From Candidatus Gastranaerophilales bacterium (lineage in GTDB: Bacteria; Cyanobacteriota; Vampirovibrionia; Gastranaerophilales; Gastranaerophilaceae), in contig CALUQY010000001.1 of the NCBI GenBank assembly GCA_944323035.1, forward strand, positions 3,131-67,130: DNA of 64,000 bases, written 5' to 3'. Of the stretch, positions 1-64,000 are shown one piece after another. The notes beneath the pieces are model-generated. The model saw nothing but the letters and a program-made list of their open reading frames with translations. It had not been told where the DNA came from and did no database searches. A program made the position numbers and the translations under genes. Each line of letters starts with the position of its first letter. Positions within the stretch are counted from its first letter, which is position 1.

Positions 1-993
1 ATTATTAAATCCGTACCCGACATCGCCGGTTATATCCGGATAATATTGGCGTTTTATGTATGATAAAGAAGCATACATGGCATCTTTTGTCGCCTGAAGC
101 GCCCAGATATCAGGACTGCTTTTTATTGCCAGCTCATAAGCTTTTTCTTCGTCAAACGGAAGTCCGTTTTGGGAACGGTTAAAAAGGAACTCCGTTTTTT
201 TCCCTAAAGTTTCAAGCATTTCCGTATTTTCCAGACACTCATCCTCCGGAAAATCTCTCAAACTGTCAGGTGTGGGCACTATATAGCGCCTAAAATACTC
301 GTTATTTTCAATTGATATGTCTGTTGAATTTATATATAGGCTGTTTGCCAGATTAATCAGAGCATTTTTGTATTCATTATGAGCATCAATAACCCTGATT
401 TTGTGGCGTGTAACAAGGCTTTTCGCGTTTACCATGTCAGAGTGTTCGGACATGCCTCTATCAGCTTTTGCAGTAGAGCGTTTCAGGTTGCGAAGCAGTA
501 TTTTCATAAAATCTTCTTCTATTGCAACCCTCGCCTGCGCCTTCAAAACAGCGTAGTAATTTCTCTTAACGTCAAAAACCGTGTTATAAATACTGTTTGT
601 AAGATTATATTCACCTACAAGCTGATAAAATTTTTCCATTTTGATGAGAGAATTTGCCTTGCCAAAATTCCACAACAGCTGGCTTAATACGATTTGAGCA
701 GAGGGAAGTTCGCTATTCGGCGAACTCAAATAGTTACTATTAGAGTTATACTGCTGGAAAACAGCCGACTGCGCATCAAGTGTCGGGAAATAAACTGATT
801 TTGCGACACCGACATTACCGCGCGCGATTTCAAGATTATAAATATCCTTTTTAATAACAGGACTGTTTTTGATAGCAAGATCAATACAGGAATTTAGCCC
901 CAACGCCGGAGCTGCCTCCTCAATCCCCGCAGCCGGCAATACCAGAACCGCCGATAAACATATTCCCGCTATTGCTTTTAAAACTACTCTCAT
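1..993 (-). CDS. TolC-like outer membrane efflux protein (OEP family), 3' end runs off window
   Basis: Minus-strand reading frame opens at ATG (complement of 991-993) and has no stop before position 1. Signal-peptide-like N-terminus MRVVLKAIAGICLSAVLVLPAAG, then LNSCIDLAIKNSPVIK...YYAVLKAQARV, typical of TolC/OprM repeats. Not in the ORF track because it is incomplete. Confidence 0.55.
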   Translation of the reverse strand, partial: MRVVLKAIAGICLSAVLVLPAAGIEEAAPALGLNSCIDLAIKNSPVIKKDIYNLEIARGNVGVAKSVYFPTLDAQSAVFQQYNSNSNYLSSPNSELPSAQIVLSQLLWNFGKANSLIKMEKFYQLVGEYNLTNSIYNTVFDVKRNYYAVLKAQARVAIEEDFMKILLRNLKRSTAKADRGMSEHSDMVNAKSLVTRHKIRVIDAHNEYKNALINLANSLYINSTDISIENNEYFRRYIVPTPDSLRDFPEDECLENTEMLETLGKKTEFLFNRSQNGLPFDEEKAYELAIKSSPDIWALQATKDAMYASLSYIKRQYYPDITGDVGYGFNN

Positions 994-1178
994 AAATAAT
1001 TTTTATTCTAATTTAAGCGGGATAATAAGTCAAATAAAAAATCATACATATAAAGTATTTTTTTCGGGAAGCCAATATTTACGCCAAATTTAGTTGATTT
1101 TATTTACAGATTGAGTTATACTTTATATATTGATAATAGCTGTATATTATACAATTGCACAGATAGAAAGGTCATTCA

Positions 1179-2966
1179 TTGTTTTTTTGGAATAAAGAAG
1201 CAGTTCCCGTAACAAAGGAACTCATAGAAGAGCTAAAATATAAAAATGATTACAAAAAAATTATAAAACTGATTCGTTCTGAACTAAAAAAAGGCAGACA
1301 ATCGGATTATTTCTACTGCGCACTAGCCGAAGCTATTGAAGCAACTCAGAAAAAACCAAACCTGCATGACCTTACAGAATTGTATACAAACGCGCTAAAA
1401 TTAAATAAACGGAATTCTCTGGCATATTATAAAAGAGCATTAATTAAAATGAAACAAAGCCTTTTACAAGATGCGATAAAAGATCTGAGCACTGCAATAC
1501 AAATTAATCCGAAAGATGCAAAAAGCCACACAGAACTCGGAAATATTAAATTTAAATATGCTAAATTTAAAGAAGCAATTGAATGCTACGATTCCGCACT
1601 AAAATTTGATCCGGAATACATACCAGCACTGGTAGCAAGAGCAAAGGCAAATCTTGAGCTTGAAATGTACGAGCTGGCAATTACGGATCTGTCGCAAGCC
1701 ATTGCGCTTAACAGTGAAGATATTTCTATACTAATTTTACGCGGCGATGCCCGTTTCAAAACCGATGATTTTAGCGGTGCTATAAAAGATTATACCAAAG
1801 CGCTGGAATTCAATCCTAAAGATATTGATACATTCAGTAAAAGGGCAAAAGCATACATTGCAAAAAAGAATTTCAATCTTGCCATTCAGGATTACGAAAC
1901 AATATTACAGATAGATAAGAACAATATTCAGGCACACCTTGACTGTGCAAGAGTTCTTCACCAGTACCTGAAAGGTACAAATGCCGGTATGGCATTAATA
2001 GATAAAGCAGTCAAGATAAAACCGACAAACCCTGATATTTATATGGTAAGAGCTTACATAAAAGCCGACATTAACGATCTTCCCGGCTCTATGGCGGACT
2101 TTAATACCGCAATAAAATACAGCAACAAGGAAAACAAAAATATCGCTGACATCTACAGTCTGCGCGGGGAATTATATTATAAACAGGGTTTTTACGAAGA
2201 AGCAATTCAGGACTATAACAAAATGATTGAAAAACGTCCTAATGATGCCGAACTTTATAAAAAAAGAGCAAAAGCGTTGAAAGAAACCGAACATTATGCA
2301 GCTGCCGCGAAGGATTATTCAAAAATTATCAAATTGAAACCGGACGAAATCGACAATTACTATACACTTGCAAATCTTTATATAGAATATCTGGAAAGTA
2401 AGGAACTCGGTATAAAAGTTCTGGATAAAGCAATTGAAAAGTTAAAAGATACAACTCCTGAAGTTTATCAGCTGAAAGGAGAGGTTCTGTTAAAGATGAA
2501 AAAAATTCCTGAGGCGATTGCAGAATTTAATAATGCACTTGACATTGATCCAAAAAGTGAGGAAGCACTCTATTTTAAAGGCAATGCGGAATTAAAACTG
2601 GGTGAAGTTGATTATGCAATTGAAGATTATACAAAAATAATCCAGAATAATCCTGAATATTATAAAGCATATAACAAAAGAGCCTTCTGTTACATCCAGA
2701 AAAAGAACTATGAAGAAGCGATTAAGGATTACGACCGAACACTTGCGCTGAATTCGGATTTAAGTTCCGCATATATCAACAGAGCGAAATGCAAAGAGAT
2801 AATAAAAGATTTACAGGGTGCTCTGGTGGACTACAGCACTGCGATATCTCTTAACCCGAAAGACCTTGATATTTATGTTTTAAGGGGAAATGTTAAACAG
2901 GCACTGGGAGATAATACAGGTGCACTGGACGATTTTAATAAAGCGGTAAAAGATGAAAGTTTCTAA
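1179..2966 (+). CDS. TPR-repeat protein
   Basis: 595-aa ORF made of ~34-aa repeats with the TPR signature (A..Y....A..L.P......G) throughout. Confidence 0.8.
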   Translation: MFFWNKEAVPVTKELIEELKYKNDYKKIIKLIRSELKKGRQSDYFYCALAEAIEATQKKPNLHDLTELYTNALKLNKRNSLAYYKRALIKMKQSLLQDAIKDLSTAIQINPKDAKSHTELGNIKFKYAKFKEAIECYDSALKFDPEYIPALVARAKANLELEMYELAITDLSQAIALNSEDISILILRGDARFKTDDFSGAIKDYTKALEFNPKDIDTFSKRAKAYIAKKNFNLAIQDYETILQIDKNNIQAHLDCARVLHQYLKGTNAGMALIDKAVKIKPTNPDIYMVRAYIKADINDLPGSMADFNTAIKYSNKENKNIADIYSLRGELYYKQGFYEEAIQDYNKMIEKRPNDAELYKKRAKALKETEHYAAAAKDYSKIIKLKPDEIDNYYTLANLYIEYLESKELGIKVLDKAIEKLKDTTPEVYQLKGEVLLKMKKIPEAIAEFNNALDIDPKSEEALYFKGNAELKLGEVDYAIEDYTKIIQNNPEYYKAYNKRAFCYIQKKNYEEAIKDYDRTLALNSDLSSAYINRAKCKEIIKDLQGALVDYSTAISLNPKDLDIYVLRGNVKQALGDNTGALDDFNKAVKDESF

Positions 2967-3395
2967 CGCGTCAGCCGGTGTGAAGCCACGGTGTCGGCAC
3001 ACGTGAGTGTGACGAGCAGGTGGCGGAACACTACGATGCCGCCGTAGTAAATTTTGCGGGTATGAAGTACCCGCCTAAAATTTATTCAGGCGGTGAAACG
3101 CGTCAGCCGGTGCTCGCCGGCGGTCAAGCCGGTTCCTTAATAGGCTGATTTGTTACCGGTTAGCGATTAATCAATTGTGGATGACACTCAGTGTCCAGGC
3201 GAGCACAATATCAGCGACGTTTCAGCGCGAGCGAGCAGAGAGTGTCGCACGAAGTGCAAACTCGTTTTCTGCGAGTCGAGCAAGACAAAATTAAGCGGGT
3301 GTTATCTACGCCCGCTTAAATTTTGTCAGGAGCTGCGTAAGCCGGTGTGAAGCCACGTGTCGGCACACGGGAGTGTGAGCAGATTCGCAGCACTA
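2967..3395. repeat. GC-rich interspersed hairpin-repeat modules (cgtcagccggtg..., tgtcggcacacgggagtgtgacgagcag)
   Basis: cgtcagccggtg recurs at 2968 and 3100. The agccggtgtgaagccacg..tgtcggcacacg.gagtgtga.gagcag module recurs at 2970-3020 and 3339-3385, with variants at 30061-30110 and 42345-42400. Confidence 0.55.
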
Positions 3396-3397
3396 AA

Positions 3398-3440
3398 AAA
3401 AAGAGCCCTCTAAACATTAGAGGACTCTTTTTTCTTACAA
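3398..3440. terminator. Rho-independent terminator hairpin, likely bidirectional
   Basis: agagccctcta-aacat-tagaggactct followed by a T-run, located 3' of the convergent TPR and SLH genes. Confidence 0.5.
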
Positions 3441-3446
3441 TTCAGA

Positions 3447-4862
3447 TTAGTAGATTATTGTCAACTCTTCATCCGGATTCAATGCAGAATCGTTAGTTGA
3501 TGAAGGGAGAATAACATATCTGATTTCATCACCGATTTCATAAAGTACACCGAAGGTACCGCTTACGACTAATTTACCAATATCGTAAATACCTTTACCA
3601 ATAGTGATAAAGCCGTTGCCTACACTCTTCAATCCTTTAAGCGGGTGAAGAGAGAATGTATCAACGAATGCATCGGAAATATTATCACCTAAGTTTTCAA
3701 CGCTGTCACCAATAACGTCAACACCGGTACCAACAGTTCTGCCAGCTACGCCGACAACTCTTCCTGCCGCGGAGAATGGAGCACCGAAGAGTCTGGAAAC
3801 TATGTTAGGATTTTTTTGACTATCAACCTGAACAGCTGCTAAATCTCTTTGTAAGTCCATAATCGTATCATCATTAGAGATTTCAACGAATTTAACTTTT
3901 ATATAAGCAGGATTTTTAAAGCCAGGTCTATTAACAGCATCTACAACACCTTTAACAGTAGATCCTGCCGGGAAGCAAACATCCTGAATAGTTACATCTT
4001 TTGTAGTCTTAGCTGTGAACACATCACCAACATTAGATGTTCTTGCACTAATTCTTTCTGATAATTTAATACTAATTGCAGTAGGTTTATAAGTAAATGT
4101 ACCCACACTTTGTCCTTTAGCAGCATTCATCAAATAAGTATATCTTAATGTTCCAACTAAATATGCTACCTGTTCTCTTGACAGGTATTCATCGTTAACC
4201 AATTTTTTAGTATTTGGAATATTTCTCAACAAGTCAGATTCCACGACTTCTTTTGTTGCCAGAACTGCCCAGGTTGGAATTTGTTGGATAACTTCGTCAT
4301 TATATTTAGCGAACAGAGATCTGTCTTTCAACGGAACATCAATAACTTTAGCGATAGTAGCAAAAACTTCGGCTTTAGTTACCGGCTGGTCAGGTCTGAA
4401 AGTTCTATCCGGATAGCCTATCATAACATCAGCAGCCAGCGCTTTATCAATCCATTCTTTTGCCCAGTATCCGCCCGGGATATCAGAATAATTATACTTA
4501 GCAGTTGTTGAACCGATTGCCAGCCCTTCTGACATTAAAATAGCCAATTCTGAACGTAAAATAGGCAATTTCGGGTTAAATTCACCTTTATAGCCGCGTT
4601 CCATCATCGCCAGCATATTTGATGCCCATGATTTAATGAAAACATTTTCTTTTCCTGCAACAGGGGCTAGGCAAGGGCATCTTTTTACTTTACCTGCAAC
4701 AACATAAGCAGATTTATCTTTGGTCATCACTTGAGCCTGTGAACCGAACATAGAAGGATGAGCATAAGACTGCATCATCTGTCCTGCCTGACAAGTCAGA
4801 GATAACGAAGCTGCTAAACACAATGCACCGACGGATGCCAATAAACAACTTTTTCTCTTCAT
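3447..4862 (-). CDS. S-layer-homology (SLH) domain protein with signal peptide
   Basis: N-terminal MKRKSCLLASVGALCLAASLS. SLH-type motifs YWAKEWIDKALAADVMIGYPDRTFRPDQPVTKAEVFATIAKV and FNPKLPILRSELAILMSEGL. Confidence 0.7.
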   Translation of the reverse strand: MKRKSCLLASVGALCLAASLSLTCQAGQMMQSYAHPSMFGSQAQVMTKDKSAYVVAGKVKRCPCLAPVAGKENVFIKSWASNMLAMMERGYKGEFNPKLPILRSELAILMSEGLAIGSTTAKYNYSDIPGGYWAKEWIDKALAADVMIGYPDRTFRPDQPVTKAEVFATIAKVIDVPLKDRSLFAKYNDEVIQQIPTWAVLATKEVVESDLLRNIPNTKKLVNDEYLSREQVAYLVGTLRYTYLMNAAKGQSVGTFTYKPTAISIKLSERISARTSNVGDVFTAKTTKDVTIQDVCFPAGSTVKGVVDAVNRPGFKNPAYIKVKFVEISNDDTIMDLQRDLAAVQVDSQKNPNIVSRLFGAPFSAAGRVVGVAGRTVGTGVDVIGDSVENLGDNISDAFVDTFSLHPLKGLKSVGNGFITIGKGIYDIGKLVVSGTFGVLYEIGDEIRYVILPSSTNDSALNPDEELTIIY

Positions 4863-4946
4863 ATTAGAGTCTCCTTTTCATACAATCGTTCAAGCAACGA
4901 TAATAGACTAATTATCTCAATTTTTTAAACTTTTGTCAAGTCATGG

Positions 4947-5879
4947 TTAGTCTTTGTAGTGAACTAATGGCTCAGATTTGAACAAGGATAAGAACGAGCC
5001 TAACGAGAATGCCGTTTTACCGAACCAGTTTCCCCAGAACGTAAGCCCGCCTAATATACTTAACGGAAGAAACGGAATATAAATAAAAAGATTTATAAAA
5101 GTAGTAATGTAATGCAAAGGATTAAGCCTGTGCTGTTTCTTTTTATTATAAATTCGCAAGTAACCATTATTAAAATTACGTTTCCATATAAATTTTAATG
5201 TACCACGGTTAGGGTTAACTATTTCAGTGACTATTGCGTCTTTAGCCCATAAAATTTTATACCCCATCTCATGAATTCTTGCAAAGAAATCTATATCTTC
5301 ACCGGTCATCCGCTTATACTTTTCATCAAACCAGAACTCCATTTTATTAAGAATTTCAGATTTAAAAAGAACATTATTAGTTGACGCGGTAGAACAAACT
5401 CTTTTGTTTTTACGCCTAACCTTCGCCTGAAATATCGTATTACCTTTTATCATTTCAGGGATATTCAAGGGTTGAAAATTAAAATCAACAAAGGTATGTA
5501 ATGCCGGCCCGGTAACGACCCCGGCATCAGTAGACGTTATTATCCTATACAATTCTGAAATCCAGATTTCACATGGATACTCATCATCATCTATTAACGC
5601 AATATAATCAGGTTTAAGCTTCACAACCTGCCTGAGAACCTCATTTCTTACAGAAGCTATTCCTTTACCGTGAAAAGGGAAATAATGAATAGACAATGTT
5701 TTTGATTTTACAATATCTACGGCGATAGACTCTGCGGAGTTATCCACAACAACGACTTCAATAGAAACATTGTCCGGAATTTTCATCACAGAAATCTTGT
5801 CCAAACAAATGTTCAGCAATTCATTCCTATTATATGTACAAATTCCGATTACAATTTTTTCCATATCAACTAAACTCAT
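4947..5879 (-). CDS. Family 2 glycosyltransferase
   Basis: ICTYNRNELL...VVVVDNSAE...ALIDDDEY, i.e. GT-A fold with a DxD motif. Confidence 0.75.
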   Translation of the reverse strand: MSLVDMEKIVIGICTYNRNELLNICLDKISVMKIPDNVSIEVVVVDNSAESIAVDIVKSKTLSIHYFPFHGKGIASVRNEVLRQVVKLKPDYIALIDDDEYPCEIWISELYRIITSTDAGVVTGPALHTFVDFNFQPLNIPEMIKGNTIFQAKVRRKNKRVCSTASTNNVLFKSEILNKMEFWFDEKYKRMTGEDIDFFARIHEMGYKILWAKDAIVTEIVNPNRGTLKFIWKRNFNNGYLRIYNKKKQHRLNPLHYITTFINLFIYIPFLPLSILGGLTFWGNWFGKTAFSLGSFLSLFKSEPLVHYKD

Positions 5880-5950
5880 TTAAACAAAATATACCATATC
5901 ATAAACATTACAATTTGACCACAAATAGTTTTAATGTTTAAATAGGTAAC

Positions 5951-6556
5951 ATGAACTATATTTTTTATTTTCTGATAGTTTTATCAATAATTGCGGGAGC
6001 CGTTAACGGGAAGCTTCCGGATGTAGTCAGCGCAATACTTACCGGAGCAGGGCTTTCTGTCAAAATTGCACTTTCCCTTATCGGGATTATGGCGTTCTGG
6101 CTCGGGATGATGAATATTGCACAAAAAAGCGGACTTATTGAAGTAATTGCGCGCCTGATAAAACCGGTCACAAAGCGGTTATTCAACGAAATTCCGGAAG
6201 ATTCTCCCGCAATCGGCGACATTGCAATGAGTTTTTCGGCTAACGCATTCGGACTTACGAATGCCGCAACGCCTATCGGGATTAAGGCTATGGAAGAGCT
6301 GCAAAAACATAATATTGATAAAACAACGGCGTCAAATGCTATGTGCCTGTTTCTTGCGATGAATACCGCAGGATTTCAGATAATTCCGGCAACGGTTATC
6401 GGAATTCTGGTGGGTGTCGGGTATCCTAATCCGACACAAATAATTGCGCCGACACTTTTTGTCACTACACTGGCCTTTTGTTTTGCGATTATAACGGCAA
6501 AAATCTTCCAGCGCTTCTGGGTACCGCAAAAGATTAACGAAAGCGGGGCGGAATAA
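5951..6556 (+). CDS. spmA: Nucleoside-recognition (Gate) domain membrane protein, SpmA-like
   Basis: Polytopic membrane ORF with an SpmA-like N-terminus (LPDVVSAILTGAGLSVKIALSLIGIMAFWLGMMNIAQKSGLIEVIARLIKPV). Stop overlaps the start of the next ORF (ATGA at 6556). Confidence 0.7.
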   Translation: MNYIFYFLIVLSIIAGAVNGKLPDVVSAILTGAGLSVKIALSLIGIMAFWLGMMNIAQKSGLIEVIARLIKPVTKRLFNEIPEDSPAIGDIAMSFSANAFGLTNAATPIGIKAMEELQKHNIDKTTASNAMCLFLAMNTAGFQIIPATVIGILVGVGYPNPTQIIAPTLFVTTLAFCFAIITAKIFQRFWVPQKINESGAE

Positions 6557-7095
6557 TGTTTCAACAGATAATGGATACTATTTCGCTATGGGCGCTTCCG
6601 GCAATTTTAGTTCTTATTTTGACTTACGGGCTGGTGAAAAAAGTTCCGCTTTATGAAGTTTTTACGGAAGGAGCAAAAGACGGGTTCAAAGTAGCAATAA
6701 ATATAATTCCATATCTTGTGGCGATAATAGTCGGGATTTCAATGCTCAGGGCATCAGGAGTTTTTGAATGGCTCGGCGCAATTCTTGAGCCGGTTTTGAC
6801 GTTCTTTAACATTCCGACAGACATAATTCCTATAATGCTGACCCGCTCGCTTTCAGGCTCTGCAACAATCGGTGTATTTTCAGACATTGCCGGAAATCCT
6901 GCAAGCACCTTTTACACAACAACGCTTGCAGCGGTAATGGTCGGAAGCAGTGAAACAACGTTATATGTCCTTGCGGTTTACTTCGGGGCGGTCGGAATTT
7001 CAAAAATAAGATATGCGCTGCTGGCAGGGCTTCTTGCGGATTTAGCCGGAATTATTTTAGCAATCCTAATTTGCCGCATAATGTTCCTGCATTAG
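6556..7095 (+). CDS. spmB: SpmB-like membrane protein
   Basis: Translationally coupled to the SpmA-like ORF. Motifs EPVLTFFNIPTDIIPIMLTRSLSGSATIGVFSDIAG and VMVGSSETTLYVLAVYFGAVGI. Confidence 0.7.
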   Translation: MFQQIMDTISLWALPAILVLILTYGLVKKVPLYEVFTEGAKDGFKVAINIIPYLVAIIVGISMLRASGVFEWLGAILEPVLTFFNIPTDIIPIMLTRSLSGSATIGVFSDIAGNPASTFYTTTLAAVMVGSSETTLYVLAVYFGAVGISKIRYALLAGLLADLAGIILAILICRIMFLH

Positions 7096-7426
7096 TCACG
7101 TCAACCCAGCTTTGAGTGAAGCTGAAGTTTTCACTTCTCACAGTCTTTTTCATCAAAACGGCATAGTTAACATTGATAAAGTTGACTTTTTCAAGCTTTT
7201 CAACGTTAAATTCAGCCATTCCGCAGTTTGTACAGTGTTTTTCGACAGGGACAATTTTGCCGTTCTTAATCATCGCCTTAACTTTTACCCCGCAGCAGGC
7301 GCAGCGCAAAATAAACCATTGGTTTTCAACTAACTCCCCGCAATCAGGGCAGTAAGCACAATCTACCTCCAGAGGAATTTTGCTGTGAGAACACTCTTTT
7401 TTAGTATATAAAAAATCGAACAACAT
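7052..7426 (-). CDS. Cys-rich zinc-ribbon hypothetical protein
   Basis: CAYCPDCG...CACCG...CTNCG pairs. Overlaps the spmB 3' end by ~44 nt in convergent orientation; the true start may be internal. Confidence 0.35.
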   Translation of the reverse strand: MLFDFLYTKKECSHSKIPLEVDCAYCPDCGELVENQWFILRCACCGVKVKAMIKNGKIVPVEKHCTNCGMAEFNVEKLEKVNFINVNYAVLMKKTVRSENFSFTQSWVDVTNAGTLCGKLGLLK

Positions 7427-7463
7427 ATTTTATATGTAACGATTATTTTATAAAAGTCAAAAG

Positions 7464-8642
7464 TTATCTTTTCACGCACATACTCCGCCCCGGGTGAGTT
7501 TTTAAAGCTTGTGCACAATTCCCTGTATGCAAAGCACAACGCCAACTCCTTGTAGGGTCGCCAATAACCATACTTGAAGAAAAAGCATCCGTCAACGTAA
7601 AATTAATCAAACTTCTGTTAACAAATAAAGATATTAATTCATCCCTGTTGGGCAATCGAACCTCTTCACTTTGCTCACGACAAAATCTGACATTTCCTTC
7701 ATAAACGACTGTAACATCCAGGACTTTATCTGTAGGAACCGGAGCAACAACAGAAGTATCTGTAGGCTGCAACGCAGTTATAAAGCCAATATCCTTACCG
7801 ACAGTATTAGGCCCTCTGCTTCCGTTTAAATCATAAACAAAATTCGCACATACAATTGCCTGTGAACGAAACTCCGATTCGTTATAAATAGATTTACATA
7901 ACGGATTATAATAAACCAAAACGCTTTCGCCATTAGCGGTTTCAAAGGCAGCTGCTTTTGTATTAAGCTGATGATAAGACCAACCGCCGGAATCGAAATC
8001 AAATCTTTCATTAAAATCTACAAGAGTTGTTATATCTTCCAACATAAGTGCAGAAGCTGTAGAGCCTTCGCCTATAAATGGCATTATCTTTTTGGGCAAG
8101 CCGCAATCCTCAAGGTGTTCATTATCACAAATATTGTTGATTTTAAGGACTTTTGCAAGCCCGTTTGTAACAAAAGTTTCAGCCGCTGTATCCTCAATTG
8201 AAGTAGAACCCGCGCTGTCTGTAGTTTCTCTTAATGTACCATAACCGTTCAAAGCAGGCATTAAAGCGATTGCCTGTGAAAATCTTGCATAAAGAGCTTT
8301 TCTTTGCGTGTTCCACGTGCGTTCGTTTATGTTTCCTGTAAGGCTTGGTAAGGTTATCGCCGCGACCACGCCGATTATTGTAAGGGATAACAGGATTTCC
8401 GCCATGGTGAAGGCACATTTCTTGACCGACAGCCTGTTGACCAAACATAGAACAGACTCAGTCGGTGTCATCGCGAGGGCGGAAGCCCGTGGCGATCCAG
8501 TCAAGCTCGTGGCGTCCTCAACTGGATTGCCACGCCGACTTCCGTCGGCTCGCAATGACATCGTGGTGCCCTCAACACCTAATCGGGCGGATAAGGCACG
8601 CCCCCCCCCCGTGTACAGGAATACTCTTCGATTGTTTTTCAT
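7464..8642 (-). CDS. Type IV pilin-like protein (prepilin-type N-terminal methylation domain), long leader, polyG in frame (ON)
   Basis: Class III signal ..KKCA|FTMAEILLSLTIIGVVAAITLPSL with E at +5. Conserved RBS (aaaggatgg) and ATG at 8642 give MKNNRRVFLYTGGGRA, read through the G10 tract in frame into the pilin. C-terminal ~270 aa are shared with three paralogs in this window. Confidence 0.7.
   Translation of the reverse strand: MKNNRRVFLYTGGGRALSARLGVEGTTMSLRADGSRRGNPVEDATSLTGSPRASALAMTPTESVLCLVNRLSVKKCAFTMAEILLSLTIIGVVAAITLPSLTGNINERTWNTQRKALYARFSQAIALMPALNGYGTLRETTDSAGSTSIEDTAAETFVTNGLAKVLKINNICDNEHLEDCGLPKKIMPFIGEGSTASALMLEDITTLVDFNERFDFDSGGWSYHQLNTKAAAFETANGESVLVYYNPLCKSIYNESEFRSQAIVCANFVYDLNGSRGPNTVGKDIGFITALQPTDTSVVAPVPTDKVLDVTVVYEGNVRFCREQSEEVRLPNRDELISLFVNRSLINFTLTDAFSSSMVIGDPTRSWRCALHTGNCAQALKTHPGRSMCVKR
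8601..8610 (-). repeat. Homopolymeric G10 tract (C10 on + strand) in the 5' coding leader of a pilin-like gene
   Basis: Counted directly: cccccccccc at 8601-8610, encoding GGG on the minus strand. Confidence 0.9.
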
Positions 8643-8689
8643 TTTTCCATCCTTTCTTTTATTGCGTTGGGCTGGAAAGCCCAACCTAC

Positions 8690-8890
8690 ATTCTAGTTAA
8701 TGAGTTAATCAGTTAATAAGTTAATTAGGGTTATAAAATGTTACCCGGGTTTATTCTCGTCAATTTCGGTCATATTCCTTATTAACTCTTTAACTTATTA
8801 ACTTTTCTCGGCCTTTCGTCCATTACGACTTATTGCCCTATTGCCCTATTGCCTTATTCATTATGTACCATGTTTTATAATTAGTCAAGA
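8690..8890 (-). promoter_or_regulatory. Conserved pilin-gene upstream module: sigma70-like promoter, 8-bp tandem arrays, hairpin ttgggctttccagcccaa
   Basis: cttgactaa..N..tacataat (TTGACT-N18-CATAAT read on minus) at ~8850-8885. ttattgcc 8-mers at 8830-8860. ttaatNag 8-mer arrays at 8705-8740 and inverted at 8795-8820. Hairpin at 8668-8690. The same layout recurs at 47760-47995 and 57200-57470. Confidence 0.55.
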
Positions 8891-8892
8891 GA

Positions 8893-8925
8893 TAAAAAAC
8901 GAGGCAGTTTAAACTGCCCCGTTTT
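8893..8925 (-). terminator. Rho-independent terminator of the pilC-containing operon
   Basis: On minus strand cggggcagtttaaactgcctcg followed by tttttt, immediately 3' of the pilC stop. Confidence 0.6.
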
Positions 8926-8927
8926 AA

Positions 8928-10148
8928 TTACTCTGACATATATGATGCGAACAACGGCATATAAAGTGCTAATGCCAGTACGCAGACAATCGCACCGATT
9001 ACAAGTAACATTATCGGCTCAATCATTTTGGTTAATGTTGAAATAATATCGTTCAATTTTTTATCAATATAGTTTGTACATTGACCGAGCATGTCGCCCA
9101 GACGACCTGATTGCTCACCAGTTGCTATCATAAACAAAATCATCTTCGGAACAATTCCGGTTGCTCTCAAGGCTACTGAAAGGTGCTGGCCTTTTGATAC
9201 GTTAATAATTGAGGATTCAAGCTGTTCTCTCATTACATCGTTTGTAATAGTCAAAATCGCAAGGTGCAAACATTCAACAATCGGAATCCCCGCATCATAC
9301 GCGACCTGCATAACCGCAATAAAGTTTGAGAAATCCCCAAATGAAAGCATTGTACCCATAACCGGAATTTTCAGCCCCAGCCCGTGGACAACTTTTCTTG
9401 AAGGCGCCCAGCGCATAATCGCCGTGGTCAAAGCACCAAATGCCAGGAACCCGATAGGAATACAAATCCAGTTAGCTTTCATAAACAAACCGGCTTCCAT
9501 CAACACTGCCGTAATCCAAGGTAATTCCTGCCCCATATTATCAAACATATCTTTAAATACAGGGAATACAAACAATAACATAACCAGAATAATTACAACA
9601 GACAAAACAAGTACGAATACCGGATACATCAATGTTCCGATAATTTGCCCCTTGATAGCAGCCTGTTTAGATAACAGTTCCAACAAACGATCCAGTGTTT
9701 TTTCAAGTTCCCCGGTATCTTCGCCGGCTTTACAAAGACCGATATAAATATGCCCGAATTGCAGCGGATATCTCGCAATAGTTCCGGAGAAAGTTCCACC
9801 GGCAATAATCTGTTTTCTTAATTCTTTTGCAACTTTTCTGAGTTTTGCCTTCGCCGCATCGTTTTCAATAAACATGAGGGATTCAATAATCGGAATACCC
9901 GCCTGAACAAGAATCTGCATGGTTGAAGTAAATTCTATTTTATCCTGCAGCCCAAGGTTAGGCAGCGGCGCTAAAGTAGCTTTTGCCTTGTTTTTAGCAG
10001 TAGTATCGCTTCTTTCATCAACAATACTAATCGGAGTATACCCAAGCCGTTTGATACCGGCTCTCGCCTCTGAAATATCAAGAGCTTCGATTTTTCCGTT
10101 TATTAAATCTTTATTATTTTTCAATGCGGTGTAGTTAAATATTGGCAT
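8928..10148 (-). CDS. pilC: Type IV pilus assembly / T2SS platform protein PilC/GspF
   Basis: 406 aa with two GspF-type domains, three TM segments, and typical length and architecture. Confidence 0.8.
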   Translation of the reverse strand: MPIFNYTALKNNKDLINGKIEALDISEARAGIKRLGYTPISIVDERSDTTAKNKAKATLAPLPNLGLQDKIEFTSTMQILVQAGIPIIESLMFIENDAAKAKLRKVAKELRKQIIAGGTFSGTIARYPLQFGHIYIGLCKAGEDTGELEKTLDRLLELLSKQAAIKGQIIGTLMYPVFVLVLSVVIILVMLLFVFPVFKDMFDNMGQELPWITAVLMEAGLFMKANWICIPIGFLAFGALTTAIMRWAPSRKVVHGLGLKIPVMGTMLSFGDFSNFIAVMQVAYDAGIPIVECLHLAILTITNDVMREQLESSIINVSKGQHLSVALRATGIVPKMILFMIATGEQSGRLGDMLGQCTNYIDKKLNDIISTLTKMIEPIMLLVIGAIVCVLALALYMPLFASYMSE

Positions 10149-10159
10149 AATCTTCCTCT

Positions 10160-12172
10160 TTAATCAGTTGCTAAACCCAGTACACGAACAAATTCATCAA
10201 TAGAAGTTTTACCTTCTTTAATATGCCGCAGGCAAGCTGTCTGCAGAACCAGCATACCCTCTTTTACGGCTTCTTCTTCAATATCCAAATCGTGAGCGCC
10301 TTCTGCAATCAGTTTTTTAATTTCTTTCGTAATAGGCATAATTTCGTAAACACCCATACGGCCTTTATAGCCTGTGAAATTACATTCTTCGCAGCCAACA
10401 GGTCTGTAGATAGGTGTTTTCATAAACTCTTCAATCTCAGCTTCATCTTTTAGAACTTTTCTTGCCTCCTGATAGGTCGGGAAGTATTGTTCTTTACACT
10501 TATCGCACAGACGTCTTACAAGACGCTGGGCAATAACACCGGTCAGTGTGGAAGCTACAAGATAATCTTTTGCACCCATTTCGACCAGACGTGTAACGGT
10601 TGCAGCAGCCGAATTGGTGTGGACTGTACTCAAAACAAGGTGCCCTGTTAGTGCTGCAGAAATAGCAATCTCAAGCGTTTCATAATCACGAATTTCACCG
10701 ATAAGGATGATATCAGGGTCTTGTCTTAAGATTGATTTCATACACGCTGCGAATGTAATGCCGGCTTTTACGTTAACCTGCGACTGGTTAATACCGTCAA
10801 GACGAATTTCAATAGGGTCTTCAATTGTCGTAATGTTAACAGTTTCGTCGTTCAGACTCTTCAAAACAGAATAAAGAGTCGTTGTTTTACCGGAACCGGT
10901 TGGACCGGAGGTAAGAATAATTCCGTTCGGAGCACTGCACATATTTTTAACTTTATTGATTTCTTCTTTTGATGCTCCGACAAGGTTAATTGTTTTATCC
11001 ATAGCATTCAAACTTACGGCAGGAGCCAGAATACGGATAACTATCTTTTCTTTACCGGATACCGGAAGCGTTGAAATACGGAAGTCATACGCGCCGCCTT
11101 TGTAATTCATGGAAAACGTACCGTCCTGCGGCCGTCTGTGTTCTGCGATATTCAAACGTGCTATAACTTTAAAACGCGAAATAATTGAGTTTTCAACCTT
11201 ATTTGGGATATCAAAAACTTTTTGCAGCATACCATCTTTACGATAGCGGACTATGTAGTTATTCAAACGCGGCTCAATGTGAATATCTGAAACTTTATTA
11301 TCAATCGCGTTAGTAACAATTTTGTTAACAAACATCGCAACAGAACCGGCAGAATCATTCAAGTCTTTATCGACCATTTCTGCAAGTGTCTGTTCCTGTT
11401 TAAATGCACTGGCTTCTTCTGATGCCATCTGCATTAATTTATCGGTTTCTTTTTTCTCTTCCGAGAAATGTTTTGCCAGAGCGTTTTCAAATTCAAACGC
11501 CGTAATCAAGAGCTGCTTTGGCTGCAAACCGGTGATGTATTGAATATTCTTCAAAATAGCCGGTTTCAGTAATGAAACGGCACCGAGAAGAATTTCTTTT
11601 TCATCGGAATAAACCGGAATACATCTGTTTATACGGATAAATTCTTCAGAAAGCAGGTTGATATATTGTGCCTGCTTTGCAATTTGTTCCGTTGTAACGA
11701 AATCCACACCAGTTTGAACTTTTAAGTATTTCTTTAATTGTTCAAGTGAGATATAACCCAGCTTACAAAGAACAGAACCAACAGGAGTTTTTGTCTTTTT
11801 GCTTTCAGCCATAGCTTCAAGAAGTTGTGCATCAGTGATGATGCCATCATCCAGAAGCATTTCGCCGATTTTATGACGGCTTTCTTTCACCCGCTCGTTA
11901 GTTGCATTAAGGTCAACATTTATATTTGAGGCCTTGATTAACTCAAGCAGATCATCATTAGATAGCTGAATGAATTTAATGGTATAGGTAAAGGTTTCCC
12001 TCAGGATATCGCTGACTTCATCTTTATTAGTATTGGAATTAATTGCAACGAATAAATAATTATCACGCACGTTAATAGGGACAAACAGGTGCTTTTCCAT
12101 AGCTTCAGTGCTAACCTGATTGTATATTTTTTTATTTATGCTGTTTTTTAATTTTATTAATAATTCATTCAT
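10160..12172 (-). CDS. pilB: Type IV pilus assembly ATPase PilB / GspE family
   Basis: Walker A GPTGSGKTTTLYS, Asp/His boxes, CxxC tetracysteine CDKCKE..CEEC, N-terminal GspE_N-like domains. Confidence 0.9.
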   Translation of the reverse strand: MNELLIKLKNSINKKIYNQVSTEAMEKHLFVPINVRDNYLFVAINSNTNKDEVSDILRETFTYTIKFIQLSNDDLLELIKASNINVDLNATNERVKESRHKIGEMLLDDGIITDAQLLEAMAESKKTKTPVGSVLCKLGYISLEQLKKYLKVQTGVDFVTTEQIAKQAQYINLLSEEFIRINRCIPVYSDEKEILLGAVSLLKPAILKNIQYITGLQPKQLLITAFEFENALAKHFSEEKKETDKLMQMASEEASAFKQEQTLAEMVDKDLNDSAGSVAMFVNKIVTNAIDNKVSDIHIEPRLNNYIVRYRKDGMLQKVFDIPNKVENSIISRFKVIARLNIAEHRRPQDGTFSMNYKGGAYDFRISTLPVSGKEKIVIRILAPAVSLNAMDKTINLVGASKEEINKVKNMCSAPNGIILTSGPTGSGKTTTLYSVLKSLNDETVNITTIEDPIEIRLDGINQSQVNVKAGITFAACMKSILRQDPDIILIGEIRDYETLEIAISAALTGHLVLSTVHTNSAAATVTRLVEMGAKDYLVASTLTGVIAQRLVRRLCDKCKEQYFPTYQEARKVLKDEAEIEEFMKTPIYRPVGCEECNFTGYKGRMGVYEIMPITKEIKKLIAEGAHDLDIEEEAVKEGMLVLQTACLRHIKEGKTSIDEFVRVLGLATD

Positions 12173-12217
12173 TGTTCAAAAAAATCATTCCCGTCAAATA
12201 TGATAAAGACCTGTGGT

Positions 12218-14032
12218 TTACAGATCTTCATCATCATAGATAATTTTCGGCGTAATCATGATAATCATTTCTTGTTTGGATTTTTCAGTTGTAGAAGATC
12301 TGAACAAAGCTCCAAGATAAGGAATATCACCTAAACCAGGGATTTTGCTGACGGTTTTGGTATCTTCTTCTTTAATCATACCGCCGATAACAAGTGTTTC
12401 GCCGTCTTTCAATCTGACGTTAGTAAGTTCAAGGTTACGTCTTTGAAGCAGTGTTGCAGCGATATATTCACCGTAACCATCGTTAGCCATAATTCTTTCA
12501 CCGATAGTTGCATAATCCGGTTGAATATCCATCGTTACATAACCGTCAGGACTTATAAACGGAGTAACCGTTACTTTAATACCGTTATCGGATGCGGTAT
12601 TATAAGTTCTTGTTGCAAAAGAACCGGTACCGCTTGCCGTCATTTCGGTAGTTGTATCTGAGATATAATCTGACGTTAAGTCAATCGTTGATTCTTCACC
12701 GTTTGTTACCAGAATTCTCGGATTAGAAACAACACGACCTTTACCGTTTCTCAGTGCATAGCTTACACTATATACGAGAGAAGGTTTATTATATTTAGGG
12801 TTAGTATCTTTAGGGAATTCGGTAACATCGCCGGAAGACTGGTCAAATGTTGGCAGTTGATCCCCGAAGAACCAGATTGGGAAGTTTGTTGCAGTCGAAC
12901 CGTTCATAGCATTGAACGAGAATACATCGCTATAGAATTGCCATGTATTAGACAATGTCTTAGAACCGGATTCTGTCAATTCAATGATAGAAACTTCAAG
13001 ATATGCCTGCGGAATTTTTCTGTCGAATTTTTGAATAAATTCCGAAACCATAGCGATTTGTTCTTCAGATCCGCCGATCATATTAATCAGACCGTTTTGC
13101 TCCTGATAAGAAATTGAGAAGTTTTGCAGATCAAAAGATGTCAAATTACCCGCAGAAGAAGTCGGTTTTACCGTACAAGCCACCTCGCCGGCACCGAGTT
13201 CAAGAGAAGAACCTGAAGCACCACCGGTAATGTACCCGTCGTGAGCGATTTTCAAACCGGTAGAGAGCGGGAGCAGGCTGTCGCTGATTGAATCATTTTT
13301 AATTGTTGTAGGCAGCAGCATCTCGCAAATCATTTCGGCCATTTCTTTAGGTGTTGTATAATTAACTTTGAAAGCTGTGAATGTCGGTTTTTTATCAAAT
13401 CTTTCTACGACCTTTTTGACAATAGAAACATCATTATCAGTACCAAAAACCAGCAATTCATTTGTTACAGGGTTTGTAATAACTATATCGGAGCCTGCAA
13501 GACCCGGTTTTTTCATACCAAAAATGTTTTTATTCAAAAAGTCTGCCATAGAAGCGGCATCGACATATTTAACAGGAATAAAAGTAATTCCCTGTTTCAT
13601 CATATTTATATCAGAGCCGTTTCTTGCAATCACCAGAGTATTACCGTTAATAACAGAATAAGTTAATTGAGAAAGCTCCATAACCAGATCAAATGCTGTA
13701 TTAACCGGTTCATCGACAATATCCAACGTAATTTTTGAAGATATTTTATCGTAGAAAATAATGTTTAAGCCTGCGATATCCGCAAACATTCTCAAGACCT
13801 GTTCAACATCAGAATCTCTCAAGCTCAAAGAAACTTTTTCATCTTTATCTGTTAAAGAAACATCGCCTTTCAATAAAATACCATCGTGCTGATTGTTAAC
13901 GGCGAGTTTAACACCGTTTGCGTCAGTCACTTCAGCAAGAACAGCCGGTGCACTACTCAAACACAATGTCGTTGCCAGCATTGTTCCTAACATTATTTTG
14001 CTTAAAACCGAATTTTTCATGTTCGCTCCCAA
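12218..14032 (-). CDS. pilQ: Secretin PilQ/GspD family
   Basis: C-terminal secretin motif LVIGGMIKEEDTKTVSKIPGLGDIPYLGALFRS and a signal peptide. Confidence 0.85.
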   Translation of the reverse strand: MGANMKNSVLSKIMLGTMLATTLCLSSAPAVLAEVTDANGVKLAVNNQHDGILLKGDVSLTDKDEKVSLSLRDSDVEQVLRMFADIAGLNIIFYDKISSKITLDIVDEPVNTAFDLVMELSQLTYSVINGNTLVIARNGSDINMMKQGITFIPVKYVDAASMADFLNKNIFGMKKPGLAGSDIVITNPVTNELLVFGTDNDVSIVKKVVERFDKKPTFTAFKVNYTTPKEMAEMICEMLLPTTIKNDSISDSLLPLSTGLKIAHDGYITGGASGSSLELGAGEVACTVKPTSSAGNLTSFDLQNFSISYQEQNGLINMIGGSEEQIAMVSEFIQKFDRKIPQAYLEVSIIELTESGSKTLSNTWQFYSDVFSFNAMNGSTATNFPIWFFGDQLPTFDQSSGDVTEFPKDTNPKYNKPSLVYSVSYALRNGKGRVVSNPRILVTNGEESTIDLTSDYISDTTTEMTASGTGSFATRTYNTASDNGIKVTVTPFISPDGYVTMDIQPDYATIGERIMANDGYGEYIAATLLQRRNLELTNVRLKDGETLVIGGMIKEEDTKTVSKIPGLGDIPYLGALFRSSTTEKSKQEMIIMITPKIIYDDEDL

Positions 14033-14038
14033 TTATCT

Positions 14039-14599
14039 TTATTTTCTTCTACCTGCAAATTTAGTTTCCAAAGCAGGGGTTTTTGTTTTATTAACATCAT
14101 ACAAATCTTCGTTTGAAATGATATCGCCGACACCTGCTTTAAAAGTATTAGCGCCCAACTGGACGGTAATATCGTTTTTATCTATTGCGGTTACGACATA
14201 ACCGTTAATTTTATCACCAATTCTTGTTAAGTAATCCTGTCCGCCGATATTAACAATTGCGGAAGAATTAACATTATTTCTGTCATAAATAATTCCGGCA
14301 ACTCTTGCTTTGATAACGTCAAGAGCATCGTTATCCAACCCCGGAACTTCAGGCGGTGCCGCAAGATAATAATCGGTATCTTCATCATAACCGCCAAACA
14401 CCGGTTCAAAAGGGTTATTGCGCCCGACTTCAGTTACAACCATAGACACCTGTTTACGGTCATTTTTAATAGGTTGGATTTGTACTTCATTTGTTTCATC
14501 CGCAGCGTACGCTGTTGGCATAAAACCTGCCGCAACCAGAGAACAGCCTAATAAGGCTATACTTAAATATTTACTTTCAATACTCTCTCTATTCTTCAT
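14039..14599 (-). CDS. Hypothetical exported protein, possible PilP-like pilus assembly component
   Basis: Signal peptide and position immediately upstream of pilQ in the same operon. The PilP call is by context only. Confidence 0.35.
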   Translation of the reverse strand: MKNRESIESKYLSIALLGCSLVAAGFMPTAYAADETNEVQIQPIKNDRKQVSMVVTEVGRNNPFEPVFGGYDEDTDYYLAAPPEVPGLDNDALDVIKARVAGIIYDRNNVNSSAIVNIGGQDYLTRIGDKINGYVVTAIDKNDITVQLGANTFKAGVGDIISNEDLYDVNKTKTPALETKFAGRRK

Positions 14600-14721
14600 A
14601 TTCTACTCTTTGTTTCCCGATTATAAATCTTACATATAATCCACTATTAGAATGATACAACACTTTTAGTTTTTAGATATCAATTATTTAGTGTATTTTT
14701 TGCCTATAAAACAATAATAAT

Positions 14722-15597
14722 CTATTGAAAACTATTGGTTATAGTATAAAGATATTCCAGAATTTGCGAGAAATATCCAAGATCGGAATTCCCGTTTAAG
14801 ACGAAATCTGCCGAATTTCGATGTGGTCTTACGTACTGATACCCGGCGGTTTCAAGATAATTCCACTGTTTTAGTGCATTTTCAGGTGTTTGGTTCCTTT
14901 CTTCACAGGCTCTATGCATGAATCGCCTTTTTCGTATTATATTATCAGACTCTACATAAAGCTTGATATCAAAGATATCACGTACCGTATCAAACATAGT
15001 TGCCGTTCCCTCAACTATTATGAATTTTTCGGAAGACACCGGTAAAGACGACGGGATAGAAATTCCTGTGCCGTTTGGCAAATACGCAGGAGCTTTTATA
15101 TCAATGCCGTCCGCCAGATCCAGTAAGTCACGTCTTAGGATATCCATCTGGAAACTGCTCGGTGCATCTATATCATACCCGCTTTCTATCAATTTGTCAA
15201 AACTTCCGTATTCTGCAATTAATTTGGAAATATCATTAAAGTAATTATCGGTGCTAAGAATAGAAACGGGCATTGAAAGTTCGCTAATAACTGTTTTAAT
15301 AGCTTTACAAATCGTTGATTTACCGGAAGCTGATTCCCCGGTAATACCTATTAAAAAGCGCTTTGTCGGGTTTGTAATCAGACGTCTTGAAAAACTGTTA
15401 GGGAAATTAGGATTCATCTCAATTATCATCGGCTGCGCCTGACGCCTATCATAAGCAATCAATTGTTTGAACTTCGCGTGAAGATAAAACGCGAGGAATT
15501 CTCTGCCTGTTCTGGAATTAAAATCAGGTTTAAGTAACTTGTCGCTTGAATGTGTTTCTTTTTCCAATAATAATTGCATTATATTATCATTTTCCAT
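14722..15597 (-). CDS. Uridine kinase / phosphoribulokinase-family P-loop kinase
   Basis: P-loop ITGESASGKST plus an IVEG..D.KL.V..D...RKRRF..R pattern typical of Udk/PRK-family kinases. Confidence 0.6.
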   Translation of the reverse strand: MENDNIMQLLLEKETHSSDKLLKPDFNSRTGREFLAFYLHAKFKQLIAYDRRQAQPMIIEMNPNFPNSFSRRLITNPTKRFLIGITGESASGKSTICKAIKTVISELSMPVSILSTDNYFNDISKLIAEYGSFDKLIESGYDIDAPSSFQMDILRRDLLDLADGIDIKAPAYLPNGTGISIPSSLPVSSEKFIIVEGTATMFDTVRDIFDIKLYVESDNIIRKRRFMHRACEERNQTPENALKQWNYLETAGYQYVRPHRNSADFVLNGNSDLGYFSQILEYLYTITNSFQ

Positions 15598-15702
15598 AGA
15601 AGTACCGATTTTCAGGTATGTATGATATAATAACCCAGAAATAAAAATTTTGCCACTATCTTAACAATTAATAAGTTTTGTAAAGCTATAAAGGAGAAGA
15701 AC

Positions 15703-16290
15703 ATGAAAAACATAACAAAAGTTATACTTACTATTATATTAATCCTTGCTGCCGGTATGATTGTATTAAAGCTTCCGCTTCCGATGTCGCAGGAGCAGCG
15801 CGAATTTGACGAGGCGATTTTTACAGCGCAAAGGCTGAGGGCAAACGGCAAGTGTCAGAATGCGCTTGAAATTCTGGAAACTCTGGAAGAAGAATTCCCG
15901 ACCACGTCCATATACATTGAGCTTGAAAAAGAGGGCTGCTATAAGGGTTTGAAGCAATACGATAAGATTTACGATTCATGCTTAAATTCCAAACTTACGG
16001 AATACATGCCGGCGCGTGCGGCATTGTGTTCAAAAGAGCTTGCTTCTGCCGGCAGATTTGAAGATGCGCTTTCTATCTGGGATAAAGATATTCAGGACAG
16101 ACCCGAAGAAATTTTCCCTTATTGCAATATCAGTGCTTACGAACAATGGCGTACTAAGACAAATATGAAAATCCAAAATTTCTTTACAAAATTAATACAT
16201 CCGGAAGATTTGACACCAGCAATAAAGGCACAAAGCATAGAGAATATCAACAATCTGAAAAACACGCAGAATAAGAAAAAATCAAAATAA
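15703..16290 (+). CDS. Hypothetical membrane-anchored or exported protein
   Basis: N-terminal TM/signal VILTIILILAAGMIVL; no recognisable domain. Confidence 0.35.
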   Translation: MKNITKVILTIILILAAGMIVLKLPLPMSQEQREFDEAIFTAQRLRANGKCQNALEILETLEEEFPTTSIYIELEKEGCYKGLKQYDKIYDSCLNSKLTEYMPARAALCSKELASAGRFEDALSIWDKDIQDRPEEIFPYCNISAYEQWRTKTNMKIQNFFTKLIHPEDLTPAIKAQSIENINNLKNTQNKKKSK

Positions 16291-17091
16291 TTCCATTTCG
16301 GAACCGACCCCAATAGATTTAACATTCAGGCTTTGGTACATTTTACAGATTGTATCGAAGCCTGTGCAGTGACAAGGGTAAATCATATCTAAATTCTGCG
16401 CCTTAAAATAATCGACTGTTTTATTTATTCTGCTGTCATCCGCTCTTAAAAGATGAAGTCCGCCAATAATGGCAGAAATTTTATTGCAGCCGCAAACTTT
16501 TTTTGCAAATTCACAAATATTTACGATTCCCGAATGTGAACATCCGGTAATTATTACAAGCCCGTTTTTAGACTTAAACGCCAGCGCCGTGTCATCTAAC
16601 AGGAAATCGTCCATGCCGCTCAGCAGTTTTTTACCGTAAGGTGCCGGCGGTTCGAGTTCCGAAATGCGAGGAATTTCACCTAAAAAAATCAGCCCCGGAA
16701 GTACCTCAAACGGTTTATCTTTATAACAGATTTCAAATTTTTCTTCCAAAAGTTCAAGAGGTATATCCAGCCCTATTTTCTCGTCTTTACCGTAAAGCTT
16801 TGGCTCAAACGCGGCAGAATGAGCAATAAGCTTAACACTCTTTTTGAACGACAGATTTAAAAGATGCTTTAAGCCGCCGACATGGTCGTTATGCCCGTGA
16901 GAAATTACGATATAATCCAAATCGTCAAGAGGAATACCCAGCAGTTTTGCATTTTTAATAAAAACATCCGAATAACCTGTATCAAAAAGAACCTTCTTCC
17001 CCCAAGCCTCCAGCAAAAAGGACAATCCAGGCTCACCAAGAAGGTATTTATCTATTAAAGTCGTATTTTCTACAAGAACCGTTAGTTTCAT
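16282..17091 (-). CDS. MBL-fold metallo-hydrolase
   Basis: HGHNDHVGGL metal-binding motif plus downstream conserved D/H residues. Confidence 0.75.
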   Translation of the reverse strand: MKLTVLVENTTLIDKYLLGEPGLSFLLEAWGKKVLFDTGYSDVFIKNAKLLGIPLDDLDYIVISHGHNDHVGGLKHLLNLSFKKSVKLIAHSAAFEPKLYGKDEKIGLDIPLELLEEKFEICYKDKPFEVLPGLIFLGEIPRISELEPPAPYGKKLLSGMDDFLLDDTALAFKSKNGLVIITGCSHSGIVNICEFAKKVCGCNKISAIIGGLHLLRADDSRINKTVDYFKAQNLDMIYPCHCTGFDTICKMYQSLNVKSIGVGSEMELF

Positions 17092-17252
17092 AATTTGAGT
17101 TTAACATAAACAAAAGTAGTAGGTTTTTGAAAAAACTACTACTTTTTTCGCGGGAGAAAAGTCCTAATTTCCGCCGAATATAAACCGCGTAGCGGTGCAA
17201 TAGTTTTCAATAATAACAACCATTATCCTTAATATGTGAGAGGTTTGTTATT

Positions 17253-18167
17253 ATGAAAAAAATCTTGTTATCAATAATATTTATAAATTTACTGTTTGCG
17301 CCGTGTACATTTGCGGCATCAAACACGGAGATTTTGAATAAAATCGAAAATTCCCTGTTCGGTTTTGAATACAATAACGAGGATGAGGCATCGCGCGTAA
17401 ACCGTATTGAGGAAAATGTTTACGGAACGGTTTCAAACGGCGACTTAAACAAACGAATTGCGAAACTAAACAAAGACCTGGGCGCAGAACTCTACGGTCA
17501 GGAAATCGAACCGTGCGAGGATACTCTTGCAAGAGAACAAGAGGAAAAAGAAGTTCTCTCCTCGGAAGATCCGAATATTGATTACCCTGTCATAAACGAA
17601 CTTGAAAAAAGTGTGTTTAATAAAGAGTTTAAAAATATGAAAGTCAAAGATCGTCTTGCGCAGTTAGAGAAAAAAGTTTTCACCAAAGACTATGCCGCCG
17701 ATGATCTTTCGACCCGTGTAGACCGCTTGCGCGAACAGGTTCGCCCGCAGGGGCTTGAACAGCAGCTTGCAAACGCGGTAGATACCTACCACACGGAAGG
17801 CTACTACCCGCCGACTATAGATTATGACGGCATGACAATCGGCGGAACCTCCAGTTCATACGACTCGGATTCTTACAGTTTTCCTATGGCGGGAAGAAAA
17901 GTTAATCTTTCAACGGTTGAAAACGCTCTTTATCACCAGAACTTCAAAAACGAATCTATGTCGAACCGCCTTGCGCGCGTAGAACAGAGTATGTTTGGCG
18001 AAAGTTTTGAAGATCAGGACGAAAAAACGCGTATCGGCAGGATTTCAAGCGCATTTAACGCACAAAAGAGCGCAAGCAAATATGATTCTAACAGATTTGC
18101 GCAAAACATGTCGACCGCAATGCAAATCGGTACAATGATTTTGATGATTTTAGCGTGCATACTGTAG
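17253..18167 (+). CDS. Hypothetical secreted coiled-coil protein with C-terminal hydrophobic anchor
   Basis: Signal peptide MKKILLSIIFINLLFAPCTFAAS; repeated ...NRLARVEQSMFG / SRVNRIEENVYG motifs; C-terminal QIGTMILMILACIL. Confidence 0.4.
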   Translation: MKKILLSIIFINLLFAPCTFAASNTEILNKIENSLFGFEYNNEDEASRVNRIEENVYGTVSNGDLNKRIAKLNKDLGAELYGQEIEPCEDTLAREQEEKEVLSSEDPNIDYPVINELEKSVFNKEFKNMKVKDRLAQLEKKVFTKDYAADDLSTRVDRLREQVRPQGLEQQLANAVDTYHTEGYYPPTIDYDGMTIGGTSSSYDSDSYSFPMAGRKVNLSTVENALYHQNFKNESMSNRLARVEQSMFGESFEDQDEKTRIGRISSAFNAQKSASKYDSNRFAQNMSTAMQIGTMILMILACIL

Positions 18168-18169
18168 TC

Positions 18170-18331
18170 ATTGCTTTGTTTTTATCCCGTTGACATGTTC
18201 TTTAAAAAATTTAATATAATGCCGTGTATCACGAATCTCAGACTCCAAAATCGAAATCAACACACTAATAGTAGTCAAACTCCCATTTAAAACCTCTGAA
18301 TACACTTTCAAATCTTCCAGTTCTGCTGCTT
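18170..18331 (-). CDS. Possible small protein (53 aa), not in ORF track
   Basis: ggagtgaaaATGAAAGCAGCAGAACTGGAAGAT... with a strong SD (GGAG, 5-nt spacer); translates to MKAAELEDLKVYSEVLNGSLTTISVLISILESEIRDTRHYIKFFKEHVNGIKTKQ*. Confidence 0.25.
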
Positions 18332-18464
18332 TCATTTTCACTCCTTTTGTTACGAATTATTAATATATTATTGCCATATACGGCACCATTGCCAAATAAT
18401 ACAAACATAATATCAAGCACGGCCGTATTTGTCAAGTGAGTGACAAATATCGTATACTCAGGTT

Positions 18465-18680
18465 ATGAAATTGAAAGCAAAAGAATTAGTTAAAGTTTTA
18501 TTATCAGAACAAAAGGTTCAACAGAAGGAACTTGCACAAATGTTAAGCGAGAAAGCCGGTAAGAGTTACACGCCAAGCGGTCTTTCGCATAAAATCGGAC
18601 GCGGAACGATTTCATACGACGAGGTTTTACTAATCGCTGACATTCTTGGTTACGAAATATCCGTCAACCGCAAGCCGTAA
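18465..18680 (+). CDS. Small helix-turn-helix DNA-binding protein
   Basis: 71 aa, QKELAQMLSEKAGKSYTPSGLSHKI resembles an HTH. Promoter carries the palindrome TTGTCAagtgagTGACAA (18423-18440) followed by TATACT. Confidence 0.4.
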   Translation: MKLKAKELVKVLLSEQKVQQKELAQMLSEKAGKSYTPSGLSHKIGRGTISYDEVLLIADILGYEISVNRKP

Positions 18681-18683
18681 AAC

Positions 18684-19358
18684 TTACTCAACCCCGATAA
18701 ACTTATGTACCTGCGGGATAACGCGCACACGGTCATAGTGTTTGAGATATTTGTCCAGCACCGCAGAAATAAATTCCGTTGTCACGCTCATTTTATCACC
18801 CAGCATCACAGGAGAAAGCACGAGTTCAAAGTCGTATTTCTTTGCAAGCGCGGCTGTTGCCGCAATTTCTTCATCAGTAATTGAATTGTCAAAAACAATT
18901 TTTGCAAAAAGGTTTTTACCTGTGCAAGCGGCAAAAAACGCATCATGCCTGCAGCCTTTTACTCCCGCCGCGCTTTCAAGCTTGATATCAGCGGAAACAA
19001 TATCAACCAGATCTTTAATTTCTTCAAACTGTTCCGGCAGTGTTGCGTTGGTTTCAAGATAAATCCTGCCAAGCCCGCGCGCAAGCGGTAAAAATTCTTT
19101 TAAAAATTCTGTTTCCAACAGCGGTTCGCCGCCGGTCAAAGAAATTGAATGCAGTCCGGTCAAATCCAGCGCGGATACTACGTCAAAGAGTTCCTGCGCC
19201 GAATACTCTTTTGCACCGGTTGAAGCAAGAAATTCCGTATCACAGTATTTGCATTTCAAATTACAACGGCAAAATCGGATGAATAGCTGTTTATAACCGA
19301 CAAACGGGCCTTCACCCTGAATTGAAACAAAAAATTCTTTTACAAAAGTTTTAGTCAT
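18684..19358 (-). CDS. queE: 7-carboxy-7-deazaguanine synthase (radical SAM)
   Basis: N-terminus FVSIQGEGPFVGYKQLFIRFCRCNLKCKYCDT with a CxxxCxxC radical-SAM cluster, QueE-like. Confidence 0.85.
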   Translation of the reverse strand: MTKTFVKEFFVSIQGEGPFVGYKQLFIRFCRCNLKCKYCDTEFLASTGAKEYSAQELFDVVSALDLTGLHSISLTGGEPLLETEFLKEFLPLARGLGRIYLETNATLPEQFEEIKDLVDIVSADIKLESAAGVKGCRHDAFFAACTGKNLFAKIVFDNSITDEEIAATAALAKKYDFELVLSPVMLGDKMSVTTEFISAVLDKYLKHYDRVRVIPQVHKFIGVE

Positions 19359-20394
19359 TTATAAAATTCTCGCGCAAATTATTGTTAGATAATTTTCTAA
19401 GCTTTTCATAAAGCTTGATTTCATCATCCGATAAATACGCCGGAATTTCAATATGCACGGTTACAAAAATTTCGCAAATTTTACCCTGAATATTTTGCTG
19501 AATACGGAATTTCTGGCCGGATTTTGTTTTTGGAGGAATTTTTACGAGGATATTACCTTCAAGTGTTTTTAGGGAAACCGTTGTGCCAAGAACCGCTTCA
19601 TAGGGTTCAATAGGAACATTGTAGTGTACATTTTTACCCTCGTAACGGACATTGCGGCTGTTTTCAATTTTAATAATAAGGAATAAATCGCCGTTTTTAC
19701 CGCCATTTTTGCCGGTATTGCCCTCGCCTTTGATACGGAGTTTTGTTTCGTGCTTGATATTTGGCGGAATTTTAACGGTCAATTTGCGCTGTTTTGAAGT
19801 TTCACCGGTGCCGTTGCACTCTGTACAGTAGGAACCGTTAATAAACTTCCTGCCGCGGCATTTAGGGCACTGCTCGGTGTGAATAATATTTACAACTTTT
19901 GAAGTGCCGTTTTTTGCTTCCGATATATTAATACTAATGTCGGCAGTCAAATCCGAACCGTTTTGCGGCTCTTGCTTTTCGGATTTAGAAGAAAAGATTT
20001 CTTCAAAAAAGTTTTTTTCATCACGCGGCTTTTTAGCTTTTGGCGCATCATTTTTCGTTTCACGTTTTTGCTCTGATTTTGATGTTTTTGGCGGAGTTTC
20101 GCGTTTTGCTTCTTTTTTTTGCGCAGACGCTTGTGAAGTTTCTCTCTTTGGTTCTGTCTTTGGCTCTTGCGGCGGCGGCGCTTTGCGGTAAAAGCCGAAA
20201 AGCATATTGTATTGCATACGTTTGCGCTCATTGGAAAGCGTTTCGTAGGCTTCATTTATCTCTTTGAATTTATTAATATTACCTTCTGCCATATCCGGAT
20301 GATATTTGCGCGCGAGATTGCGGTATGCCGATTTAATTTCGCGCATATCACTATCGGGAGTAACACCAAGGGTTTCGTAATAATTATTCTTCAT
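19351..20394 (-). CDS. DnaJ-domain (J-protein) chaperone with zinc-finger-like CxxC pairs and KE-rich linker
   Basis: J-domain YYETLGVTPDSDMREIKSAYRNLARKYHPDM; CPKCRGRK...CTECNGTG; C-terminal DnaJ-C-like beta region. Confidence 0.7.
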   Translation of the reverse strand: MKNNYYETLGVTPDSDMREIKSAYRNLARKYHPDMAEGNINKFKEINEAYETLSNERKRMQYNMLFGFYRKAPPPQEPKTEPKRETSQASAQKKEAKRETPPKTSKSEQKRETKNDAPKAKKPRDEKNFFEEIFSSKSEKQEPQNGSDLTADISINISEAKNGTSKVVNIIHTEQCPKCRGRKFINGSYCTECNGTGETSKQRKLTVKIPPNIKHETKLRIKGEGNTGKNGGKNGDLFLIIKIENSRNVRYEGKNVHYNVPIEPYEAVLGTTVSLKTLEGNILVKIPPKTKSGQKFRIQQNIQGKICEIFVTVHIEIPAYLSDDEIKLYEKLRKLSNNNLRENFIND

Positions 20395-20429
20395 ACATAA
20401 ATATATAATTATGTATTCAAAAAAATCAA

Positions 20430-20965
20430 GCTGCCATGCGGCATAAGAAAACAGTTTTCTGCTGCTTCGTCCAGCGTCTTGCCCGAATTGGGCTTAACCG
20501 GATAACTTTTAAAATGTCATTCCGAATTGCGCGAGCGAGCAGTTCGGAATGACATGAGGGGGCGGCGTTGGTTGACTGGATTGCCGCGCGGTCTGCGACC
20601 GCTCGCAATGACAAATACTTTACGGACTTCACGCTTACTTTTCTCGTGGTACAGTCGCACGGGTAATAAAGCAGTTCTCCGCCGCACCGCCTCGCTGAAC
20701 GGCGAGCCGTTAGCGGCTGCGCTGTCTAATACGCCACTCAAAAGACTCGCTTGCGTGAGCGGGAGTTGCCCTGCAACTCATTCACGCCACGTTCCTTATC
20801 GCGAGTCTTTCTCGGACAAATATGACCGAATTGACGAGAAAAAAACCGGATAAAATCCCATAATCCTAATTAACTTATTAACTTATTAACTTTTGTCGTC
20901 CATTCGGCCATTACGACTTATTGCCTCATTGCCTTATTCACTTATTGCCTTCTTTATTATGTACG
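20430..20965 (-). repeat. Repeat-laden 5' leader: GC-rich hairpin modules plus TTAATAAG arrays and a pilin-type promoter upstream of the J-protein gene
   Basis: Hairpins gtcattccgaa..ttcggaatgac (20518-20555) and cattgcgagcggtcgcagaccgcgcggcaatcc. aataaagcagttctccgccgcaccgcctcgc..acgccactcaaaagactcg (20660-20760) is ~identical to 27098-27200. taattaacttattaacttattaac at 20868-20895. Promoter cttgattaaa..cgtacataat at 20935-20965 (minus). Confidence 0.55.
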
Positions 20966-20975
20966 ATTTTTCTCT

Positions 20976-21254
20976 TTAATCAAGCCCGTGCAGATATTCG
21001 TGTATATCCAGAACTTCATCAATCGTTATCGGTTCTGCCCCCTGAACAATTTCCAGCGGTTCGTGCGGCTGGCCGACGCCCTCGTGAACTTTTAAAATTC
21101 CAAGCCCGAAATCCTTACCGCATTTCGGACAGACCATTCTGACAACATTAGCACCTTTTTCCTTGCGGACAACCGTAAACGCATCACGGTCAATATCGTT
21201 CTTACAGTAGGAACAACACAAATTTGAAAATAATCGCTTAAACTTCTTTCCCAT
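20976..21254 (-). CDS. Hypothetical zinc-ribbon protein
   Basis: CCSYCKND...CPKCGKD. Confidence 0.3.
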   Translation of the reverse strand: MGKKFKRLFSNLCCSYCKNDIDRDAFTVVRKEKGANVVRMVCPKCGKDFGLGILKVHEGVGQPHEPLEIVQGAEPITIDEVLDIHEYLHGLD

Positions 21255-21390
21255 ACCAACATTCTATACTAAAAGTAAATTTATTAAAGCTGCCTATTCC
21301 ATTTTTACTTATTTTTTAATATAATATACATGTCCACACCTCTCTTATGGCGGGGTTCGGAATTAGTAAAAGGTAAGATGAGGGATAATA

Positions 21391-23298
21391 ATGAACAAAA
21401 ATCAATCAACAGGGATGTATATAATCTTAGGAATTCTCGTTATGGTCTTTGTTTCGTCCATTTTAATGGCGGGGCCGACAACCACAACAAAAGAACTCAC
21501 CTACTCTGCATTTCTGGAAAAACTCGCAAATAAAGAATTTAAATCAATTGAAAAAGCAGACGATTTTCTGATTGCAGTACCTGTTGAGCAGCCGCAGGCT
21601 GCAGAAACAGCTGAGCCGCAGACTCCGTCAAACGATATTCTTAATCCGTTTTTGACAACGACTCCGGAAAAACGCAAACCCCAATTAAGATATAAAGTTT
21701 TGACGCCCGATGATCCGACTTTGACTCAAAAAATTGAAGAAGCAGGCGTTGAATTCTCTGTGCTGAAACCAAGCGAATCCAGCCAGATTTTAAACCTCTT
21801 TGGTTCATTACTAATCCCGCTTTTATTCTTTATTTTTATACTTATTATGATAAAAAGCATTCAGGCTGGCGGTTCTCAAGCCATGTCGTTTGGCAAAAGC
21901 AAGGCTAAAATGCTTCTGGACAGCAAGGTTAAAACTACGTTCCAAAACGTTGCAGGCATTGACGAAGAGAAAAAAGAACTTGAAGAAATAGTTGATTTTC
22001 TCAAAAACGGTGCAAAATATATAAAACTCGGCGCAAAAATTCCGAAAGGCGTTTTGCTTGTAGGCCCTCCGGGTACAGGTAAAACATTAATGGCAAAAGC
22101 CGTTGCAGGCGAAGCCGGTGTTCCGTTCTTCTCAATAAGCGGCTCCGATTTCGTTGAAATGTTCGTCGGCGTTGGTGCAAGCCGGGTCCGCGACCTTTTT
22201 GAACAGGCTAAAAAACACCAGCCTTGCATTATATTCATAGATGAAATTGATGCTGTCGGACGTCAGCGCGGTGCAGGACTCGGCGGCGGGCACGATGAAC
22301 GCGAACAAACCCTTAACCAGTTACTCGTTGAAATGGACGGGTTTGATGAAACCACAAACATCATAGTTATCGCAGCAACAAACAGACCGGATATCTTAGA
22401 TAATGCACTTTTAAGACCGGGAAGATTTGACAGACAAATTTATATCAACGCGCCGGATGTTAAAGGCAGAGAACAAATTCTGAAAGTTCATGCTAAAAAC
22501 AAACAAATTTCACCGGAAGTTGATTTAAAAATTCTGGCAAAACGCACACCGGGCTTCACCGGCGCGGATTTGCAAAACCTGCTTAACGAAGCGGCTCTGC
22601 TTGCTGCAAGAAACAACAAAACTCAAATAGAAATGGAAGATATTGATGCTTCAATCGACAGGGTAATCGCAGGTATTGAAAAGAAAAGTAAAGTTATGAC
22701 AGAACAGGATAAAGAATTGACTTCATACCACGAAGTCGGCCACGCATTAATCGCGAAACTGGTCAAAGATTCTAACGAACTTCACAAAGTTTCAATTATT
22801 CCGCGCGGTTACGCATTAGGTATTACCTGGACGCGTCCGAAAGATGAAAAGGTTCACACAAGCAAAGCACAGCTTCTGGCTCAAATTACCGTGTCACTCG
22901 GCGGCCGCGCGGCAGAAGAAATAGTTTACGGTAAAGATAACGTCAGCACAGGCGCTTCACAGGATCTTTCGACTGTCACCAATCTTGCGCGCAAAATGGT
23001 TACTGCCTGGGGTATGTCCGATAAACTCGGCAATATGACTTACGGCAAAAATCAGGAAAATGTCTTTATGGGCCGCGACTTTGGGCATCAGAGAGATTAC
23101 TCTGAACAGGTCGCCTACGAAATTGACGAAGAAATTAAACATATTATTGATGAAAGATACAACCTCGCAAAACAACTTCTAACCGAAAACCGCGATATGT
23201 TAGAAGAAATCTCCAAAGAACTTCTTGAAAAAGAAACGATTGACGAGAAAGAATTTGATGAAATTATGAAAAGAGTCGAAGAACAACGAAATGCATAA
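21391..23298 (+). CDS. ftsH: ATP-dependent zinc metalloprotease FtsH
   Basis: N-terminal TM segments; AAA Walker A GPPGTGKT, Walker [12 protein letters not shown]; zinc site HEVGHAL. Confidence 0.95.
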
Positions 23299-23299
23299 A

Positions 23300-23336
23300 A
23301 AAGAAAGGCGCCGGCAATGCCGGCGCCTTTCTTTTT
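23300..23336. terminator. Bidirectional rho-independent terminator
   Basis: aaaggcgccggcaatgccggcgccttt flanked by A- and T-runs, between convergent ftsH and the Gly-rich ORF. Confidence 0.7.
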
Positions 23337-23356
23337 TATATAATGTTTCCTTTATT

Positions 23357-23917
23357 TTACTTATTTGCGTGGCATTTATCCCACTCGTTGTTTTCACTCC
23401 ATTTGTGACCTGTGAACCAGTTAGCAAAGCCCTTGCCAATATATGCGAAGGTATTACCAATCTGTTTACCGGTCCAGGATAAACCTTTCCAGATAGCTTT
23501 TCCGGCCGGTTTAAGTACGCTATTCCAAGTCCAGGTTGCAGCAGGCTTAATTGCTTTATTCCACGTCCACGACGCGGCTTTACCAATACCACGGAAAATC
23601 GGCCCGCCGAGAGGGCTTGCGAGTAAGCCGATGCCTGCACCTATACCGAGTGCCCACCAGGCGCCTTTGGAGCTAATTCCACCGCCGCCGCAGCATCCGC
23701 CGCCATAGTAACCGCCGTAATAAGGAGCACCGAAAATTCCGCCGCTATGACAGCCGCCCCCGTAATTATAATTTTTTACGGAGATAAAGGTATTTGATTT
23801 TACGCCGCCGCCTGTTCCTGCCCAGTAAGCTCTGTTGCCGCTGTACGAGCCTGAAACATAAGCGCTTCCGAATGGCGATCTCGCACCGGAACTACGGAAT
23901 ATGAAACTGCCGCCCAT
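23357..23917 (-). CDS. Glycine/tryptophan-rich repeat protein (hypothetical)
   Basis: YYGGYYGGGCCGGGGISS and tandem K(A/P)A.TWTWN / WTGKQ repeats; no signal peptide evident. Confidence 0.4.
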   Translation of the reverse strand: MGGSFIFRSSGARSPFGSAYVSGSYSGNRAYWAGTGGGVKSNTFISVKNYNYGGGCHSGGIFGAPYYGGYYGGGCCGGGGISSKGAWWALGIGAGIGLLASPLGGPIFRGIGKAASWTWNKAIKPAATWTWNSVLKPAGKAIWKGLSWTGKQIGNTFAYIGKGFANWFTGHKWSENNEWDKCHANK

Positions 23918-24011
23918 AACTTATACCTCTCTTGTAGTACTCTCTATGTATATATAAAGTATATAAGATAAGAATTATTGCTTTTTTCGGGTCGTGAAAG
24001 TTTACATTTCG

Positions 24012-24818
24012 TTACAAAAGCGTCTTAAATGCCCGAGGCAGGTAGTTTATAAGGTCATTTGGCAGAACGCAATACGCAGTCAAATCTTCACGTGCAATAT
24101 CCCCTGCAAGTCCGTGAAGATATACACCAAGCGCCGCGGCTTCAAACGGCTCCATTTTCTGAGCAAGAAAAGAGGTTATAATTCCGGCAAGGACATCACC
24201 GCTTCCGGCCTTTGCCATTGCGGAATTGCCGGTATTGTTAATATAAACTTCCCCGTAAGGCGAAGTCACGACAGTATTATGAATTTTCAATACAGTTACA
24301 CAGTTATAGCGCTGCGATATTTCACCTGCAAAGTGAACTGTATCGTTCAGAATTTTATCAACATCAACGCCGCCGAGAAGTCTTGAAGCTTCAAGCGGAT
24401 GCGGGGTCAGAATAAGTCTTTCCGGAAGCCACTCCGTCCCGTATTGGGATAAAATATTTAACCCGTCCGCATCTATAACCGTTGGGATTTCCGTATGCGT
24501 ATCAAATGTTCGTTTGAAAATTTCCGTGGCACGCAGGTCTGTGCCAAGCCCGCAGCCGATTAACAAAGCCTGTGAGTTTTTCAAATGTTCGGCAATTGAA
24601 GCGGTATGTGCAAAAACAATAGCAGAGGTCTGCCACGAACCGCAATTCATAACGCTTTCATCCGTTGCAAGGAATACATAGCCGCAGCCGGATTTTAATG
24701 CCGCCATAGATGAAATTAGTGCGGCACCCGGCATATATTTAGAGCCGGAAATATTCAAAACTTTACCAAAAGTGCCTTTGTGCGAAATTTCCCCGCGCGG
24801 CGGAAGTTTAAAGTCCAT
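24012..24818 (-). CDS. nnrD: ADP-dependent NAD(P)H-hydrate dehydratase (YjeF C-terminal domain)
   Basis: GTFGKVLNISGS...GCGLGTD...KAGSGDVLAGII motifs. Start probably at the internal MDFKL, which leaves a small overlap with trmL. Confidence 0.8.
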   Translation of the reverse strand: MDFKLPPRGEISHKGTFGKVLNISGSKYMPGAALISSMAALKSGCGYVFLATDESVMNCGSWQTSAIVFAHTASIAEHLKNSQALLIGCGLGTDLRATEIFKRTFDTHTEIPTVIDADGLNILSQYGTEWLPERLILTPHPLEASRLLGGVDVDKILNDTVHFAGEISQRYNCVTVLKIHNTVVTSPYGEVYINNTGNSAMAKAGSGDVLAGIITSFLAQKMEPFEAAALGVYLHGLAGDIAREDLTAYCVLPNDLINYLPRAFKTLL

Positions 24819-25269
24819 TTTGTCTAATCGCCTCATACGCAACAATCGCAACGGAATTGGAAAGATTTAAGCTTCTTTGCCCCTCAATCATCGGGATTGT
24901 AAGCGCATTTTTATCAGTAACATATTTTTCAGGAAGCCCTCTTGATTCCGGCCCGAAAACAATAAAATCACCCTCCTGAAATTTGACATCAGTATATTTT
25001 CGTTTTGTCTTGGTTGTCAGATAATAAAAGTTAGCACCTTTATTTGCCACAAACAATTCGTCCATAGAATTAATCCTGTGAAGGTCAACGCTCTGCCAGT
25101 AATCCATACCGGCGCGTTTCGTGTATTTATCGGTAAGTGCAAAGCCTAATTTTCCGACAAGATAAAGGCTTGAGCCGGTACAAGCGCAAAGACGCGCAAT
25201 ATTTCCGGTATTTTGCGGGATTTCAGGTTCATACAGAACAATGTTTAACTTACTCATTTTTCCATTCAT
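24808..25269 (-). CDS. trmL: tRNA (cytidine/uridine-2'-O)-methyltransferase TrmL (SpoU family)
   Basis: LNIVLYEPEIPQNTGNIARLCACTGSSLYLV....IVFGPESRGLP. Confidence 0.8.
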   Translation of the reverse strand: MNGKMSKLNIVLYEPEIPQNTGNIARLCACTGSSLYLVGKLGFALTDKYTKRAGMDYWQSVDLHRINSMDELFVANKGANFYYLTTKTKRKYTDVKFQEGDFIVFGPESRGLPEKYVTDKNALTIPMIEGQRSLNLSNSVAIVAYEAIRQNGL

Positions 25270-25303
25270 CCAACGTCAGCCTTATACTTTTAACGTATTA
25301 CAT

Positions 25304-25897
25304 TTACCCTTTGCCTTCACTCAGAACAGATTTAGCTTCTATCACAACAGGCAGCCCGCGCACGACACAGAACACAATCGCAATAACCGCAAGCCAGTAG
25401 CCGACTTCAAAGACGATATCTGCGTGCGGAAGCCCCGGAATTTTAGAGGCAACAATTACAATAAATGCAACGACTTTTGCAACCGCATAGCTTATTCTCA
25501 TAAATCTGGAGCCGGTAATAAATTTACAAACCGGATTTTGCTGCATTCCGAACGGCGTAAAACCTTTTTCCATAGCAGCGCTTCTGATAGTGTCTGTGAT
25601 AAATCCCCTTGTAATCGCAATGAGCGGGAACAAAATCGACAACCAACCCTGAACAGCAAAGAGAATCCAGTAAGTGTTTTCAACTATTCTATCGCTCATA
25701 ATATCTAAAAGCGCGCCGAGTTTTGATTCTTCATGGAATTTTCTAGCGACCCAGCCGTCAACTCCGTCAAGAGCAAACGCCAGAATTGTCAGGACAAGCG
25801 CCCAAACGTATGCGGCAACGCTCTGCGGCAGCGCTATAATCAAATACACCGCGATAAACATTAAAAATACTCTGAAAATTGTTATAAAATTTGCCAT
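25304..25897 (-). CDS. CDP-alcohol phosphatidyltransferase family protein
   Basis: DGVDGWVARKF...SKLGALLDIMSDR (D-G-x2-A-R...G-x3-D-x3-D). Confidence 0.75.
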   Translation of the reverse strand: MANFITIFRVFLMFIAVYLIIALPQSVAAYVWALVLTILAFALDGVDGWVARKFHEESKLGALLDIMSDRIVENTYWILFAVQGWLSILFPLIAITRGFITDTIRSAAMEKGFTPFGMQQNPVCKFITGSRFMRISYAVAKVVAFIVIVASKIPGLPHADIVFEVGYWLAVIAIVFCVVRGLPVVIEAKSVLSEGKG

Positions 25898-25950
25898 TCT
25901 GCCTCTTTCCTTTTATTCCGGCGGTGCAAACCGCCATTGATGCAATACAT

Positions 25951-26952
25951 TTACCCTTTCTTTGTACGGGAAAGCGCAAAATCGACTTTATCAAGCTGTT
26001 CTGTCTTATCCCCGAGCATCATTTTTTCAGCCTGCTCCAGAATTGATACGACTAAATAACCATTGTGGCCGTCAGAACGTGCTTTTTTACCTTCTTCACA
26101 GCATCTGATAAAGTGCTGGCATTCAAGTTTCAACGGTTCAATTTCAAGATAGTCGGAATGAATAACCTGCGAACTGTTTGCAACAAAGTTATCATAAATT
26201 GTCAACTTGTTTTCAGCAAGCGTATCATCAAGAATTGCTGTCGCCTTGGTTCCGCGCAGGAGAAGAACAACGTGTTTTTTCGGAGTAATCCAGCTGTCCG
26301 AAATCTGTCCAATCATTCCGCCTTCAAACTCAATTCCGACATGGGTAATATCCATAATATTATTTCTTTCGGAAGAGCAGCCCAGCGCCGAAATTACGCG
26401 TACAGGGTCTTTCCCCGTCACATAACTTATCATGGAAACATCGTGAGGCGCCAGATCCCACATAACACTTCTGTCATTTTTAAAATAATTCACATTGAGT
26501 CTGTCGCTTTGTGCGTAAACGATATCCCCGAGAACCCCTTCTTCCACAAGCATTTTCAACCTGTTAACCGCAGGGTGGTAAAGAAGCAGGTGCCCGACCA
26601 TAAGAACCAGATTTTTAGCTTCCGCAAGCTCCATTAAATCTTTTGCTTCCTGCGCCACTGTTGAAATCGGTTTTTCAACGTAAACGTGCTTGCCGGCTTC
26701 CAGTAAAGCTTTAACTATTTTATAGTGAGTGTGGCTCGGGGTAACAACAACAACACCGGTCACGATATCACTTTTCAGGATATCATTAAAATCTTTAGTA
26801 ACTTTCACCCCCGGGTACTGTTCCTGAACCTTTTTCAAATTTTCTTCATCAAGATCACAAACGACTTCCAGTGCATTAAGATTGTAGAAATTCCTAACGA
26901 TATTTCTACCCCAGCACCCGCAGCCGATAACAGCTATTCTTTGATTACGCAT
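25951..26952 (-). CDS. Gfo/Idh/MocA-family NAD(P)-dependent oxidoreductase
   Basis: Rossmann N-terminus MRNQRIAVIGCGCWGRNIV. The internal start with RBS aaggaag is preferred over the ORF-track start at 27024. Confidence 0.8.
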   Translation of the reverse strand: MRNQRIAVIGCGCWGRNIVRNFYNLNALEVVCDLDEENLKKVQEQYPGVKVTKDFNDILKSDIVTGVVVVTPSHTHYKIVKALLEAGKHVYVEKPISTVAQEAKDLMELAEAKNLVLMVGHLLLYHPAVNRLKMLVEEGVLGDIVYAQSDRLNVNYFKNDRSVMWDLAPHDVSMISYVTGKDPVRVISALGCSSERNNIMDITHVGIEFEGGMIGQISDSWITPKKHVVLLLRGTKATAILDDTLAENKLTIYDNFVANSSQVIHSDYLEIEPLKLECQHFIRCCEEGKKARSDGHNGYLVVSILEQAEKMMLGDKTEQLDKVDFALSRTKKG

Positions 26953-27029
26953 ATCTTCTTCCTTATTACAAATATTCCCTGACAGTATTATATTACAAAA
27001 AGGGATTTGGGCAAGGGTTTGCAAAAAGT

Positions 27030-27275
27030 TAATGAGTTAATAGGTTAATGAGGAATATGACCAAATGGATAAATAGTAGAATTAAGATTATTTCCTAATA
27101 AAGCAGTTCTCCGCCGCTCCGCCTCGCTGAACCGCGAGCCGTGGCGGCTTCGCTGTCTAATACGCCACTCAAAAGGCTCGCTCACGTTCCTTATCGCGAG
27201 CCTTTCTCGGACAATAATCCTAATTAACAGCAGCCGCAGGCTGCGATTAACTTATTAACTTATTAACTATTTTAA
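27030..27275. mobile_element. MITE-like element: inverted TTAATNAG octamer arrays flanking a GC-rich hairpin core
   Basis: gttaatgagttaataggttaatgagg (27030-27055) and the inverted cgattaacttattaacttattaac (27250-27275) bracket a core (27090-27235) that is ~identical to 20660-20800. Confidence 0.5.
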
Positions 27276-28225
27276 AAATGGAACCCGCTGTTATCGCCGA
27301 ACCCGAAAGTATCATCTGCCGGTTTTTCTTCCGGCGGCTCCTCAGCCCGCATAGCTTCACGCTCAGCTTCAAGCGTTTTAAGAGCTTCCGTTCTGATAAG
27401 TTCAATTCTTGCAGCATAGTCCATAAAATACTGCTTATCCTGCGGCGGATAAAATTCCGCAAGTTTTTCCAACAACGGCTTCGGGAAACGAGAGTATTTA
27501 ATCATATCCTCAAGAACATCATCCGTCATTTTATAAAGATTTCTGTAATTCTTAAAGAAAATACGCGAGATTTCCTCGTTGGTTTTATCAGTAAGCGTAT
27601 AAGATTTCTCACCGAATTTGCAGGTAACAATATTTTTCTCGAAAATAACCGGCTTGCACCGCGCCATAGTCATCCTGATTATCAAATCATAGTCAGCCAT
27701 GATTTTAAATTTTTCATCAAAATAATCAACCTTTGCAATAGCGGATTTTTTGAACATCATTGCCTGACGAACACAAGGCGAAACTTCAAAAATATTATAA
27801 GGAGAAGGCGGGAATTCAAACACGAACCCGTCCGGATGCCTGCAATAAGCAGTAGCCATAAGGAAATCAGCCTCTTCTTCTTCCATAAGTTCAACACCCG
27901 TTTTAAGCGCGGTAATGTCATGCACGAAATCATCACAACTCAAAAACATTACATACTTACCCTTTGCGCGCAGCACGCCCTTATTGAACCCCTCAAACTT
28001 TGACGTGTCTTTTTCAGAATAAAAAGTAAAATACCCCTTGTTTTTATACTCTTTCAAAAGCTCAATTGTTCCGTCATTTGATTGGTTATCAATAACAATG
28101 GTTTCCATTTCATTTAGCGTTTGAATATCCAAAAGCTGTAACAAAAGGTTAAAATCATCAACCTGATTTTTTTCTAAAAGATTGTGAGTAGTGATAATAA
28201 CAGTTAGCAAAATTTCGTCCGGCAT
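27272..28225 (-). CDS. Family 2 glycosyltransferase
   Basis: VIITTHNL...IVIDNQSNDGT...FLSCDDF. Confidence 0.75.
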   Translation of the reverse strand: MPDEILLTVIITTHNLLEKNQVDDFNLLLQLLDIQTLNEMETIVIDNQSNDGTIELLKEYKNKGYFTFYSEKDTSKFEGFNKGVLRAKGKYVMFLSCDDFVHDITALKTGVELMEEEEADFLMATAYCRHPDGFVFEFPPSPYNIFEVSPCVRQAMMFKKSAIAKVDYFDEKFKIMADYDLIIRMTMARCKPVIFEKNIVTCKFGEKSYTLTDKTNEEISRIFFKNYRNLYKMTDDVLEDMIKYSRFPKPLLEKLAEFYPPQDKQYFMDYAARIELIRTEALKTLEAEREAMRAEEPPEEKPADDTFGFGDNSGFHF

Positions 28226-28244
28226 ATAGTCTACTATCTCCTGT

Positions 28245-28375
28245 TGCCCGCCATGTCATCCCGAATTTGTTTCGGGATCTGACCGGTATTGAAATCAGAA
28301 TATATACTCTGACCCGCCTGTTCCGCGATGTTTGACAGATGCTGAAACAAGTTCAGCATGACAAAAGAGGGCTCT
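28245..28375. repeat. GC-rich hairpin-repeat modules (gtcatcccgaatttgtttcgggatc ; gatgctgaaacaagttcagcatgaca)
   Basis: Same two hairpin modules recur at 47518-47605 and 56958-57050. Confidence 0.6.
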
Positions 28376-28644
28376 CTTATTTACATATTTTAATATTACC
28401 CGAAAAAAGCTTTATAAACAAGTTTGAAGTGCTACAATAATAAAAACCCTGATAATGCCTGATACCAAAGTGCATGGGATATGCAGAACTTCCGAATATT
28501 AAGAATTGTAAAATTTAACTTAAAAAAGACGCAATTTTTAAAATTCAGGAATTTTAATATAGTTGTAGTAGAATAAAGTAAAAGGTTATTATCTTTTATT
28601 AGGTAGAAACTAACAAATAGTGTATAGATAAAGGAGAATTACTT

Positions 28645-29748
28645 ATGTCAGAACAAAATCAAATGGCAATTAGCCCGGTTACCGCAGGCTTAACAGGCGC
28701 CGCAATCGGTGGTATTGGTAACTATTTCTTAGGGGTTGGTGCTGCACCTAAAAAAGGTTACAAAGATGCAAAAGAATTGTTAACCTTAGAACCAGACAAG
28801 TTTGAAGAACTTAAAAAGAAAATTGACGCCAGCAGCAATGAGGAAGCAAAAACAGAATTTAAAAAGTTAGAAGATGGTAGAAAAATCGTTTCTTCTGCCG
28901 GCGATACTCTTGAAAAAGAACAAGCTGCAGCAAGAAAAGATATGGATGCCGCTATTGAAAAAGATTTAGAAAAAAACCTTACCGGAGATGCAAAAACTAA
29001 ATTCACTGATGCTGTTAAAACAGAAAAAGATGCTTTAACTAAAGCCCAAAATGACTATGCAACAGTAGGTCAAGAAAGAAAAAAAGCCGGCACTGAATTA
29101 GCAAAAGCAAGAGAAGATTACAAAAATAAATTAACGACTAAATATAATGCAATTGTTAATGACAAGGCAGACGGAACTTTAGGTAAACAATTAGCAGATT
29201 TAGAAGCTTCAAAAGCCGGTAAAACAGGCGATGAATTAGCAAAAATCGAAAAAGATATCAAAGCTAAAAAAGCAGAAATTCATGCAAAGGCATTAGAAGA
29301 TGCTGAGGTAAAAGCTGCCGCTGAAAAGTTAAAAACTGAACGTAAAGCAGTAACAACAGCTAATAAAGCAAAAATTGATGCTGTTCCTACAGCACAGGAA
29401 GCGTACAATAAAAAGTTAGTAGACTCAGCTGATGAAGCTCTTAAAGATGTAAAAGCTAACAAAGACGGTAATGCTTTAGAAAAATTAAAAGCCGACATTA
29501 ATAACTGGAAGACAAAATTAGCTGAAAAGGTTGACGATGTGAAAGCTAAAAATATTGAAGCACTTATGAGTGATGATGGTGTTGATGGCGTTAAATTGAA
29601 AGACCTTGATACAGGTAAATTCAAGAAATTCTTACCAAAAGCTAAAACTTGGCCGACAGTTATCGCAGCAGCAGCTTTGGGTCTTGCAGGCGTAGCTCTA
29701 GCTTATATGGTAGGCCCTAAAAACACAACTCCTGCTGATGTGGCATAG
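28645..29748 (+). CDS. K/E/A-rich coiled-coil protein with Gly-rich hydrophobic N-terminus and C-terminal transmembrane anchor (hypothetical)
   Basis: 367 aa with ~300 aa of low-complexity KEAD helix. Hydrophobic N-terminus AISPVTAGLTGAAIGGIGNYFLGVGAA and C-terminus VIAAAALGLAGVALAYMV. Codon usage looks atypical for the window (TTA/AAA/GCA bias). Confidence 0.5.
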   Translation: MSEQNQMAISPVTAGLTGAAIGGIGNYFLGVGAAPKKGYKDAKELLTLEPDKFEELKKKIDASSNEEAKTEFKKLEDGRKIVSSAGDTLEKEQAAARKDMDAAIEKDLEKNLTGDAKTKFTDAVKTEKDALTKAQNDYATVGQERKKAGTELAKAREDYKNKLTTKYNAIVNDKADGTLGKQLADLEASKAGKTGDELAKIEKDIKAKKAEIHAKALEDAEVKAAAEKLKTERKAVTTANKAKIDAVPTAQEAYNKKLVDSADEALKDVKANKDGNALEKLKADINNWKTKLAEKVDDVKAKNIEALMSDDGVDGVKLKDLDTGKFKKFLPKAKTWPTVIAAAALGLAGVALAYMVGPKNTTPADVA

Positions 29749-29749
29749 C

Positions 29750-30400
29750 CCGAGCAGAGGCAGGAGCAAGGCAAAGCCTTGCGAACAGGCGAACACGCGA
29801 CCGGCAAAACCGCGATTTTGGCGGCAAGTGTGAGCGGTGCCGTTTAACGCGAGGGCGTAAAAGCTCACAAAAAACGGGAAATCTATACAATAGACAATAA
29901 GTAATTTTCAAATAAAAAAAGCCATTCCTGACGGAATGGCTTTTTAATAAAGCAGTTCTCCGCCGCACCGCCTCGCGTCTTGCTCGACTCACGTTTAACG
30001 GCATTCAGGCAAAAACGCGGTTTTGCCTTGGAATGCCTCAGTTCGCTCGCGCTGAATGCATCAGCCGATGTTCGCAGTGTCGGCACACGGGAGTGTGACG
30101 AGCAGGCGAACATAATATCTCCGCCGTTTCTAATCTTTGATTTGACAGGCGGAAGAAACCGCGAGCCGCGCGTTTCCCTCTCGAAAAACAGTTCACTGAA
30201 TTGTTTTTCTCGGCAGAGTGCTGTCTACCTCTCGCGAAACAATTCACTGGATTGTTTCGCTCGGCAGAGTGCCACTCAAAAGACTCGGCCACTGAGTGGC
30301 TTCCACATTCAGTGTATACGCTCACTGTAACGATTGATACAAGTATGGCTCCGGCTCAGCCGGGCGCGAGTCTTTCTCGGACAATTTATTACAACATCTT
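29750..30400. repeat. Cluster of GC-rich interspersed repeat modules including a 2-copy ~45-bp tandem
   Basis: aataaagcagttctccgccgcaccgcctcgc at 29945 (also at 20665 and 27100). tcagccgatgttcgcagtgtcggcacacgggagtgtgacgagcag at 30061. Tandem aacagttcactgaattgtttttctcggcagagtgc / aacaattcactggattgtttcgctcggcagagtgc at 30185-30285. gccactcaaaagactcg at 30280; gcgagtctttctcggacaa at 30366. Confidence 0.6.
29921..29945 (+). terminator. Terminator hairpin gccattcctgacggaatggc + T-run (copy 1 of a 30-bp direct repeat)
   Basis: Exact hairpin plus flanks repeated at 31013-31037. Confidence 0.65.
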
Positions 30401-30433
30401 GACAACCACTGGTTGTCATGTTATAATAAGGAT

Positions 30434-30712
30434 ATGATTAAATCATTCAAACATAAAGGTTTGGAAGAGTTTTTTAACACCGGCTCAAAAAAAGGCATCC
30501 AAGCTATACACGCAGAAAAATTAGTATTAATTCTGGCAATCCTTGATACAATGAAAAATCTTGAACCTTTACAACCGGCAATGTTCAGACTCCACAAACT
30601 TGAAGGTAAAATGAATGATTTATGGTCAATTACAGTTCAGGCAAACTGGCGGATAACTTTTCGATTTGAAAATGAAAATGTTTATGTCGTTGATTATCTG
30701 GACTACCACTAA
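30434..30712 (+). CDS. higB: HigB-family (RelE/ParE-fold) toxin
   Basis: MIKSFKHKGLEEFF...RLHKLEG...WSITV..NWRITFRFENENVYVVDYLDYH, the classic HigB 'killer protein' pattern. SD aaggat sits 3 nt upstream of this ATG, which is preferred over the track start at 30413. Confidence 0.85.
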   Translation: MIKSFKHKGLEEFFNTGSKKGIQAIHAEKLVLILAILDTMKNLEPLQPAMFRLHKLEGKMNDLWSITVQANWRITFRFENENVYVVDYLDYH

Positions 30713-30723
30713 GGAGGTCGAAT

Positions 30724-31002
30724 ATGTTTAACCCGCCGCATCCGGGAAAAATATTAAAAGAAATCTATCTTAAAGATTATAATCTGACTGTCACTGAATT
30801 CGCACTAAAAATCGGAGTTTCCAGAAATACGGCTTCGGAACTCATAAACGGCAAAAATCGTGTGACTGCAGAAATGGCACTAAAATTGGCTAAAGCATTT
30901 AAAGTGTATCCACAATTTTGGCTGGATTTACAAGCAAAATATGACCTATGGAATGCAGAACAGTCTGTTAATCTTGATAACGTTCAGGTAATTGCAATAT
31001 AA
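30724..31002 (+). CDS. higA: HigA antitoxin (XRE-family HTH)
   Basis: HPGKILKEIYL.....TVTEFALKIGVSRNTASELINGKNRVTAEMALKLAKAF....FWLDLQAKYDL. Confidence 0.85.
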   Translation: MFNPPHPGKILKEIYLKDYNLTVTEFALKIGVSRNTASELINGKNRVTAEMALKLAKAFKVYPQFWLDLQAKYDLWNAEQSVNLDNVQVIAI

Positions 31003-31012
31003 AAAAAGAAAA

Positions 31013-31037
31013 GCCATTCCTGACGGAATGGCTTTTT
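31013..31037 (+). terminator. Terminator hairpin gccattcctgacggaatggc + T-run (copy 2)
   Basis: Identical to 29921-29945; sits 3' of higA. Confidence 0.65.
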
Positions 31038-31045
31038 ATTAACAC

Positions 31046-31186
31046 TTGAAAAAATTTTCAAAACTGGTATAATAATAAAAAAGGGAGCCGGCTAAGCTCT
31101 TCCCAGCCTAACCGGTTTGTCACCCCCTTTAAATGAACAATTGAATTAATTTAATCAAGAACTCTAGCACTCCTAGAGTTCTTTTT
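31046..31186 (+). ncRNA. Candidate small RNA 1 (~105 nt): consensus sigma70 promoter to intrinsic terminator
   Basis: -35 TTGAAA (31046-51), 16-nt spacer, -10 TATAAT (31068-73). Terminator gaactctag-cactc-ctagagttc + TTTTT at 31159-31186. No credible ORF in between. Confidence 0.35.
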
Positions 31187-31284
31187 ATTAACTCTCTATT
31201 CATCGTATCAGCTCCCTTCTTCGCCTATTATCACCATAATATTTGTTGCTCGAGGGGAGTTGGCAGGGCTACCCTTTTTAATAC

Positions 31285-31417
31285 TTGAAAAATTTTCAAA
31301 AACCGGTATAATGAAAGTATAGGGAGGCGGTTGCGCCAACAACCGCCAACGCAGTCCCTATATGAATAACGAAATAATTTGTAAAACTTGTCCTAAGAAT
31401 GCCAGGGCAAGTTTTTT
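31285..31417 (+). ncRNA. Candidate small RNA 2 (~100 nt): duplicated promoter, long 5' hairpin, intrinsic terminator
   Basis: Identical TTGAAA-N16-TATAAT at 31285-31312. Hairpin tataggga-ggcggttg..caaccgcc..tccctata at 31329-31371. Terminator cttgtcc..gggcaag + T6 at 31387-31417. Confidence 0.35.
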
Positions 31418-31423
31418 AATGTT

Positions 31424-32578
31424 CTATTTCATATTAATAAACGGGATGGAATTGCCCATCATGTATTGCGGCAAAATTCCGTTCCATTTTTGTACCGCTT
31501 CATATTCAACAAGAGCTTTGTTTTGTGTCAGGGCGTTCGCTCTGATACTCATTGATTTCGCTTCTGCTTCTGCTGAAATAACCTTTTGTTTTGCTTCTTC
31601 CTGAATTTGAACGGTTTTATTTTTAGCTTTCAGAGCGTCTTGTTCTGCCGTTACTTTGCTTTCAATCGCGCGTTCAAAGACTTCGGAATATCCAATATCA
31701 ATTATTTGGAAATCTGTTACGTTAACATATCTTTCTGTAAGCTGCTCTTTTAATTTTGCGAGGATATCATTTGTTGCTTCTTCACGGTTTGCAACAAGAT
31801 CCTGCGCGTTCCATTTACCGATAACGTCTTTGATTGTACCTTCAAGAACAGGATTGATTACTTTTGATACGTAATCCATACCTACTTCCTGATACATTCT
31901 ATATGCGCTGTCCGCAACAAGATTATAGTTTACAACATAAGAAATTTTTGCCTGTTGAATATCTTTTGTGTAAACGTGGGTTTGAGTAGTGTATTTTTGG
32001 GTTTTAACATCCATTTTCGCTATTCTCTGGATGTACGGCATGATAAAGTGCATACCTTCACCAAGGCTTTCCGGCGAAACTTTTCCCAGAGTAACTTTTA
32101 CACCGCGTTGTCCTACCCCGACAACAACAATAGGATTACAAAGCAGCACTGCTATCACAAACAGTATCAAAACTGTAACCACACCTGCTACACCATTTTT
32201 GTCCATGTTTTTTACCTCTTTTCCTGTATTTGTAATATAACTTTGAAATTTATCTATAAAATCCTTGAAAGGATTTACACCTGAAACCTTTTTATCATCA
32301 ACCCAGGCTTCAACATCAATCACGTCATCTTCATCTGTTTTCTTTTTCGTTGCATGCCTGTCCGTTTTAGAAAAATTTGTTCTTCGCCGCGCATTTATTT
32401 TGGCGTTTACAATAAACGGCGGACTGAAAATCAGCACCAGAACGACAATGATAAAAATAAAATCAAACAAATTGCCCAATATTCCACTTTTAAGCGACGG
32501 TAATGTCATTGCCGCAATGACCCCTAGAATTCCAAGAATAACAAAAATTTCTGCAAGAGTATAACTTTTATATCTCAT
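31424..32578 (-). CDS. SPFH/band-7 (prohibitin/HflC-like) domain protein with N-terminal membrane region
   Basis: C-terminal two-thirds reads VVVGVGQRGVKVTLGKV...MHFIMPYIQRI.KMDVKTQ......DIQQAKISYVVNYNL then a coiled-coil, i.e. a band-7 domain. N-terminal 120 aa are membrane and charged segments. Confidence 0.6.
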   Translation of the reverse strand: MRYKSYTLAEIFVILGILGVIAAMTLPSLKSGILGNLFDFIFIIVVLVLIFSPPFIVNAKINARRRTNFSKTDRHATKKKTDEDDVIDVEAWVDDKKVSGVNPFKDFIDKFQSYITNTGKEVKNMDKNGVAGVVTVLILFVIAVLLCNPIVVVGVGQRGVKVTLGKVSPESLGEGMHFIMPYIQRIAKMDVKTQKYTTQTHVYTKDIQQAKISYVVNYNLVADSAYRMYQEVGMDYVSKVINPVLEGTIKDVIGKWNAQDLVANREEATNDILAKLKEQLTERYVNVTDFQIIDIGYSEVFERAIESKVTAEQDALKAKNKTVQIQEEAKQKVISAEAEAKSMSIRANALTQNKALVEYEAVQKWNGILPQYMMGNSIPFINMK

Positions 32579-32775
32579 TATTGCCCTCCAAGCCCGAGAA
32601 TTGACATAACAATAAACGTTATAATCACAAGTAGTGCGAAACCGGCATAACCGATTAAAATTTCTTTGCCGAACCGTCTGTACATATTAACGCCAAAAAT
32701 AAGCCCGACAAGCGATATCACAAGGTTTGTTATCACAACGAACGCCAATAAAAAAATCAAAATTCTTACAGCCAT
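32578..32775 (-). CDS. Small two-TM membrane protein (possibly NfeD-like partner of the SPFH protein)
   Basis: 65 aa, two hydrophobic helices, translationally coupled upstream of the SPFH gene. Confidence 0.3.
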   Translation of the reverse strand: MAVRILIFLLAFVVITNLVISLVGLIFGVNMYRRFGKEILIGYAGFALLVIITFIVMSILGLGGQ

Positions 32776-32836
32776 AATGCCTCTCTATCCATAACTAAAA
32801 AGCATTATAGCTTACTATAGAGTTTCTGCAATCATC

Positions 32837-34870
32837 TTAAAAGAGTACAATCTGCGGATAAACCTCATTAAGAAATCGCTGCGCATCCTCAAGCGGGAAA
32901 ATACCGACAGAAAATTCCGCGCGGTTGAAACCGGGCTGTTGTGCTTCCGGAACTTCAATAGGCGGGCCGGCAGGGGTTGTACGGCAAGGATTTGAAGGGT
33001 TAGAAATCACACCAACGCTTCTTAAAAGCGTAACTTTCAGAGAATTTTCCTCAACCTCGTATTCGGTCAAACCTTTTGTAATGACACCAAGCCCCTGCGC
33101 CCAGACGAAACGCTGCATCGGCGCAAAATTTGTTTTAACTTCGTGTCCGCGCTCGTGCGGGAGGTTTTCGCGAACTTTCCAGTCAGGGTCAAACCCGCGG
33201 CGGATAATCTCATTCATATCTTCGGAAAAAGTTTCCACAACAGGAGAAGGAAGATTAAATTTCGCCTGCCAGAGCGTATTTTTGAATTTATTATCCCAAT
33301 CAATTTTAAAATTCAAGAGGGAGGAATTTTTATTCAACGTAATAACAACGTCAAAGAAAGTCGTTTTGACCTTCAACCCGACCCGCAAATCGCCCTCAAA
33401 AAGAATATCGTAAGAAATTATAAACGCCCTCTCCGGCACAACACCCGCGACAAGCCCGTGATTATAGGTATCTCCGATATCGCGAACCCGCGTAAATTCA
33501 ATGAAATTCTCCCATTTTTGCCCGCCTGCATAAAGGTTAAATTCCCCCTGCTCAATTTTCATAGTGAGATGAGAATTACCGATTTCCGTATCAAGAATAT
33601 GCAAAACATCACTTGACGGCTCGATTTCACGCAGGTTGGTATAAATCGTTGTGTAATCCTCTGTAACAGGAATCCGCTGCGTATCATGAAGGAGCTTTGT
33701 TTCAAAGCCTTTACGCTCTGCAACAACCTGACTTTCAATCTGCGTGCTCTCATATTCAATTACGCCTTTAAAATCAGAAAAATTAATCAATCCGGAGTGG
33801 GTTAAACGCAATTCTTCAATAACCGTATTCGCAATTTGAAGCACTTTTTTATACCTTATAACGTTTTCTTCGTGTGTTTCATCGGTAGAACAGCCGCAAA
33901 TTCCGTCGTGTGCCAGATTTTGCAAAAGCAATTTATAAGCATATTCAATTTGCGAATCATACCCACCGCCAAAATACTTTTGAAGTTTATCTGCGAAATG
34001 AAGCTTATTTGAAGCCTCGACATTTAACTGTTTTATCTTAGTGCGCGCAGAATAGCTTCCGGGAAGAATAAAAGTTGCGGAGTTATCGCGGAGTTCGTCA
34101 TTCCACTCAAACCCTGAAAACCGTTCTTTAACCGCAGCGAAATAATCAAAAGGCGTTCCAAGCTGAATTTCATAATCTTCCAACAGCAGATTTACACTTT
34201 CAATTTGCTCTGCAATATTCTCTTCTACCCCAAGGTGATCTGCACCGATAGGCAAAAGAAGAACATCCCCTGATTTTTGCGCAATCAAGTCCAAATTTTT
34301 CTTTAAAAACTGAGCCTTTTCTTCCACCGTCACCGATGATGAAAACATATCCATAAAATATCCGCGAACCAAATTCACCGTATCAACCCCGTTGAATTTG
34401 AATTCTGCCGGAACCGACTCCGGACACCCACGCCAGACCATACATTTATCAATACCAAATTGCGCCAGAATTTTCGGAACATTTTGACTGTGTCCGAAGG
34501 TATCTGCAAGATAGCCTATAAAATCTTCACACCCGAACCCGCGTGCGATTTTCAGCCCTATTTCAAGATTTTTCTCAAAACAAATACGGTCAGTTAAAAA
34601 TTCATCAACGAGGCAGTAAAAAGGCCCTATAAAAAGTTTTTTCTCCGCGATAAATCTGCGGATAAGCGGTTCTTTTTCAGGTCTGATTTCAAGGTAATCA
34701 AGGAGCGCAGCGACCTGCCCGTCAAAATAGAATGAAGGAATTGCTCCGGACTCAAGCATAGTCAAAACCCGGTCAAACACGCGCACAAGCCTCATCCTAA
34801 AGACTTCAAACTCTCTATACCACTCCCTATCCCAGTGAGTGTGCAAATACGCAATAACTGTTTTTGTCAT
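32837..34870 (-). CDS. Glycoside hydrolase family 38-like (alpha-mannosidase-type) protein
   Basis: N-terminus VIAYLHTHWDREWY resembles the GH38 H-x-H-x-D-x-x-W metal-binding motif. Size is compatible with bacterial GH38 enzymes. Confidence 0.45.
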   Translation of the reverse strand: MTKTVIAYLHTHWDREWYREFEVFRMRLVRVFDRVLTMLESGAIPSFYFDGQVAALLDYLEIRPEKEPLIRRFIAEKKLFIGPFYCLVDEFLTDRICFEKNLEIGLKIARGFGCEDFIGYLADTFGHSQNVPKILAQFGIDKCMVWRGCPESVPAEFKFNGVDTVNLVRGYFMDMFSSSVTVEEKAQFLKKNLDLIAQKSGDVLLLPIGADHLGVEENIAEQIESVNLLLEDYEIQLGTPFDYFAAVKERFSGFEWNDELRDNSATFILPGSYSARTKIKQLNVEASNKLHFADKLQKYFGGGYDSQIEYAYKLLLQNLAHDGICGCSTDETHEENVIRYKKVLQIANTVIEELRLTHSGLINFSDFKGVIEYESTQIESQVVAERKGFETKLLHDTQRIPVTEDYTTIYTNLREIEPSSDVLHILDTEIGNSHLTMKIEQGEFNLYAGGQKWENFIEFTRVRDIGDTYNHGLVAGVVPERAFIISYDILFEGDLRVGLKVKTTFFDVVITLNKNSSLLNFKIDWDNKFKNTLWQAKFNLPSPVVETFSEDMNEIIRRGFDPDWKVRENLPHERGHEVKTNFAPMQRFVWAQGLGVITKGLTEYEVEENSLKVTLLRSVGVISNPSNPCRTTPAGPPIEVPEAQQPGFNRAEFSVGIFPLEDAQRFLNEVYPQIVLF

Positions 34871-34929
34871 ACATTTTATCTTAACATAAAATGGCAAAAA
34901 TTAACATTTTTGATGAAAACCGCTTTCTA

Positions 34930-36309
34930 TTACAGAAACTTCCTTTTTACAAAACAGAATAGAAACCGCTCAACCGTTTGAAGTATTACAACATCGGCAT
35001 CCCCTATATTACTTTTCTTGACGTCATAAGTCCAATAGTAAGATACATCACGGAAAGTATTAGAAATAAACGGTAACATCGCACGGGAAAATGAATCCCG
35101 AAACATAACAAGTTTTGGTGCATCAATGTCCTTATGTGAAAACATATCATTATGCGACAACAAATCGCTCGGAGTGGTATCTTTTATAGAAAATTCATAG
35201 TCTTTTGTTATAAATGCATCTACATATTCGGTATTTGCAGCCGCACTCTTAGATAATCCAATCAACATATTATCTAATTCTTTAATTCCCGCCTTATATC
35301 TAACAAATTTTTCAGGTTTTACCGGCTCAATATCAACGCCATCATTAATCAATGCATCTGCCAATGCTTTATACCCGACATATCCGCCTAAAGAGTTCCA
35401 ATGCGTATCATTTTTCCAGTATAAAAGCTCGCCTTTTTCCTTAGCCTGATACAGTTCATTATATGGATAAATCACCTTAATATCCGTATGTTTATGCAAA
35501 TAATTTATCAACTGCATAACACGGCTTTTGCTATTAGGAATAGTTTGTTTTATATAATCAGGATAATACTCACCATAGATTTTATTCTTATCCGGTCCAA
35601 TAAAGAAATAAAAACGCTTATTCCTTTGTTTACAATATTCATCAACTGAAACCAGATAGTTAGCAATATATTTTAATTCATCATCGGTAAACAAATCTAA
35701 ATTCAGGAAATTACGAACACCATTCTCTCCTTTATAAAATAACCAGTCATCTTTGCCTATCACAACATCCGGCTGATTTTTATCTAAAACAAATTTTGCA
35801 TTAAACTTTAGCAGCAGATTTCTTAAGTTAAATCTGTCACTGAACCATTTGTCATAATCGCGGCCAAAATTATAGTTTATTTGTCCTTTTTTGTTGATAA
35901 ATGGCTTCCATACCGCAAGATTTCGGTTCTCTGCATCTGATTTTTTTGCATCTGAGATATGGCTCATCGGAAGAAACATTATTACTGTACATACTGCCAA
36001 AAATACTATATCTATACGGGAATACTTCTTCTCTGTCTTAAAATCCGCAAGATATGAAGTCAGTTTATACGATAGCAGATAACCTAATATCGCAATGATT
36101 ATAAACGGCAACGCGTCAAACTTTACACTCGGACGAACGGGTTTGCGAGATTGGCTGTTTATAGCGGGTAAGGCACGCCCCCCCCCCCCCCGCACTGTTT
36201 GCACGGCAACAGGTGATTTCGGTTTTATCGTAAGCCACGCATTGTGGCTCAAGCCTAATATCACGAATACAAGTAATATACTTATTATACTTCTTTTACG
36301 CATTAACAT
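34930..36309 (-). CDS. AlgJ/AlgX-like (DHHW-family) polysaccharide O-acyltransferase-associated protein, paralog A, in-frame G14 tract
   Basis: TM1, then R-GGGG-R encoded by G14, then TM2/TM3 (ALPFIIIAILGYLLSYKLTSYLADF), then a periplasmic domain NRNLAVWKPFINKKGQINYNFGRDYD...WKNDTHWNSLG (DHHW-type motif variant DTHW). Confidence 0.6.
   Translation of the reverse strand: MLMRKRSIISILLVFVILGLSHNAWLTIKPKSPVAVQTVRGGGGRALPAINSQSRKPVRPSVKFDALPFIIIAILGYLLSYKLTSYLADFKTEKKYSRIDIVFLAVCTVIMFLPMSHISDAKKSDAENRNLAVWKPFINKKGQINYNFGRDYDKWFSDRFNLRNLLLKFNAKFVLDKNQPDVVIGKDDWLFYKGENGVRNFLNLDLFTDDELKYIANYLVSVDEYCKQRNKRFYFFIGPDKNKIYGEYYPDYIKQTIPNSKSRVMQLINYLHKHTDIKVIYPYNELYQAKEKGELLYWKNDTHWNSLGGYVGYKALADALINDGVDIEPVKPEKFVRYKAGIKELDNMLIGLSKSAAANTEYVDAFITKDYEFSIKDTTPSDLLSHNDMFSHKDIDAPKLVMFRDSFSRAMLPFISNTFRDVSYYWTYDVKKSNIGDADVVILQTVERFLFCFVKRKFL
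36178..36191 (-). repeat. Homopolymeric G14 tract (C14 on +) inside coding region
   Basis: Counted: ccc + cccccccccc + c at 36178-36191; encodes RGGGGR in frame. Confidence 0.9.
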
Positions 36310-36314
36310 TTCTC

Positions 36315-37718
36315 CTAAAATCTAAAATAAATAAACGGATTATACGTTGAAGCCGCTATGGTCGCAGTTGAGAAAATCAACAGCACAATAAGCCAAACAT
36401 TCACAAAGGCTTTTACAATTTTGTTTTCCTGTTGCAGCATCTTCCCGCACAACGGCGTACAGCAAATAAATGCAGCTGCAAAAATTATAAATTCAAAATT
36501 ATCAACATAATACGGCAATGCATAAATTACATCATGAACTTTAACCAGCCCGAACATATTTTTAATATATGTCCACGCATACGCCATATCTTCAGCCCTG
36601 AACATTACCCAGCCGATTACAAATACAAGAATTGTATAAATATGTTGAAGGACTTTCTGCCAGATATATTGTTTTTCTTCATGCCAGCCGGTTAATTTTT
36701 CCAGAATAATAAAGAACCCGTTCCACGCGCCCCATACAACAAAATTCCACGCAGCACCATGCCAGATACCAGTCAGGAGAAAAACTATACCCAAATTCCG
36801 GATAGTTTTCCATTTTCCGGCTCTGTTTCCGCCAAGCGAAATATACACATACTGTTTGAACCATGTCGAAAGTGATATATGCCACCTGCGCCAAAATTCC
36901 GTAATAGATTTTGAAATATAAGGATAATTAAAGTTTTCAAGGAAATGAAACCCGAAAATAAGCCCAAGACCTATTGCCATATCCGAATATCCCGAGAAAT
37001 CAAAGAACAACTGCAAAGAATATGCAATGCTTCCCAGCCATGCAATAAGCGGCGAAAAAGTATCCGGCGCCTGAGAAAATATTTTATCCGCAATAGCCCC
37101 CATTGTATTTGCCAGAAGCATCTTTTTAGATAAACCTACAATAAAACGCTTTGTTCCGAATACAACTTTTTCAAAGTTAACATCACGATTATCTATCTGA
37201 TCCGCGACATCATGGTATTTAACAATCGGCCCTGCTATTAACTGCGGGAACAAACATATATAAAGCGCAAGTTTATAAACATCCTGCTGTGCCTTACATT
37301 CTCCACGATACACGTCTACGACATAAGACAAAGCCTGAAAGGTATAAAAAGAAATACCAATCGGCATTACAATATGGAGTAAATCAATATGAGAATGGAA
37401 AAGTCCATTAATATTCTCAATTAAGAAGTTAAAATATTTGAAGTAAATAAGTGAGCCTAGATTGATACAAATAGTCAAAATCAAAGGAATCTTAGCATTT
37501 CTGCCGGATTCTTTAAACTTTTCAACGATTTTTGCGCCATAAAAATTAACAAGTATCGTTAAAAGCATTATAGCCAGATACTTAGGCTCACCCCATGCAT
37601 AAAATATTATGCTTGCGACAAGTAAAATCGGATTGTGAAGCTCTTTTTTGGAAATCAAATAGAGCAAGCACACAATCGGCATAAACATATACACAAACGT
37701 CATTGACGAAAATAACAC
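36315..37718 (-). CDS. MBOAT-family membrane-bound O-acyltransferase (AlgI/DltB/PatA-like)
   Basis: Multi-TM protein; MBOAT signature WRRWHISLSTWF...GIWHG with the conserved His. Confidence 0.85.
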   Translation of the reverse strand: MLFSSMTFVYMFMPIVCLLYLISKKELHNPILLVASIIFYAWGEPKYLAIMLLTILVNFYGAKIVEKFKESGRNAKIPLILTICINLGSLIYFKYFNFLIENINGLFHSHIDLLHIVMPIGISFYTFQALSYVVDVYRGECKAQQDVYKLALYICLFPQLIAGPIVKYHDVADQIDNRDVNFEKVVFGTKRFIVGLSKKMLLANTMGAIADKIFSQAPDTFSPLIAWLGSIAYSLQLFFDFSGYSDMAIGLGLIFGFHFLENFNYPYISKSITEFWRRWHISLSTWFKQYVYISLGGNRAGKWKTIRNLGIVFLLTGIWHGAAWNFVVWGAWNGFFIILEKLTGWHEEKQYIWQKVLQHIYTILVFVIGWVMFRAEDMAYAWTYIKNMFGLVKVHDVIYALPYYVDNFEFIIFAAAFICCTPLCGKMLQQENKIVKAFVNVWLIVLLIFSTATIAASTYNPFIYFRF

Positions 37719-39442
37719 TAATTACCCTCCTTGTATAAAAATTTTAATCTTATAGCAGATGATAAACAGAGCACTAATACATTTGTATTATTATTCAATA
37801 TATCCTTTTCAAAACGTTCAATATTTAAGTTTTTAAAAGCCAGACTAATTTCCGGAAGCCAGGTATAAATTCTTTCTGTATTTTTAAAGCTATAAACAAT
37901 AGATTGTAAAAGATTTTCACCCATAGAATCTCCCCAAAGAGTCAAATTTGGAGCGGCAACATCATGTTTAAAATGTTTTAGCTTGTAATTTGCAGGATAA
38001 TTGGAATCAATCTTTAATGAAACATTTTCAGATTCTTTATTTTTATAATACTTATATTCAGTATCAAAAATTTTTTCATCTTTTAAGTGTAATACATTTG
38101 CAGTAAAACCGTTATGAAATGGGCGTTCCGGTTCGACCCTTACCTTTGGTGAATAAAAATAACTAAAATCACTCTCGTCATTAACATAAATAGAAGGAAA
38201 ATCCTTTTTTATATACTGCATTAAACATTTATATGCAAGATAAGCACCCTCATCAGTCCAATGGTGATCAGTCTTGTAAAAAAGCAATTCTTTACCGTTT
38301 GCAGCATTCTTAAATTCATCAATCGGATACAAAATATCAACATTTATCTTATTTTTAACATACTCTTTCACTTGCATCGTACGTGCATATTCATTACTTT
38401 TTGCAACCAGCGGAAATAGATTTGCTGAATAAACGTCATATTTTGAAGGGGCAATTAAAATATAAAATTTTATATTATTTTTCAGACAAAATTGTTTTAA
38501 ACGATTTATACTATAAACTATTCGTTCCAATTCCTCATTATTATAATAGCCGGATGATGGCCAATACGTATTACTCATCCAATTATTTCTTTTATTTATA
38601 AATCCCTGTTTATTTTCAAAATAATAAAATGCTATTTTATATTTAAATTGATTATAAAAAGATACTAAATATTCACGTAAATTAAACCTGTCACTGAACC
38701 AATTATCGTAATCACGCCCAAAATTATAGTTTATTTGACCTTTCTTATTAATAAATGGCTTCCAGACTGCAAGATTACGGTTTTCAGCATCTGAAAGTTT
38801 AGCATCAGAAATATGACTCATTGGTAAGAATAAAAATAACGCACAAATAATTAAAAATATTATATCTATACGGGAGTAATTACCAACGACCTTAAAATCT
38901 GCCAAATATGAGGTCAGTTTATACGACAGCAGATAACCTAATACCGCAATGATTATGAATGTCAATGCTTCAAATTTTATACCGGAGCGGACTTTTAGTT
39001 TTTCAGGATATGTCAAGCTGAAAGTATTAGCAGAAGGCATTAAGGAGTCCCCCCCCCCCCCGTACGTAGCACAGGACGCTAACTTAAACTCGGATACAGA
39101 TGGAAATTTAAACTTACCATTCTTCAGCGTAATATCTTTTATTTCAATTGGAGATAAATTCGATGATTTAACTACAATTCTAAAGCGTTTTGGGAATCTA
39201 GCTCTATCTATTTGACATTCACATTTCTGTATATTTCCATTCAAGTGTTTCTTTATAACGCACTGTTTTACTTTTTTAAAATCCTCATTATCCTTCTTAT
39301 TCAACTGGACGGTAAATGTATAATCTCCGTTACCTTTTACCAGAAAACTCACCGGCATTGGTTTAAATATCAGCCAGTGATTGCAGGTAAGAGCTAGCAT
39401 AATTATTGTCAAAACCCCGCTTATAATATCTCTTCTTCGCAT
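37718..39442 (-). CDS. AlgJ/AlgX-like DHHW-family protein, paralog B, in-frame G13 tract
   Basis: FYKTDHHWTDEGAYLAYK (canonical DHHW). N-terminal 200 aa are ~identical to paralog C. ATY-GGGG-DS encoded by G13. Confidence 0.65.
   Translation of the reverse strand: MRRRDIISGVLTIIMLALTCNHWLIFKPMPVSFLVKGNGDYTFTVQLNKKDNEDFKKVKQCVIKKHLNGNIQKCECQIDRARFPKRFRIVVKSSNLSPIEIKDITLKNGKFKFPSVSEFKLASCATYGGGGDSLMPSANTFSLTYPEKLKVRSGIKFEALTFIIIAVLGYLLSYKLTSYLADFKVVGNYSRIDIIFLIICALFLFLPMSHISDAKLSDAENRNLAVWKPFINKKGQINYNFGRDYDNWFSDRFNLREYLVSFYNQFKYKIAFYYFENKQGFINKRNNWMSNTYWPSSGYYNNEELERIVYSINRLKQFCLKNNIKFYILIAPSKYDVYSANLFPLVAKSNEYARTMQVKEYVKNKINVDILYPIDEFKNAANGKELLFYKTDHHWTDEGAYLAYKCLMQYIKKDFPSIYVNDESDFSYFYSPKVRVEPERPFHNGFTANVLHLKDEKIFDTEYKYYKNKESENVSLKIDSNYPANYKLKHFKHDVAAPNLTLWGDSMGENLLQSIVYSFKNTERIYTWLPEISLAFKNLNIERFEKDILNNNTNVLVLCLSSAIRLKFLYKEGN
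39049..39061 (-). repeat. Homopolymeric G13 tract (C13 on +) inside coding region
   Basis: Counted cc + 10c + c at 39049-39061. Confidence 0.9.
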
Positions 39443-39532
39443 TTACTCCTCCTTACCTAAACTATATTACAAACAGGGAGAATATTCATTCAAACATTCA
39501 ACATTTTAAATAAAATGTTACAATAAAACAAT

Positions 39533-41257
39533 TTACAACTTTTCCTCAAAAATATCCATAAAAGAATCCATATTTAAGAAACGTTGTAAAAAACGTTCTG
39601 TCGTTTCTATAATTAATATATCCGGTTTTTCAGAAAACAATAGACGTTTCATGTTTTCATTCAAAACAAAATTTCTACCACCACCAAAGAATAGATATTT
39701 ATAGATATGAAAATTTTCAGCCATGAAATACCTACAACGTAATTGAAAACTGTCACCAATTAAAACAAGTTTTAAATCATTTTGAGATTTTGCATTACTA
39801 TACTCATATAGTACATCATCTGAATTATTAGTAACATGTATGATAGATTCTTTAGCATTTGGATATTTGAGTTTATAATAATTAAAGCGATCTTCATATT
39901 TTGCTATAATGTTTTTATTTGTAATATTAAGACTGTCACCAATACGTTTACTACTAACCAATTCAACATCACTAAAATCTAATGGCTGAATATCTACAAA
40001 ATCTTTTTGTAAAGTCGACAGAATCGTTTGATACTCTATAAATGCCCCATCATAATTTAAATGGCTATCAGTTTTAAAAAATACATTTAGCTTTTTTGAA
40101 ACTAATAATAATTTTTCCTTAGAGGTTATTACTGACAAATCATTAATGTGTGAGATTATTGCTAATAATTGTTCATAACGGCTTTGACAATTATTTTGTA
40201 AATAATACTTCGGATAATATTCGGGGTAGATACTTTCTTTATCTGGTGACAACATAATATATAATTTAACATTGTGCTTTTTACAATATAAGTTTAATTC
40301 ATTTAAATTTTGCTGTATTGTAAACAACTCTTCTTTAGAAAATAGATTGTTTTTCAAATACATTTGAGTTGCATTATATGATTTGCGATAACAATAACCC
40401 GAAACCTTATCTAATATCATGACTCTTGTTTCATAGTACCTACCGGGAAGAATAAAATGTAATTGTTCATACAAACCAAACAATACACTCCGTAAACCAA
40501 ACCTGTCACTAAACCAGTTATCATAATCACGACCAAAATTATAATTTATTTGACCTTTTTTATTAATAAATGGCTTCCAGACGGCAAGATTTCGGTTCTC
40601 TGCATCTGATTTTTTTGCATCTGAGATATGACTCATTGGTAAGAATAAAAATAACGCACAAATAATTAAAAATATTATATCTATACGGGAGTAATTACCA
40701 ACGACCTTAAAATCTGCCAAATATGAGGTCAGTTTATACGACAGCAGATAACCTAATACCGCAATGATTATGAATGTCAATGCTTCAAATTTTATACCGG
40801 AGCGGACTTTTAGTTTTTCAGGATATGTCAAGCTGAAAGTATTAGCAGAAGGCATTAAGGAGTCCCCCCCCCCCCCGTACGTAGCACAGGACGCTAACTT
40901 AAACTCGGATACAGATGGAAATTTAAACTTACCATTCTTCAGCGTAATATCTTTTATTTCAATTGGAGATAAATTCGATGATTTAACTACAATTCTAAAG
41001 CGTTTTGGGAATCTAGCTCTATCTATTTGACATTCACATTTCTGTATATTTCCATTCAAGTGTTTCTTTATAACGCACTGTTTTACTTTTTTAAAATCCT
41101 CATTATCCTTTTTATTCAATTGAACTGTAAACGTATAATCCCCATTCCCTTTAACGAAAAAGGTTACAGGTAAAGGTTTAAATATTAACCAGAATTTACT
41201 CGTCAAAACAAGCAATATTATGGTCAAAATAGCACTTATAATATCCCTTCTACGCAT
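39533..41257 (-). CDS. AlgJ/AlgX-like family protein, paralog C (degenerate DSHL motif), in-frame G13 tract
   Basis: N-terminal ~215 aa identical to paralog B (DNA 40615-41257 = 38800-39442). C-terminal domain diverged, FFKTDSHLNYDGAF. Confidence 0.55.
   Translation of the reverse strand: MRRRDIISAILTIILLVLTSKFWLIFKPLPVTFFVKGNGDYTFTVQLNKKDNEDFKKVKQCVIKKHLNGNIQKCECQIDRARFPKRFRIVVKSSNLSPIEIKDITLKNGKFKFPSVSEFKLASCATYGGGGDSLMPSANTFSLTYPEKLKVRSGIKFEALTFIIIAVLGYLLSYKLTSYLADFKVVGNYSRIDIIFLIICALFLFLPMSHISDAKKSDAENRNLAVWKPFINKKGQINYNFGRDYDNWFSDRFGLRSVLFGLYEQLHFILPGRYYETRVMILDKVSGYCYRKSYNATQMYLKNNLFSKEELFTIQQNLNELNLYCKKHNVKLYIMLSPDKESIYPEYYPKYYLQNNCQSRYEQLLAIISHINDLSVITSKEKLLLVSKKLNVFFKTDSHLNYDGAFIEYQTILSTLQKDFVDIQPLDFSDVELVSSKRIGDSLNITNKNIIAKYEDRFNYYKLKYPNAKESIIHVTNNSDDVLYEYSNAKSQNDLKLVLIGDSFQLRCRYFMAENFHIYKYLFFGGGRNFVLNENMKRLLFSEKPDILIIETTERFLQRFLNMDSFMDIFEEKL
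40864..40876 (-). repeat. Homopolymeric G13 tract (C13 on +) inside coding region
   Basis: Counted 7c + 6c at 40864-40876. Confidence 0.9.
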
Positions 41258-41425
41258 TCAAAACCTCCTTATAAGAATATACAACAAAAAGGCCCATTTC
41301 CCTATTGAGCCCTAAATATACTAAACAAAATGTTACATAACAAAATAATTATCCTAATACATAGCCAAATCAGAGAATAACTGTAACAAAAAAGGCACCT
41401 ATAATTCTAAAAAAGGAGTTGAGCG

Positions 41426-41815
41426 ATGAAAAAAATATGTAAAATTTTAGGGATTTTCTCTCTGTTAATAATTACCGCAAGTCAGGCAAACGCAGGGATT
41501 TTCTCCAAATTCCGGAGCTGGGGAAACAATTTCTGGAACAACGGCTGGGGCAGCGGTAGATATTATAATGGCTACAACTGCCCTTATCACAATCATTACT
41601 ATGGCAACAGACCTCCGCGCGGATTTTTCCACAGCGGTAATATGACCGGATTTACCCCGCCTATTAACGGAAGCATCTATCCGGGTTACGGGAATTTCAA
41701 CCGTCCTATGTATCCCGGAAGTCATATAAACTCTATAAATTCTATGCCGCAGCAGGTTATTACGGATTTTAATTCCAATGTCGGCACCCGCACAGGCGTC
41801 ACTATTTTAGATTAA
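41426..41815 (+). CDS. Secreted Gly/Asn/Tyr-rich small protein (hypothetical)
   Basis: Signal peptide MKKICKILGIFSLLIITASQANA, then low-complexity NGWGSGRYYNGYNCPYHNHYYGNRPP. Confidence 0.4.
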   Translation: MKKICKILGIFSLLIITASQANAGIFSKFRSWGNNFWNNGWGSGRYYNGYNCPYHNHYYGNRPPRGFFHSGNMTGFTPPINGSIYPGYGNFNRPMYPGSHINSINSMPQQVITDFNSNVGTRTGVTILD

Positions 41816-41877
41816 TTATTGACTTTATACCGCAAGATATGATACAACTATACTGTAAGAATTACAGGAGAGTTAGT

Positions 41878-42066
41878 ATGGGTAAATTAATCGTTATCAT
41901 ATTGCTTGCAATAGGTGCATATTTTATCTATGAAAATCAGGACGAACTTTTAGCCAGTGCAAAAGAACTTTTTCTAAAAGAAAAAACTGTCATGAAAGTT
42001 AACAACGCCAGTGCAGAAAAGCAAAAAGCCATTGAAAATGCTATGGATCAGGCATTGGAGTATTAA
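41878..42066 (+). CDS. Small membrane-anchored hypothetical protein
   Basis: MGKLIVIILLAIGAYFIY then charged helix. Start at MGK is preferred over the track start. Confidence 0.3.
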   Translation: MGKLIVIILLAIGAYFIYENQDELLASAKELFLKEKTVMKVNNASAEKQKAIENAMDQALEY

Positions 42067-42069
42067 AAA

Positions 42070-42342
42070 ATGGCTACAGAAGTTTTTCAATTTAAACCGC
42101 AGGGTGTCTGCTGTCAGTTAATGCAAATTTCTGTCAATGACGGAATCGTAGAAGATGCACAATTTATGGGCGGCTGCCACGGCAACCTTCAGGGCATCGG
42201 CAAACTCGTCAAAGGAATGCCCGTTGATGAAGTTATTACAAAGCTTCAGGGAATAAAATGCGGAAGTAGACCGACAAGCTGCCCTGATCAGTTGACCCAA
42301 GCACTAGTTGCATATAAAGATCACAAAAATGCTCCTGTATAG
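42070..42342 (+). CDS. TSCPD-domain protein
   Basis: C..........GGCHGNLQGI..L..G........KL.GIKCGSRPTSCPDQL, which includes the eponymous TSCPD motif. Confidence 0.55.
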   Translation: MATEVFQFKPQGVCCQLMQISVNDGIVEDAQFMGGCHGNLQGIGKLVKGMPVDEVITKLQGIKCGSRPTSCPDQLTQALVAYKDHKNAPV

Positions 42343-42494
42343 CGTCGGCCGGTGCTCACAGTGCCAACACATGTTAGTGTGGTGAGCAGGTGAGCATTAC
42401 GATACCGCCGTTACGATTGGAGCAGAGCGTAAAGAATGTACAGAAAATCCTATAGCAATGCTATAGGATTTTTTGCCTGACGTGAAAGCGTTTT

Positions 42495-43565
42495 TTATTT
42501 AGTAATTTCCCTGTTATTTTCAACCATTTTCCACGCCTGACGCGGGCAGAGCGCCGCACAAATTCCGCAGCCTATACACTTATTATCATCGGAATGGTAA
42601 ATTTTTGCCTCTGTAGAAATCGCATTTTGCGGACAGTTTTTAACACAAATATCACACCCGATACAAAGTTCTTTATTCCACTGCGGAATACGGCATCTGG
42701 CATCACCGGTTCCTGCAAGTTCAAACACCGCATAATCATCTGTAATAAAATCCCCGAAAATCCCGCCCGGAATCCATTCTTTTTGACGGAATTCCGCAAC
42801 CGGCATTCTGTTCTTTGAGGATTGTGCAACGGTTTGAATTTTATGCCATTCTTTAAAGTTTGTAAGTTCATTATAAAGTTCAGACCGACCGATTTTATCA
42901 AGAAATCTTTTCAGTCCGGAGCGCAAAAATTCAATATCTTTTTCATCAAGGTTCAGGATTTCGACGCAATGCGACAGGTTTTCAACTTTTCCGCGCACAA
43001 AAATTGTACCGCCGACCATTCCGCCGCAGGAGCCTTTCCCTAATACAGATTCCAGCCTGTCGCAGTCATAACCGCAGACAATTGCAATACCGCCGCCCAT
43101 AAATTCAAAACTATAAGAACCCGTATTTTTTAAAACCCAGAATTCAGGGATTTTAAAACGCGGATCGTGTTTCATCAGAGCGCCCGAACGGGTTCCGACA
43201 CGTCCGCCGATGTAGATTTCACCTGACGCGGCACAATGAGCGGTCGTATCACCGCTATCTCCTTTTACAATAATTTCCGCGCCGGAATTTAACCAGCCGG
43301 TATCCGCCGGAACTGAACCCTCAACAATAATTTGGGTACCTTTCATACCCATTGCCCCGACACGCTGACCCGGATTCTTAACAAGAAAATGCAAAGTTTT
43401 GCTTCTGTCGCGCGCCCAGCTTGAACCGCCGATATTATGCTGTCCGCAGCCGTTTATCTCAAAATCAGTATACCCCTCGTCAATTTTTGCCTGAATTAAT
43501 TGCAAAAGTTCCTGAGTGGACATTCTGTTTTCATTTATTAAAGTTTCAATTTTAAATCTTTCCAT
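42495..43565 (-). CDS. Glutamate synthase domain-3 (GXGXG) protein fused to 2x[4Fe-4S] ferredoxin (archaeal-type split GltB)
   Basis: Repeated G-x-G-x-G beta-helix motifs (GSVPADTGWLNSGAEIIVKGDSGDTTAHCAASGEIYIGGRVG..). C-terminal CIGCDICVKNCP...CIGCGICAALCP. Confidence 0.65.
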   Translation of the reverse strand: MERFKIETLINENRMSTQELLQLIQAKIDEGYTDFEINGCGQHNIGGSSWARDRSKTLHFLVKNPGQRVGAMGMKGTQIIVEGSVPADTGWLNSGAEIIVKGDSGDTTAHCAASGEIYIGGRVGTRSGALMKHDPRFKIPEFWVLKNTGSYSFEFMGGGIAIVCGYDCDRLESVLGKGSCGGMVGGTIFVRGKVENLSHCVEILNLDEKDIEFLRSGLKRFLDKIGRSELYNELTNFKEWHKIQTVAQSSKNRMPVAEFRQKEWIPGGIFGDFITDDYAVFELAGTGDARCRIPQWNKELCIGCDICVKNCPQNAISTEAKIYHSDDNKCIGCGICAALCPRQAWKMVENNREITK

Positions 43566-43576
43566 AAAAATTTTAC

Positions 43577-45205
43577 CTAGATTGAATACTGGATATCAAG
43601 CCGCCTTGCAATGTGTTTATCAACTGTAATCAAAGCATCAGAACGCCCGATAGGGAGAGTTGAACAGCCCACAGGCCCCATTAACTTTTTCAGTTCCATA
43701 TCCGTTGCAACAATAAAATTAACCAGATTTTCGGCAACTTTGTCTATATCAAGGCGTTTTGTCAGACAAGCTTTTTGAGAAGTTAACCCTGCCGGACAGT
43801 TTCCTGTTGAGCAGGCATTACATTTTTCAGTATCGTTGCCACAGCAGCCCGCGATTTGTAAAAGCAGACGACCTGTAAACACACCGTTTGCGCCAAGACA
43901 AATCAATTTAAACGCATCCGCAGCAAAGCTTCCGGTTTGCCCCAAGCCGCCGCCGGCAAATAGCGGAATTTCACCCTGACGCCCCTGATGAACCGCTGCA
44001 AGATAGCAATCACGAAGTTTTGACGTTATCGGATGCCCTGTATGGTTTAAAGAAATTTCGTGCGCCGCTCCCGTGCCGCCGGCAAAACCGTCGATAAAGA
44101 AGCCGCCGACAATATTATACGGGTCGCGAAGCAGATTATTATAAACCGCAACACTTGTAACTGACGCTGCCACCTTAATCGCAACCGGAACGCGGAAATT
44201 AAACGCCGCGTTCATAGATAAGAACATCTTTTGAACACTTTCCTCAATCGAATAAAGCCCCTGATGCGTCGGCGGGCTCATCAGATCAGCCTTCGGAACC
44301 CCGCGGATTTCCTGAACATATTTTGAAACTTTATTTGCAAGCAGCAGCCCGCCGTCACCCGGTTTTGCGCCCTGTCCGATTTTGATAAGAATACCGGCAG
44401 GATCCTCAACCATTTCGGGCATTGTTTCAATAATCCTGTTCCAGCCGAAATGCCCTGACGCAATTTGCAAAATCATATATTTTAAATATCTTGATTTCAA
44501 AAGGCTTACCGGAATTCCGCCCTCACCCGTTCCCATTCGGATAGGAATACCCATTTTCTCGTTAAGATAAGCCGTTGCAATTGCAATCGCTTCCCACATT
44601 CTCGAGGAAATTGCGCCGATTGACATATCCCCGAAAATTATCGGATAAATCCAACGGTTTGGCGGCAAGGGTTTTGTTTGCAGGATTTTATCACCTTCAA
44701 CTTCAAATCCGAGCTTATCAGCTGATAAGACCCTTCCAAAAGGCGTTTTTATCTCAAATGTATGGCGAACCGGATCCAGTGACGGATCTGTCATTTGCGA
44801 AATTCTGCCGATTTTAATTTTATCCAGCGTTCTGCCTTCTGTATTAAGGTTAGACCGCCCGCCGCGCTTCAAAGATTCACCTTTTTCCGCACGATAACGG
44901 ATTGCATACCTGTCATCAAAATTTCTAACAGCCTTAATCGCGCCATTCGGACATACGTTTGCACACATTCCGCAGCCTACACAGTGGTTTTCAAACCCGA
45001 CATTCTGCTTGATAACCATAACTTTCTCATAACTATTTTTTTCGTTAATACTGCCGGATTTTTTGCGCATTTCAACAGCAGGACTAATCGCGCCAAAGGA
45101 ACAGACCGCCATACATTTGCCGCACTGAATACATCTGGATTCGTCATATTCAATAATCCAGGGTAAATCTTCTTTATGCAATTCATTAACTTTTACTGCT
45201 GCCAT
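43577..45205 (-). CDS. Glutamate synthase FMN-binding domain-2 protein with N-terminal ferredoxin (archaeal-type GltB)
   Basis: CIQCGKCMAVC...CVGCGMCANVCP, then a TIM-barrel FMN domain with GEGG...GG..G motifs. Confidence 0.75.
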   Translation of the reverse strand: MAAVKVNELHKEDLPWIIEYDESRCIQCGKCMAVCSFGAISPAVEMRKKSGSINEKNSYEKVMVIKQNVGFENHCVGCGMCANVCPNGAIKAVRNFDDRYAIRYRAEKGESLKRGGRSNLNTEGRTLDKIKIGRISQMTDPSLDPVRHTFEIKTPFGRVLSADKLGFEVEGDKILQTKPLPPNRWIYPIIFGDMSIGAISSRMWEAIAIATAYLNEKMGIPIRMGTGEGGIPVSLLKSRYLKYMILQIASGHFGWNRIIETMPEMVEDPAGILIKIGQGAKPGDGGLLLANKVSKYVQEIRGVPKADLMSPPTHQGLYSIEESVQKMFLSMNAAFNFRVPVAIKVAASVTSVAVYNNLLRDPYNIVGGFFIDGFAGGTGAAHEISLNHTGHPITSKLRDCYLAAVHQGRQGEIPLFAGGGLGQTGSFAADAFKLICLGANGVFTGRLLLQIAGCCGNDTEKCNACSTGNCPAGLTSQKACLTKRLDIDKVAENLVNFIVATDMELKKLMGPVGCSTLPIGRSDALITVDKHIARRLDIQYSI

Positions 45206-46335
45206 CTTTCCACCGTCAAATCATTTTTTACAATAATAGTTTCATTTTCTGCCGGATAAATATCTTTGCTCAAATCTCTGTCCGGCAAAAGTTCGTTAAT
45301 CCCCGTAACTTCCGAGGTCATAACCACCATATCTTCATTCTGCCCGATTACTACCGGCCGTAATTTTTTGGAGTCACAAACGCAAATTAAATCATAATCC
45401 GGTGTAACTCCGAGAATTGTGTTCGGCCCGTTAATCTCAAGGTGCGACAACGAGGCCTTAATTCGCAACAATACATCTTTATCCGCACGTTTTTCAATTT
45501 TATCAATAGGAAGCGGTGTTATTACGTGCTTGTAGTATTGAATAGGCCATTTTAAAATTTTGTGCAGATAGTGCAGGGTGTACAAAAAGCACTGCGAATC
45601 TGATTCAAATCCCATATAAGCACGGTTTAGCTTCATTTGATAATACTTATTCTTTTCGTAAAAAGTGTTTTCGCCGTTAGCCAGAACCGTGTAGCCTTCA
45701 AGGAAAAACGGGTGTGCAGCATAGCGTACAATATCATAATTCGTATTCTGGCGGCATTGCGCGGTTATAACTTTTGAGCAAAGTTCCGTATTTTCTTCCC
45801 GGAGATTAAAATAAGTTCCGATATCTTTCGGGCTGCCAATTTCTTTCAACACAAGCGTGTCCGGCCAGAAAGCATAAATATAGCCGGAATTATCTTCTTC
45901 AAGAGCCTTTCTTATTTTCAGCGCAGTATCAAGAAGCAATTCTTCTTTTTCTTCCTGAGTTGCATATTTATGGCTCTTTGGATACTGCACGGCTTCAAAA
46001 ACATAGTTAGGAAGCGGGTCAATTTTTAAACCTTTTTTATTTGTAATATGGGGCGTCCACTGCAAAACACGCTTAAACCCCAAATCCATAAGAATATCTT
46101 CGGCCTTACGCGCACCCTCAACGGTTCCGGCCATAGAAAGTATAGGTAAATCCTTATGATGTTCAAAGATTCCGCCCAAATCCTGCATCACAAACGCGAA
46201 CCCGGAATCATCGTGGCCTTTTTGCTGGGAGCGCATAAGTTTTAAAGCGATTGAGGGGTGTAAATACTTCTTGGATTTAATGGCGCCAATTCTACACATA
46301 TAAGTTATTGTAGGGTTGAAAAATCTGCTTGTCAA
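45193..46335 (-). CDS. Class-II glutamine amidotransferase domain protein (GltB domain 1)
   Basis: Ntn-hydrolase start M-C-RIGAI (catalytic Cys2). Adjacent to and co-oriented with the other glutamate synthase domain ORFs. Confidence 0.7.
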   Translation of the reverse strand: MTSRFFNPTITYMCRIGAIKSKKYLHPSIALKLMRSQQKGHDDSGFAFVMQDLGGIFEHHKDLPILSMAGTVEGARKAEDILMDLGFKRVLQWTPHITNKKGLKIDPLPNYVFEAVQYPKSHKYATQEEKEELLLDTALKIRKALEEDNSGYIYAFWPDTLVLKEIGSPKDIGTYFNLREENTELCSKVITAQCRQNTNYDIVRYAAHPFFLEGYTVLANGENTFYEKNKYYQMKLNRAYMGFESDSQCFLYTLHYLHKILKWPIQYYKHVITPLPIDKIEKRADKDVLLRIKASLSHLEINGPNTILGVTPDYDLICVCDSKKLRPVVIGQNEDMVVMTSEVTGINELLPDRDLSKDIYPAENETIIVKNDLTVERWQQ

Positions 46336-46354
46336 CTAAGGGTAAAGAAAGTTG

Positions 46355-46382
46355 AAGGGCGAAGCCTGCGGCTTCGCCCTTT
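46355..46382 (-). terminator. Terminator-like hairpin 3' of pilin-like gene
   Basis: aagggcgaagcctgcggcttcgccctt; the T-run on the gene strand is weak. Confidence 0.4.
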
Positions 46383-46408
46383 CTAAAAGGATAGATAAAT
46401 TTAACGTT

Positions 46409-47747
46409 TTAACGTTCAACACATCGGGAACTATATCTATTATTCCTTGAAACCAACATTCTGGCTCCTGAAGAGATATTTTGAGCCCAAGCCTTTGTAC
46501 CGGAAGTCGTATACCCCAAAGAAGATGTCCAAATTGAGCCATTACCGGTTCCGATAAAATGATCACGACTTTGCATTCTTTTATTAACAAAAATGGCTCC
46601 TGCTTCTTCTGTTGTTGGAAGTCTATACTTATTATCCTGTGCAGTACAATATTTAGCGGCATCAATCCAGCCGTTTTCATGAACAGCATTTTCACGTTTT
46701 ACATAAGGTGCTGCCAAAACGCTATCCGTTGGATAAAAAGCGGTCATAAAACCTATATCTTTACCAACAGTATTCGGCCCTTTAAGTCCATTAAGATCAT
46801 ATACAAAATTTGCGCAAACCATTGTCTGTATTGGCACATGAGCTTCAGAAGATTTTAAATCTGCAACGCAGTTTTTATTATAATAAACAGCAATACTTTC
46901 ACCGTTAGCAGTTTCAAACGCAACAGCTTTACTCCGTATAGCGCTATAAGAATACGTAGAGTCATAACTTGAGCTTGCCAGAACCATCTGTGTATTTAAA
47001 GCAGCCATTGTTGTGGGGAAATTAAAATCTGCTTCACCAGAAAGGCGTGTTATTGTTTTAGGTAAACCGCAATCTTTAAAATGTTCATTGTCACAGATAT
47101 TATTAATTTTTAAGACTTTAGCCAGTCCTGCAGTGACGAAAGTTTCAGCAGCTGTATCCGCCGTGACACTGCCGGAATCATCTTCCGCTAGTGTACCATA
47201 ACCATTAAGATTAGGCATTAAGGCAATTGCCTGACTCATTCTGGCATAGAGGGCTTTTCGCTGCGTGTTCCATGTGCGCTCGTTAATGTTTCCCGTAAGG
47301 CTCGGTAAGGTTATCGCCGCCACCACACCTATTATCGTGAGGGATAAGAGTATCTCCGCCATAGTAAAAGCTAATCGCGCCAACCGCCCCACGTCATTGC
47401 GAGCGACCACCGGGAGCGTGGCAATCCACCGGCGGTCAAGCCGGCTTCCTAATTGGTTGGGCGTTAAAAAGTCATGTTCTACCAGTTGTGGATGCCACTC
47501 AGCGGTCGGTTCAGCCGGTGTCATCCCGAATTTATTTCGGGATCTGTCCGGCGACACTGATAGCCCGCATCGCTGGCCAGATGCTGAAACGAGTTCAGCA
47601 TGACAGTTTTGTTTCACATTCTCGCTTTGTGCCTCTGTTCGCTCGCGCTGTTCGCAATGACAATTATAGGCTTTCGACTCGCCAATAGTGCCTGTTAAGA
47701 GAGGCCCCCCCCCCCCCTGCATTAATGCTTACTCTTCGGTTTTTCAT
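46409..47747 (-). CDS. Type IV pilin-like paralog, polyG OUT of frame (phase OFF) relative to conserved start
   Basis: Conserved RBS + ATG at 47747 gives MKNRRVSINAGGGG.. and terminates after 27 codons with G13. Pilin frame 46409-47722 contains ..LARLA|FTMAEILLSLTIIGVVAAITLPSL. G12 or G15 would fuse the two frames. Confidence 0.65.
47705..47717 (-). repeat. Homopolymeric G13 tract (C13 on +)
   Basis: Counted 6c + 7c at 47705-47717. Confidence 0.9.
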
Positions 47748-47759
47748 TCTTTCCATCCT

Positions 47760-47995
47760 TTCTTTTGTTGCGTTGGGCTGGAAAGCCCAAACTACTGGAA
47801 TAAGGCAATAGGTCATTAAGGCATTAAGGCAATATGACCTTTATATTATTTTCTGCCATTTCGGTCATATTCCTTATTAACTTTTTAACCTATTAACTTA
47901 TTAACTTTTCTCGTCCATTTGACCATATTGCCTTATTCTCTTATTGCCTTCTTCATTATGTACAATGTTTTCTATTTAGTCAAGCCTACAGGCTG
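47760..47995 (-). promoter_or_regulatory. Pilin upstream module (hairpin, 8-mer arrays in inverted pairs, TTGACT-N18-CATAAT promoter)
   Basis: ttgggctggaaagcccaa at 47771-47790. Arrays ggcaataggtcattaaggcattaaggcaatatgacc and the inverted ccttattaac..ttattaac. Promoter cttgactaaatagaaaacattgtacataat (minus) at 47955-47990. Confidence 0.55.
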
Positions 47996-48789
47996 AACGA
48001 GTCGTCTTTCAAAAGCTGCTGTTCAATTGTTTCTGACGGCGGAGTTATTCTTACAGGTATGCCTTTTTTATAATATTTCAGCCCGATACCTTCGTTCGGA
48101 ACCGGTTTAACATTGTCGGAATAATCTATAGTTTTATTTTCCAGCCGCAAGATAACGTTTTCTTCAACATCTTTCGCTATAATATTTTTGGAAAACGAAC
48201 GGACTTTTTCATAGTTATCAGCTGCAGCTGAGAAATTTTTCGCAGAAAAAGGCTTCTTATTTGATGCAAGCGGCATTGTATAGGATTTGTGCCACAGCGC
48301 AACCCCGTCTGTGTTATCAATAAGCATTACCATTGTAGTCCAATTGTATTGATAATCTATTTGAAAATCCGAAGCAAGCTTCAAAACATCCCATAGTTCA
48401 AGTTTTGCCTCATTTTTATCCTCAACATAGCCCACAACAAGTAACGTTTTATCAGCAGTACTTCTTAAAGATTTTACGAGTTTATCATAATCAATCAAAC
48501 CGGTTTTTCTGAACTTTTCCGCTGCAGTTTTAACATTAAAGTCATTGGCGGTCAAAGCTTTAACACTATCAAGCCGTGTGGTACTTATCTTATCACCTAA
48601 CAGAAAGTTCTGAATTATCTCACCGGCAACGATTTCAGAAGCCGTTTCAAACCCGTAAAAATTATTATTTTGAACATCAGTCATATAAAGCGGCAGCACA
48701 AAGATTTCCTCTTCTTTTGCGCACGCTGCCAAACCAATAAACATAAAAATAAATACCAGTAATTTTTTCATATCAATATTATACTCCAA
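47986..48789 (-). CDS. Hypothetical lipoprotein
   Basis: Lipobox-like MKKLLVFIFMFIGLAACAKEEE. Confidence 0.4.
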   Translation of the reverse strand: MEYNIDMKKLLVFIFMFIGLAACAKEEEIFVLPLYMTDVQNNNFYGFETASEIVAGEIIQNFLLGDKISTTRLDSVKALTANDFNVKTAAEKFRKTGLIDYDKLVKSLRSTADKTLLVVGYVEDKNEAKLELWDVLKLASDFQIDYQYNWTTMVMLIDNTDGVALWHKSYTMPLASNKKPFSAKNFSAAADNYEKVRSFSKNIIAKDVEENVILRLENKTIDYSDNVKPVPNEGIGLKYYKKGIPVRITPPSETIEQQLLKDDSFSL

Positions 48790-48842
48790 ATAAACGATTT
48801 TACAAAGAACAAATTATACTAAAATACTTTTTGAGGTGTCTT

Positions 48843-49226
48843 ATGAATTACCGTGAATTATTAGATAAAGCAAAAGAAGTTTCCCAAAACGCGTACGTAC
48901 CGTATTCAAAGTTTAAAGTCGGCGCGTGTGTATTAACGGAAGATGACAGCACTTTTTGCGGCTGCAATTTTGAAAACGCAAGCTACGGGCTTACGATTTG
49001 TGCCGAGCGCAACGCTATCGGAACAGCCATTGCAAACGGTCATACCAGAATAAAAGCTATTGCAATATATTCACCAAACGAGGATAACTGTTTCCCATGC
49101 GGAGCTTGCAGGCAGGTTATGACAGAATTCCGCGCCGGCGGCGATATGGACATCGTAACCGAAGTCAAAGGTGAACCGCAAATTTACAAACTTAGTTACC
49201 TCATGCCTGAAAGTTTTAAACTTTAA
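48843..49226 (+). CDS. cdd: Cytidine deaminase
   Basis: CAERNAIGTAIANG...PCGACRQVM, i.e. zinc ligands (H/C)AE...PCxxC of the homotetrameric CDA family. Confidence 0.8.
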   Translation: MNYRELLDKAKEVSQNAYVPYSKFKVGACVLTEDDSTFCGCNFENASYGLTICAERNAIGTAIANGHTRIKAIAIYSPNEDNCFPCGACRQVMTEFRAGGDMDIVTEVKGEPQIYKLSYLMPESFKL

Positions 49227-49426
49227 TGTATTTAATTGAACTTATTGTAAAATTATTCAGTAAAAAGAACGGCTACATCAGGCAGAAAACGCCGGAAGAG
49301 CTTGAGGAAGAACGCTGCGACCATGTTTTTATGCCGGTTGACAGCACCGGAGAAATTCTTGCCTGCCGGAACTGCGGCGCCATTGTGCACAAAAGCAATC
49401 TCAAAAAATATAAAAAACAAGATTAA
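49226..49426 (+). CDS. Small zinc-ribbon hypothetical protein
   Basis: CDHVFMP...CRNCGAIVH. Confidence 0.3.
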   Translation: MYLIELIVKLFSKKNGYIRQKTPEELEEERCDHVFMPVDSTGEILACRNCGAIVHKSNLKKYKKQD

Positions 49427-50135
49427 TTAAAAAATCCGCAACAAGCATATAAATCGTGGAAAGTATTGATGCCCGGGTCGTTGATATTCCGACCTGCTTT
49501 GCCCCGCCGGTTGTTGTATAACCCTGCGTTGCGCACACAAGCGTTATCAATGCTCCAAAAATCATTGCCTTAAAAAGGCTTATATAAACATCCCGAATTG
49601 AAAGCCATGCCCATACAGAACTTATGTATCTTGCCGGATGAAGGTCAATTGTCGCCTGAGCAACAAACATTCCGCCGACAATCCCGACGAATTCTGCAAG
49701 TAATACAACCATAGGAACAGTGAAAAATCCTGCCAGAATTCTCGGTGTAAAATAATACCCCACAGGATCAACTTTTAAGGTTTTAAGCGCATCAACCTGA
49801 GAAGTTACCTGCATATTTGCAATTTCTGCACTAATTGCAGTACCTGCCCTTGCGCCGATTGCAAGCGCCACAAACCCCGGGGCAATTTCTCTTATCATAA
49901 CAATTGCAATAGAACCGCCGATATACGTATCAGCCCCAGACATTGCAAAACTTTTCGCCACCTGAATTGTCATTACAAGAGAAGCGATAAATACAATCAT
50001 CAGGGATATCGGCAATGAGTCGTAACTTATTGCCGATGCCTGTGAAATTATTGTACTAAAACGCGCCTGTCCTGAGAACAAGTATTTAAAACAGCGTATT
50101 AAGTTTTGAACACATAAACCTAAGAATGTAAACAT
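49401..50135 (-). CDS. MlaE-like ABC transporter permease
   Basis: MlaE/YrbE-type multi-TM permease with conserved ...SLPISLMIVFIASLVMTIQVAKSFAMSGADTYIGGSIAIVMIREIAPGFVALAIGARAGTAISAEIANMQVTSQVDAL. Confidence 0.65.
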   Translation of the reverse strand: MFTFLGLCVQNLIRCFKYLFSGQARFSTIISQASAISYDSLPISLMIVFIASLVMTIQVAKSFAMSGADTYIGGSIAIVMIREIAPGFVALAIGARAGTAISAEIANMQVTSQVDALKTLKVDPVGYYFTPRILAGFFTVPMVVLLAEFVGIVGGMFVAQATIDLHPARYISSVWAWLSIRDVYISLFKAMIFGALITLVCATQGYTTTGGAKQVGISTTRASILSTIYMLVADFLINLVFYIF

Positions 50136-50149
50136 CTGTCCTATTAATT

Positions 50150-50262
50150 GTTAATAAATTAATGAGTTAATCACTGCCTCCGGCAGCGTTAATAAGGATT
50201 TTGTGAATTAACCCGAATTAATATTCATCAATTTGGTTATATTCCTAATTAACTTATTAACA
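50150..50262. mobile_element. Short MITE-like element with inverted TTAATNAG arrays
   Basis: ttaataaattaatgagttaatcac ... inverted cctaattaacttattaac, with conserved inner aatttggttatattcc. Confidence 0.45.
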
Positions 50263-50274
50263 TTATTTTGTCGA

Positions 50275-51186
50275 TTAGTACACCGGCATACACCAGTGTT
50301 TGTATTTAGCAACTTTACCTTTTACAACGTCAAAATACAGATTTTGTAATTTTGCCGCAACAGGGCCGACTTTACCGTCACCCAGTTTTCTGCCGTCAAT
50401 TTCAACAATCGGGCTGACCTGTGCACCTGTTCCGCAATAGAAAGCTTCATCCGCAAGGTAAAGTTCCGAACGGTCAATTGCGCGTTCTTCAACTTCAATA
50501 CCCAGATCTTTGGCAAGTTCAATAATAGTGTTTCTTGTGATGCCTATTAAAATACTGTCTGTTTTTGCAGAGGTAACAAGTTTTCCGTTCATAACCATAA
50601 AGAAGTTCATTGCAGAACCTTCTGTAACCTGTCCGCATTCATCCAGAACAATCGCATCATCAAAACCGGCATTATGCGCATCTGTCTTAATTAAAGCAGA
50701 GTTTGCATAAGCGCCGCTCACTTTAGCACGAGGCGGAATAGCATTATCGCTGTTTCTTCTCCACGAAGAAACACAAACCCGCAAACCTTTTGAAGTATCA
50801 ATATAATCGCCCATTTTGTTCGTCAAAAGAACAAAAGCGTCAGGGTTATCATAAAGCCCCGGCCCTACTTTTTGCGCGCATTTATATAAAGTTGGACGAA
50901 TATAAGTATTTTCTCTGTAATTATTCTTTTTCAACTGTTCAACAGTTAATTTGCAATATTCATCAATGCTCATAGTCGGCGTCATAAACATAATTTTCGC
51001 GCTTGCGAACATTCTTTCATAGTGTTCTCTGACCCTGAATGCATAAAGTTGCTTTTCTTCTTCGTTCCAATAAGCTCTTATACCCTCAAACACAGAAGTT
51101 CCATACAAAAAAGCATGCGTTCTGACCGGTATAGAAGCCTTTGTCGAATCAACCCATTCCCCGTTCAAATAAAAATATTCTGTCAT
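50275..51186 (-). CDS. ilvE: Branched-chain amino acid aminotransferase (class IV PLP fold)
   Basis: YLNGEWVDS..A.IPV..HAFLYGTSVFEGIRAY... and the typical IlvE layout. Confidence 0.8.
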   Translation of the reverse strand: MTEYFYLNGEWVDSTKASIPVRTHAFLYGTSVFEGIRAYWNEEEKQLYAFRVREHYERMFASAKIMFMTPTMSIDEYCKLTVEQLKKNNYRENTYIRPTLYKCAQKVGPGLYDNPDAFVLLTNKMGDYIDTSKGLRVCVSSWRRNSDNAIPPRAKVSGAYANSALIKTDAHNAGFDDAIVLDECGQVTEGSAMNFFMVMNGKLVTSAKTDSILIGITRNTIIELAKDLGIEVEERAIDRSELYLADEAFYCGTGAQVSPIVEIDGRKLGDGKVGPVAAKLQNLYFDVVKGKVAKYKHWCMPVY

Positions 51187-51341
51187 ATTTCTCTCCTTCT
51201 AAAACTTCTATTGCTATCATAGTACCACGAAAGATTATGAAAATACTGATTTTTATACTTTTATGAACAATTATTAATAATTAGGGCTTGCCAAAATACG
51301 CCAAAAGTGCTACAATAGTAGCAAAGGTGTGAGGTAGAATT

Positions 51342-51767
51342 ATGTTAGGTGCTATTATAGGAAACGGATTGTACGGAAATAAGTATGCCTTCGGGTTTCA
51401 GAATGCGAAAAAATCACAGGACGAACCGCAGGATGAGGAAAAACAGGCTTTAATAAAAAAGAATTATAATGAAATTTACGCCCACGAACTTGCACATAAA
51501 ACCGCAGGCGGACATCTTGCGGGTGCAATTGTGATAGAGCGTAATGCCGACGGCATACCTTTTGCCGGACATGTGGCTATAAAAATGCCATCCCTTAATC
51601 CTAATAACCCGCAGCAAACGATTAACGATGCAAATACGGTAATACGCTCCGCTATGGCACCGGCAGACCCTTCCGGTCAGGACTACAAGGTTGCGGCACA
51701 GGCAAGGAACATTAAATCCGAAGCTCAAAATATGGCAAGCAAACAAAGATTAAATTTATTAGCATAA
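51342..51767 (+). CDS. Hypothetical protein with HExxH motif
   Basis: YAHELAHKTAGGHL. Confidence 0.3.
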   Translation: MLGAIIGNGLYGNKYAFGFQNAKKSQDEPQDEEKQALIKKNYNEIYAHELAHKTAGGHLAGAIVIERNADGIPFAGHVAIKMPSLNPNNPQQTINDANTVIRSAMAPADPSGQDYKVAAQARNIKSEAQNMASKQRLNLLA

Positions 51768-51769
51768 AA

Positions 51770-51793
51770 AGGAGCCGGTTGGCTCCTTTTTTA
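51770..51793. terminator. Bidirectional terminator
   Basis: aaaggagccggttggctcctttttt between convergent genes. Confidence 0.65.
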
Positions 51794-53030
51794 TTAATTA
51801 CGCTTGACGCATTTGACCCTTTTGGCTTCTGTTTCATCTATAGGTTCAAGAAATATTCTTCCGGTTGTGCCGCTCATATTCCATGCTTTAGTTGAATCAT
51901 AGCGGCTGGATGACCAATAGTGTAGACTTGCAATATTAAGCAATTTGCTATTATAAAACATAGAAATAACTTCACCTATGTTTGGCACACGGTATTCTGC
52001 ATCCAAAGCCGTACAGGCCTTGGGTGCCTCATTAAAGTCAACTTCAACGCCCGCATTCCGAGGATACAGCATCGGGGCGACAACAAGGCTGTCTGACGGA
52101 TACAACACCGTCATTACACCGATGTCTTTACCAACAGCATTCGGACCTTTGCTGCCGTTTAGGTCATACACAAAGTTCGCACAAACCTTGCTCGCACCAT
52201 AGTAATCTGTTTCCTGCATATCTGCCCTGCAAGTTGGATTATAGAAGGCGAGAATACTTTCGCCATTCTGGGTTTCAAAAGCAGCGGCTTCGCTATCTAC
52301 ATTACTATAAGAATAGTCTATTGGTGTTGAAGCAGTAGTATCGGTAAATGACATACTTGTGTTTTTAGGGTTCAATTCACTGACGAGTTTTGGCATTGAC
52401 GTTGTACTGCCAGCGTTATCCGTAATCTGTTTTGAGGTTATTCCGCAATCTTCAAGGTGGTCTTTGTCGCAGATATTATTAATTTTCAAAACCTTAGAAA
52501 GCCCGGCCGTTACAAAAGTTTCGGCATCGGAATAGCCGTTCATTGAATCCATTAACGAAACTGCCTGTGAAAACCTTGCATATAGCGCTTTTCTTTGCGT
52601 ATTCCACGTTCGTTCATTAATGTTTCCTGTAAGTGACGGAAGCGTTATCGCTGCGACTACGCCGATAATTGTTAGGGATAACAGTATCTCAGCCATGGTA
52701 AACGCTGACCGTAAGCTGACCAGACCATTGTGGAACCGGCTCAGCCGGGCTGCCATCGTGAATGCGCAACGTTGGTTCTCCCGCCTGTCAAATTCTACGC
52801 AACGATTATCAATCGTTGCAGAATTTGTCCGCTCCTTACACTCGCGCTCCAGTCGCAACGGCGGCATCGTCCAGTTGCGCGCCCTGCCCGTTTCGCTCGC
52901 GCGAACCGGCGCCGGCTCTCCGCCCTTCGCTGTAGCTTTCACGCCGTCCGTGAGCACGGATTGCTTAGATAGAACCGGCTCAGCCGGCCCCCCCCCCCCC
53001 TGCATAAGTAATTACACTTCGGTTTTTCAT
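51794..53030 (-). CDS. Type IV pilin-like paralog, polyG OUT of frame (phase OFF)
   Basis: ATG at 53030 gives MKNRSVITYAGGGGAG*. Pilin frame 51794-53005 contains ..LRSA|FTMAEILLSL. C-terminal ~240 aa are identical to the 56046-57149 paralog. Confidence 0.65.
52988..53000 (-). repeat. Homopolymeric G13 tract (C13 on +)
   Basis: Counted ccc + 10c at 52988-53000. Confidence 0.9.
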
Positions 53031-53116
53031 AAGTTTTTCTATCCTTTCTGGCTTCTCGCCATTATCTAATTGTGCATATCGCAATACGACACATTGTTAT
53101 TATGTACTATTTTTTT

Positions 53117-53150
53117 AAAAAAGTAAAGCCCCTTTCGGGGCGTTACTTTT
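53117..53150 (-). terminator. Terminator hairpin 3' of oxidoreductase operon
   Basis: gtaaagcccctttcggggcgttac with flanking T/A runs. Confidence 0.5.
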
Positions 53151-53422
53151 TATTTTCTTTCAATTCTGATTGCACTGTCCGGACAAGTTAATTCACAAGT
53201 TCCGCAGGCAATACATATTGAAGGATCCGGTTCAACCGCAGGGGTTTGGAAAAGTCCGGTTTCTTTTGACCATTTTAAGCAGTCTTTACCCATTTTATTC
53301 ATTGGGCATTTTGCGATACAAAGCCCGCAGCCTTTGCAAAGGTCAGTGTAAACATAATAATCAGCTTTTCCTTTGCCTACACCTTCAATTTTGTATCCTT
53401 TATATTGTAATTGTTCTGTCAT
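53150..53422 (-). CDS. porD: 2-oxoacid:ferredoxin oxidoreductase delta subunit (2x[4Fe-4S] ferredoxin)
   Basis: CKGCGLCIAKCP...CIACGTCELTCP. Substrate specificity (pyruvate vs 2-ketoisovalerate vs 2-oxoglutarate) cannot be assigned from sequence alone. Confidence 0.7.
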   Translation of the reverse strand: MTEQLQYKGYKIEGVGKGKADYYVYTDLCKGCGLCIAKCPMNKMGKDCLKWSKETGLFQTPAVEPDPSICIACGTCELTCPDSAIRIERK

Positions 53423-53440
53423 TTTAATTACCTTTCCAAG

Positions 53441-53998
53441 TTATACCGCTGCATTAACCATTTCCATACCCATTTCAAGAGCTTTATAGTTTAATTCTCT
53501 CAATTCAGGTTTTACAGCGAATTTTTTACCTAACGCCAGCTCCATTGCGTTTTTGATATCTTCAACTTTCAAAACATTAGTTGCCGCAAGCAATACGCCA
53601 AGAATAATGATATTGAATACACGTGCGCTAAGTTTTTCATTAGCAATTCTGTTAGCATCAACACCGATAATCTTTTTGCATTTGCATTCCGGTTTTTTTG
53701 TACAAACTGATGTATCATAAACCACAATAGAATTTTCGTCAACGTAAGTATCGCATCTGTCGATAGCTCTGTCAGAAAGCATTATAACGATATCTCCTTT
53801 TGCGAAACGAGGTTCGCCGATTTTTTCATCAGCGATTTGACAGAATGCAATAGAAACCCCGCCGCGTTGTTCTACGCCGAAGTTCGGGATATATAATACT
53901 TGCTTGCCTGCTTCATAGCCGGCTTCAACAAGAATTTTAGCAACAGATTGAACGCCTTGGCCGCCTTCACCTGCTAATACCATTTTTGTTCTACTCAT
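53441..53998 (-). CDS. porC: 2-oxoacid:ferredoxin oxidoreductase gamma subunit
   Basis: N-terminal GEGGQG; size and position in the delta-gamma-beta-alpha cluster. Confidence 0.7.
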   Translation of the reverse strand: MSRTKMVLAGEGGQGVQSVAKILVEAGYEAGKQVLYIPNFGVEQRGGVSIAFCQIADEKIGEPRFAKGDIVIMLSDRAIDRCDTYVDENSIVVYDTSVCTKKPECKCKKIIGVDANRIANEKLSARVFNIIILGVLLAATNVLKVEDIKNAMELALGKKFAVKPELRELNYKALEMGMEMVNAAV

Positions 53999-54035
53999 AT
54001 TTTTACCTTTCTCCTATGTTAAACCACGCCCGATA

Positions 54036-54791
54036 TTATTCCAAGCCTTCTCTAACAAGGAATTCGTTAACTTCAAAAACGCTTTCCATTTGTTCCAATC
54101 TGCCCCACGTATCAACATTATTAGTTCTCCAGTTGAGCGGGCAAAGAGAGAGGACTTCAACAAATGAGAAGCCGCCCATTTCAACGTTTTTAAGCGCTTT
54201 TTTGAATGTTGCGCGAAGTTTTTTCAGGTTAGAAACAGACGCTCTTGCGACATAAGATTTTGCAGGATCCGCAATTGCCGCAACCATTTCCGCGCCTTTT
54301 GCAGGACGGCCAGTAACATCACAATCACGTCCGTAAGGAGTTGTTTCCGTTTTTTGACCCGGCATTGTAGTCGGTGACATTTGTCCGCCTGTCATACCAT
54401 AGTTAGTATTATTTGTAACGATAATCAGCATTCTTTCGGAACGAACAGTTGCGTTGACAAGGTGCTGTGAACCAATTGCCAAACCGCCGCCGTCACCCAT
54501 ATAAGCAATACCAATGGCATCTTTATTAGCTCTGGTAAACCCGTAGATTACAGGAGTTGTACGTCCGTGGTGGGTTTGAACGGTGTCTAAATCCATATAA
54601 TTCCACGAAAGCAATGAGCATCCGATATCACAACCGAAAACTGCTTTTTGTTTTAAACCTAAATCATCAATAGCCCAGGCTAGTGATTTTAATATCATAC
54701 CGTGACCGCAGCCGGGACAAAATTTGGAAGCGCCGACTTCCGCATTTTGTGCGTCAGGCAATTTTGGAGGCATTGTTAATAATTCTGTCAT
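54036..54791 (-). CDS. porB: 2-oxoacid:ferredoxin oxidoreductase beta subunit (TPP-binding)
   Basis: FCPGCGHG...GDGG TPP-binding motifs. Confidence 0.75.
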   Translation of the reverse strand: MTELLTMPPKLPDAQNAEVGASKFCPGCGHGMILKSLAWAIDDLGLKQKAVFGCDIGCSLLSWNYMDLDTVQTHHGRTTPVIYGFTRANKDAIGIAYMGDGGGLAIGSQHLVNATVRSERMLIIVTNNTNYGMTGGQMSPTTMPGQKTETTPYGRDCDVTGRPAKGAEMVAAIADPAKSYVARASVSNLKKLRATFKKALKNVEMGGFSFVEVLSLCPLNWRTNNVDTWGRLEQMESVFEVNEFLVREGLE

Positions 54792-54809
54792 TTTGTTTTT
54801 CTCCTTTTA

Positions 54810-55913
54810 CTAAACTGCTGCCGGAACGTCAGCCATTTCAACAACTTTGTTAACAATATCATCACCGGTAACACCTACACCCATTTTGAATAATGTTTGA
54901 TAAGGTGTTGTTAAGCCGTAGATTTTTTCAAGTACCATTTGTGCCAATTGACCGTTTGCAGATTCTGTAAACAGAACCTGTTTAGCTCTTGCTACTGCTG
55001 CTCTAAGCGGTTTAACATCAAGCGGTCTGATTGTAATCGGTCTGAATAAGCCGGCTTTAATACCTTTTGCTCTTAATTCATCAACAGCGGTCATTGCAGA
55101 ACGAGCTACAATACCGTGAGCAATAATAAGAATTTCAGCATCTTCCGTTTTATATTCAAAAGATTCAGCGACTTCTTCAGCCATTTTGTCGTAGTCAACC
55201 TGATACCGGTCAAGAACTTCCATAAGTTCTTCTTCCATATTGTAAGTATTTCTAAGGTGAACCGATTTTCTGTCTTTGCCGATTTCGCCTTCGCCGAGCA
55301 AGTAAGGAGAAACAGGAACCATTTTAATACCGCGGGAAGCAGGATCGTATAAGGTAACAGGTTCTCTCATTTTACCTTGATATCCGTCTGCCAGTAGGTA
55401 TGTAGGGAACTTATAAGTCCAGGCAGTGTTGAACGCCTTAATCATATAATCGTAAAGATCCTGGTGACCGGCAGTTGAATAAACGATTCTGAAACCTTCA
55501 CCATTTCCGCCAAAACAGGTCAAACGGGTTTCCTGCTGTGCGTAAATTACTGTAGCGGTAGAAGGGCCGCCTCTTTGCATAACCGCACAGACAAAAGGTA
55601 TTCTCATCATTTCCGCCATAGATTGGGCATCCTGCATGATTACGTTGCCAGGGCCTGCGGTTGCAGTGAAAGCTCTTTTACCGGCTAAAATTCCGCCGAT
55701 AGTCGAAAAGCCTGCGGAGATTTCGTCTTCTGTCTGTAAAAATCCTGCCTCTGTTTTTGGAAGCAATTTACACCAGGTGTGCATAATTTCGTTTTGCGGG
55801 GTGATTGGATAACCATACATAAAGTCAGCTTCCGCAGCGTTTGCAGCGTATGCCAGAACTTCATTCCCCGTCAAAAACATCTTTGTGTCTTCTTTGATCA
55901 GTTTGTTTACCAT
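54810..55913 (-). CDS. porA: 2-oxoacid:ferredoxin oxidoreductase alpha subunit
   Basis: FLTGNEVLAYAA... alpha-subunit N-terminus. Start at MVNKL, with RBS aagaaggtag, is preferred over the track start. Confidence 0.75.
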   Translation of the reverse strand: MVNKLIKEDTKMFLTGNEVLAYAANAAEADFMYGYPITPQNEIMHTWCKLLPKTEAGFLQTEDEISAGFSTIGGILAGKRAFTATAGPGNVIMQDAQSMAEMMRIPFVCAVMQRGGPSTATVIYAQQETRLTCFGGNGEGFRIVYSTAGHQDLYDYMIKAFNTAWTYKFPTYLLADGYQGKMREPVTLYDPASRGIKMVPVSPYLLGEGEIGKDRKSVHLRNTYNMEEELMEVLDRYQVDYDKMAEEVAESFEYKTEDAEILIIAHGIVARSAMTAVDELRAKGIKAGLFRPITIRPLDVKPLRAAVARAKQVLFTESANGQLAQMVLEKIYGLTTPYQTLFKMGVGVTGDDIVNKVVEMADVPAAV

Positions 55914-56018
55914 AAGTTCTACCTTCTTTTTACAAAAAATACATGTATCTTTTAATACATGTAATATAATATTATAAAAAATGATTTTAGGCAAAAAGAT
56001 TAAAGTAATGTAAATAAA

Positions 56019-56040
56019 AAGGCGGGAACATTGCCCGCCT
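56019..56040 (-). terminator. Rho-independent terminator of pilin-like gene
   Basis: aggcgggcaatgttcccgcct + T-run on minus. Confidence 0.6.
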
Positions 56041-56045
56041 TTGTG

Positions 56046-57149
56046 TTAACGCTTAACGCATTTAACCATTTTCCATCCGGTTGAGCTAATTGGCTCAATA
56101 AATATTCTTCCTGTTGTTCCGCTCATATTCCAGGCTTTAGTTGAATCATAGCGGCTGGATGACCAATAGTGCCTATTTGCAATATTAAGCAATTTGCTAT
56201 TATAAAACATAGAAATAACTTCACCTATGTTTGGCACACGGTATTCTGCATCCAAAGCCGTACAGGCCTTGGGTGCCTCATTAAAGTCAACTTCAACGCC
56301 CGCATTCCGAGGATACAGCATCGGGGCGACAACAAGGCTGTCTGACGGATACAACACCGTCATTACACCGATGTCTTTACCAACAGCATTCGGACCTTTG
56401 CTGCCGTTTAGGTCATACACAAAGTTCGCACAAACCTTGCTCGCACCATAGTAATCTGTTTCCTGCATATCTGCCCTGCAAGTTGGATTATAGAAGGCGA
56501 GAATACTTTCGCCATTCTGGGTTTCAAAAGCAGCGGCTTCGCTATCTACATTACTATAAGAATAGTCTATTGGTGTTGAAGCAGTAGTATCGGTAAATGA
56601 CATACTTGTGTTTTTAGGGTTCAATTCACTGACGAGTTTTGGCATTGACGTTGTACTGCCAGCGTTATCCGTAATCTGTTTTGAGGTTATTCCGCAATCT
56701 TCAAGGTGGTCTTTGTCGCAGATATTATTAATTTTCAAAACCTTAGAAAGCCCGGCCGTTACAAAAGTTTCGGCATCGGAATAGCCGTTCATTGAATCCA
56801 TTAACGAAACTGCCTGTGAAAACCTTGCATAAAGCGCTTTTCTTTGCGTGTTCCATGTTCGCTCGTTGATGTTACCGGTAAGGCTCGGTAATGTTATCGC
56901 TGCCACCACGCCGATTATCGTCAGGGATAATAATATCTCTGCCATTGTGAACGCTGCGTTTTTCGTCATCCCGAATTTAGTTCGGGATCTGTCCAACGTT
57001 ACCGGTAGCTCGCTTTGCTGGACAGACCCTGAATCAAGTTCAGGGTGACAATAAAATTTTACGTTGTCCGTGAGCACGCTTTCCGATTGTAGAACCGGCT
57101 CAGCCGGCCCCCCCCCCCCCGTGCAAATACTTACACTCTGTTTTTTCAT
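56046..57149 (-). CDS. Type IV pilin-like paralog, polyG in frame (ON)
   Basis: MKKQSVSICTGGGGPAEP... runs through G13 in frame to ..MTKNAA|FTMAEILLSL; an alternative short leader MTKNAA is also available. Shares its 3' ~720 bp with the 51794 paralog. Confidence 0.7.
   Translation of the reverse strand: MKKQSVSICTGGGGPAEPVLQSESVLTDNVKFYCHPELDSGSVQQSELPVTLDRSRTKFGMTKNAAFTMAEILLSLTIIGVVAAITLPSLTGNINERTWNTQRKALYARFSQAVSLMDSMNGYSDAETFVTAGLSKVLKINNICDKDHLEDCGITSKQITDNAGSTTSMPKLVSELNPKNTSMSFTDTTASTPIDYSYSNVDSEAAAFETQNGESILAFYNPTCRADMQETDYYGASKVCANFVYDLNGSKGPNAVGKDIGVMTVLYPSDSLVVAPMLYPRNAGVEVDFNEAPKACTALDAEYRVPNIGEVISMFYNSKLLNIANRHYWSSSRYDSTKAWNMSGTTGRIFIEPISSTGWKMVKCVKR
57108..57120 (-). repeat. 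Homopolymeric G13 tract (C13 on +)
   Basis: Counted ccc + 10c at 57108-57120. Confidence 0.9.
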
Positions 57150-57199
57150 TTCTTCTATCCTTTCTGGCTTCTCGCCATTGTCTAATTATGATACCGGCT

Positions 57200-57470
57200 T
57201 GACCGCCGGTCCTTTCTTTGTTTTGCGTTGGGCTGGCAAGCCCAAACCTACTGGTCTAAGGCAATAGGTCAATAGGGCATCATGGCAATAGGACTATTTC
57301 TTTTTTCCATTCGGTCATTACGACTCATTGCCTTATTTTCTTATTGCCTTCCTTATTATGTACCATATTTCAATTTTAGTCAAGACCGATAGCAAGGGTC
57401 TAATTAGGAGGCCGCCTTGACCGGCGGTTATGTACCATGTTTTCAATTTAGTCAAGTTATGATATAACAA
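57200..57470 (-). promoter_or_regulatory. Pilin upstream module with tandemly duplicated promoter unit
   Basis: Hairpin ttgggctggcaagcccaa at 57222-57240; 8-mer arrays; two copies of cttgactaaa..ggtacataa at ~57350-57385 and 57440-57470. Confidence 0.5.
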
Positions 57471-57474
57471 TAAT

Positions 57475-58119
57475 ATGTTTACAGGTATAATTGAAGAAAT
57501 CGGAGAAATAAAAAGTTTTCAACGCACGGCATCCGGAAGCGCTGTCGTAGAAGTATTCTGCCGCAAAATTCTTGAAGATATAAAGCTTGGCGACAGTATC
57601 GCAATTAACGGTGTGTGCCAGACTGTTGTTGAATTTACTCTTAACTTTTTTAAAGTGGAAGTCAGCCCGGAAACACTTGCGGTAACGAACTTTTCGGAGC
57701 TTCATGCCGGAATACCTGTAAACCTTGAGCGCGCGCTTACACCGGCGACGCGTATGGGCGGACACATCGTTCAGGGGCATGTTGATTTGACAGGCAGGCT
57801 TTTAAAAGTTGAAAAGCTTGATAATTTTTACAATATGTACTTTGAAACAACAGACACAAAATATATTGTAAAAAAGGGTTCAATTGCAGTAAACGGAATA
57901 AGTTTAACGGTTGCGGACGTCAATGAAACCTGTTTCAAAATCGCCGTGATACCGCACACGTTTGAAAATACAACCCTTAAATTGCTTAAAACCGGAGAGA
58001 GCGTAAACATTGAAACCGACATTCTCGGGCGTTATGTTGAAAAATTTTTATCTCTGAATGATAATAATGTTGAAAGTAAGATAAGTATGGAGTTTCTAAG
58101 GGAAAATGGGTTTGTTTAG
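57475..58119 (+). CDS. ribE: Riboflavin synthase (alpha chain)
   Basis: MFTGIIEEIGEI...NGVCQTV... with duplicated lumazine-binding half-domains. Confidence 0.85.
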   Translation: MFTGIIEEIGEIKSFQRTASGSAVVEVFCRKILEDIKLGDSIAINGVCQTVVEFTLNFFKVEVSPETLAVTNFSELHAGIPVNLERALTPATRMGGHIVQGHVDLTGRLLKVEKLDNFYNMYFETTDTKYIVKKGSIAVNGISLTVADVNETCFKIAVIPHTFENTTLKLLKTGESVNIETDILGRYVEKFLSLNDNNVESKISMEFLRENGFV

Positions 58120-59320
58120 TTTCAAATTTGATAAAATAGAAGACGCGATTAAGGATTATAAAGCAGGAAAGCCTGTTATTGTAGCTGATGACGAGGATAG
58201 AGAGAATGAAGGCGATCTGATTTGTTCGGCACAAATGGCAACGCCTGAGATTATAAACTTTATGGCGCGTGAATGCCGCGGGCTGATATGCCTCGCGATA
58301 GACCACACTATTGCAGAGCGGCTTGAATTACCGCAAATGGTTGAAAATAATACAGAAGGGATGAAAACAGCTTTCACGCTAAGTATTGACGGCGCAGAGA
58401 AATTCGGTGTTACCACAGGGATTTCAGCTTATGACAGAGCAAAAACTATTGAAATCGCGATTGCACCTGACGCGGTTCCGTCAGATTTAAGACGTCCGGG
58501 GCACGTTTTCCCGTGTATGGCAAGGAAAGGCGGGGTTCTAACCCGTACAGGGCACACAGAAGCTGCCGTTGATCTTGCAAAAATCTGCGGTCACGCTCCG
58601 GCGGGTGTCATGTGCGAAATTATGATGGACGACGGTCAAATGGCAAGACGCGACGATTTAAGACAATTTGCCAATCATCACGATATCAAATTCATTTCTG
58701 TAGCACAATTGATTGCATACCGGCTTCAATCCGAGAAATTCGTGACACGCGATGCAGAAGCAAATCTTCCGACACAATTCGGCGATTTTAAAATTTACGG
58801 CTACACGAACCACCTTAACGGTCAGGAACACGTTGCGCTTGTAAAAGACGACGGTTCTGACAAAATGCCGTTAATCCGTGTCCACAGTGAATGTTTAACA
58901 GGAGATATTTTCCATAGTTTAAAATGCGACTGTAATCAACAGCTTCACGAAGCACTAAAAATGATAAACGAACACGGCAAAGGCGCACTTGTTTATCTCA
59001 AAGGACAGGAAGGCCGCGGCATCGGAATTGTTAATAAAATCAAAGCTTATGCCCTGCAAGAACAGGGGCAGGATACTATAGAAGCTAATATTTCTCTCGG
59101 ATTCAAACCGGATTTGCGCGAATACGGCGTAGGCGCACAGATTATCCGCGATATAGGTTTTATGGAATTTGACCTCATTACAAACAACCCTAAAAAAATA
59201 GTTGGGTTGGAGGGTTACGGATTGACTATTCATGATATAGTTAATATAAAGCCTGAAATTAATCAGTACAATGAAAAATATATCAACACAAAAAAAGAGA
59301 AAATGTGTCACATGATATAA
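58106..59320 (+). CDS. ribBA: Bifunctional 3,4-dihydroxy-2-butanone-4-phosphate synthase / GTP cyclohydrolase II
   Basis: RibB motif DDEDRENEGDL; RibA zinc site CLTGD....CDC. Confidence 0.9.
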   Translation: MGLFSFKFDKIEDAIKDYKAGKPVIVADDEDRENEGDLICSAQMATPEIINFMARECRGLICLAIDHTIAERLELPQMVENNTEGMKTAFTLSIDGAEKFGVTTGISAYDRAKTIEIAIAPDAVPSDLRRPGHVFPCMARKGGVLTRTGHTEAAVDLAKICGHAPAGVMCEIMMDDGQMARRDDLRQFANHHDIKFISVAQLIAYRLQSEKFVTRDAEANLPTQFGDFKIYGYTNHLNGQEHVALVKDDGSDKMPLIRVHSECLTGDIFHSLKCDCNQQLHEALKMINEHGKGALVYLKGQEGRGIGIVNKIKAYALQEQGQDTIEANISLGFKPDLREYGVGAQIIRDIGFMEFDLITNNPKKIVGLEGYGLTIHDIVNIKPEINQYNEKYINTKKEKMCHMI

Positions 59321-59338
59321 ACCGAAAAAGGATATTAG

Positions 59339-60334
59339 ATGCAGGAATTAACCAGATGCGTAAAAGTTTTATCAAGAAAATACTATGCCGCATTCAAACC
59401 GTTGTATGAAGACTTCTGCCGTAGCGCCGTTACGGAATATAAATTTGAACTCGACCCGCTTGATTACGACAGCTTTATTGAATCACTTGAAAACCGTTTA
59501 ATTAACTGCATTATTTATATTGAAAACGAAATCCCAAAGGCTTTTCTCGTTTATACCCTGGCAATTTCAGAATCAATAGAGTTGAATATAATTCACAGCC
59601 AGAATTTTGAACATCTGGCTCAAAGAAGCTGTGCTCTGATTAAATTTTTTATGGAAGAGGTTAAAACGGAAAGAAGAGAAAAAGTTGTCTGCTATCCTAT
59701 GCTTGGCAAGCAAAAAGGAATTGTCGGCGAGATTTCACTTCTGGGCTTTAAATTTGTAGGCATTGCTGTTTTAAGATTTTTACTTCACGAAACGACCTCG
59801 CGCCAGATATTGAATATTGCTGCAATGAGCGAAATGCCAAAAGATTATTCAATTAAATACTGGGAAGATAAATATATGAATGATGCGGTTCGCGTCGTTC
59901 AGAATGCGTTTTCGACCAGTGCTGACGCACTTTTTGACACAAGATTTGCCTCTCTTGACGGGACTTATGACATCCTGAACAAAATTGTCACAAATGTTTA
60001 CGCAGACTTTTTCCCTGCAGCATCAACCGTCCTGATGTATAAAGGGAAACCCGTCGGGTTTTGTTTTGCAAATGTCACAGGGGGCAGAATTGTTAATATC
60101 CCTATTTTTGCAATTGCAAAAAAACATCAGGCAAAAGGCTTATCAAAATACCTTCTTGCCGAAACCCTCAACAGAGTTCTGGCAATAAGCGATGAAAACC
60201 AGCTTCCTATTACCGAAATCAATACGAATACTGAAACAAATAATTTTCAGGCTCTGAAAATGTACAGAAACCTCGGTTTCAAAGAAGATTACAACTATCC
60301 TCAATCATACCTTCCGGCAACGAACAAATTTTAA
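59339..60334 (+). CDS. Hypothetical protein with C-terminal GNAT acetyltransferase-like domain
   Basis: C-terminus ...GFCFANV...IAKKHQAKGLSKYLLAETLNRV...ALKMYRNLGFKE resembles the GNAT motif A region. Confidence 0.45.
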   Translation: MQELTRCVKVLSRKYYAAFKPLYEDFCRSAVTEYKFELDPLDYDSFIESLENRLINCIIYIENEIPKAFLVYTLAISESIELNIIHSQNFEHLAQRSCALIKFFMEEVKTERREKVVCYPMLGKQKGIVGEISLLGFKFVGIAVLRFLLHETTSRQILNIAAMSEMPKDYSIKYWEDKYMNDAVRVVQNAFSTSADALFDTRFASLDGTYDILNKIVTNVYADFFPAASTVLMYKGKPVGFCFANVTGGRIVNIPIFAIAKKHQAKGLSKYLLAETLNRVLAISDENQLPITEINTNTETNNFQALKMYRNLGFKEDYNYPQSYLPATNKF

Positions 60335-60383
60335 ATTTTTATGTTATACTCAATAGCGGAAGGATTATTAGGGAGAATGTGCT

Positions 60384-61220
60384 ATGTTAAGAGGACCTTT
60401 TTTAGACAGAAGCTGGATGGGACAAAATGAAGATTACAACTCTTCTTCAATTGTAATGCTCGGACTGCCGTTTGACGGAACTGTTTCATACCGCTCAGGC
60501 TCGCGTTTTGCGCCGGAGCAGATAAGACTTGCAAGCTGGGGGCTGGAAGAATATTCTCCGCGTTTTGATAAAACTCTTGAGGCAGTAAACTTTCACGATG
60601 CCGGCGACCTTGAATTTCCGCTCGGCAACACTTATAAAACACTTGAGGTCATAGAACAAAATGTAGAAGACATTTACCGTGACGGCAAACGCGTTTTCGG
60701 CATAGGCGGCGAACACCTCGTAACTTTACCGGAAATAAAAGCTGTATCAAAGTTTTATGATAATCTCGCAATTATCCATTTTGACGCGCACACAGACCTT
60801 AGAGAAGAATATTTAGGCGAAGAAATGTCACACTCTGCCGTAATCCGCCATGCCTCAAAAATTGTCGGGCCGCAAAACATTAAGCAAATCGGAATTCGCT
60901 CCGGTATGAAAGAGGAGTGGGAATTTATGAAAAAATACAACACGCTTGCACATAAATATTCCGATTTAGATGAACTGCGCGGCAAAAATATTTTTGTTAC
61001 GGTGGATTTAGATGTTTTAGACCCTTCCGTCATGCCGGGAACCGGTACTCCTGAAGCCGGCGGGCTTGAATTTAACGAGCTTGCTGGCTGGTTTGAATAC
61101 CTGAAAAACTTTAATATTATCGGCGCAGACGTAGTAGAACTTGCACCGGACTACGATGCATCAGGTGTTTCAACCGCCGTTGCGACAAAAGTTATCAGAG
61201 AATTACTCATGGTGATGTGA
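60384..61220 (+). CDS. speB: Arginase-family ureohydrolase, probably agmatinase
   Basis: Mn ligand motifs GGEH..T...I.....HFDAHTDL...SAVI...VDLDVLDPS. Confidence 0.65.
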   Translation: MLRGPFLDRSWMGQNEDYNSSSIVMLGLPFDGTVSYRSGSRFAPEQIRLASWGLEEYSPRFDKTLEAVNFHDAGDLEFPLGNTYKTLEVIEQNVEDIYRDGKRVFGIGGEHLVTLPEIKAVSKFYDNLAIIHFDAHTDLREEYLGEEMSHSAVIRHASKIVGPQNIKQIGIRSGMKEEWEFMKKYNTLAHKYSDLDELRGKNIFVTVDLDVLDPSVMPGTGTPEAGGLEFNELAGWFEYLKNFNIIGADVVELAPDYDASGVSTAVATKVIRELLMVM

Positions 61221-61267
61221 GCCTGAAACTCTTTTACAACCGTATTATTACGAATTATACGACCTAG

Positions 61268-63256
<1,989 letters not shown>

Positions 63257-63260
63257 TAAT

Positions 63261-63689
63261 ATGAAAAAGAATAAATTGAGAGTTATACAAATATCAGGTA
63301 TCAGAGGCCTGCTTTCCGCAGCATTTATAGTAATCTGCCTTGCCGCAGGCTTTATTGGTTTTCCGGCACTGGTTCTAAATAAACTCTGGAACCATATCGC
63401 AGACATTACCGGCGCAATCCCGTATATAAATATGTTTCAGGGGCTGATACTCTGGGCTATCCTTGCGGTTTCATACCTCATCATCAATAAAAAGCAAAAA
63501 TACCTCGTTGCGTTTGAACCGCAAACAAGTAAAAGAGAAATTAAAGACATCATAAACGAAATAAAATCCCAAACCGCCGAGTTGAAACACGAAACTCCTC
63601 CGCTGGAAACTCAGGATATAAAAATTCAACCGGCAGCACAAAAAAATTCAGAACAAAAGGAAGAAGAAAAATCTAAAGAGGTAGTTTAA
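63261..63689 (+). CDS. Hypothetical membrane protein
   Basis: Two TM helices, then a charged tail. Coupled to ligA upstream and to the next ORF by TAATG overlap. Confidence 0.4.
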   Translation: MKKNKLRVIQISGIRGLLSAAFIVICLAAGFIGFPALVLNKLWNHIADITGAIPYINMFQGLILWAILAVSYLIINKKQKYLVAFEPQTSKREIKDIINEIKSQTAELKHETPPLETQDIKIQPAAQKNSEQKEEEKSKEVV

Positions 63690-64000
63690 TGAAAAAGAAA
63701 AATTTACTTGCAATATTCTTATTATTGCTTTTTGCAATGTGTGTAACAACTCCGGTACAGGCAAAACCGCAGGGTTCAATCTATGTTGATGCAACCTCCA
63801 ACCTTGACCTTAAACCGGACGTGGTCGAATTTAACGTAATCGTTACGACAAAAGACAAAACTTCACTTGAAAATGCGTCAATCGCAAACAAAGAAATTTC
63901 AACAAAAGTTTATCAAGCCTTAAACACTATGATTGACAAAACAAAGGGCGATTATATTAAAACAATAGACTACTCCGCAAGCCCTTCATATTACTACAAC
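63689..64000 (+). CDS. SIMPL-domain (DUF541) periplasmic protein, 3' end beyond window
   Basis: Signal peptide, then GSIYVDATSNLDLKPDVVEFNVIVTTKDKTSLENASIANKEISTKVYQAL, matching the SIMPL N-terminal pattern. Confidence 0.5.
   Translation, partial: MKKKNLLAIFLLLLFAMCVTTPVQAKPQGSIYVDATSNLDLKPDVVEFNVIVTTKDKTSLENASIANKEISTKVYQALNTMIDKTKGDYIKTIDYSASPSYYYN

Follow-up and report, generated by a model that had tools for sequence, protein, structure and literature searches.

Why should a pilin gene set its start codon 60 to 125 codons ahead of the site at which its prepilin is cut? The question is raised by four type IV pilin paralogs, c1 to c4, on the minus strand of a 64,000-nucleotide stretch of Candidatus Gastranaerophilales DNA (contig CALUQY010000001.1, positions 3,131 to 67,130; hereafter the window). 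As the first-pass annotation of this DNA had described, all four encode the cleavage site A|FTMAE with Glu at +5, the first Phe codons lying at 8411, 47368, 52702 and 56951. The sequence A|FTMAEILLSLTIIGVVAAITLPSLT is unchanged in 4 of 4 window copies, in 78 of 78 related loci (one of them with a single conservative substitution) and in 45 of 45 aligned proteins. Upstream of each cleavage site lies a polyG tract, G10 in c1 (8601-8610) and G13 in c2 (47705-47717), c3 (52988-53000) and c4 (57108-57120). The distance from tract to Phe codon is 189 nt in c1, 336 nt in c2, 285 nt in c3 and 156 nt in c4, in every case a multiple of three. All four genes are complete, with ORFs exceeding 300 codons, and the leaders comprise 77 (c1), 118 (c2, counted from an ATG abutting the tract), 101 (c3, counted likewise) and 66 (c4) aa, in agreement with the gap before the cleavage site that had been reported.

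In no copy does the spacer between tract and cleavage site contain a stop codon in the pilin frame, whereas each of the two remaining sense frames has 3-8. When dinucleotides are shuffled, the joint probability that all four are open is 1.1e-5, a figure that leaves out the multiple-of-3 lengths; the earlier judgement that such openness is unlikely to arise by chance is upheld. The GC content of the spacers is 50-61%, against 39.8% across the window, and they are made of GC-rich modules shared with intergenic DNA, as had been claimed, with matches in six intergenic regions at ~3.0-3.4, 20.6, 28.25-28.37, 30.0-30.4, 45.05 and 61.15 kb. The modules include hairpin units of the form NNNN-GAA-loop-TTC-NNNN, of which 26 of 28 are perfectly complementary, with 5 stem variants, which points to compensatory changes that preserve the hairpin. 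Hairpin modules occur in the leaders in both orientations, and an A+B module has TGTCAT...ATGACA ends (seen by eye). Translational bypassing and an intron-like element were also considered; the open frame makes both unnecessary.

The spacers are under selection for frame and against stop codons well beyond the window. Among 65 polyG pilin loci of Candidatus Gastranaerophilales, 61 have a spacer that is a multiple of three and stop-free in the pilin frame only, and 2787 spacer codons contain 0 stops in that frame against 187 and 140 in the other two. The other frames were used as the control because copies outside leaders are too few: with the leaders masked in the loci, a BLAST search using the spacers as queries returned 11 non-leader copies that were 40 nt or longer, and 3 of these contained stops. 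Spacers reach 414 nt in related loci. The basal plan is a promoter, Shine-Dalgarno (SD) sequence, ATG, ~10 codons, polyG tract, 3-11 codons and [A/G]|FTMAEILL. Basal family members have leaders of ~20 aa, about one third of the polyG loci have spacers of 9-45 nt without repeats, and paralogs that lack polyG begin MKNFSA|F and MKRA|F. At one short-spacer locus (L016) the leader reads MKRNNVLTCAGGGGTAEQA|FTMAE, with promoter and SD directly upstream of its ATG; leaders as short as this leave no other start possible. Together with the 2787 stop-free codons, these short-spacer loci support initiation upstream of the polyG followed by read-through of the repeats in the pilin frame, which is the core common to both readings of the earlier annotation.

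The same data bear on the possibility that the long N-terminal extension is an artefact of gene calling, with translation beginning at an internal ATG, GTG or TTG just before A|F, so that the repeats and the polyG would belong to a 5' untranslated region (5'UTR). In-frame candidates of this kind are found near the cleavage site in three copies (TTG at -11 in c1, GTG at -8 in c2, ATG at -6 in c4), and gene callers have sometimes taken such starts, as in MTPTESVLCLVNRLSVKKCA|F. However, c3 has no near-site start, all of the internal candidates lack an SD whereas the upstream ATG is preceded by AAAGGATGGA, and the alternative start is entirely absent from the short-spacer loci. An untranslated region would leave both the 2787 stop-free codons and the multiple-of-3 rule unexplained. 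Moreover, the one promoter-like match inside the c1 leader (8444-8471), a weak one, would begin transcription downstream of the candidate TTG. We give this explanation very little credence.

The full arrangement can be followed on the minus strand at c1, which directly follows pilC (T2SSF), pilB (T2SSE) and a secretin gene and is the sole window copy beside pilus machinery genes. A promoter-like site, TTGACT-N17-CATAAT (8860..8888; -35 at 8883-8888, -10 at 8860-8865), is located directly downstream of the pilC terminator (8896-8925); it has 10 of 12 consensus matches and is the best site in 7300-9000. It is followed by an optional 5'UTR insert (8696..8858) composed of a GGCAATAG 8-mer array (8829-8858) and TTAATAAG 8-mer arrays, the latter forming an inverted pair (8777-8802 and 8696-8730) that flanks a spacer of ~46 nt. 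The predicted fold of the c1 5'UTR is a long hairpin (z = -3.7). Next come a small hairpin, TTGGGCTTTCCAGCCCAA (8667-8684), the SD (8646-8655) and the SD-linked ATG (8640-8642), which opens the N-terminal peptide MKNNRRVFLYT (8611..8642; family pattern MK[NK]xxVxIx[AT]). The polyG tract (8601..8610, G10 as assembled) is in frame and codes for the Gly run of the leader. The repeat-built part of the leader (8412..8600) has 63 codons with Ala at -1, a GC content of 58% and no stops in the pilin frame (3 in each of the other two), and it contains a large palindrome, gtcattgcgag...ctcgcgatgac (8467-8559). The mature pilin, F1-T-M-A-E5 (7464..8411 including the stop codon), has a hydrophobic alpha1N helix, and its C-terminal domain is C-type-lectin-like.

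The remaining copies, also on the minus strand, vary this arrangement. In c2 (5' region 47369..47983) the promoter (47955-47983) is followed by an array insert (47791-47954), a hairpin (47773-47790), an SD (47752-47761) and, after the tract, a repeat leader of 112 codons (47369-47704; hairpin A 47578-47605, hairpin B 47519-47548); the mature pilin (46409..47368) has an Lcl_C domain. The 5' region of c3 (52703..53104) has its -10 element at 53099-53104 and its SD at 53038-53047, with neither 8-mer arrays nor a hairpin insert; its repeat leader of 95 codons (52703-52987) holds a duplicated AFTMAA pseudo-site (52748-52765) and precedes a mature pilin at 51794..52702. In c4 (5' region 56952..57383) a promoter (57355-57383), a GGCAATAA-type array insert with a hairpin (57228-57245) and an SD (57154-57163) precede a repeat leader of 52 codons (56952-57107; hairpin A 57023-57050, hairpin B 56965-56993) and the mature pilin (56046..56951).

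Most related loci have a similar TTGAC-N17-19-(tA)CATAAT site, ~80 nt before the tract. The TTGACT/CATAAT promoter described earlier is present, with a spacer of 17 nt rather than 18, and the small hairpin and ribosome-binding site expected upstream were both found, as detailed above for c1. The claim that each gene carries the same ordered upstream module did not hold, since the module differs by copy: c3 lacks the 8-mer arrays and hairpin, c4 holds GGCAATAA-type arrays only, and c1 is without the right-hand GGCAATAA array. The 8-mer-array insert occurs in ~10 of 65 related loci, and copies of the module are found at non-pilin sites (20851-20990, 27028-27271 and 50150-50172). The module is optional and not pilin-specific; the 5'UTR probably serves as a second landing pad for repeats. 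The idea that the arrays flank an invertible promoter as its inverted repeats was considered and rejected: the promoter lies outside the repeats, the centres of c1 and c2 differ, and they contain no convincing internal promoter. Rfam 15 covariance models gave no match at the gathering score across the whole window. At E of 1 or less, the sole match in 8380-8930 was to the pilC terminator, below threshold, and 20300-30600 yielded nothing relevant; the Rfam matches at 23.2-23.4 kb correspond to a bidirectional terminator. No tRNA or tmRNA was found in the window.

What, then, does the polyG tract do? An SD-linked ATG was identified at 64 of 65 polyG loci, and the tract (G10-G16, mode 13) is placed 27-53 nt after it, exceeding the ~8 residues from which a homopolymer may slip. 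Of 60 loci, 12 have this ATG in the pilin frame (ON) and 48 do not (~80% OFF); in a HiFi genome, by our own count, the two frames agree at 1 of 24 polyG loci. In the window as sequenced c1 and c4 are ON, with the tract read through, and c2 and c3 are OFF. The conserved ATG start proposed earlier therefore stands for c1 and c4 (57147-57149), where the SD-linked MK ATG is in the pilin frame, and fails for c2 (47745-47747) and c3 (53028-53030), where the frame of the MK ATG ends after 27 and 16 codons, respectively. The sole in-frame ATG in these two copies is a second one touching the tract (47720-47722 in c2, 53003-53005 in c3), where ATGCA-G13 gives MQGGGG. A working start at this tract-abutting ATG (xATGCA-Gn) would leave two of the three phases ON; in our own tabulation tract lengths do not differ between loci with and without it, G12 and G13 predominating in both, and the comparison gives no support for its being functional.

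Tract length is polymorphic at a single locus. Contigs L080 (G12, in frame) and L081 (G13, out of frame), from two samples, show 0 mismatches over the remaining 2354 nt, two more allele pairs have identical mature sequences called with MK... or MQGGGG starts, and a contig nearly identical to c1 (L079) differs from it only around the polyG tract. The tract lengths are those of the assembly consensus, L079 having G-rich miscalls beside the tract, and because assemblies are unreliable in homopolymer length, a technical origin is conceivable for any single ON/OFF call as well as for the G12/G13 difference. The allele comparison is based on ENA contigs reached through proteins; among JGI contigs, a search for tract variants of the c2 locus with the pattern GCATTAATGCA-N8-22-CCTCTCTTAACAGGCAC gave 0 matches.

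As the comparative data indicate that the spacers are read from the upstream start, expression would depend on tract length. Each gene has a putative sigma-70-type promoter of its own, a strong SD, an ATG, ~10 codons and a G10-G16 tract within the sequence coding for the prepilin leader. Slipped-strand changes in tract length would then decide whether the pilin is in frame with the SD-linked start, which amounts to translational phase variation; since the tract belongs to the leader, which is removed from the precursor, its length would leave the mature pilin unaffected. Both initiation at the SD-linked ATG and reversible, high-frequency switching are what we infer from this arrangement. The data fit polyG phase variation of a large pilin family, in addition to what the first-pass annotation had read in them. 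At least 28 pilin paralogs are present in one closed 2.02-Mb genome (OZ007029.1), and it is likely, in our assessment, that Candidatus Gastranaerophilales (gut Melainabacteria) possess a large, modular, polyG phase-variable family of type IV pilins with leaders lengthened by in-frame repeats. The remaining three polyG tracts of the window lie inside AlgX-like O-acetyltransferase paralogs beside an MBOAT, which are typical contingency genes.

The ~80% of copies that are out of frame could also be taken as silent or semi-silent donor cassettes, comparable to Neisseria pilS, that feed gene conversion into c1 beside pilBCQ, with the polyG and repeats initiating recombination at the DNA level. The 5' region is indeed invariant and the 3' region variable, only c1 adjoins pilus machinery genes, and a G-rich element upstream of pilE is required for gonococcal antigenic variation (PMC3547852). 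Nevertheless, most copies, including all four here, have their own promoter-like site, the SD-linked ATG is almost universal at polyG loci (64/65), and the window copies are all complete ORFs of more than 300 codons. Silent cassettes have no need of spacers that are stop-free in the pilin frame. ON copies occur at several separate loci (e.g., L010, L011, L016, L017, L034 and c4) and polyG tracts are also found within unrelated surface-modification genes. A donor role for most copies is therefore highly unlikely.

The window proteins show a leader ending in Gly or Ala, Phe1, Glu5 and ~20 hydrophobic residues, as expected of type IV pilins; they depart from the short leader of a class III signal peptide, being 66-118 aa long in this part. 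Leaders in characterised type IV pilin systems are of ~5-30 aa. We found no description of a prepilin leader of comparable length in the literature and, to our knowledge, leaders of 60-226 residues exceed every characterised prepilin leader, by a factor of up to about ten. In the 118 homologs, with starts as called, leader length has a median of 75 aa and a maximum of 226 aa, and the -1 residue is Ala in 98 and Gly in 19. The leaders are net positive in 86% of cases, their last 8 residues are never net negative, and a TM-like window occurs in 2 of the 118. These properties agree with cytoplasmic retention and cleavage, the charge pattern being weak evidence because GC-rich sequence gives Arg-rich, positive peptides by composition. 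Prepilin leaders are known to end in Gly or Ala and to remain cytoplasmic, the peptidase cutting at the cytoplasmic face (PMC10191384), and pilD has been reported from a Gastranaerophilus genome (PMC5877343). The long leader is probably removed by a prepilin peptidase at the cytoplasmic face of the membrane; within the window, no prepilin peptidase gene or motif and no additional pilin-like N-termini were found. Predicted leader-derived tryptic peptides include ADGSR and GNPVEDATSLTGSPR.

The Pfam N_methyl family (PF07963) scored 17.4 bits for c1 and 18.6 bits for c4 against a gathering cut-off of 21.2, and no match was reported for c2 and c3. Where type IV pilins have a lollipop fold, a long N-terminal helix bearing a globular head, AlphaFold2 (AF2) placed helices at residues 80-90 and 107-127 of c1, with pLDDT below 50 up to residue 101 and a confident head at 150-392. 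Over the c1 leader pLDDT is 27-34, and the leader is therefore predicted to be disordered. Foldseek matched the C-type-lectin-like C-terminal domain only, which resembles the C-terminal domain of Lcl.

How the leaders became so long may be explained by insertion. The stretch between tract and cleavage site, 3-11 codons in basal copies, would act as a landing pad for REP/MITE-like, GC-rich palindromes, of which only multiple-of-3, stop-free insertions would persist. The outcome would be leaders of 60-226 aa, hydrophilic, mostly positive and predicted to be disordered, in which the terminal [A/G]|FTMAE is retained. We take the inserts to be neutral, that is, tolerated and probably without function. 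Spacers of at least 60 nt occur in 42 of 61 loci, and GC-rich segments in ~8 of 36 intergenic regions; the repeats are ~3 times commoner in leaders, an excess that pure neutral tolerance does not predict.

This excess is one reason to ask whether the repeat leader is adaptive. Its hairpins might form a translation-gated insulator that masks internal starts and, when the gene is OFF, exposes naked RNA to decay or Rho, and/or the repeats might be portable homology blocks that shuffle the promoter-polyG cassette. The c1 leader RNA is much more structured than shuffles (z = -5.0), whereas the whole c2 leader RNA shows no excess structure (z = -1.1), and no minus-strand terminator was found inside the c1 leader. 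Paralogs that are only 49% identical in their variable part nevertheless share the last 45 leader and first 60 mature residues at 100% identity, and a module with a duplicated FTMA junction recurs; gene conversion of the 5' cassette alone, however, would spread one tolerated insertion to many paralogs. The position of the one near-site in-frame ATG of c4, at the foot of hairpin B, also speaks for an adaptive leader. Against this, the third or so of polyG loci with 9-45-nt spacers do without repeats, and ordinary intergenic DNA holds the leader modules too. On balance an adaptive leader is improbable. The combined form, in which the leader is a selected device that insulates and silences each of at least 28 lectin-tipped pilin genes until ribosomes pass the polyG and also supplies homology blocks, is likewise unlikely; were it correct, the prepilin peptidase and the membrane-targeting route would routinely handle cytoplasmic leaders of 60-226 residues.

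Neutral insertion downstream of a switch would combine features known from separate systems. In the opa and pilC genes of Neisseria the hypermutable repeat (CTCTT units and polyG, respectively) falls within the coding sequence of the leader that is later removed; the reading frame therefore sets expression, the mature protein is unchanged, and most copies are OFF at any moment. These genes also resemble the present ones in forming a multigene family of surface adhesins with a promoter for each copy, 11 phase-variable opa genes being present in one gonococcal strain (PMC11868660). Here, in contrast, it is the type IV pilin itself that is switched, and it carries a class III signal peptide, a type cleaved at the cytoplasmic side. 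The family, with at least 28 copies in a 2-Mb genome, is larger, its host is a Melainabacterium not yet cultured, and the leader is expanded downstream of the tract by up to ~400 nt of palindromic repeats.

Such inserts recall the Rickettsia palindromic elements (RPEs), small palindromic repeats that are found in frame in coding genes, stop-free and translated (PMC10969869). Intragenic MITEs (ERIC, BOX and cyanobacterial MITEs) share with RPEs and with the spacers described here the condition of in-frame, stop-free, translated palindromic inserts. RPEs, however, sit in the mature parts of unrelated housekeeping proteins, whereas the present inserts are concentrated in the prepilin leader of one family, with several modules stacked per gene in both orientations. 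Type IVb and Streptococcus sanguinis T4aP leaders are of ~15-30 residues, whereas those of the window have 66-118 and those of related genes up to 226 as called. Both groups otherwise share a hydrophilic leader ending in Gly or Ala, a hydrophobic helix and Glu5 (PMC10191384), and the type IVb and S. sanguinis leaders have been termed "much longer" or "very long", with no lengths given (PMC10191384). S. sanguinis PilB is a modular type IV pilin with a grafted C-terminal adhesive domain (PMC8179133). The pilins studied here share this plan of a pilin module with a grafted adhesive domain, but the domain is a different, C-type-lectin-like one and the pilins belong to a large phase-variable paralog family. 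While opa/pilC-type switches and in-frame RPEs are known, the combination of both in a class III signal peptide is new.

These genes point to a large, previously undescribed phase-variable set in an uncultured, widespread gut lineage of non-photosynthetic cyanobacteria. In it, polyG tracts seem to gate dozens of lectin-tipped type IV pilins one by one, which, by analogy with Neisseria or Campylobacter, suggests host-driven adhesin variation, driven for example by IgA. The family raises the question of the maximum leader length at which a class III signal peptide is still targeted and cleaved. It is also a natural experiment in the placement of selfish palindromic repeats within genes, here in a segment that is translated and then discarded. 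At a practical level, the pilin loci break short-read assemblies and mislead gene callers, and annotations of the family in public databases are inconsistent because one and the same allele may be given an MK..., an MQGGGG or an internal-Met start.

The interval 7464-8890 holds a single minus-strand gene, c1, with the sequence upstream of it, and c1 comes immediately after pilC (T2SSF), pilB (T2SSE), and a secretin gene. Its open reading frame translates as MKNNRRVFLYTGGGRALS...KKCA|FTMAEILLSLTIIGVVAAITLPSLT..., where the bar marks the cleavage site. Three further paralogs with the same invariant mature N-terminus lie on the minus strand at 47368 (c2), 52702 (c3), and 56951 (c4). Upstream of the cleavage site is a homopolymer, G10 in c1 (8601-8610) and G13 in c2 (47705-47717), c3 (52988-53000), and c4 (57108-57120). 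The spacers, from tract to cleavage site, have a GC content of 50 to 61%, versus 39.8% for the window.

The first-pass annotation held that the leader DNA is built from modules of intergenic repeats, and that an open frame in all four spacers is unlikely by chance; both points are upheld. One leader module recurs in intergenic DNA at 28260-28370 (tgtcatgctgaa...ttcagcatctg ... gatcccgaaacaaattcgggatgaca) and a second at ∼20590 (gtcattgcgagcggtcgc...ggcaatccagtc). The spacers of c1 to c4 measure 189, 336, 285, and 156 nt, each a multiple of 3, and contain no stop in the pilin frame versus 3 to 8 in each other sense frame. In dinucleotide-preserving shuffles the pilin frame was open in 12%, 1.3%, 5.8%, and 11% of cases, respectively (joint P = 1.1e-5). 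Related sequences decide the matter. A protein search found 2419 relatives, and the best 120, inspected for N-terminal extensions, are mostly called with extensions that open with MK..[AT]GGGG or MQGGGG, after which the same peptide modules follow. A genome scan gave 78 loci, titled Candidatus Gastranaerophilales, Melainabacteria, or MAG labelled “Fusobacterium sp.”, a label taken to be a misassignment judging from the pilin family; the closed 2.02-Mb HiFi genome OZ007029.1 has at least 28 pilin genes (our count from the locus table). The four window copies and 61 of the 78 scanned loci form a set of 65 polyG-bearing loci, 61 of which have a stop-free spacer whose length is divisible by 3. These 61 spacers comprise 2787 codons with no stop in the pilin frame, versus 187 and 140 stops in the other two frames, which is the mark of translated sequence.

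Leaders are of the ordinary short kind in paralogs without polyG (MKNFSA|F, MKRA|F, MYMKKTKSAA|F). The commonest design has TTGAC(a/t)-N17-19-(tA)CATAAT ∼80 nt before the tract, followed by an SD (AAAGGATGGA), ATG, ∼10 codons, G12-13, 3 to 11 codons, and [A/G]|FTMAE, as in locus L016 (MKRNNVLTCAGGGGTAEQA|F). In short-spacer loci such as this one the SD-linked ATG is the sole start codon, so the polyG must be translated and contributes a run of Gly to the leader. The long leaders of the window are this design with 150 to 340 nt inserted between tract and cleavage site, and initiation there probably also occurs at the SD-linked ATG. For translation to start internally and leave the polyG untranslated, the frame statistics and the short-spacer loci would both have to mislead, and the internal candidates lack an SD; we give this possibility hardly any credence.

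The repeat modules are used in both orientations (CHAELVSAS... and its reverse complement, ...QTLNQVQGD). Of 28 NNNN-GAA-loop-TTC-NNNN hairpin units in the leaders, with five stems, 26 are perfectly complementary, which indicates that the hairpin, not the peptide, is the conserved entity. As RNA, the c1 leader folds far better than its shuffles (z = −5.0); the c2 leader, folded as a whole, did not (z = −1.1). The c1 structure would suit repeats retained as an adaptive hairpin insulator or recombination hub, as would the finding that 42/61 leader spacers are at least 60 nt long, versus ∼8/36 intergenic regions with GC-rich segments. We consider such a role unlikely, and the inserts are presumably neutral.

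Among 118 homologs, with leaders as called, leader length has a median of 75 aa and a maximum of 226 aa. The −1 residue is Ala in 98 and Gly in 19, net charge is positive in 86%, no leader has a net negative charge over its last eight residues, and only 2 leaders contain a TM-like hydrophobic window. AlphaFold2 gave a pLDDT of 27 to 34 over residues 1 to 77 of c1 and predicted the globular part with confidence. These properties fit class III signal peptides, whose hydrophilic leader ends in Gly/Ala, is held in the cytoplasm, and is cut at the cytoplasmic face (PMC10191384); the long leaders would likewise be cleaved.

The upstream region was described in the first-pass annotation as a TTGACT-N18-CATAAT promoter followed by the same ordered module in each gene. 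c1 does have the promoter-like site, which follows the pilC terminator; no other site in the region matches better, and its spacer is N17, not N18. In c1, c2, and c4 the −10 box is separated from the SD by 160 to 240 nt of tandem 8-mers (GGCAATAA type and TTAATAAG type) in inverted arrays plus a hairpin, TTGGGCTTTCCAGCCCAA; as RNA these stretches form long hairpins (z = −3.7 and −4.3). The common module did not hold, since c3 has no 8-mer insert and the TTAATAAG arrays are missing from c4. The insert is carried by only ∼10 of the 65 related loci, and these arrays also lie beside or ahead of unrelated elements at 20.8 and 27 kb. The 8-mer module is an optional interspersed palindromic 5′UTR insert and not a pilin-specific regulator. 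The promoter box occurs twice in c4, as ggtaCATAAC and ggtaCATAAT, 72 nt apart (57400-57456 and 57355-57384), with a hairpin (ccgccggtcaaggcgg) and a ctaattagac motif in between. A related hairpin plus ATAATTAGAYAATGGC module lies just upstream of the SD in c3, c4, L007, L011, L017, and L036.

The SD-linked ATG is in the pilin frame in 12/60 scorable loci. It reads through into the pilin in c1 and c4; in c2 and c3 reading from it ends after 27 and 16 codons, and the single in-frame ATG is a second one abutting the tract (ATGCA-G13; 47720-47722 and 53003-53005, minus strand), which has no SD of its own. In OZ007029.1 we counted 1 in-frame locus among 24 polyG pilin loci, against ∼8 given random phases (binomial P ∼8e-4, our calculation), a hint that one or few pilins are expressed at a time in this genome, unless homopolymer calling is biased. 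Two contigs from different samples, L080 and L081, agree at every position over 605 + 1749 nt; the sole difference is G12 (in frame) versus G13. Two more allele pairs with identical mature sequences are called with alternative starts. Another contig, L079, is identical to c1 over ∼550 nt apart from the surroundings of the tract, which show a longer G run and G-rich miscalls (L079:1500-1560). The tract is therefore variable and hard to sequence, and individual ON/OFF calls are to be read with caution. Were the copies pilS-like silent cassettes, one would hardly expect promoters, SD sequences, and complete ORFs of their own, nor leaders free of stops; we regard this reading as very unlikely.

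An ATG lies no more than 8 nt upstream of the tract in 23/65 polyG loci, often abutting it as (A/T)ATGCA-Gn. Such an abutting ATG is shifted by +1 against the frame of the SD-linked ATG, hence in frame when the tract is G13, and gene callers start at it (MQGGGG) with no SD there. Among the 65 loci, tract-length distributions did not differ between those with and without a near-tract ATG. Public protein sets assign different starts to the same alleles. Many short-read contigs end 30 to 300 nt upstream of FTMAE (L002, L005, L023, L025, L026, L030, L039, L041, L042, L050, L051, L073, and L074), which indicates that assemblies break at polyG and repeat leaders.

The C-terminal ∼110 residues of c1 (7464-7800) match C-type-lectin-like folds in structure comparison, among them the Legionella Lcl C-terminal domain (8q4e, TM 0.61), and Pfam Lcl_C matches c2, c3, and c4 with sub-threshold scores. 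The pilins are bimodular, with a predicted C-type-lectin-like C-terminus, which implies that an adhesive domain has been grafted onto a pilin; modular pilins of this kind are described for Streptococcus sanguinis (PMC8179133). Two homologous proteins, P0003 and P0006, are 100% identical to c1 over the last 45 leader and first 60 mature residues and 49% over the remainder, so that the 5′ cassette has been homogenised or exchanged among paralogs with diverged adhesive parts. In a recurrent module, ...AFTMAARLSRFHNGLV(G/S)LRSA|FTMAE, found in c3, the cleavage junction is doubled. The first of the two sites, AFTMA(A/G)..., lies at 52748-52765 (minus strand) in c3, and the doubling is also found in L001, L038, L053, P0021, P0048, P0073, P0086, P0099, and others. 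The real A|FTMAE follows 14 to 20 residues after the first site, which lacks Glu5, and a small hairpin repeat (ccggctgagccgg or ggcgccggtcaaggcgcc) separates the two; the arrangement resembles a recombination scar or the outcome of a repeat inserting into the junction.

We consider it probable that a large family of lectin-tipped type IV pilins undergoes translational phase variation gated by polyG, with leader and 5′UTR acting as landing pads for REP/MITE-like palindromes. On this account the tract sits in the disposable leader, and of the palindromes that land only those in frame and stop-free survive. The sequences themselves show the architecture, the selection on reading frame, the tract polymorphism, the coexistence of ON and OFF copies, and the repeat origin of the inserts; switching dynamics, initiation site, cleavage of long leaders, and insert neutrality are inferred. 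In Neisseria opa and pilC the repeat lies within the signal-peptide-coding region, and the pilin switch would work like these. The opa family is covered in PMC11868660. For the in-frame palindromes the parallel is with intragenic MITEs, Rickettsia palindromic elements (RPEs) among them (PMC10969869). In full-text literature searches, no paper was found that describes polyG tracts, long leaders, or a multigene family of pilins in Melainabacteria/Gastranaerophilales; one genome paper gives just a list of genes, pilA, pilB, pilC, pilT, and pilD (PMC5877343). The individual mechanisms are established, and what is new is their combination in a class III signal peptide, the leader lengths, and the lineage.

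The three remaining polyG tracts of the window lie inside paralogous AlgX-like SGNH/DHHW acyltransferase ORFs, namely G14 at 36178-36191 (ORF 34930-36309), G13 at 39049-39061 (ORF 37718-39442), and G13 at 40864-40876 (ORF 39533-41257), adjoined by an MBOAT gene (36315-37718). Homopolymers in other bacteria switch surface-modification genes of this sort, and the tracts suggest that surface polymer O-acylation may be phase variable. The last two ORFs are a tandem duplication of 574 codons each, with 94% identity in a sampled 300-nt segment and identical surroundings of both tracts. After the 36178 tract comes cgtgccttacccgc, resembling what follows the c1 tract, and the tract may travel together with a flanking module.

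A GC-rich, apparently structured interspersed element occurs on the minus strand at 20664-20822, 27096-27213, and 29945-30385, and also at L015:5780-5797 and L019:5884-5901. Conserved are its 5′ end (ATTGTCCGAGAAAG(A/G)CTCGCG), an interior motif (CGAG(T/C)CTTTTGAGTGGC), and its 3′ end (GCGAGGCGGxGCGGCGGAGAACTGCTTTATTA). The interior varies among copies, with ∼300 nt extra in the one at 30 kb. In the 27-kb copy, which lies between inverted TTAATAAG arrays, one pair of the stem GAAAGACTCG/CGAGTCTTT shows a compensatory change from A-T to G-C; the promoter and 8-mer-array module of the pilins also precedes the 20.8-kb copy. The element had no Rfam match, and unrelated genes (DnaJ, GFO/IDH/MocA oxidoreductase) lie downstream of its copies. 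It is a candidate ncRNA or mobile-element cargo.

Follow-up and report, generated by a model that had tools for sequence, protein, structure and literature searches.

GC-rich hairpin modules in a human-gut Melainabacterium are small palindromic repeats of the REP type

Introduction

What are the GC-rich, self-complementary segments that stand out from the AT-rich DNA of this human-gut Melainabacterium, an uncultured Candidatus Gastranaerophilales bacterium, and why do some of them lie inside genes? The question is posed by an array at positions 29750-30427 of the window, by which we mean the whole 64,000-nt stretch of DNA that was analyzed. A preliminary description had listed ten such regions and likened them to REP/BIME repeats with a modular, combinatorial organization or to MITE cargo. 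We report that the GC-rich hairpin modules are real and represent small palindromic repeats of an already described kind, the REP type.

Results

Repetition and folding of the modules

Every one of the modules quoted in the preliminary description was found where it had been placed. Their GC content had been put above 55%; this was true of only three regions, although all ten (47-60%) exceeded the window as a whole (39.8%). Self-BLAST connected all ten regions through common modules of 20-90 nt, with at least one module partner for each region. The pattern GTCATYCCRAAYTNNKTTCGGRATCTG occurred three times in the window and never in 100 shuffles, and tagged hairpins numbered 11 as compared to 2.2 in shuffled sequence. 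RNA structure prediction, which had been proposed as a check, gave stronger predicted folds than shuffled sequence in seven of eight folded segments (z-scores -2.8 to -5.8). A comparison with Rfam, likewise proposed, matched no family to any module: there were no matches at gathering scores and none that overlapped any module at E-values up to 1. The repetition extends beyond the window, with modules also present in other strains and in other Melainabacteria species (L049, L058, L087, L096 and L117). The modules lie mostly 5' of or between genes, as had been described, though four of the ten regions are intragenic.

The core hairpins as CGTC-tagged REPs

CGTC REPs have been defined by an unpaired CGTC tag (TGTC is accepted), a stem of 8-9 bp that starts from A-T/T-A, a loop of 4-5 nt and a short unpaired tail with the consensus CCA (Di Nocera, De Gregorio and Rocco 2013, BMC Genomics 14:522; PMC3733652). 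They occur mostly as HH dimers with spacers of up to about 100 nt and in tens to thousands of copies per genome; the published survey found them without a linked transposase and listed five host phyla in 2013 (PMC3733652). By the published criteria of tag, stem, loop and pairing, the core hairpins of the window are CGTC-tagged REPs. Their form is (C/T)GTC-AT..GAA-5 nt-TTC..AT-CTG, mostly paired with the tags outward around a spacer of 5-100 nt, and the 64 kb hold seven canonical units plus the M_D units. All seven canonical units carry a TGTC or CGTC tag. The stems (ATCCCGAA/TTCGGGAT, ATGCTGAA/TTCAGCAT and ATTCCGAA/TTCGGAAT) are 8 bp long with A-T and T-A first, the arm at 57023, which starts AC, being the sole exception. 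Six of the seven units have a 5-nt loop; in the unit at 20516, the loop is 16 nt long and includes a remnant of another module. The 3-nt tail is CTG in M_C units and CCA, the published consensus, in M_D units. Three HH dimers with outward tags were found in the window. The tagged units are as follows.

28255-28362, unstranded: M_C HH dimer, a CGTC/TGTC-tagged REP pair with tags outward; absent from strain L001 but present in the same spacer of species L087
47520-47604, unstranded: M_C HH dimer within the pil2 leader
56965-57049, unstranded: M_C HH dimer within the pil4 leader
20516-20554, unstranded: double-tagged REP hairpin (T)GTCATTCCGAA-16 nt-TTCGGAATGAC, with a remnant of the M_E end in the loop
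8467-8559, unstranded: M_D dimer within the pil1 leader, GTCATCGCGAG..GGCGATCCA - spacer - TGGATTGCC..CTCGCAATGAC, with tagged arms, CCA tails and inner hairpins with a GGAA loop
20577-20612, minus strand: single M_D unit
47393-47428, plus strand: single M_D unit in the pil2 leader, GTCATTGCGAGCG...GGCAATCCA

Beyond the window, genome stretches of many phyla, more than 117 of them, contain the 27-nt hairpin, and its stem shows compensatory changes. Among the matches listed, candidate-phyla-radiation organisms were among the hosts; cultured isolates of other phyla bear the hairpin as well. In 134 copies from loci of many phyla, the base before GTC was T or C in 120, and the stem pair at positions 6/22 was T-A in 72 and C-G in 59, which left only 3 with a mismatch. 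In 70 of the 134 copies, another arm lay within 190 nt, and it ended in GAC in 66 of these 70; its stem showed six compensatory variants, and the spacer in these other genomes had a median of 17 nt (range 1-113). No protein family recurred beside the hairpin in the 117 loci except the pilin-like genes in Melainabacteria, and Pfam scans of the window detected neither a transposase nor a recombinase. When the literature was searched for the hairpin sequences, only primers that matched by chance came up.

The focal array and the lineage-specific modules

The modules M_A, M_B, M_E, M_F and M_G seem to be lineage-specific. The non-core modules M_A, M_B and M_E are located within hairpin loops or are joined via short common linkers. 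In the focal array, the M_B unit is split by about 320 nt of nested modules, including an M_E-type insert of the kind that elsewhere occupies the loops of tagged REP hairpins.

29750-29915, unstranded: GC-rich module block, right after the stop of gene 28645-29748 and ahead of that gene's terminator; sub-module 29796-29859 also occurs in pilin leaders of strain L139 and in species L058
29916-29944, unstranded: terminator-like palindromic hairpin AAAAAGCCATTCC-TGAC-GGAATGGCTTTTT, with a second copy at 31009-31037
29945-30383, plus strand: M_B scaffold unit (5' end 29945-29976, middle 30271-30287, 3' end 30363-30383)
29977-30054, plus strand: M_E-type insert GTCTTGCTCGACTCACG ... CAGTTCGCTCGCGCTG within M_B
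30077-30106, plus strand: M_A hairpin module GTGTCGGCACACGGGAGTGTGACGAGCAGG, with further copies at 2991-3020, 3357-3386 and 42361-42390
30177-30272, plus strand: two tandem 45-nt hairpin units, 87% identical
30344-30363, plus strand: M_F palindrome CCGGCTCAGCCGG, also found beside poly-G tracts at 52733, 52972 and 57092
30399-30427, plus strand: consensus promoter-like site TTGACA-17-TATAAT (12 of 12 matches) for higB (30434-30712), at the right edge of the array

Related modules are also found elsewhere in the window.

20664-20818, plus strand: M_B copy of 155 nt with a 37-nt insert in the terminal loop
27096-27213, plus strand: M_B copy of 118 nt; the same spacer is without M_B in strain L001 and species L087
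2967-3395, unstranded: array between convergent genes, with two M_A, M_G and a reversed M_E
42345-42440, unstranded: M_A-like module in a convergent spacer, with three strain states

The helices of M_B are 99% paired with four covarying pairs, as compared to 28-44% paired in slid controls, and the module also has conserved single-stranded segments. It occurs in both orientations relative to local transcription. Its ends have no inverted repeats and adjoin no conserved target tetranucleotide. A scan of the JGI metagenome collection with an M_B 21-mer gave 0 matches, and a covariance model of M_B run over 386 kb of related loci recovered the known copies and none extra. One reading, which we hold to be doubtful, is that M_B represents a novel type of small mobile element with neither target duplications nor inverted ends, whose single-stranded segments and covarying stems would be recognized by some enzyme; a functional RNA or a site bound by a protein would be compatible with this pattern as well.

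Several other identities were considered. Intrinsic terminators were rejected because almost all of the GC-rich modules have no following T-run. Only three terminator-like sites were found in the listed regions, namely the AT-flanked hairpin at 29916-29944, a short one at 30288-30300 and a weak, M_G-like one at 57193-57210. A CRISPR array was rejected since there is no regular repeat-spacer periodicity. The ends of integron attC sites conform to RYYYAAC/GTTRRRY; the ends of the modules do not, no integrase was found, and this identity was rejected. DNA uptake sequences were rejected on both the copy number and the form of the element. No tRNA or tmRNA was found.

Differences between strains and species

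Modules are gained and lost as whole units between strains, and without target duplications. At 42345-42440, the spacer is 10 nt in one state, has an additional 150 nt in another and contains a further 120-nt M_B in the third; this last step is a clean insertion with no target duplication. In the array at 2967-3395, strains differ by whole modules that are bordered by the linker GCGT[CA]AGCCGGTG. Strain L001 has a reversed M_C in place of the window's M_B. The interval between two M_B copies is 334 nt longer in one strain than in the other, and another species has about 4 nt at the syntenic position of a spacer that is 273 nt long in the window. Arrays vary between strains at short common linkers or between two copies of one module, and many of the differences are whole-spacer replacements rather than clean insertions. 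Such replacements could come from recombination alone. Because neither a mobilizing enzyme nor a mechanism was found, we use "mobile" solely in the sense of presence/absence polymorphism. The REP/BIME-like reading in the preliminary description, with its modular and combinatorial organization, is correct; it agrees with these differences by whole modules and with the CGTC-REP form of the core hairpins.

Between two strains, the focal array diverges by 2.5% and its flanking genes by 0.1-0.4%, which suggests that the array is under weak constraint. In one strain pair, the median identity of genes within 300 nt of an array was 98.3% as compared to 99.4% for the others, a difference that was not significant (Mann-Whitney p = 0.15).

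Modules in the leaders of pilin-like genes

In the four intragenic regions, the modules follow a poly-G tract and precede the prepilin cleavage motif of a pilin-like gene (the slash in the motifs below marks the cleavage site).

8412-8642, minus strand: pil1 leader, with an MKNNRRV start, poly-G at 8601-8610 (10 G), 189 nt of REP modules and A/FTMAEILL; in frame (ON)
47369-47747, minus strand: pil2 leader, with poly-G at 47705-47717 (13 G), then 336 nt of modules without stops in the pilin frame; start codon out of frame (OFF)
52703-53030, minus strand: pil3 leader, with poly-G at 52988-53000 (13 G), then 285 nt of modules without stops in the pilin frame (OFF)
56952-57149, minus strand: pil4 leader, with poly-G at 57108-57120 (13 G), then 156 nt of modules; in frame (ON)

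The prepilin model TIGR02532, with a cut-off of 16.3 bits, scored pil1, pil3 and pil4 at 18.0, 17.0 and 16.3 bits, respectively. In the long ORFs, 61-122 residues precede the A/FTMAEILL motif, which has Glu at +5. Leaders that were open and had a length that is a multiple of 3 accounted for 34 of 36, with at least 19 architectures, and the other two frames of every open leader contained 1-8 stops. In a module-free version, the poly-G tract is separated from a G/FTMAEILL motif by only 15 nt. The long leaders appear to be translated, and they are presumably removed by prepilin peptidase. Poly-G runs contain 10-15 G and vary in length between strains at one locus; the sequence suggests that the pilin-like genes are phase-variable and switchable via poly-G.

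The preliminary description had held that the modules inflate spurious ORF calls, and this needs two corrections. Each of the calls it named, 20426-20853 and 29717-30330, consists of a pair of ORFs that overlap on opposite strands. At 8440-8600, 47395-47700, 52700-52985 and 56950-57105, the statement probably does not apply: since these four regions lie in frame in leaders of probably phase-variable prepilin-like genes, the long ORFs there are probably real and represent apparently translated leaders.

The pilin-like loci themselves vary. Among nine strains (that of the window and eight others), three carry pil2 and L149 lacks pil1; the pil1 genes of two strains share only 72% identity. The association of arrays with pilin-like genes is also seen in other Melainabacteria. 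A literature search for Gastranaerophilales together with pilin or phase variation found nothing relevant.

Fossil junctions of pilin N-termini are present in the leaders.

Discussion

The modules are discrete units whose stems are maintained via compensatory changes and which are nested in each other's hairpin loops. We consider it probable, at roughly 0.7, that the region is a mosaic of small GC-rich self-complementary repeats of the REP/BIME/NIME type that are selfish, recombine and are tolerated where the sequence is free to vary. The modules would be non-autonomous and essentially selfish DNA that spreads as single-strand hairpins, either through an enzyme acting in trans or by template switching at stalled forks, and they would afterwards be reshuffled by homologous recombination. 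They would persist where the sequence may vary, as in intergenic spacers, untranslated regions and the N-terminal leaders of putatively phase-variable prepilin-like genes. For a leader, the only constraint would be an open frame from the MKN..poly-G start to the A/F cleavage site.

Could the modules be retained for a function instead? One possibility, which we consider unlikely, is that the arrays are kept as recombination promoters at adjacent variable surface-structure genes, with hairpins and linkers serving as NIME-like sites of crossover at which alleles are exchanged and pilin-like genes are acquired or lost. Four arrays do sit in pilin-like loci that are highly variable between strains, the fossil pilin N-terminus junctions and the recurrence of the association in other Melainabacteria point the same way, and the silent pilS loci of Neisseria lie inside NIME arrays with CGTC-type dRS3 hairpins. 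However, genes near arrays were not significantly more divergent in the one strain pair compared (p = 0.15), housekeeping genes, among them dnaJ and those for a sugar dehydrogenase and glutamate synthase, adjoin many of the arrays, and no recombinase was found. Strong predicted folds, covarying stems and the location of several copies in probable 5' leaders or 3' untranslated regions would be expected if the modules were cis-acting RNA elements (mRNA stabilizers, attenuators or processing sites) or small RNAs selected in transcripts, a role proposed for many REPs in the literature. We assign this a low probability: M_B occurs in both orientations, its focal copy has a terminator on one side and the next promoter on the other, copies are dispensable at one locus between strains, Rfam offers no match, and the outward-tagged hairpin pairs are symmetric and so fold equally on either strand.

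A known class of mobile element might also account for the modules. If the hairpin pairs were REPINs, a REP-associated tyrosine transposase (RAYT, IS200/IS605-like) from another part of the genome would move them. Two inverted hairpins around a short spacer and the missing target duplications fit this idea, and insertion into loops fits single-stranded-DNA chemistry. It is nevertheless rather improbable, as the tag is (C/T)GTC and not the defining GTAG, CGTC REPs had no linked transposase in the published survey, none was found in the window or beside the hairpin in 117 loci, and no conserved target tetranucleotide adjoins the ends of M_B. The MITE reading of the preliminary description fares worse. 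Classical MITEs are deletion derivatives of insertion sequences moved by a DDE transposase via terminal inverted repeats, and M_C does have inverted ends of 27 nt with presence/absence between strains, while some hairpins resemble two 11-nt inverted ends around an M_E body. Yet comparison of filled and empty sites revealed no target-site duplication, M_B has no inverted ends, neither a parent insertion sequence nor a transposase was found, and each "inverted end" forms a hairpin of its own, with covarying pairs; we regard this reading as very unlikely. Chance similarity, an assembly artefact or contaminating GC-rich DNA has a negligible probability given that the same arrays are present in more than 20 independent assemblies, closed long-read contigs included, that shuffles gave 0 matches and that cultured isolates of other phyla have the hairpin.

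A mosaic of REP-type repeats remains our preferred reading. It bears on annotation, as a confusing feature of Melainabacteria that is called as hypothetical proteins is now a set of members of a described repeat superfamily. It extends the host range of the CGTC-REP superfamily to Melainabacteria and candidate-phyla-radiation hosts and bears on the puzzle of a 27-nt hairpin that is nearly unchanged across distant phyla without a known transposase. The filled, empty and nested sites are concrete material for how CGTC REPs move. The leaders would indicate that a cleaved-off peptide can take up 150-340 nt of palindromic DNA if the frame stays open, and they flag a putatively phase-variable set of pilin-like genes in a common, uncultured human gut lineage. 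A more speculative idea, which we hold to be doubtful, is that arrays, promoter cassette, octamer arrays and poly-G tracts form a portable 5' module for surface-filament genes. The promoter cassette is repeated; a translated, cleavable leader would provide a safe landing pad, and common hairpins and linkers would drive the exchange, gain and loss of pilin-like alleles. If true, Neisseria would not be alone in having a NIME/pilS-style variation system, as a human-gut Melainabacterium would have one too.

Among known systems, CGTC REPs share with the hairpins described here the tag, the 8-bp stem, the 5-nt loop, the 3-nt tail, outward-tagged pairs with spacers, intragenic copies and the absence of an associated transposase gene. 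The main hairpin has CTG as its tail instead of the consensus CCA, though M_D has CCA, and neither Melainabacteria nor candidate-phyla-radiation hosts, both found here, were on the 2013 list. Unlike CGTC REPs as described, the present hairpins are interspersed with other structured modules, which also interrupt them. NIMEs (neisserial intergenic mosaic elements) consist of RS elements flanked by dRS3 hairpins (consensus ATTCCCNNNNNNNNGGGAAT), which are CGTC-1 REPs. They resemble the present arrays in having short palindromes with diverse modules between them, strain-variable syntenic arrays and a link to pilin loci. Their hairpin is ATTCCC-N8-GGGAAT as compared to ATYCCGAA-N5-TTCGGRAT here, where the dRS3 consensus is not matched. 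The arrays here are also shorter and less regular and form GC-rich islands in an AT-rich genome, a link to a phage integrase or recombinase was not seen, and the effect on flanking-gene divergence is not significant.

REPINs and BIMEs of gamma-proteobacteria likewise have inverted hairpin pairs, form mosaics and vary in abundance between strains, but they carry a GTAG tag and come with a RAYT transposase, and neither GTAG nor a RAYT was found in the window and the loci of 8-20 kb examined here. Bertels and Rainey reportedly found REPIN families to be lineage-specific, whereas the present hairpin hardly differs between phyla. Small dispersed repeats of heterocyst-forming cyanobacteria, which Elhai and colleagues are said to have described in 2008 as tiny hairpin repeats that insert into one another, offer a lead, by description only, to mutually inserting hairpins in the sister lineage of Melainabacteria. 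Finally, the Rickettsia palindromic elements RPE-4 and RPE-6 are CGTC REPs, and Rickettsia elements, like the modules here, insert in frame into protein-coding genes without destroying them. In contrast to the Rickettsia elements, the insertions here are found only in the N-terminal leader, from the phase-variation tract to the peptidase motif, and since they are confined to a leader that is presumably cleaved, the encoded peptide is probably discarded and not part of the mature protein.

Recurrent hairpin modules in the window

The preliminary description held that the same self-complementary modules, with a GC content above 55%, recur in different combinations in ten regions, from 2967-3395 to 56950-57105. 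All of its quoted motifs were found in the window, and self-comparison of the window bore out the recurrence, as each of the ten regions shares modules of 20–90 nt with at least one other. This is far above what shuffled sequence gives. The pattern of M_C, a pair of REP hairpins with CGTC or TGTC tags outside, occurred 3 times in the window versus none in 100 shuffles, and tagged hairpins numbered 11 versus 2.2 in shuffles. The regions do contrast with their surroundings in GC content, but the observed range is 47–60% against 39.8% for the window, so the 55% threshold holds for only three of them.

Module families of the window
M_A: GTGTCGGCACACGNGAGTGTGACGAGCAGG; at 2991, 3357, 30077 and 42361
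M_B: TAATAAAGCAGTTCTCCGCCGC ... GCCACTCAAAAGACTCG ... CGAGTCTTTCTCGGACA; at 20664-20818, 27096-27213 and 29945-30383
M_C: GTCATCCCGAA-5 nt-TTCGGGATCTG ... CAGATGCTGAA-5 nt-TTCAGCATGAC; at 28255, 47520 and 56965
M_D: GTCATTGCGAG ... GGCAATCCA; at 8467-8559, 20577 and 47393
M_E, M_F and M_G: additional modules common to several regions

RNA structure prediction, proposed earlier as a check, showed folding stronger than that of shuffled sequence in seven of the eight segments folded (z-scores −2.8 to −5.8). The M_B fold has three helices, two of which contain four compensatory pairs in total, and its helix cells are 99% paired versus 28–44% with slid partners. Since these values come from six distinct sequences only, the covariation is supportive of the structure but not conclusive.

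Several other explanations of the arrays were considered. An assembly artefact is ruled out because more than 20 independent assemblies concur. Many human-associated metagenome assemblies contain near-identical or identical contigs, one of them a closed contig of 2.08 Mb, and other Candidatus Gastranaerophilales/Melainabacteria genomes share these elements and their gene order. The suggestion of MITE cargo was not supported, as there were no target duplications at the compared sites and neither a transposase nor a recombinase is encoded in the window. Nearly no module has a terminator-like T-run, and the Rfam comparison gave no match to the modules.

Organization of the focal array

The region at 29750-30400 contains an M_B unit whose parts are split by nested modules totalling about 320 nt.

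Features of the focal region
3' tail of gene 28645-29748: module block
29916-29944: terminator-like palindromic hairpin
29945-29976, 30271-30287 and 30363-30383: 5' end, middle and 3' end of the interrupted M_B unit
29977-30054: nested M_E
30077-30106: nested M_A
30177-30272: two nested tandem 45-nt hairpins
30344-30363: nested M_F
30399-30427: consensus promoter-like site for higB, just upstream of which the array stops

The hairpin and the promoter-like site place most of the array between a terminator and the next promoter. The array is 97.5% identical to that of a second strain while the flanking genes are 99.6–99.9% identical, indicating that it evolves faster than its neighbours. The 29-nt palindrome at 29916-29944 is found again at 31009-31037, and the two copies, which bracket the higB/HTH toxin-antitoxin pair together with the M_B array, may be the borders of an inserted cassette.

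Core hairpin in other phyla

The recurrence is not confined to the window. When one genome per species was scanned with the M_C hairpin pattern, at least 117 stretches matched. Among the matches listed, hosts include Gastranaerophilales, Treponema (T. saccharophilum DSM 2985 among them), Prolixibacteraceae, Draconibacterium, Gaoshiqia and Ignavibacteria, together with several lineages of the candidate phyla radiation and some Proteobacteria. The copies listed share an 8-bp stem beginning with AT, a loop of 5 nt and the tail CTG. In the tag, T or C precedes GTC in 120 of the 134 copies listed, and 70 of the 134 have another, inverted arm no more than 190 nt away, with a GAC end in 66 of the 70. 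At the stem pair that the search pattern left free, 72 of these copies have T-A, 59 have C-G and 3 have a mismatch, and six compensatory stem variants occur in the listed second arms.

This architecture fits the definition of the CGTC-tagged REPs, which have a CGTC or TGTC tag, an 8–9 bp stem beginning with AT, a 4–5 nt loop and a 3-nt tail, and which occur mainly as HH dimers (hairpin pairs with the tags outside), sometimes within genes, without an associated transposase (Di Nocera et al. 2013, PMC3733652). Members of the class include Neisseria dRS3 and Rickettsia RPE-4 and RPE-6. The one departure is a CTG tail instead of CCA, although M_D units do have CCA. The five phyla listed by Di Nocera et al. 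2013 include neither Melainabacteria nor the candidate phyla radiation. The initial reading as REP/BIME-like modular repeats was essentially right. What is noteworthy is a hairpin near-identical across phyla without a known mobilizing enzyme; among the matched loci listed, no recurring protein family lies beside it in other phyla. The tagged hairpin is also present in nine viral-contig stretches (L007-L015, IMG/VR), in some as complete pairs, and phages could be a route of its spread between phyla.

Differences among strains and species

Whole modules come and go between related genomes, already between the window and a second strain of its species.

Variable sites
2967-3446, convergent spacer: strains differ by entire modules, bordered by the common linker GCGT[CA]AGCCGGTG
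20785-20818: strains differ by 334 nt between two M_B copies
27001-27274: 273-nt spacer in the window, about 4 nt in another species that keeps this gene order
27014-27272: octamer repeats and M_B in the window, reversed M_C in the other strain
28228-28383: M_C in the window, missing from the other strain, without target duplication
42270-42495, spacer: 10 nt, or +150 nt, or +150 nt plus a 120-nt M_B, the latter a clean insertion without duplication or inverted ends

The 334-nt difference is as expected for recombination between the two M_B copies. M_E-type inserts lie inside tagged-hairpin loops, complete in some cases and as 16–21 nt remnants in others. In one strain pair, genes flanking the arrays were not significantly more divergent than other genes (p = 0.15).

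Repeat arrays inside pilin-like genes

Four regions (8440-8600, 47395-47700, 52700-52985 and 56950-57105) fall inside paralogous pilin-like genes, pil1 to pil4, on the coding strand of each. The mature part of each begins A|FTMAEILLSLTIIGVVAAITLP, a prepilin cleavage/methylation motif, and TIGR02532 scored at or above cut-off in three of the four.

Order of elements at the pil loci
1: promoter-like site, TTGACT-17-CATAAT (pil1, pil2, pil4) or TTTACT-17-CATAAT (pil3)
2: AT-rich octamer arrays
3: ribosome-binding site, then ATG encoding MKN(N)RRV...
4: poly-G tract, 10–13 G
5: REP modules, 156–336 nt
6: AFT motif

We surveyed 36 leaders, running from the MKN start to the cleavage motif, in the window as well as in 18 strain loci and three further genomes. 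From poly-G to the Phe codon, 34 of the 36 are a multiple of 3 and free of stops in the pilin frame, while the other two frames of these 34 contain 1–8 stops in every case. This holds over at least 19 different module architectures of 15 to 342 nt. Both exceptions come from one assembly: one has a 97-nt M_E insertion in a hairpin loop and the other is 91 nt short of the 285-nt version found at that locus. The preliminary remark that the repeats inflate spurious ORF calls does not apply to these four regions, where the long ORFs are probably real. Poly-G length at the same locus varies among strains (10–15 G), which decides whether the MKN start is in frame; by this frame pil1 and pil4 are ON and pil2 and pil3 OFF in the window. 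We infer that the modules are translated within a long leader and tolerated there because the leader would be cleaved off. One locus in another species has just 15 nt from poly-G to G|FTMAEILL, probably the state preceding any insertion. That palindromic repeats reside in frame within leaders of prepilin-like, phase-variable genes is noteworthy in itself.

In the pil3 leader (52707-52790), part of a second pilin N-terminus (CAFTMAARLSRF) is joined to the usual post-poly-G sequence. This junction, also present in other strains, L096 and L117, looks like a relic of past recombination among the pilin-like loci. Among nine strains (the window and eight others; loci L133-L150), pil2 (46409-47722) is present in three. 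pil1 (7464-8642) is missing in L149, and two strains share only 72% identity in this gene against 96–100% in its neighbours.

Tandem arrays with an 8-nt period (AGTTAATA, CTTATTAA, TATTGCCY) occur in pilin-like gene leaders and beside several GC-rich arrays, often as inverted pairs with the potential for long AT-rich hairpins; they could be regulator binding sites or 5' leader structures. A promoter-like cassette, TTGACT-17-CATAAT with conserved flanks, is repeated upstream of the dnaJ spacer as well as of all four pilin-like genes, so the promoter seems part of a duplicated 5' module.

Octamer arrays and promoter-like cassettes
Octamer arrays: 8695-8725, 8778-8858, 20869-20951, 27027-27052, 27246-27268, 47801-47831, 47873-47950, 50150-50171, 50248-50267, 57242-57385
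Promoter-like cassettes: 8861-8889, 20956-20983, 47955-47983, 53099-53127, 57355-57383, 57428-57456

Three further poly-C runs of 13–14 nt (coding-strand poly-G; 36178-36191, 39049-39061, 40864-40876) lie in frame towards the 5' side of the coding sequence in three paralogous genes for AlgX/SGNH-type acyltransferases (34930-36309, 37718-39442, 39533-41257). These paralogs, which contain no REP modules, are candidates for phase variation as well. In one strain (L139), an extra small gene (5057-5425) lies between two subunits of an oxidoreductase operon that is unbroken in the window, and its product has 23S_rRNA_IVP/bAvd-like Pfam matches. Proteins of this type serve as accessory components of diversity-generating retroelements.

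Comparison with neisserial mosaic elements

Neisserial intergenic mosaic elements (NIMEs) are strain-variable arrays of dRS3 hairpins (CGTC-1 REPs) with diverse RS modules between them; they embed silent pilin loci and are stated to be absent outside Neisseria. The arrays described here behave alike and likewise accompany variable pilin-like genes, but their hairpin sequence is different and they are less regular. The relation to NIMEs is one of likeness in behaviour, not of membership.

Follow-up and report, generated by a model that had tools for sequence, protein, structure and literature searches.

[quoted passage not shown] A 2025 paper names Proteobacteria, Firmicutes and Tenericutes as the sole phyla from which they have been reported, and puts forward a candidate from cyanobacteria (PMC12390103). 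The T1TAdb database recognises type I toxin mRNAs by sequestration of the Shine-Dalgarno (SD) sequence, by terminator stem-loops and by pairing of the 5' with the 3' end (PMC8594479). In the bsrG/SR4 system of Bacillus subtilis, complementarity between antitoxin and toxin mRNA lies at the 3' end of the latter. The antitoxin promotes RNase III-dependent decay of the mRNA and tightens the sequestration of the SD; its promoter is the stronger of the two, and the BsrG peptide has 38 aa (PMC3834814). The par locus of Enterococcus faecalis (fst/RNAII) is summarised in the same source as a pair of convergent RNAs meeting at terminator structures, with a small membrane peptide whose translation is inhibited by RNAII through two separate pairing regions, one 5' and one 3' (PMC3834814). 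DinQ of E. coli is a 27-aa single-transmembrane peptide of the inner membrane, which it depolarises when over-produced (PMC3567139).

Here we analyse a locus in a 64-kb window (the whole stretch of DNA studied, 64,000 nucleotides, with positions counted from its first letter) that probably carries two tandem type I TA modules without a match in Pfam, NCBIfam or Rfam, one of them reduced to an orphan antitoxin. Its sequence contains elements expected of the class, namely an ORF for a hydrophobic peptide of fewer than 60 aa with a ribosome-binding site, and a predicted gene for a complementary antisense RNA with its own promoter and terminator. As in bsrG/SR4 and txpA/RatA of B. subtilis, the predicted toxin mRNA and antitoxin RNA converge and are complementary over the 3' part of the toxin transcript; its SD is predicted to be sequestered in part, the antitoxin promoter is the stronger one by its match to consensus, and the encoded peptide is small and hydrophobic. 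Of the worked-out systems, bsrG/SR4 is the closest counterpart. The modules differ from both systems in several respects: there is no sequence similarity (Pfam, NCBIfam, Rfam), the peptides are shorter than BsrG (24-28 aa) and the RNAs shorter than SR4 (~100 nt versus ~180 nt), the antitoxin terminator lies inside the ORF, the antitoxin -10 box is part of the U tail of the toxin terminator, and the host is a diderm with a secretin, not a Bacillus. TxpA has 59 aa. The convergent RNAs meeting at terminator structures, the small, probably membrane-active peptide and the presumed inhibition of translation by RNA also recall par; unlike par, the complementarity here is uninterrupted over ~100-110 nt at the 3' end, and the Fst models of Pfam and NCBIfam gave no sequence match to the peptides. 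The compact toxin mRNA, with an SD closed by an anti-SD and paired 5' and 3' ends in predicted folds, resembles hok/Sok and Helicobacter aapA1/IsoA1. In those two systems, however, antisense RNA and mRNA overlap in the 5' region, and 3' processing activates the mRNA, whereas the overlap here is at the 3' end, and sequence similarity is absent. Set beside DinQ by description, the peptides are similar in size and character to single-helix toxins of the DinQ/TisB type; agrB and IstR-1, the regulators of DinQ and TisB, are divergently encoded and only partly complementary. More generally, no similarity to known type I families (Hok, Ldr, Fst, TisB, Ibs and ShoB, and the antitoxin and toxin-mRNA families of Rfam) was found with Pfam, NCBIfam and Rfam. 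We regard the candidate family as new within a known kind.

The first-pass annotation of the window had described two tandem small-RNA candidates, each driven by the promoter TTGAAA-N16-TATAAT and each followed by ~100 nt of structured sequence with an intrinsic terminator. Both promoters are indeed present on the plus strand, at 31046-31073 and 31285-31312, and a search of both strands of the 64 kb gives no third match; shuffled sequence is expected to contain 0.06 matches and never reached two. The copies have equal hexamers and 16-nt spacing, their spacers are offset by a one-base register shift, and they lie within a 56-nt direct repeat that is 79% identical. The promoter of antitoxin RNA A (31046..31073, plus strand) consists of the -35 hexamer TTGAAA at 31046-31051, a 16-nt spacer and the extended -10 TGg-TATAAT at 31065-31073. 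The promoter of antitoxin RNA B (31285..31312, plus strand) has no TG before its -10, where intact copies of this module carry TGt.

To compare the modules we used six copies, five of them intact: module A and the toxin-deleted module B (ΔB) of the window, type B from loci L018 and L029, type A from L036 and type C from L055. The sample therefore comprises three sequence types from a handful of uncultured lineages. A promoter scan detects the antisense promoter TTGMAA-16-TATAAT in all six copies, preceded by TGn at the -10 in five, with 10-11 of 12 consensus positions matched. In comparisons between species both hexamers are retained apart from one G/T change in the -35, the spacing stays at 16 nt, and the spacer is 10/16 identical; the L036 orthologue compared with promoter A has equal hexamers and spacing and 10/16 identical spacer positions. 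Retention of hexamers and spacing with a diverged spacer is the pattern expected of a working promoter.

With the transcription start site (TSS) placed 7 nt past the -10, the predicted antitoxin RNA A is ~109 nt long (31080..31188, plus strand) and comprises a bulged 5' stem-loop (31080-31130), a single-stranded middle part and a terminator (31157-31183) followed by a U run. Its fold has an energy of -30.4 kcal/mol and a z-score of -3.8 relative to dinucleotide shuffles, and the terminator, AAGAACTCTAG-cactc-CTAGAGTTCTT with its T run (31157-31188), was found by the terminator scan. The predicted antitoxin RNA B of ~99 nt (31319..31417, plus strand) has a bulged 5' stem-loop at 31319-31361 and a terminator at 31383-31411 plus U6, and folds with -36.2 kcal/mol (z -5.3, dinucleotide shuffles). 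Here the terminator, cttgtcc/gggcaag + T6 at 31387-31417, was recognised from sequence and fold, its 9-nt loop exceeding the limit of the terminator scan. The long 5' hairpin noticed earlier in the second RNA is real and includes a 7-nt bulge, ATAGGGA-GGCGGTTG...CAACCGCC-7 nt bulge-TCCCTAT. Units 1 and 2 are diverged paralogues. As the first-pass annotation had supposed for known ncRNA families, Rfam gave no match at gathering thresholds in the whole window; at E<=10 the local region returned nothing relevant, only terminator-driven noise.

We regard both units, from their sequence features, as very probably small RNAs. Candidate coding functions of the plus strand were considered and rejected. 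RNA A contains only ATG-AAC-AAT-TGA, RNA B a 12-codon TTG ORF with a stop at codon 3 in L029, and the type C RNA an unrelated 13-codon TTG ORF. The ORF at 31362-31604 (80 aa), already noted as lacking a ribosome-binding site, has no SD, crosses the terminator and has a module A counterpart that stops after 3 codons, and it was discarded as a gene. A riboswitch or leader reading was also dismissed, as neither unit has a plus-strand gene downstream.

The opposite strand of the complete module A (31046-31280) carries an ORF of 24 codons for a candidate toxin that we designate toxin A, MNRELIKRTLGVLEFLIKLIQLFI (31203..31129, minus strand; ATG at 31203..31201, TAA at 31131..31129). Its SD, GAAGGGAG (31212..31219, minus strand), lies 8 nt upstream of the ATG and is paired in the minimum free energy fold with an anti-SD, CTCCCCT, in the toxin A 5' UTR (31253..31259, minus strand); types B and C have an anti-SD equivalent at the same position. 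The toxin A mRNA terminator (31077..31115, minus strand) is formed by a stem of 11 pairs, 6 of them GC (31115..31088), followed by CTCCCTTTTTT, with CTCCCT at 31087..31082 and the U run at 31082..31077, and its U-rich tail extends into the complement of the antitoxin -10 box. Two G-U pairs of the inner stem on the toxin strand correspond to C-A mismatches on the RNA strand, an indication that selection may act on the toxin terminator as well. The modelled toxin A mRNA of ~204 nt (31077..31280, minus strand), whose 5' end was set by conservation with L036, folds with -73 kcal/mol (z -6.1), and its 5' AAAAAGGG (31279..31272) is complementary to its 3' CCCUUUUU.

RNA A has perfect complementarity to the final 60 nt of the toxin A ORF, its stop codon, the 3' UTR and the terminator. 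Of the 75 nucleotides of the ORF it thus spans 60, together with the 3' UTR, an overlap of ~110 nt in all at the 3' end of the mRNA, with the RNA A terminator hairpin inside the ORF at about codons 7-16. For RNA and toxin mRNA generally, perfect complementarity is predicted to span ~100-110 nt. The convergent arrangement of the bsrG/SR4 and txpA/RatA type can be read from the sequence. The first-pass view of the two units as small-RNA candidates holds for the promoter-to-terminator units of ~100-110 nt without a conserved plus-strand ORF, and needs revision for the strand opposite, where unit 1 faces a candidate toxin ORF and unit 2 a related remnant. Because unit 1 is opposed by a conserved ORF with an SD and unit 2 by its remnant, the RNAs are best read as cis-antisense rather than free-standing trans-acting sRNAs, most likely as type I antitoxins of convergent toxin mRNAs.

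This anatomy recurs in every module. In toxin sense the order is 5' UTR anti-SD, SD, ATG with a 24-28-codon ORF, stop codon, hairpin with a 7-nt bulge and CTCCCT-N8-ATTATA-N16-TTKCAA, where ATTATA-N16-TTKCAA is the reverse complement of TTGMAA-N16-TATAAT. A canonical SD is located 5-8 nt upstream of the ATG in 5/5 intact modules, and the ORFs encode a polar or charged N-terminus followed by 16-20 mostly hydrophobic residues. SD, ATG, ORF length and hydrophobicity are retained even though the nucleotide sequences of the types are largely unrelated. The toxin A orthologue of L036 reads MNRELIKRTLLVLEFLIKLIRLFV; the type B toxin of L018-L022 and L028 has AAAGGAGGTGA-N4-ATG and encodes MITKEKVKLALAFLGQVLQIISLFI, that of L029-L031 is MITREKVKLALAFIGQVLQMISLFI, and the type C toxin of L055 is MTEQQILVIIKVALWVLGQLCLVIANNL, downstream of AAAGGAGGAAACC. 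The five peptides align with common M1, K, L and I positions. Their GRAVY values are 0.9-1.4, with 2.0-2.3 for the best 15-residue stretch, and their hydrophobicity places them in the top 1.4-5% of all 141 window ORFs with an ATG start and 20-30 codons; the best 15-residue hydrophobic stretch of toxin A falls in the top 3% of these 141. Searches of Pfam and NCBIfam with three of the peptides at E<=10 returned 0 families. The peptides also have internal E/K/Q residues and moderate hydrophobicity, an observation that was counted against a toxin function.

The antisense RNAs A, B and C adopt one shape, in which an outer helix NWAGGG/CCCUWN surrounds an inner hairpin of unrelated sequence, followed by a 7-nt 3' bulge, a single-stranded stretch and a terminator drawn from the middle codons of the ORF; fold z-scores range from -3.8 to -6.6. 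Since a MAFFT alignment of the RNAs across types was structurally meaningless, helices were compared from the individual folds instead. From type to type, several helix columns have both partners exchanged, as in A-U / A-U / G-C and A-U / U-A / U-A of the outer helix. The hairpins are present on both strands, and this covariation thus supports the structure itself and is neutral as to which strand was selected.

These comparisons bear directly on the first-pass reading of two small-RNA units, taken here as independent trans-acting RNAs with an incidental ORF on the other strand. Strong promoters, clean terminators, stable folds and the lack of a conserved plus-strand ORF would all suit such RNAs. 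The opposite strand nevertheless keeps SD, ATG, ORF length and hydrophobic character across three diverged types, and the RNA terminator always lies inside the ORF while the RNA 5' hairpin is always the ORF terminator, which is hard to account for without a partnership in cis; moreover, a trans target could not be named. We consider this explanation improbable.

For the toxin mRNAs, models running from the conserved 5' element to the terminator were folded in silico. The SD pairs with an anti-SD ~40 nt upstream in 5/5 models, which we count in favour of the type I reading, as SD sequestration is one of the determinants used by T1TAdb (PMC8594479). All five predicted folds also join the 5' end to the CUCCCU region at the 3' side. 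The longest run able to pair with the 3' end is found 77-82 nt before the ATG in four models (A_win, B_L018, B_L029 and C), while in A_L036 the best complement lies elsewhere, 102 nt upstream (p 0.38). Taken alone, the 5'-3' match reaches significance in type B only (p 0.0005 and 0.002), with p 0.07-0.08 for A_win and C. In L029, transcription from the best -10 candidate would begin within the proposed 5' pairing element or beyond it. As the interaction depends on an unmapped TSS, the long-distance pairing is a prediction, not a finding.

On the toxin side, promoter candidates were obtained for L029 (TTGAAA-18-TATAGT), L036 (TTGTTA-18-GATAAT) and L055 (ATGACA-17-TATACT), each matching 9-10 of 12 consensus positions, and nothing above the scan threshold was found for window module A and L018. 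The toxin-sense promoters thus appear weak or unclear in sequence. With the match to consensus as a proxy for strength, the antitoxin promoter is the stronger one (10-11/12 versus 9-10/12 or undetected). That window A and L018 have no convincing toxin promoter was, for its part, counted against a type I system.

Taken together, the modules may be pictured as follows. Module A would produce from the minus strand a weakly promoted mRNA of ~200 nt encoding a hydrophobic, probably membrane-active peptide of 24 aa. In the predicted fold its SD is locked by the upstream anti-SD, and its 5' end may pair with the 3' end, so that the full-length toxin mRNA would be poorly translated. The near-consensus promoter of the plus strand would meanwhile make an RNA of ~109 nt directed against the 3' part of the toxin ORF, the 3' UTR and the terminator. 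If bsrG/SR4 and txpA/RatA are a guide, surplus antisense RNA would bind the toxin mRNA over its 3' part, probably making first contact at the complementary hairpin loops, and the pairing may lead to duplex-dependent decay, keep the SD closed, or both. Sequence anatomy, conservation, predicted folds and strain distribution are what the analysis shows; transcription of either strand, translation, toxicity, the mechanism of neutralisation and the 5' end of the toxin mRNA are inferences.

Module B of the window (31285-31423) is degenerate. Its toxin gene remnant (31358..31411, minus strand) retains codons 9-25 (LALAFLGQVLQIISLFI) and TAG, and lacks promoter, 5' UTR, SD and codons 1-8 in comparison with the intact copies of L018-L022/L028 and L029-L031, which come from sister strains and another species. 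The remaining frame has no start codon or SD and begins directly after the stop codon of the gene for an SPFH (Band_7) protein. The distance from this stop to CTTGCC is 12 nt in the window versus 112 nt in L018; relative to L018, the window copy is short of ~100 bp that hold the toxin upstream region, the anti-SD, the SD and codons 1-8. A deletion of ~100 bp removed the toxin promoter, the SD and the first 8 codons, with the antitoxin gene surviving as an orphan. The best reading of module B from its sequence is an orphan antitoxin RNA gene beside a dead toxin fragment. That the decayed copy lost the signals for toxin expression and retained the antitoxin gene was counted in favour of a TA system. 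The RNA B of the window is predicted to pair near-perfectly with the intact type B toxin mRNA of L018, with a duplex energy of -182 kcal/mol compared with -52 to -60 for non-cognate pairs. We speculate that the orphan RNA B could act against incoming type B modules.

To map the distribution of the modules, SPFH homologues at graded identity were used to locate syntenic loci, and the spacers downstream of SPFH were read directly. The exact SPFH protein of the window occurs on nine gut-metagenome contigs, whose intergenic region is essentially identical to that of the window. Loci with 96% SPFH identity (L013-L017) have no module, and a terminator, AAAAAGCCATTCC...GGAATGGC, stands immediately after the SPFH stop. 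One intact type B module is present at 92-94% (L018-L022, L028), and type B again at 79% (L029-L031). Type A is found in one lineage at 72% (369 aa, P0066; L036, and L037, which ends within the toxin ORF). No module is present at 91% (partial match; L034/35), at 75% (L023-25), in another lineage at 72% (364 aa, P0069; L057-L060) or at 71% in a different gene context (L032/33). Thus, the window lineage has A plus ΔB, the 92-94% and 79% lineages have B alone, and one 72% lineage has A alone. In the window, the modules are bounded by a bidirectional terminator hairpin, AAAAGCCATTCC-tgac-GGAATGGCTTTT (31009..31037), which directly follows the SPFH stop in strains without a module. Type C, the one true match of a degenerate-pattern scan of JGI metagenomes, has an SDR gene as its neighbour at an unrelated locus. 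Part of the scan pattern matched L055 by luck inside the ORF, and the family is therefore probably under-sampled.

Conservation was one of the checks proposed in the first-pass annotation, and its outcome is divided: the units are absent from many close relatives and, where present, are better conserved than the flanking SPFH gene. Across species, DNA identity is 83% for the type A module versus 74% for SPFH, and 95% for type B versus 78%. These figures point either to strong constraint on both strands of the modules or to their exchange between lineages. The patchy accessory distribution, the tandem layout and the higher conservation than the neighbouring gene fit selfish TA modules. The modules also adjoin a HigBA type II TA pair, which we counted in favour of the TA assignment.

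The same distribution allows the main alternative to be weighed, in which the antisense RNA tunes a benign membrane peptide of 24-28 aa, for example an accessory subunit or modulator of the adjacent SPFH/NfeD-like scaffold. In 4/5 intact copies the ORF comes directly after the SPFH gene and has the same orientation, no terminator separates the two in L018, and the peptides are amphipathic rather than purely hydrophobic, all of which would be in line with such a role. Against it, type C sits next to an SDR gene at an unrelated locus, close relatives with the same SPFH operon have no ORF, and the modules are more conserved between species than SPFH itself, suggesting transfer. In addition, tightly silenced toxins are built in this way, with a sequestered SD and an antisense promoter close to consensus (PMC8594479, PMC3834814), and the decayed copy has kept the RNA gene and lost that of the peptide. 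A benign peptide is accordingly unlikely in our view.

Presence or absence at a single site beside a terminator hairpin, high nucleotide identity across species and the internal inverted repeat GTATAGG...CCTATAC might also be expected of non-coding mobile repeats, i.e. MITE- or REP-like insertions at terminators with the promoter and ORF features as by-products. However, the insert boundaries, deduced by setting empty against filled sites (AGTATAGG... versus ...CAAGTGTTAAT), do not form mutual inverted repeats, no second copy exists outside the orthologous site in the 64-kb window or in ~480 kb of loci, and three types of unrelated sequence maintain a gene-like layout including SD and start codon. 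We judge insertions of this kind to be very improbable.

Extending the preferred type I TA reading, the units of ~240 bp might be self-contained, horizontally moving addiction cassettes that have landed repeatedly between the SPFH stop codon and its terminator. They would then constitute a new type I TA family of an uncultured diderm gut lineage possibly outside the phyla with reported type I systems, and the toxin-less copy, whose RNA is predicted to pair almost perfectly with the type B toxin mRNA of sister strains, would persist as an anti-addiction element. This extension is tentative and, as a whole, rather doubtful.

The candidate family, with three sequence types from uncultured gut bacteria that have an outer-membrane secretin, involves no new kind of biology and is of interest mainly to specialists in RNA regulation and TA systems. 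It offers an unusually compact layout, with the antitoxin terminator within the ORF and the antitoxin -10 box in the toxin terminator tail, and a candidate membrane toxin of 24 aa. The natural presence/absence and toxin-deletion variants are ready-made genetic controls, and the order SD-ORF-hairpin-CTCCCT-N8-ATTATA-N16-TTKCAA provides a search signature. When CTCCCT-N8-ATTATA-N16-TTKCAA was searched on viral contigs, 17 ordinary leaders with promoter, SD and ATG were retrieved, showing that the signature needs the upstream ORF or the hairpin for specificity; other scans of viral contigs gave chance matches or nothing. A scan of genome collections with AAAAATTTTCAAAA-N2-3-GGTATAAT yielded six chance promoters of Firmicutes or Acholeplasma, the pattern being too strict (relatives carry GTTATAAT), and blastn of the region against plasmid and phage collections gave no match. 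With regard to the host, genes for a GspD/PilQ secretin and a PilB ATPase in the window indicate a diderm, and the GC content of the genome is 40%. A prepilin motif is present in the window in the SPFH protein only.

A 41-nt terminator hairpin occurs in two copies that are 93% identical (window 29910-29950 and 31002-31042, with 29950-31002 as the interval) and bracket a 1092-bp unit. The first part of this unit is non-coding and GC-rich (about 51%) and contains a 51-nt tandem repeat (30172-30272); it is followed by the genes of the type II toxin–antitoxin pair, HigB (30413-30712) and then HigA (30724-31002). Strains whose SPFH protein is 96% identical to that of the window harbour a single copy of the terminator and lack the HigBA unit. 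The 1092-bp unit looks like a cassette with its insertion point at the terminator. The higBA promoter is a perfect TTGACA-17-TATAAT and is overlapped by a 20-nt inverted repeat (30389-30429), which is probably the HigA operator.

Comparison of the 420-bp module region within the species (L010, L011, L026 and L027) reveals one A/T change as the sole polymorphism; the flanking coding DNA carries several synonymous differences. The change falls in the promoter spacer of RNA A, the predicted antitoxin RNA of module A (equivalent to window 31052-31056). A 16-mer from the module A 3' UTR, GGGGGTGACAAACCGG, is also present in GC-rich phage contigs (L061-L072), where its context is conserved and unrelated to module A; these matches were taken as chance. 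At the gathering score no Rfam family, tRNA and rRNA included, is found in the whole 64 kb (window 1-64000).

The SPFH/Band_7 protein, encoded on the minus strand (31424-32578), has a prepilin-like N-terminus, KSYTLAEIFVILGILGVIAAMTLPS, a motif found in this protein only among the 61 ORFs of the window. Its homologues comprise 350-391 aa and differ in N-terminal length. The start of the gene overlaps the stop of a minus-strand gene (32578-32775) for a 65-aa two-helix membrane protein, which has no family match.

A further minus-strand gene cluster (34930-41257) looks like a locus for polysaccharide O-acylation. In it, a GH38 alpha-mannosidase-like gene has as neighbours an MBOAT gene and an ALGX/DHHW-type gene. 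The cluster includes two tandem paralogous 574-aa genes on the minus strand (37718-39442 and 39533-41257), and ALGX gene copy number varies among strains (L007 versus L010).
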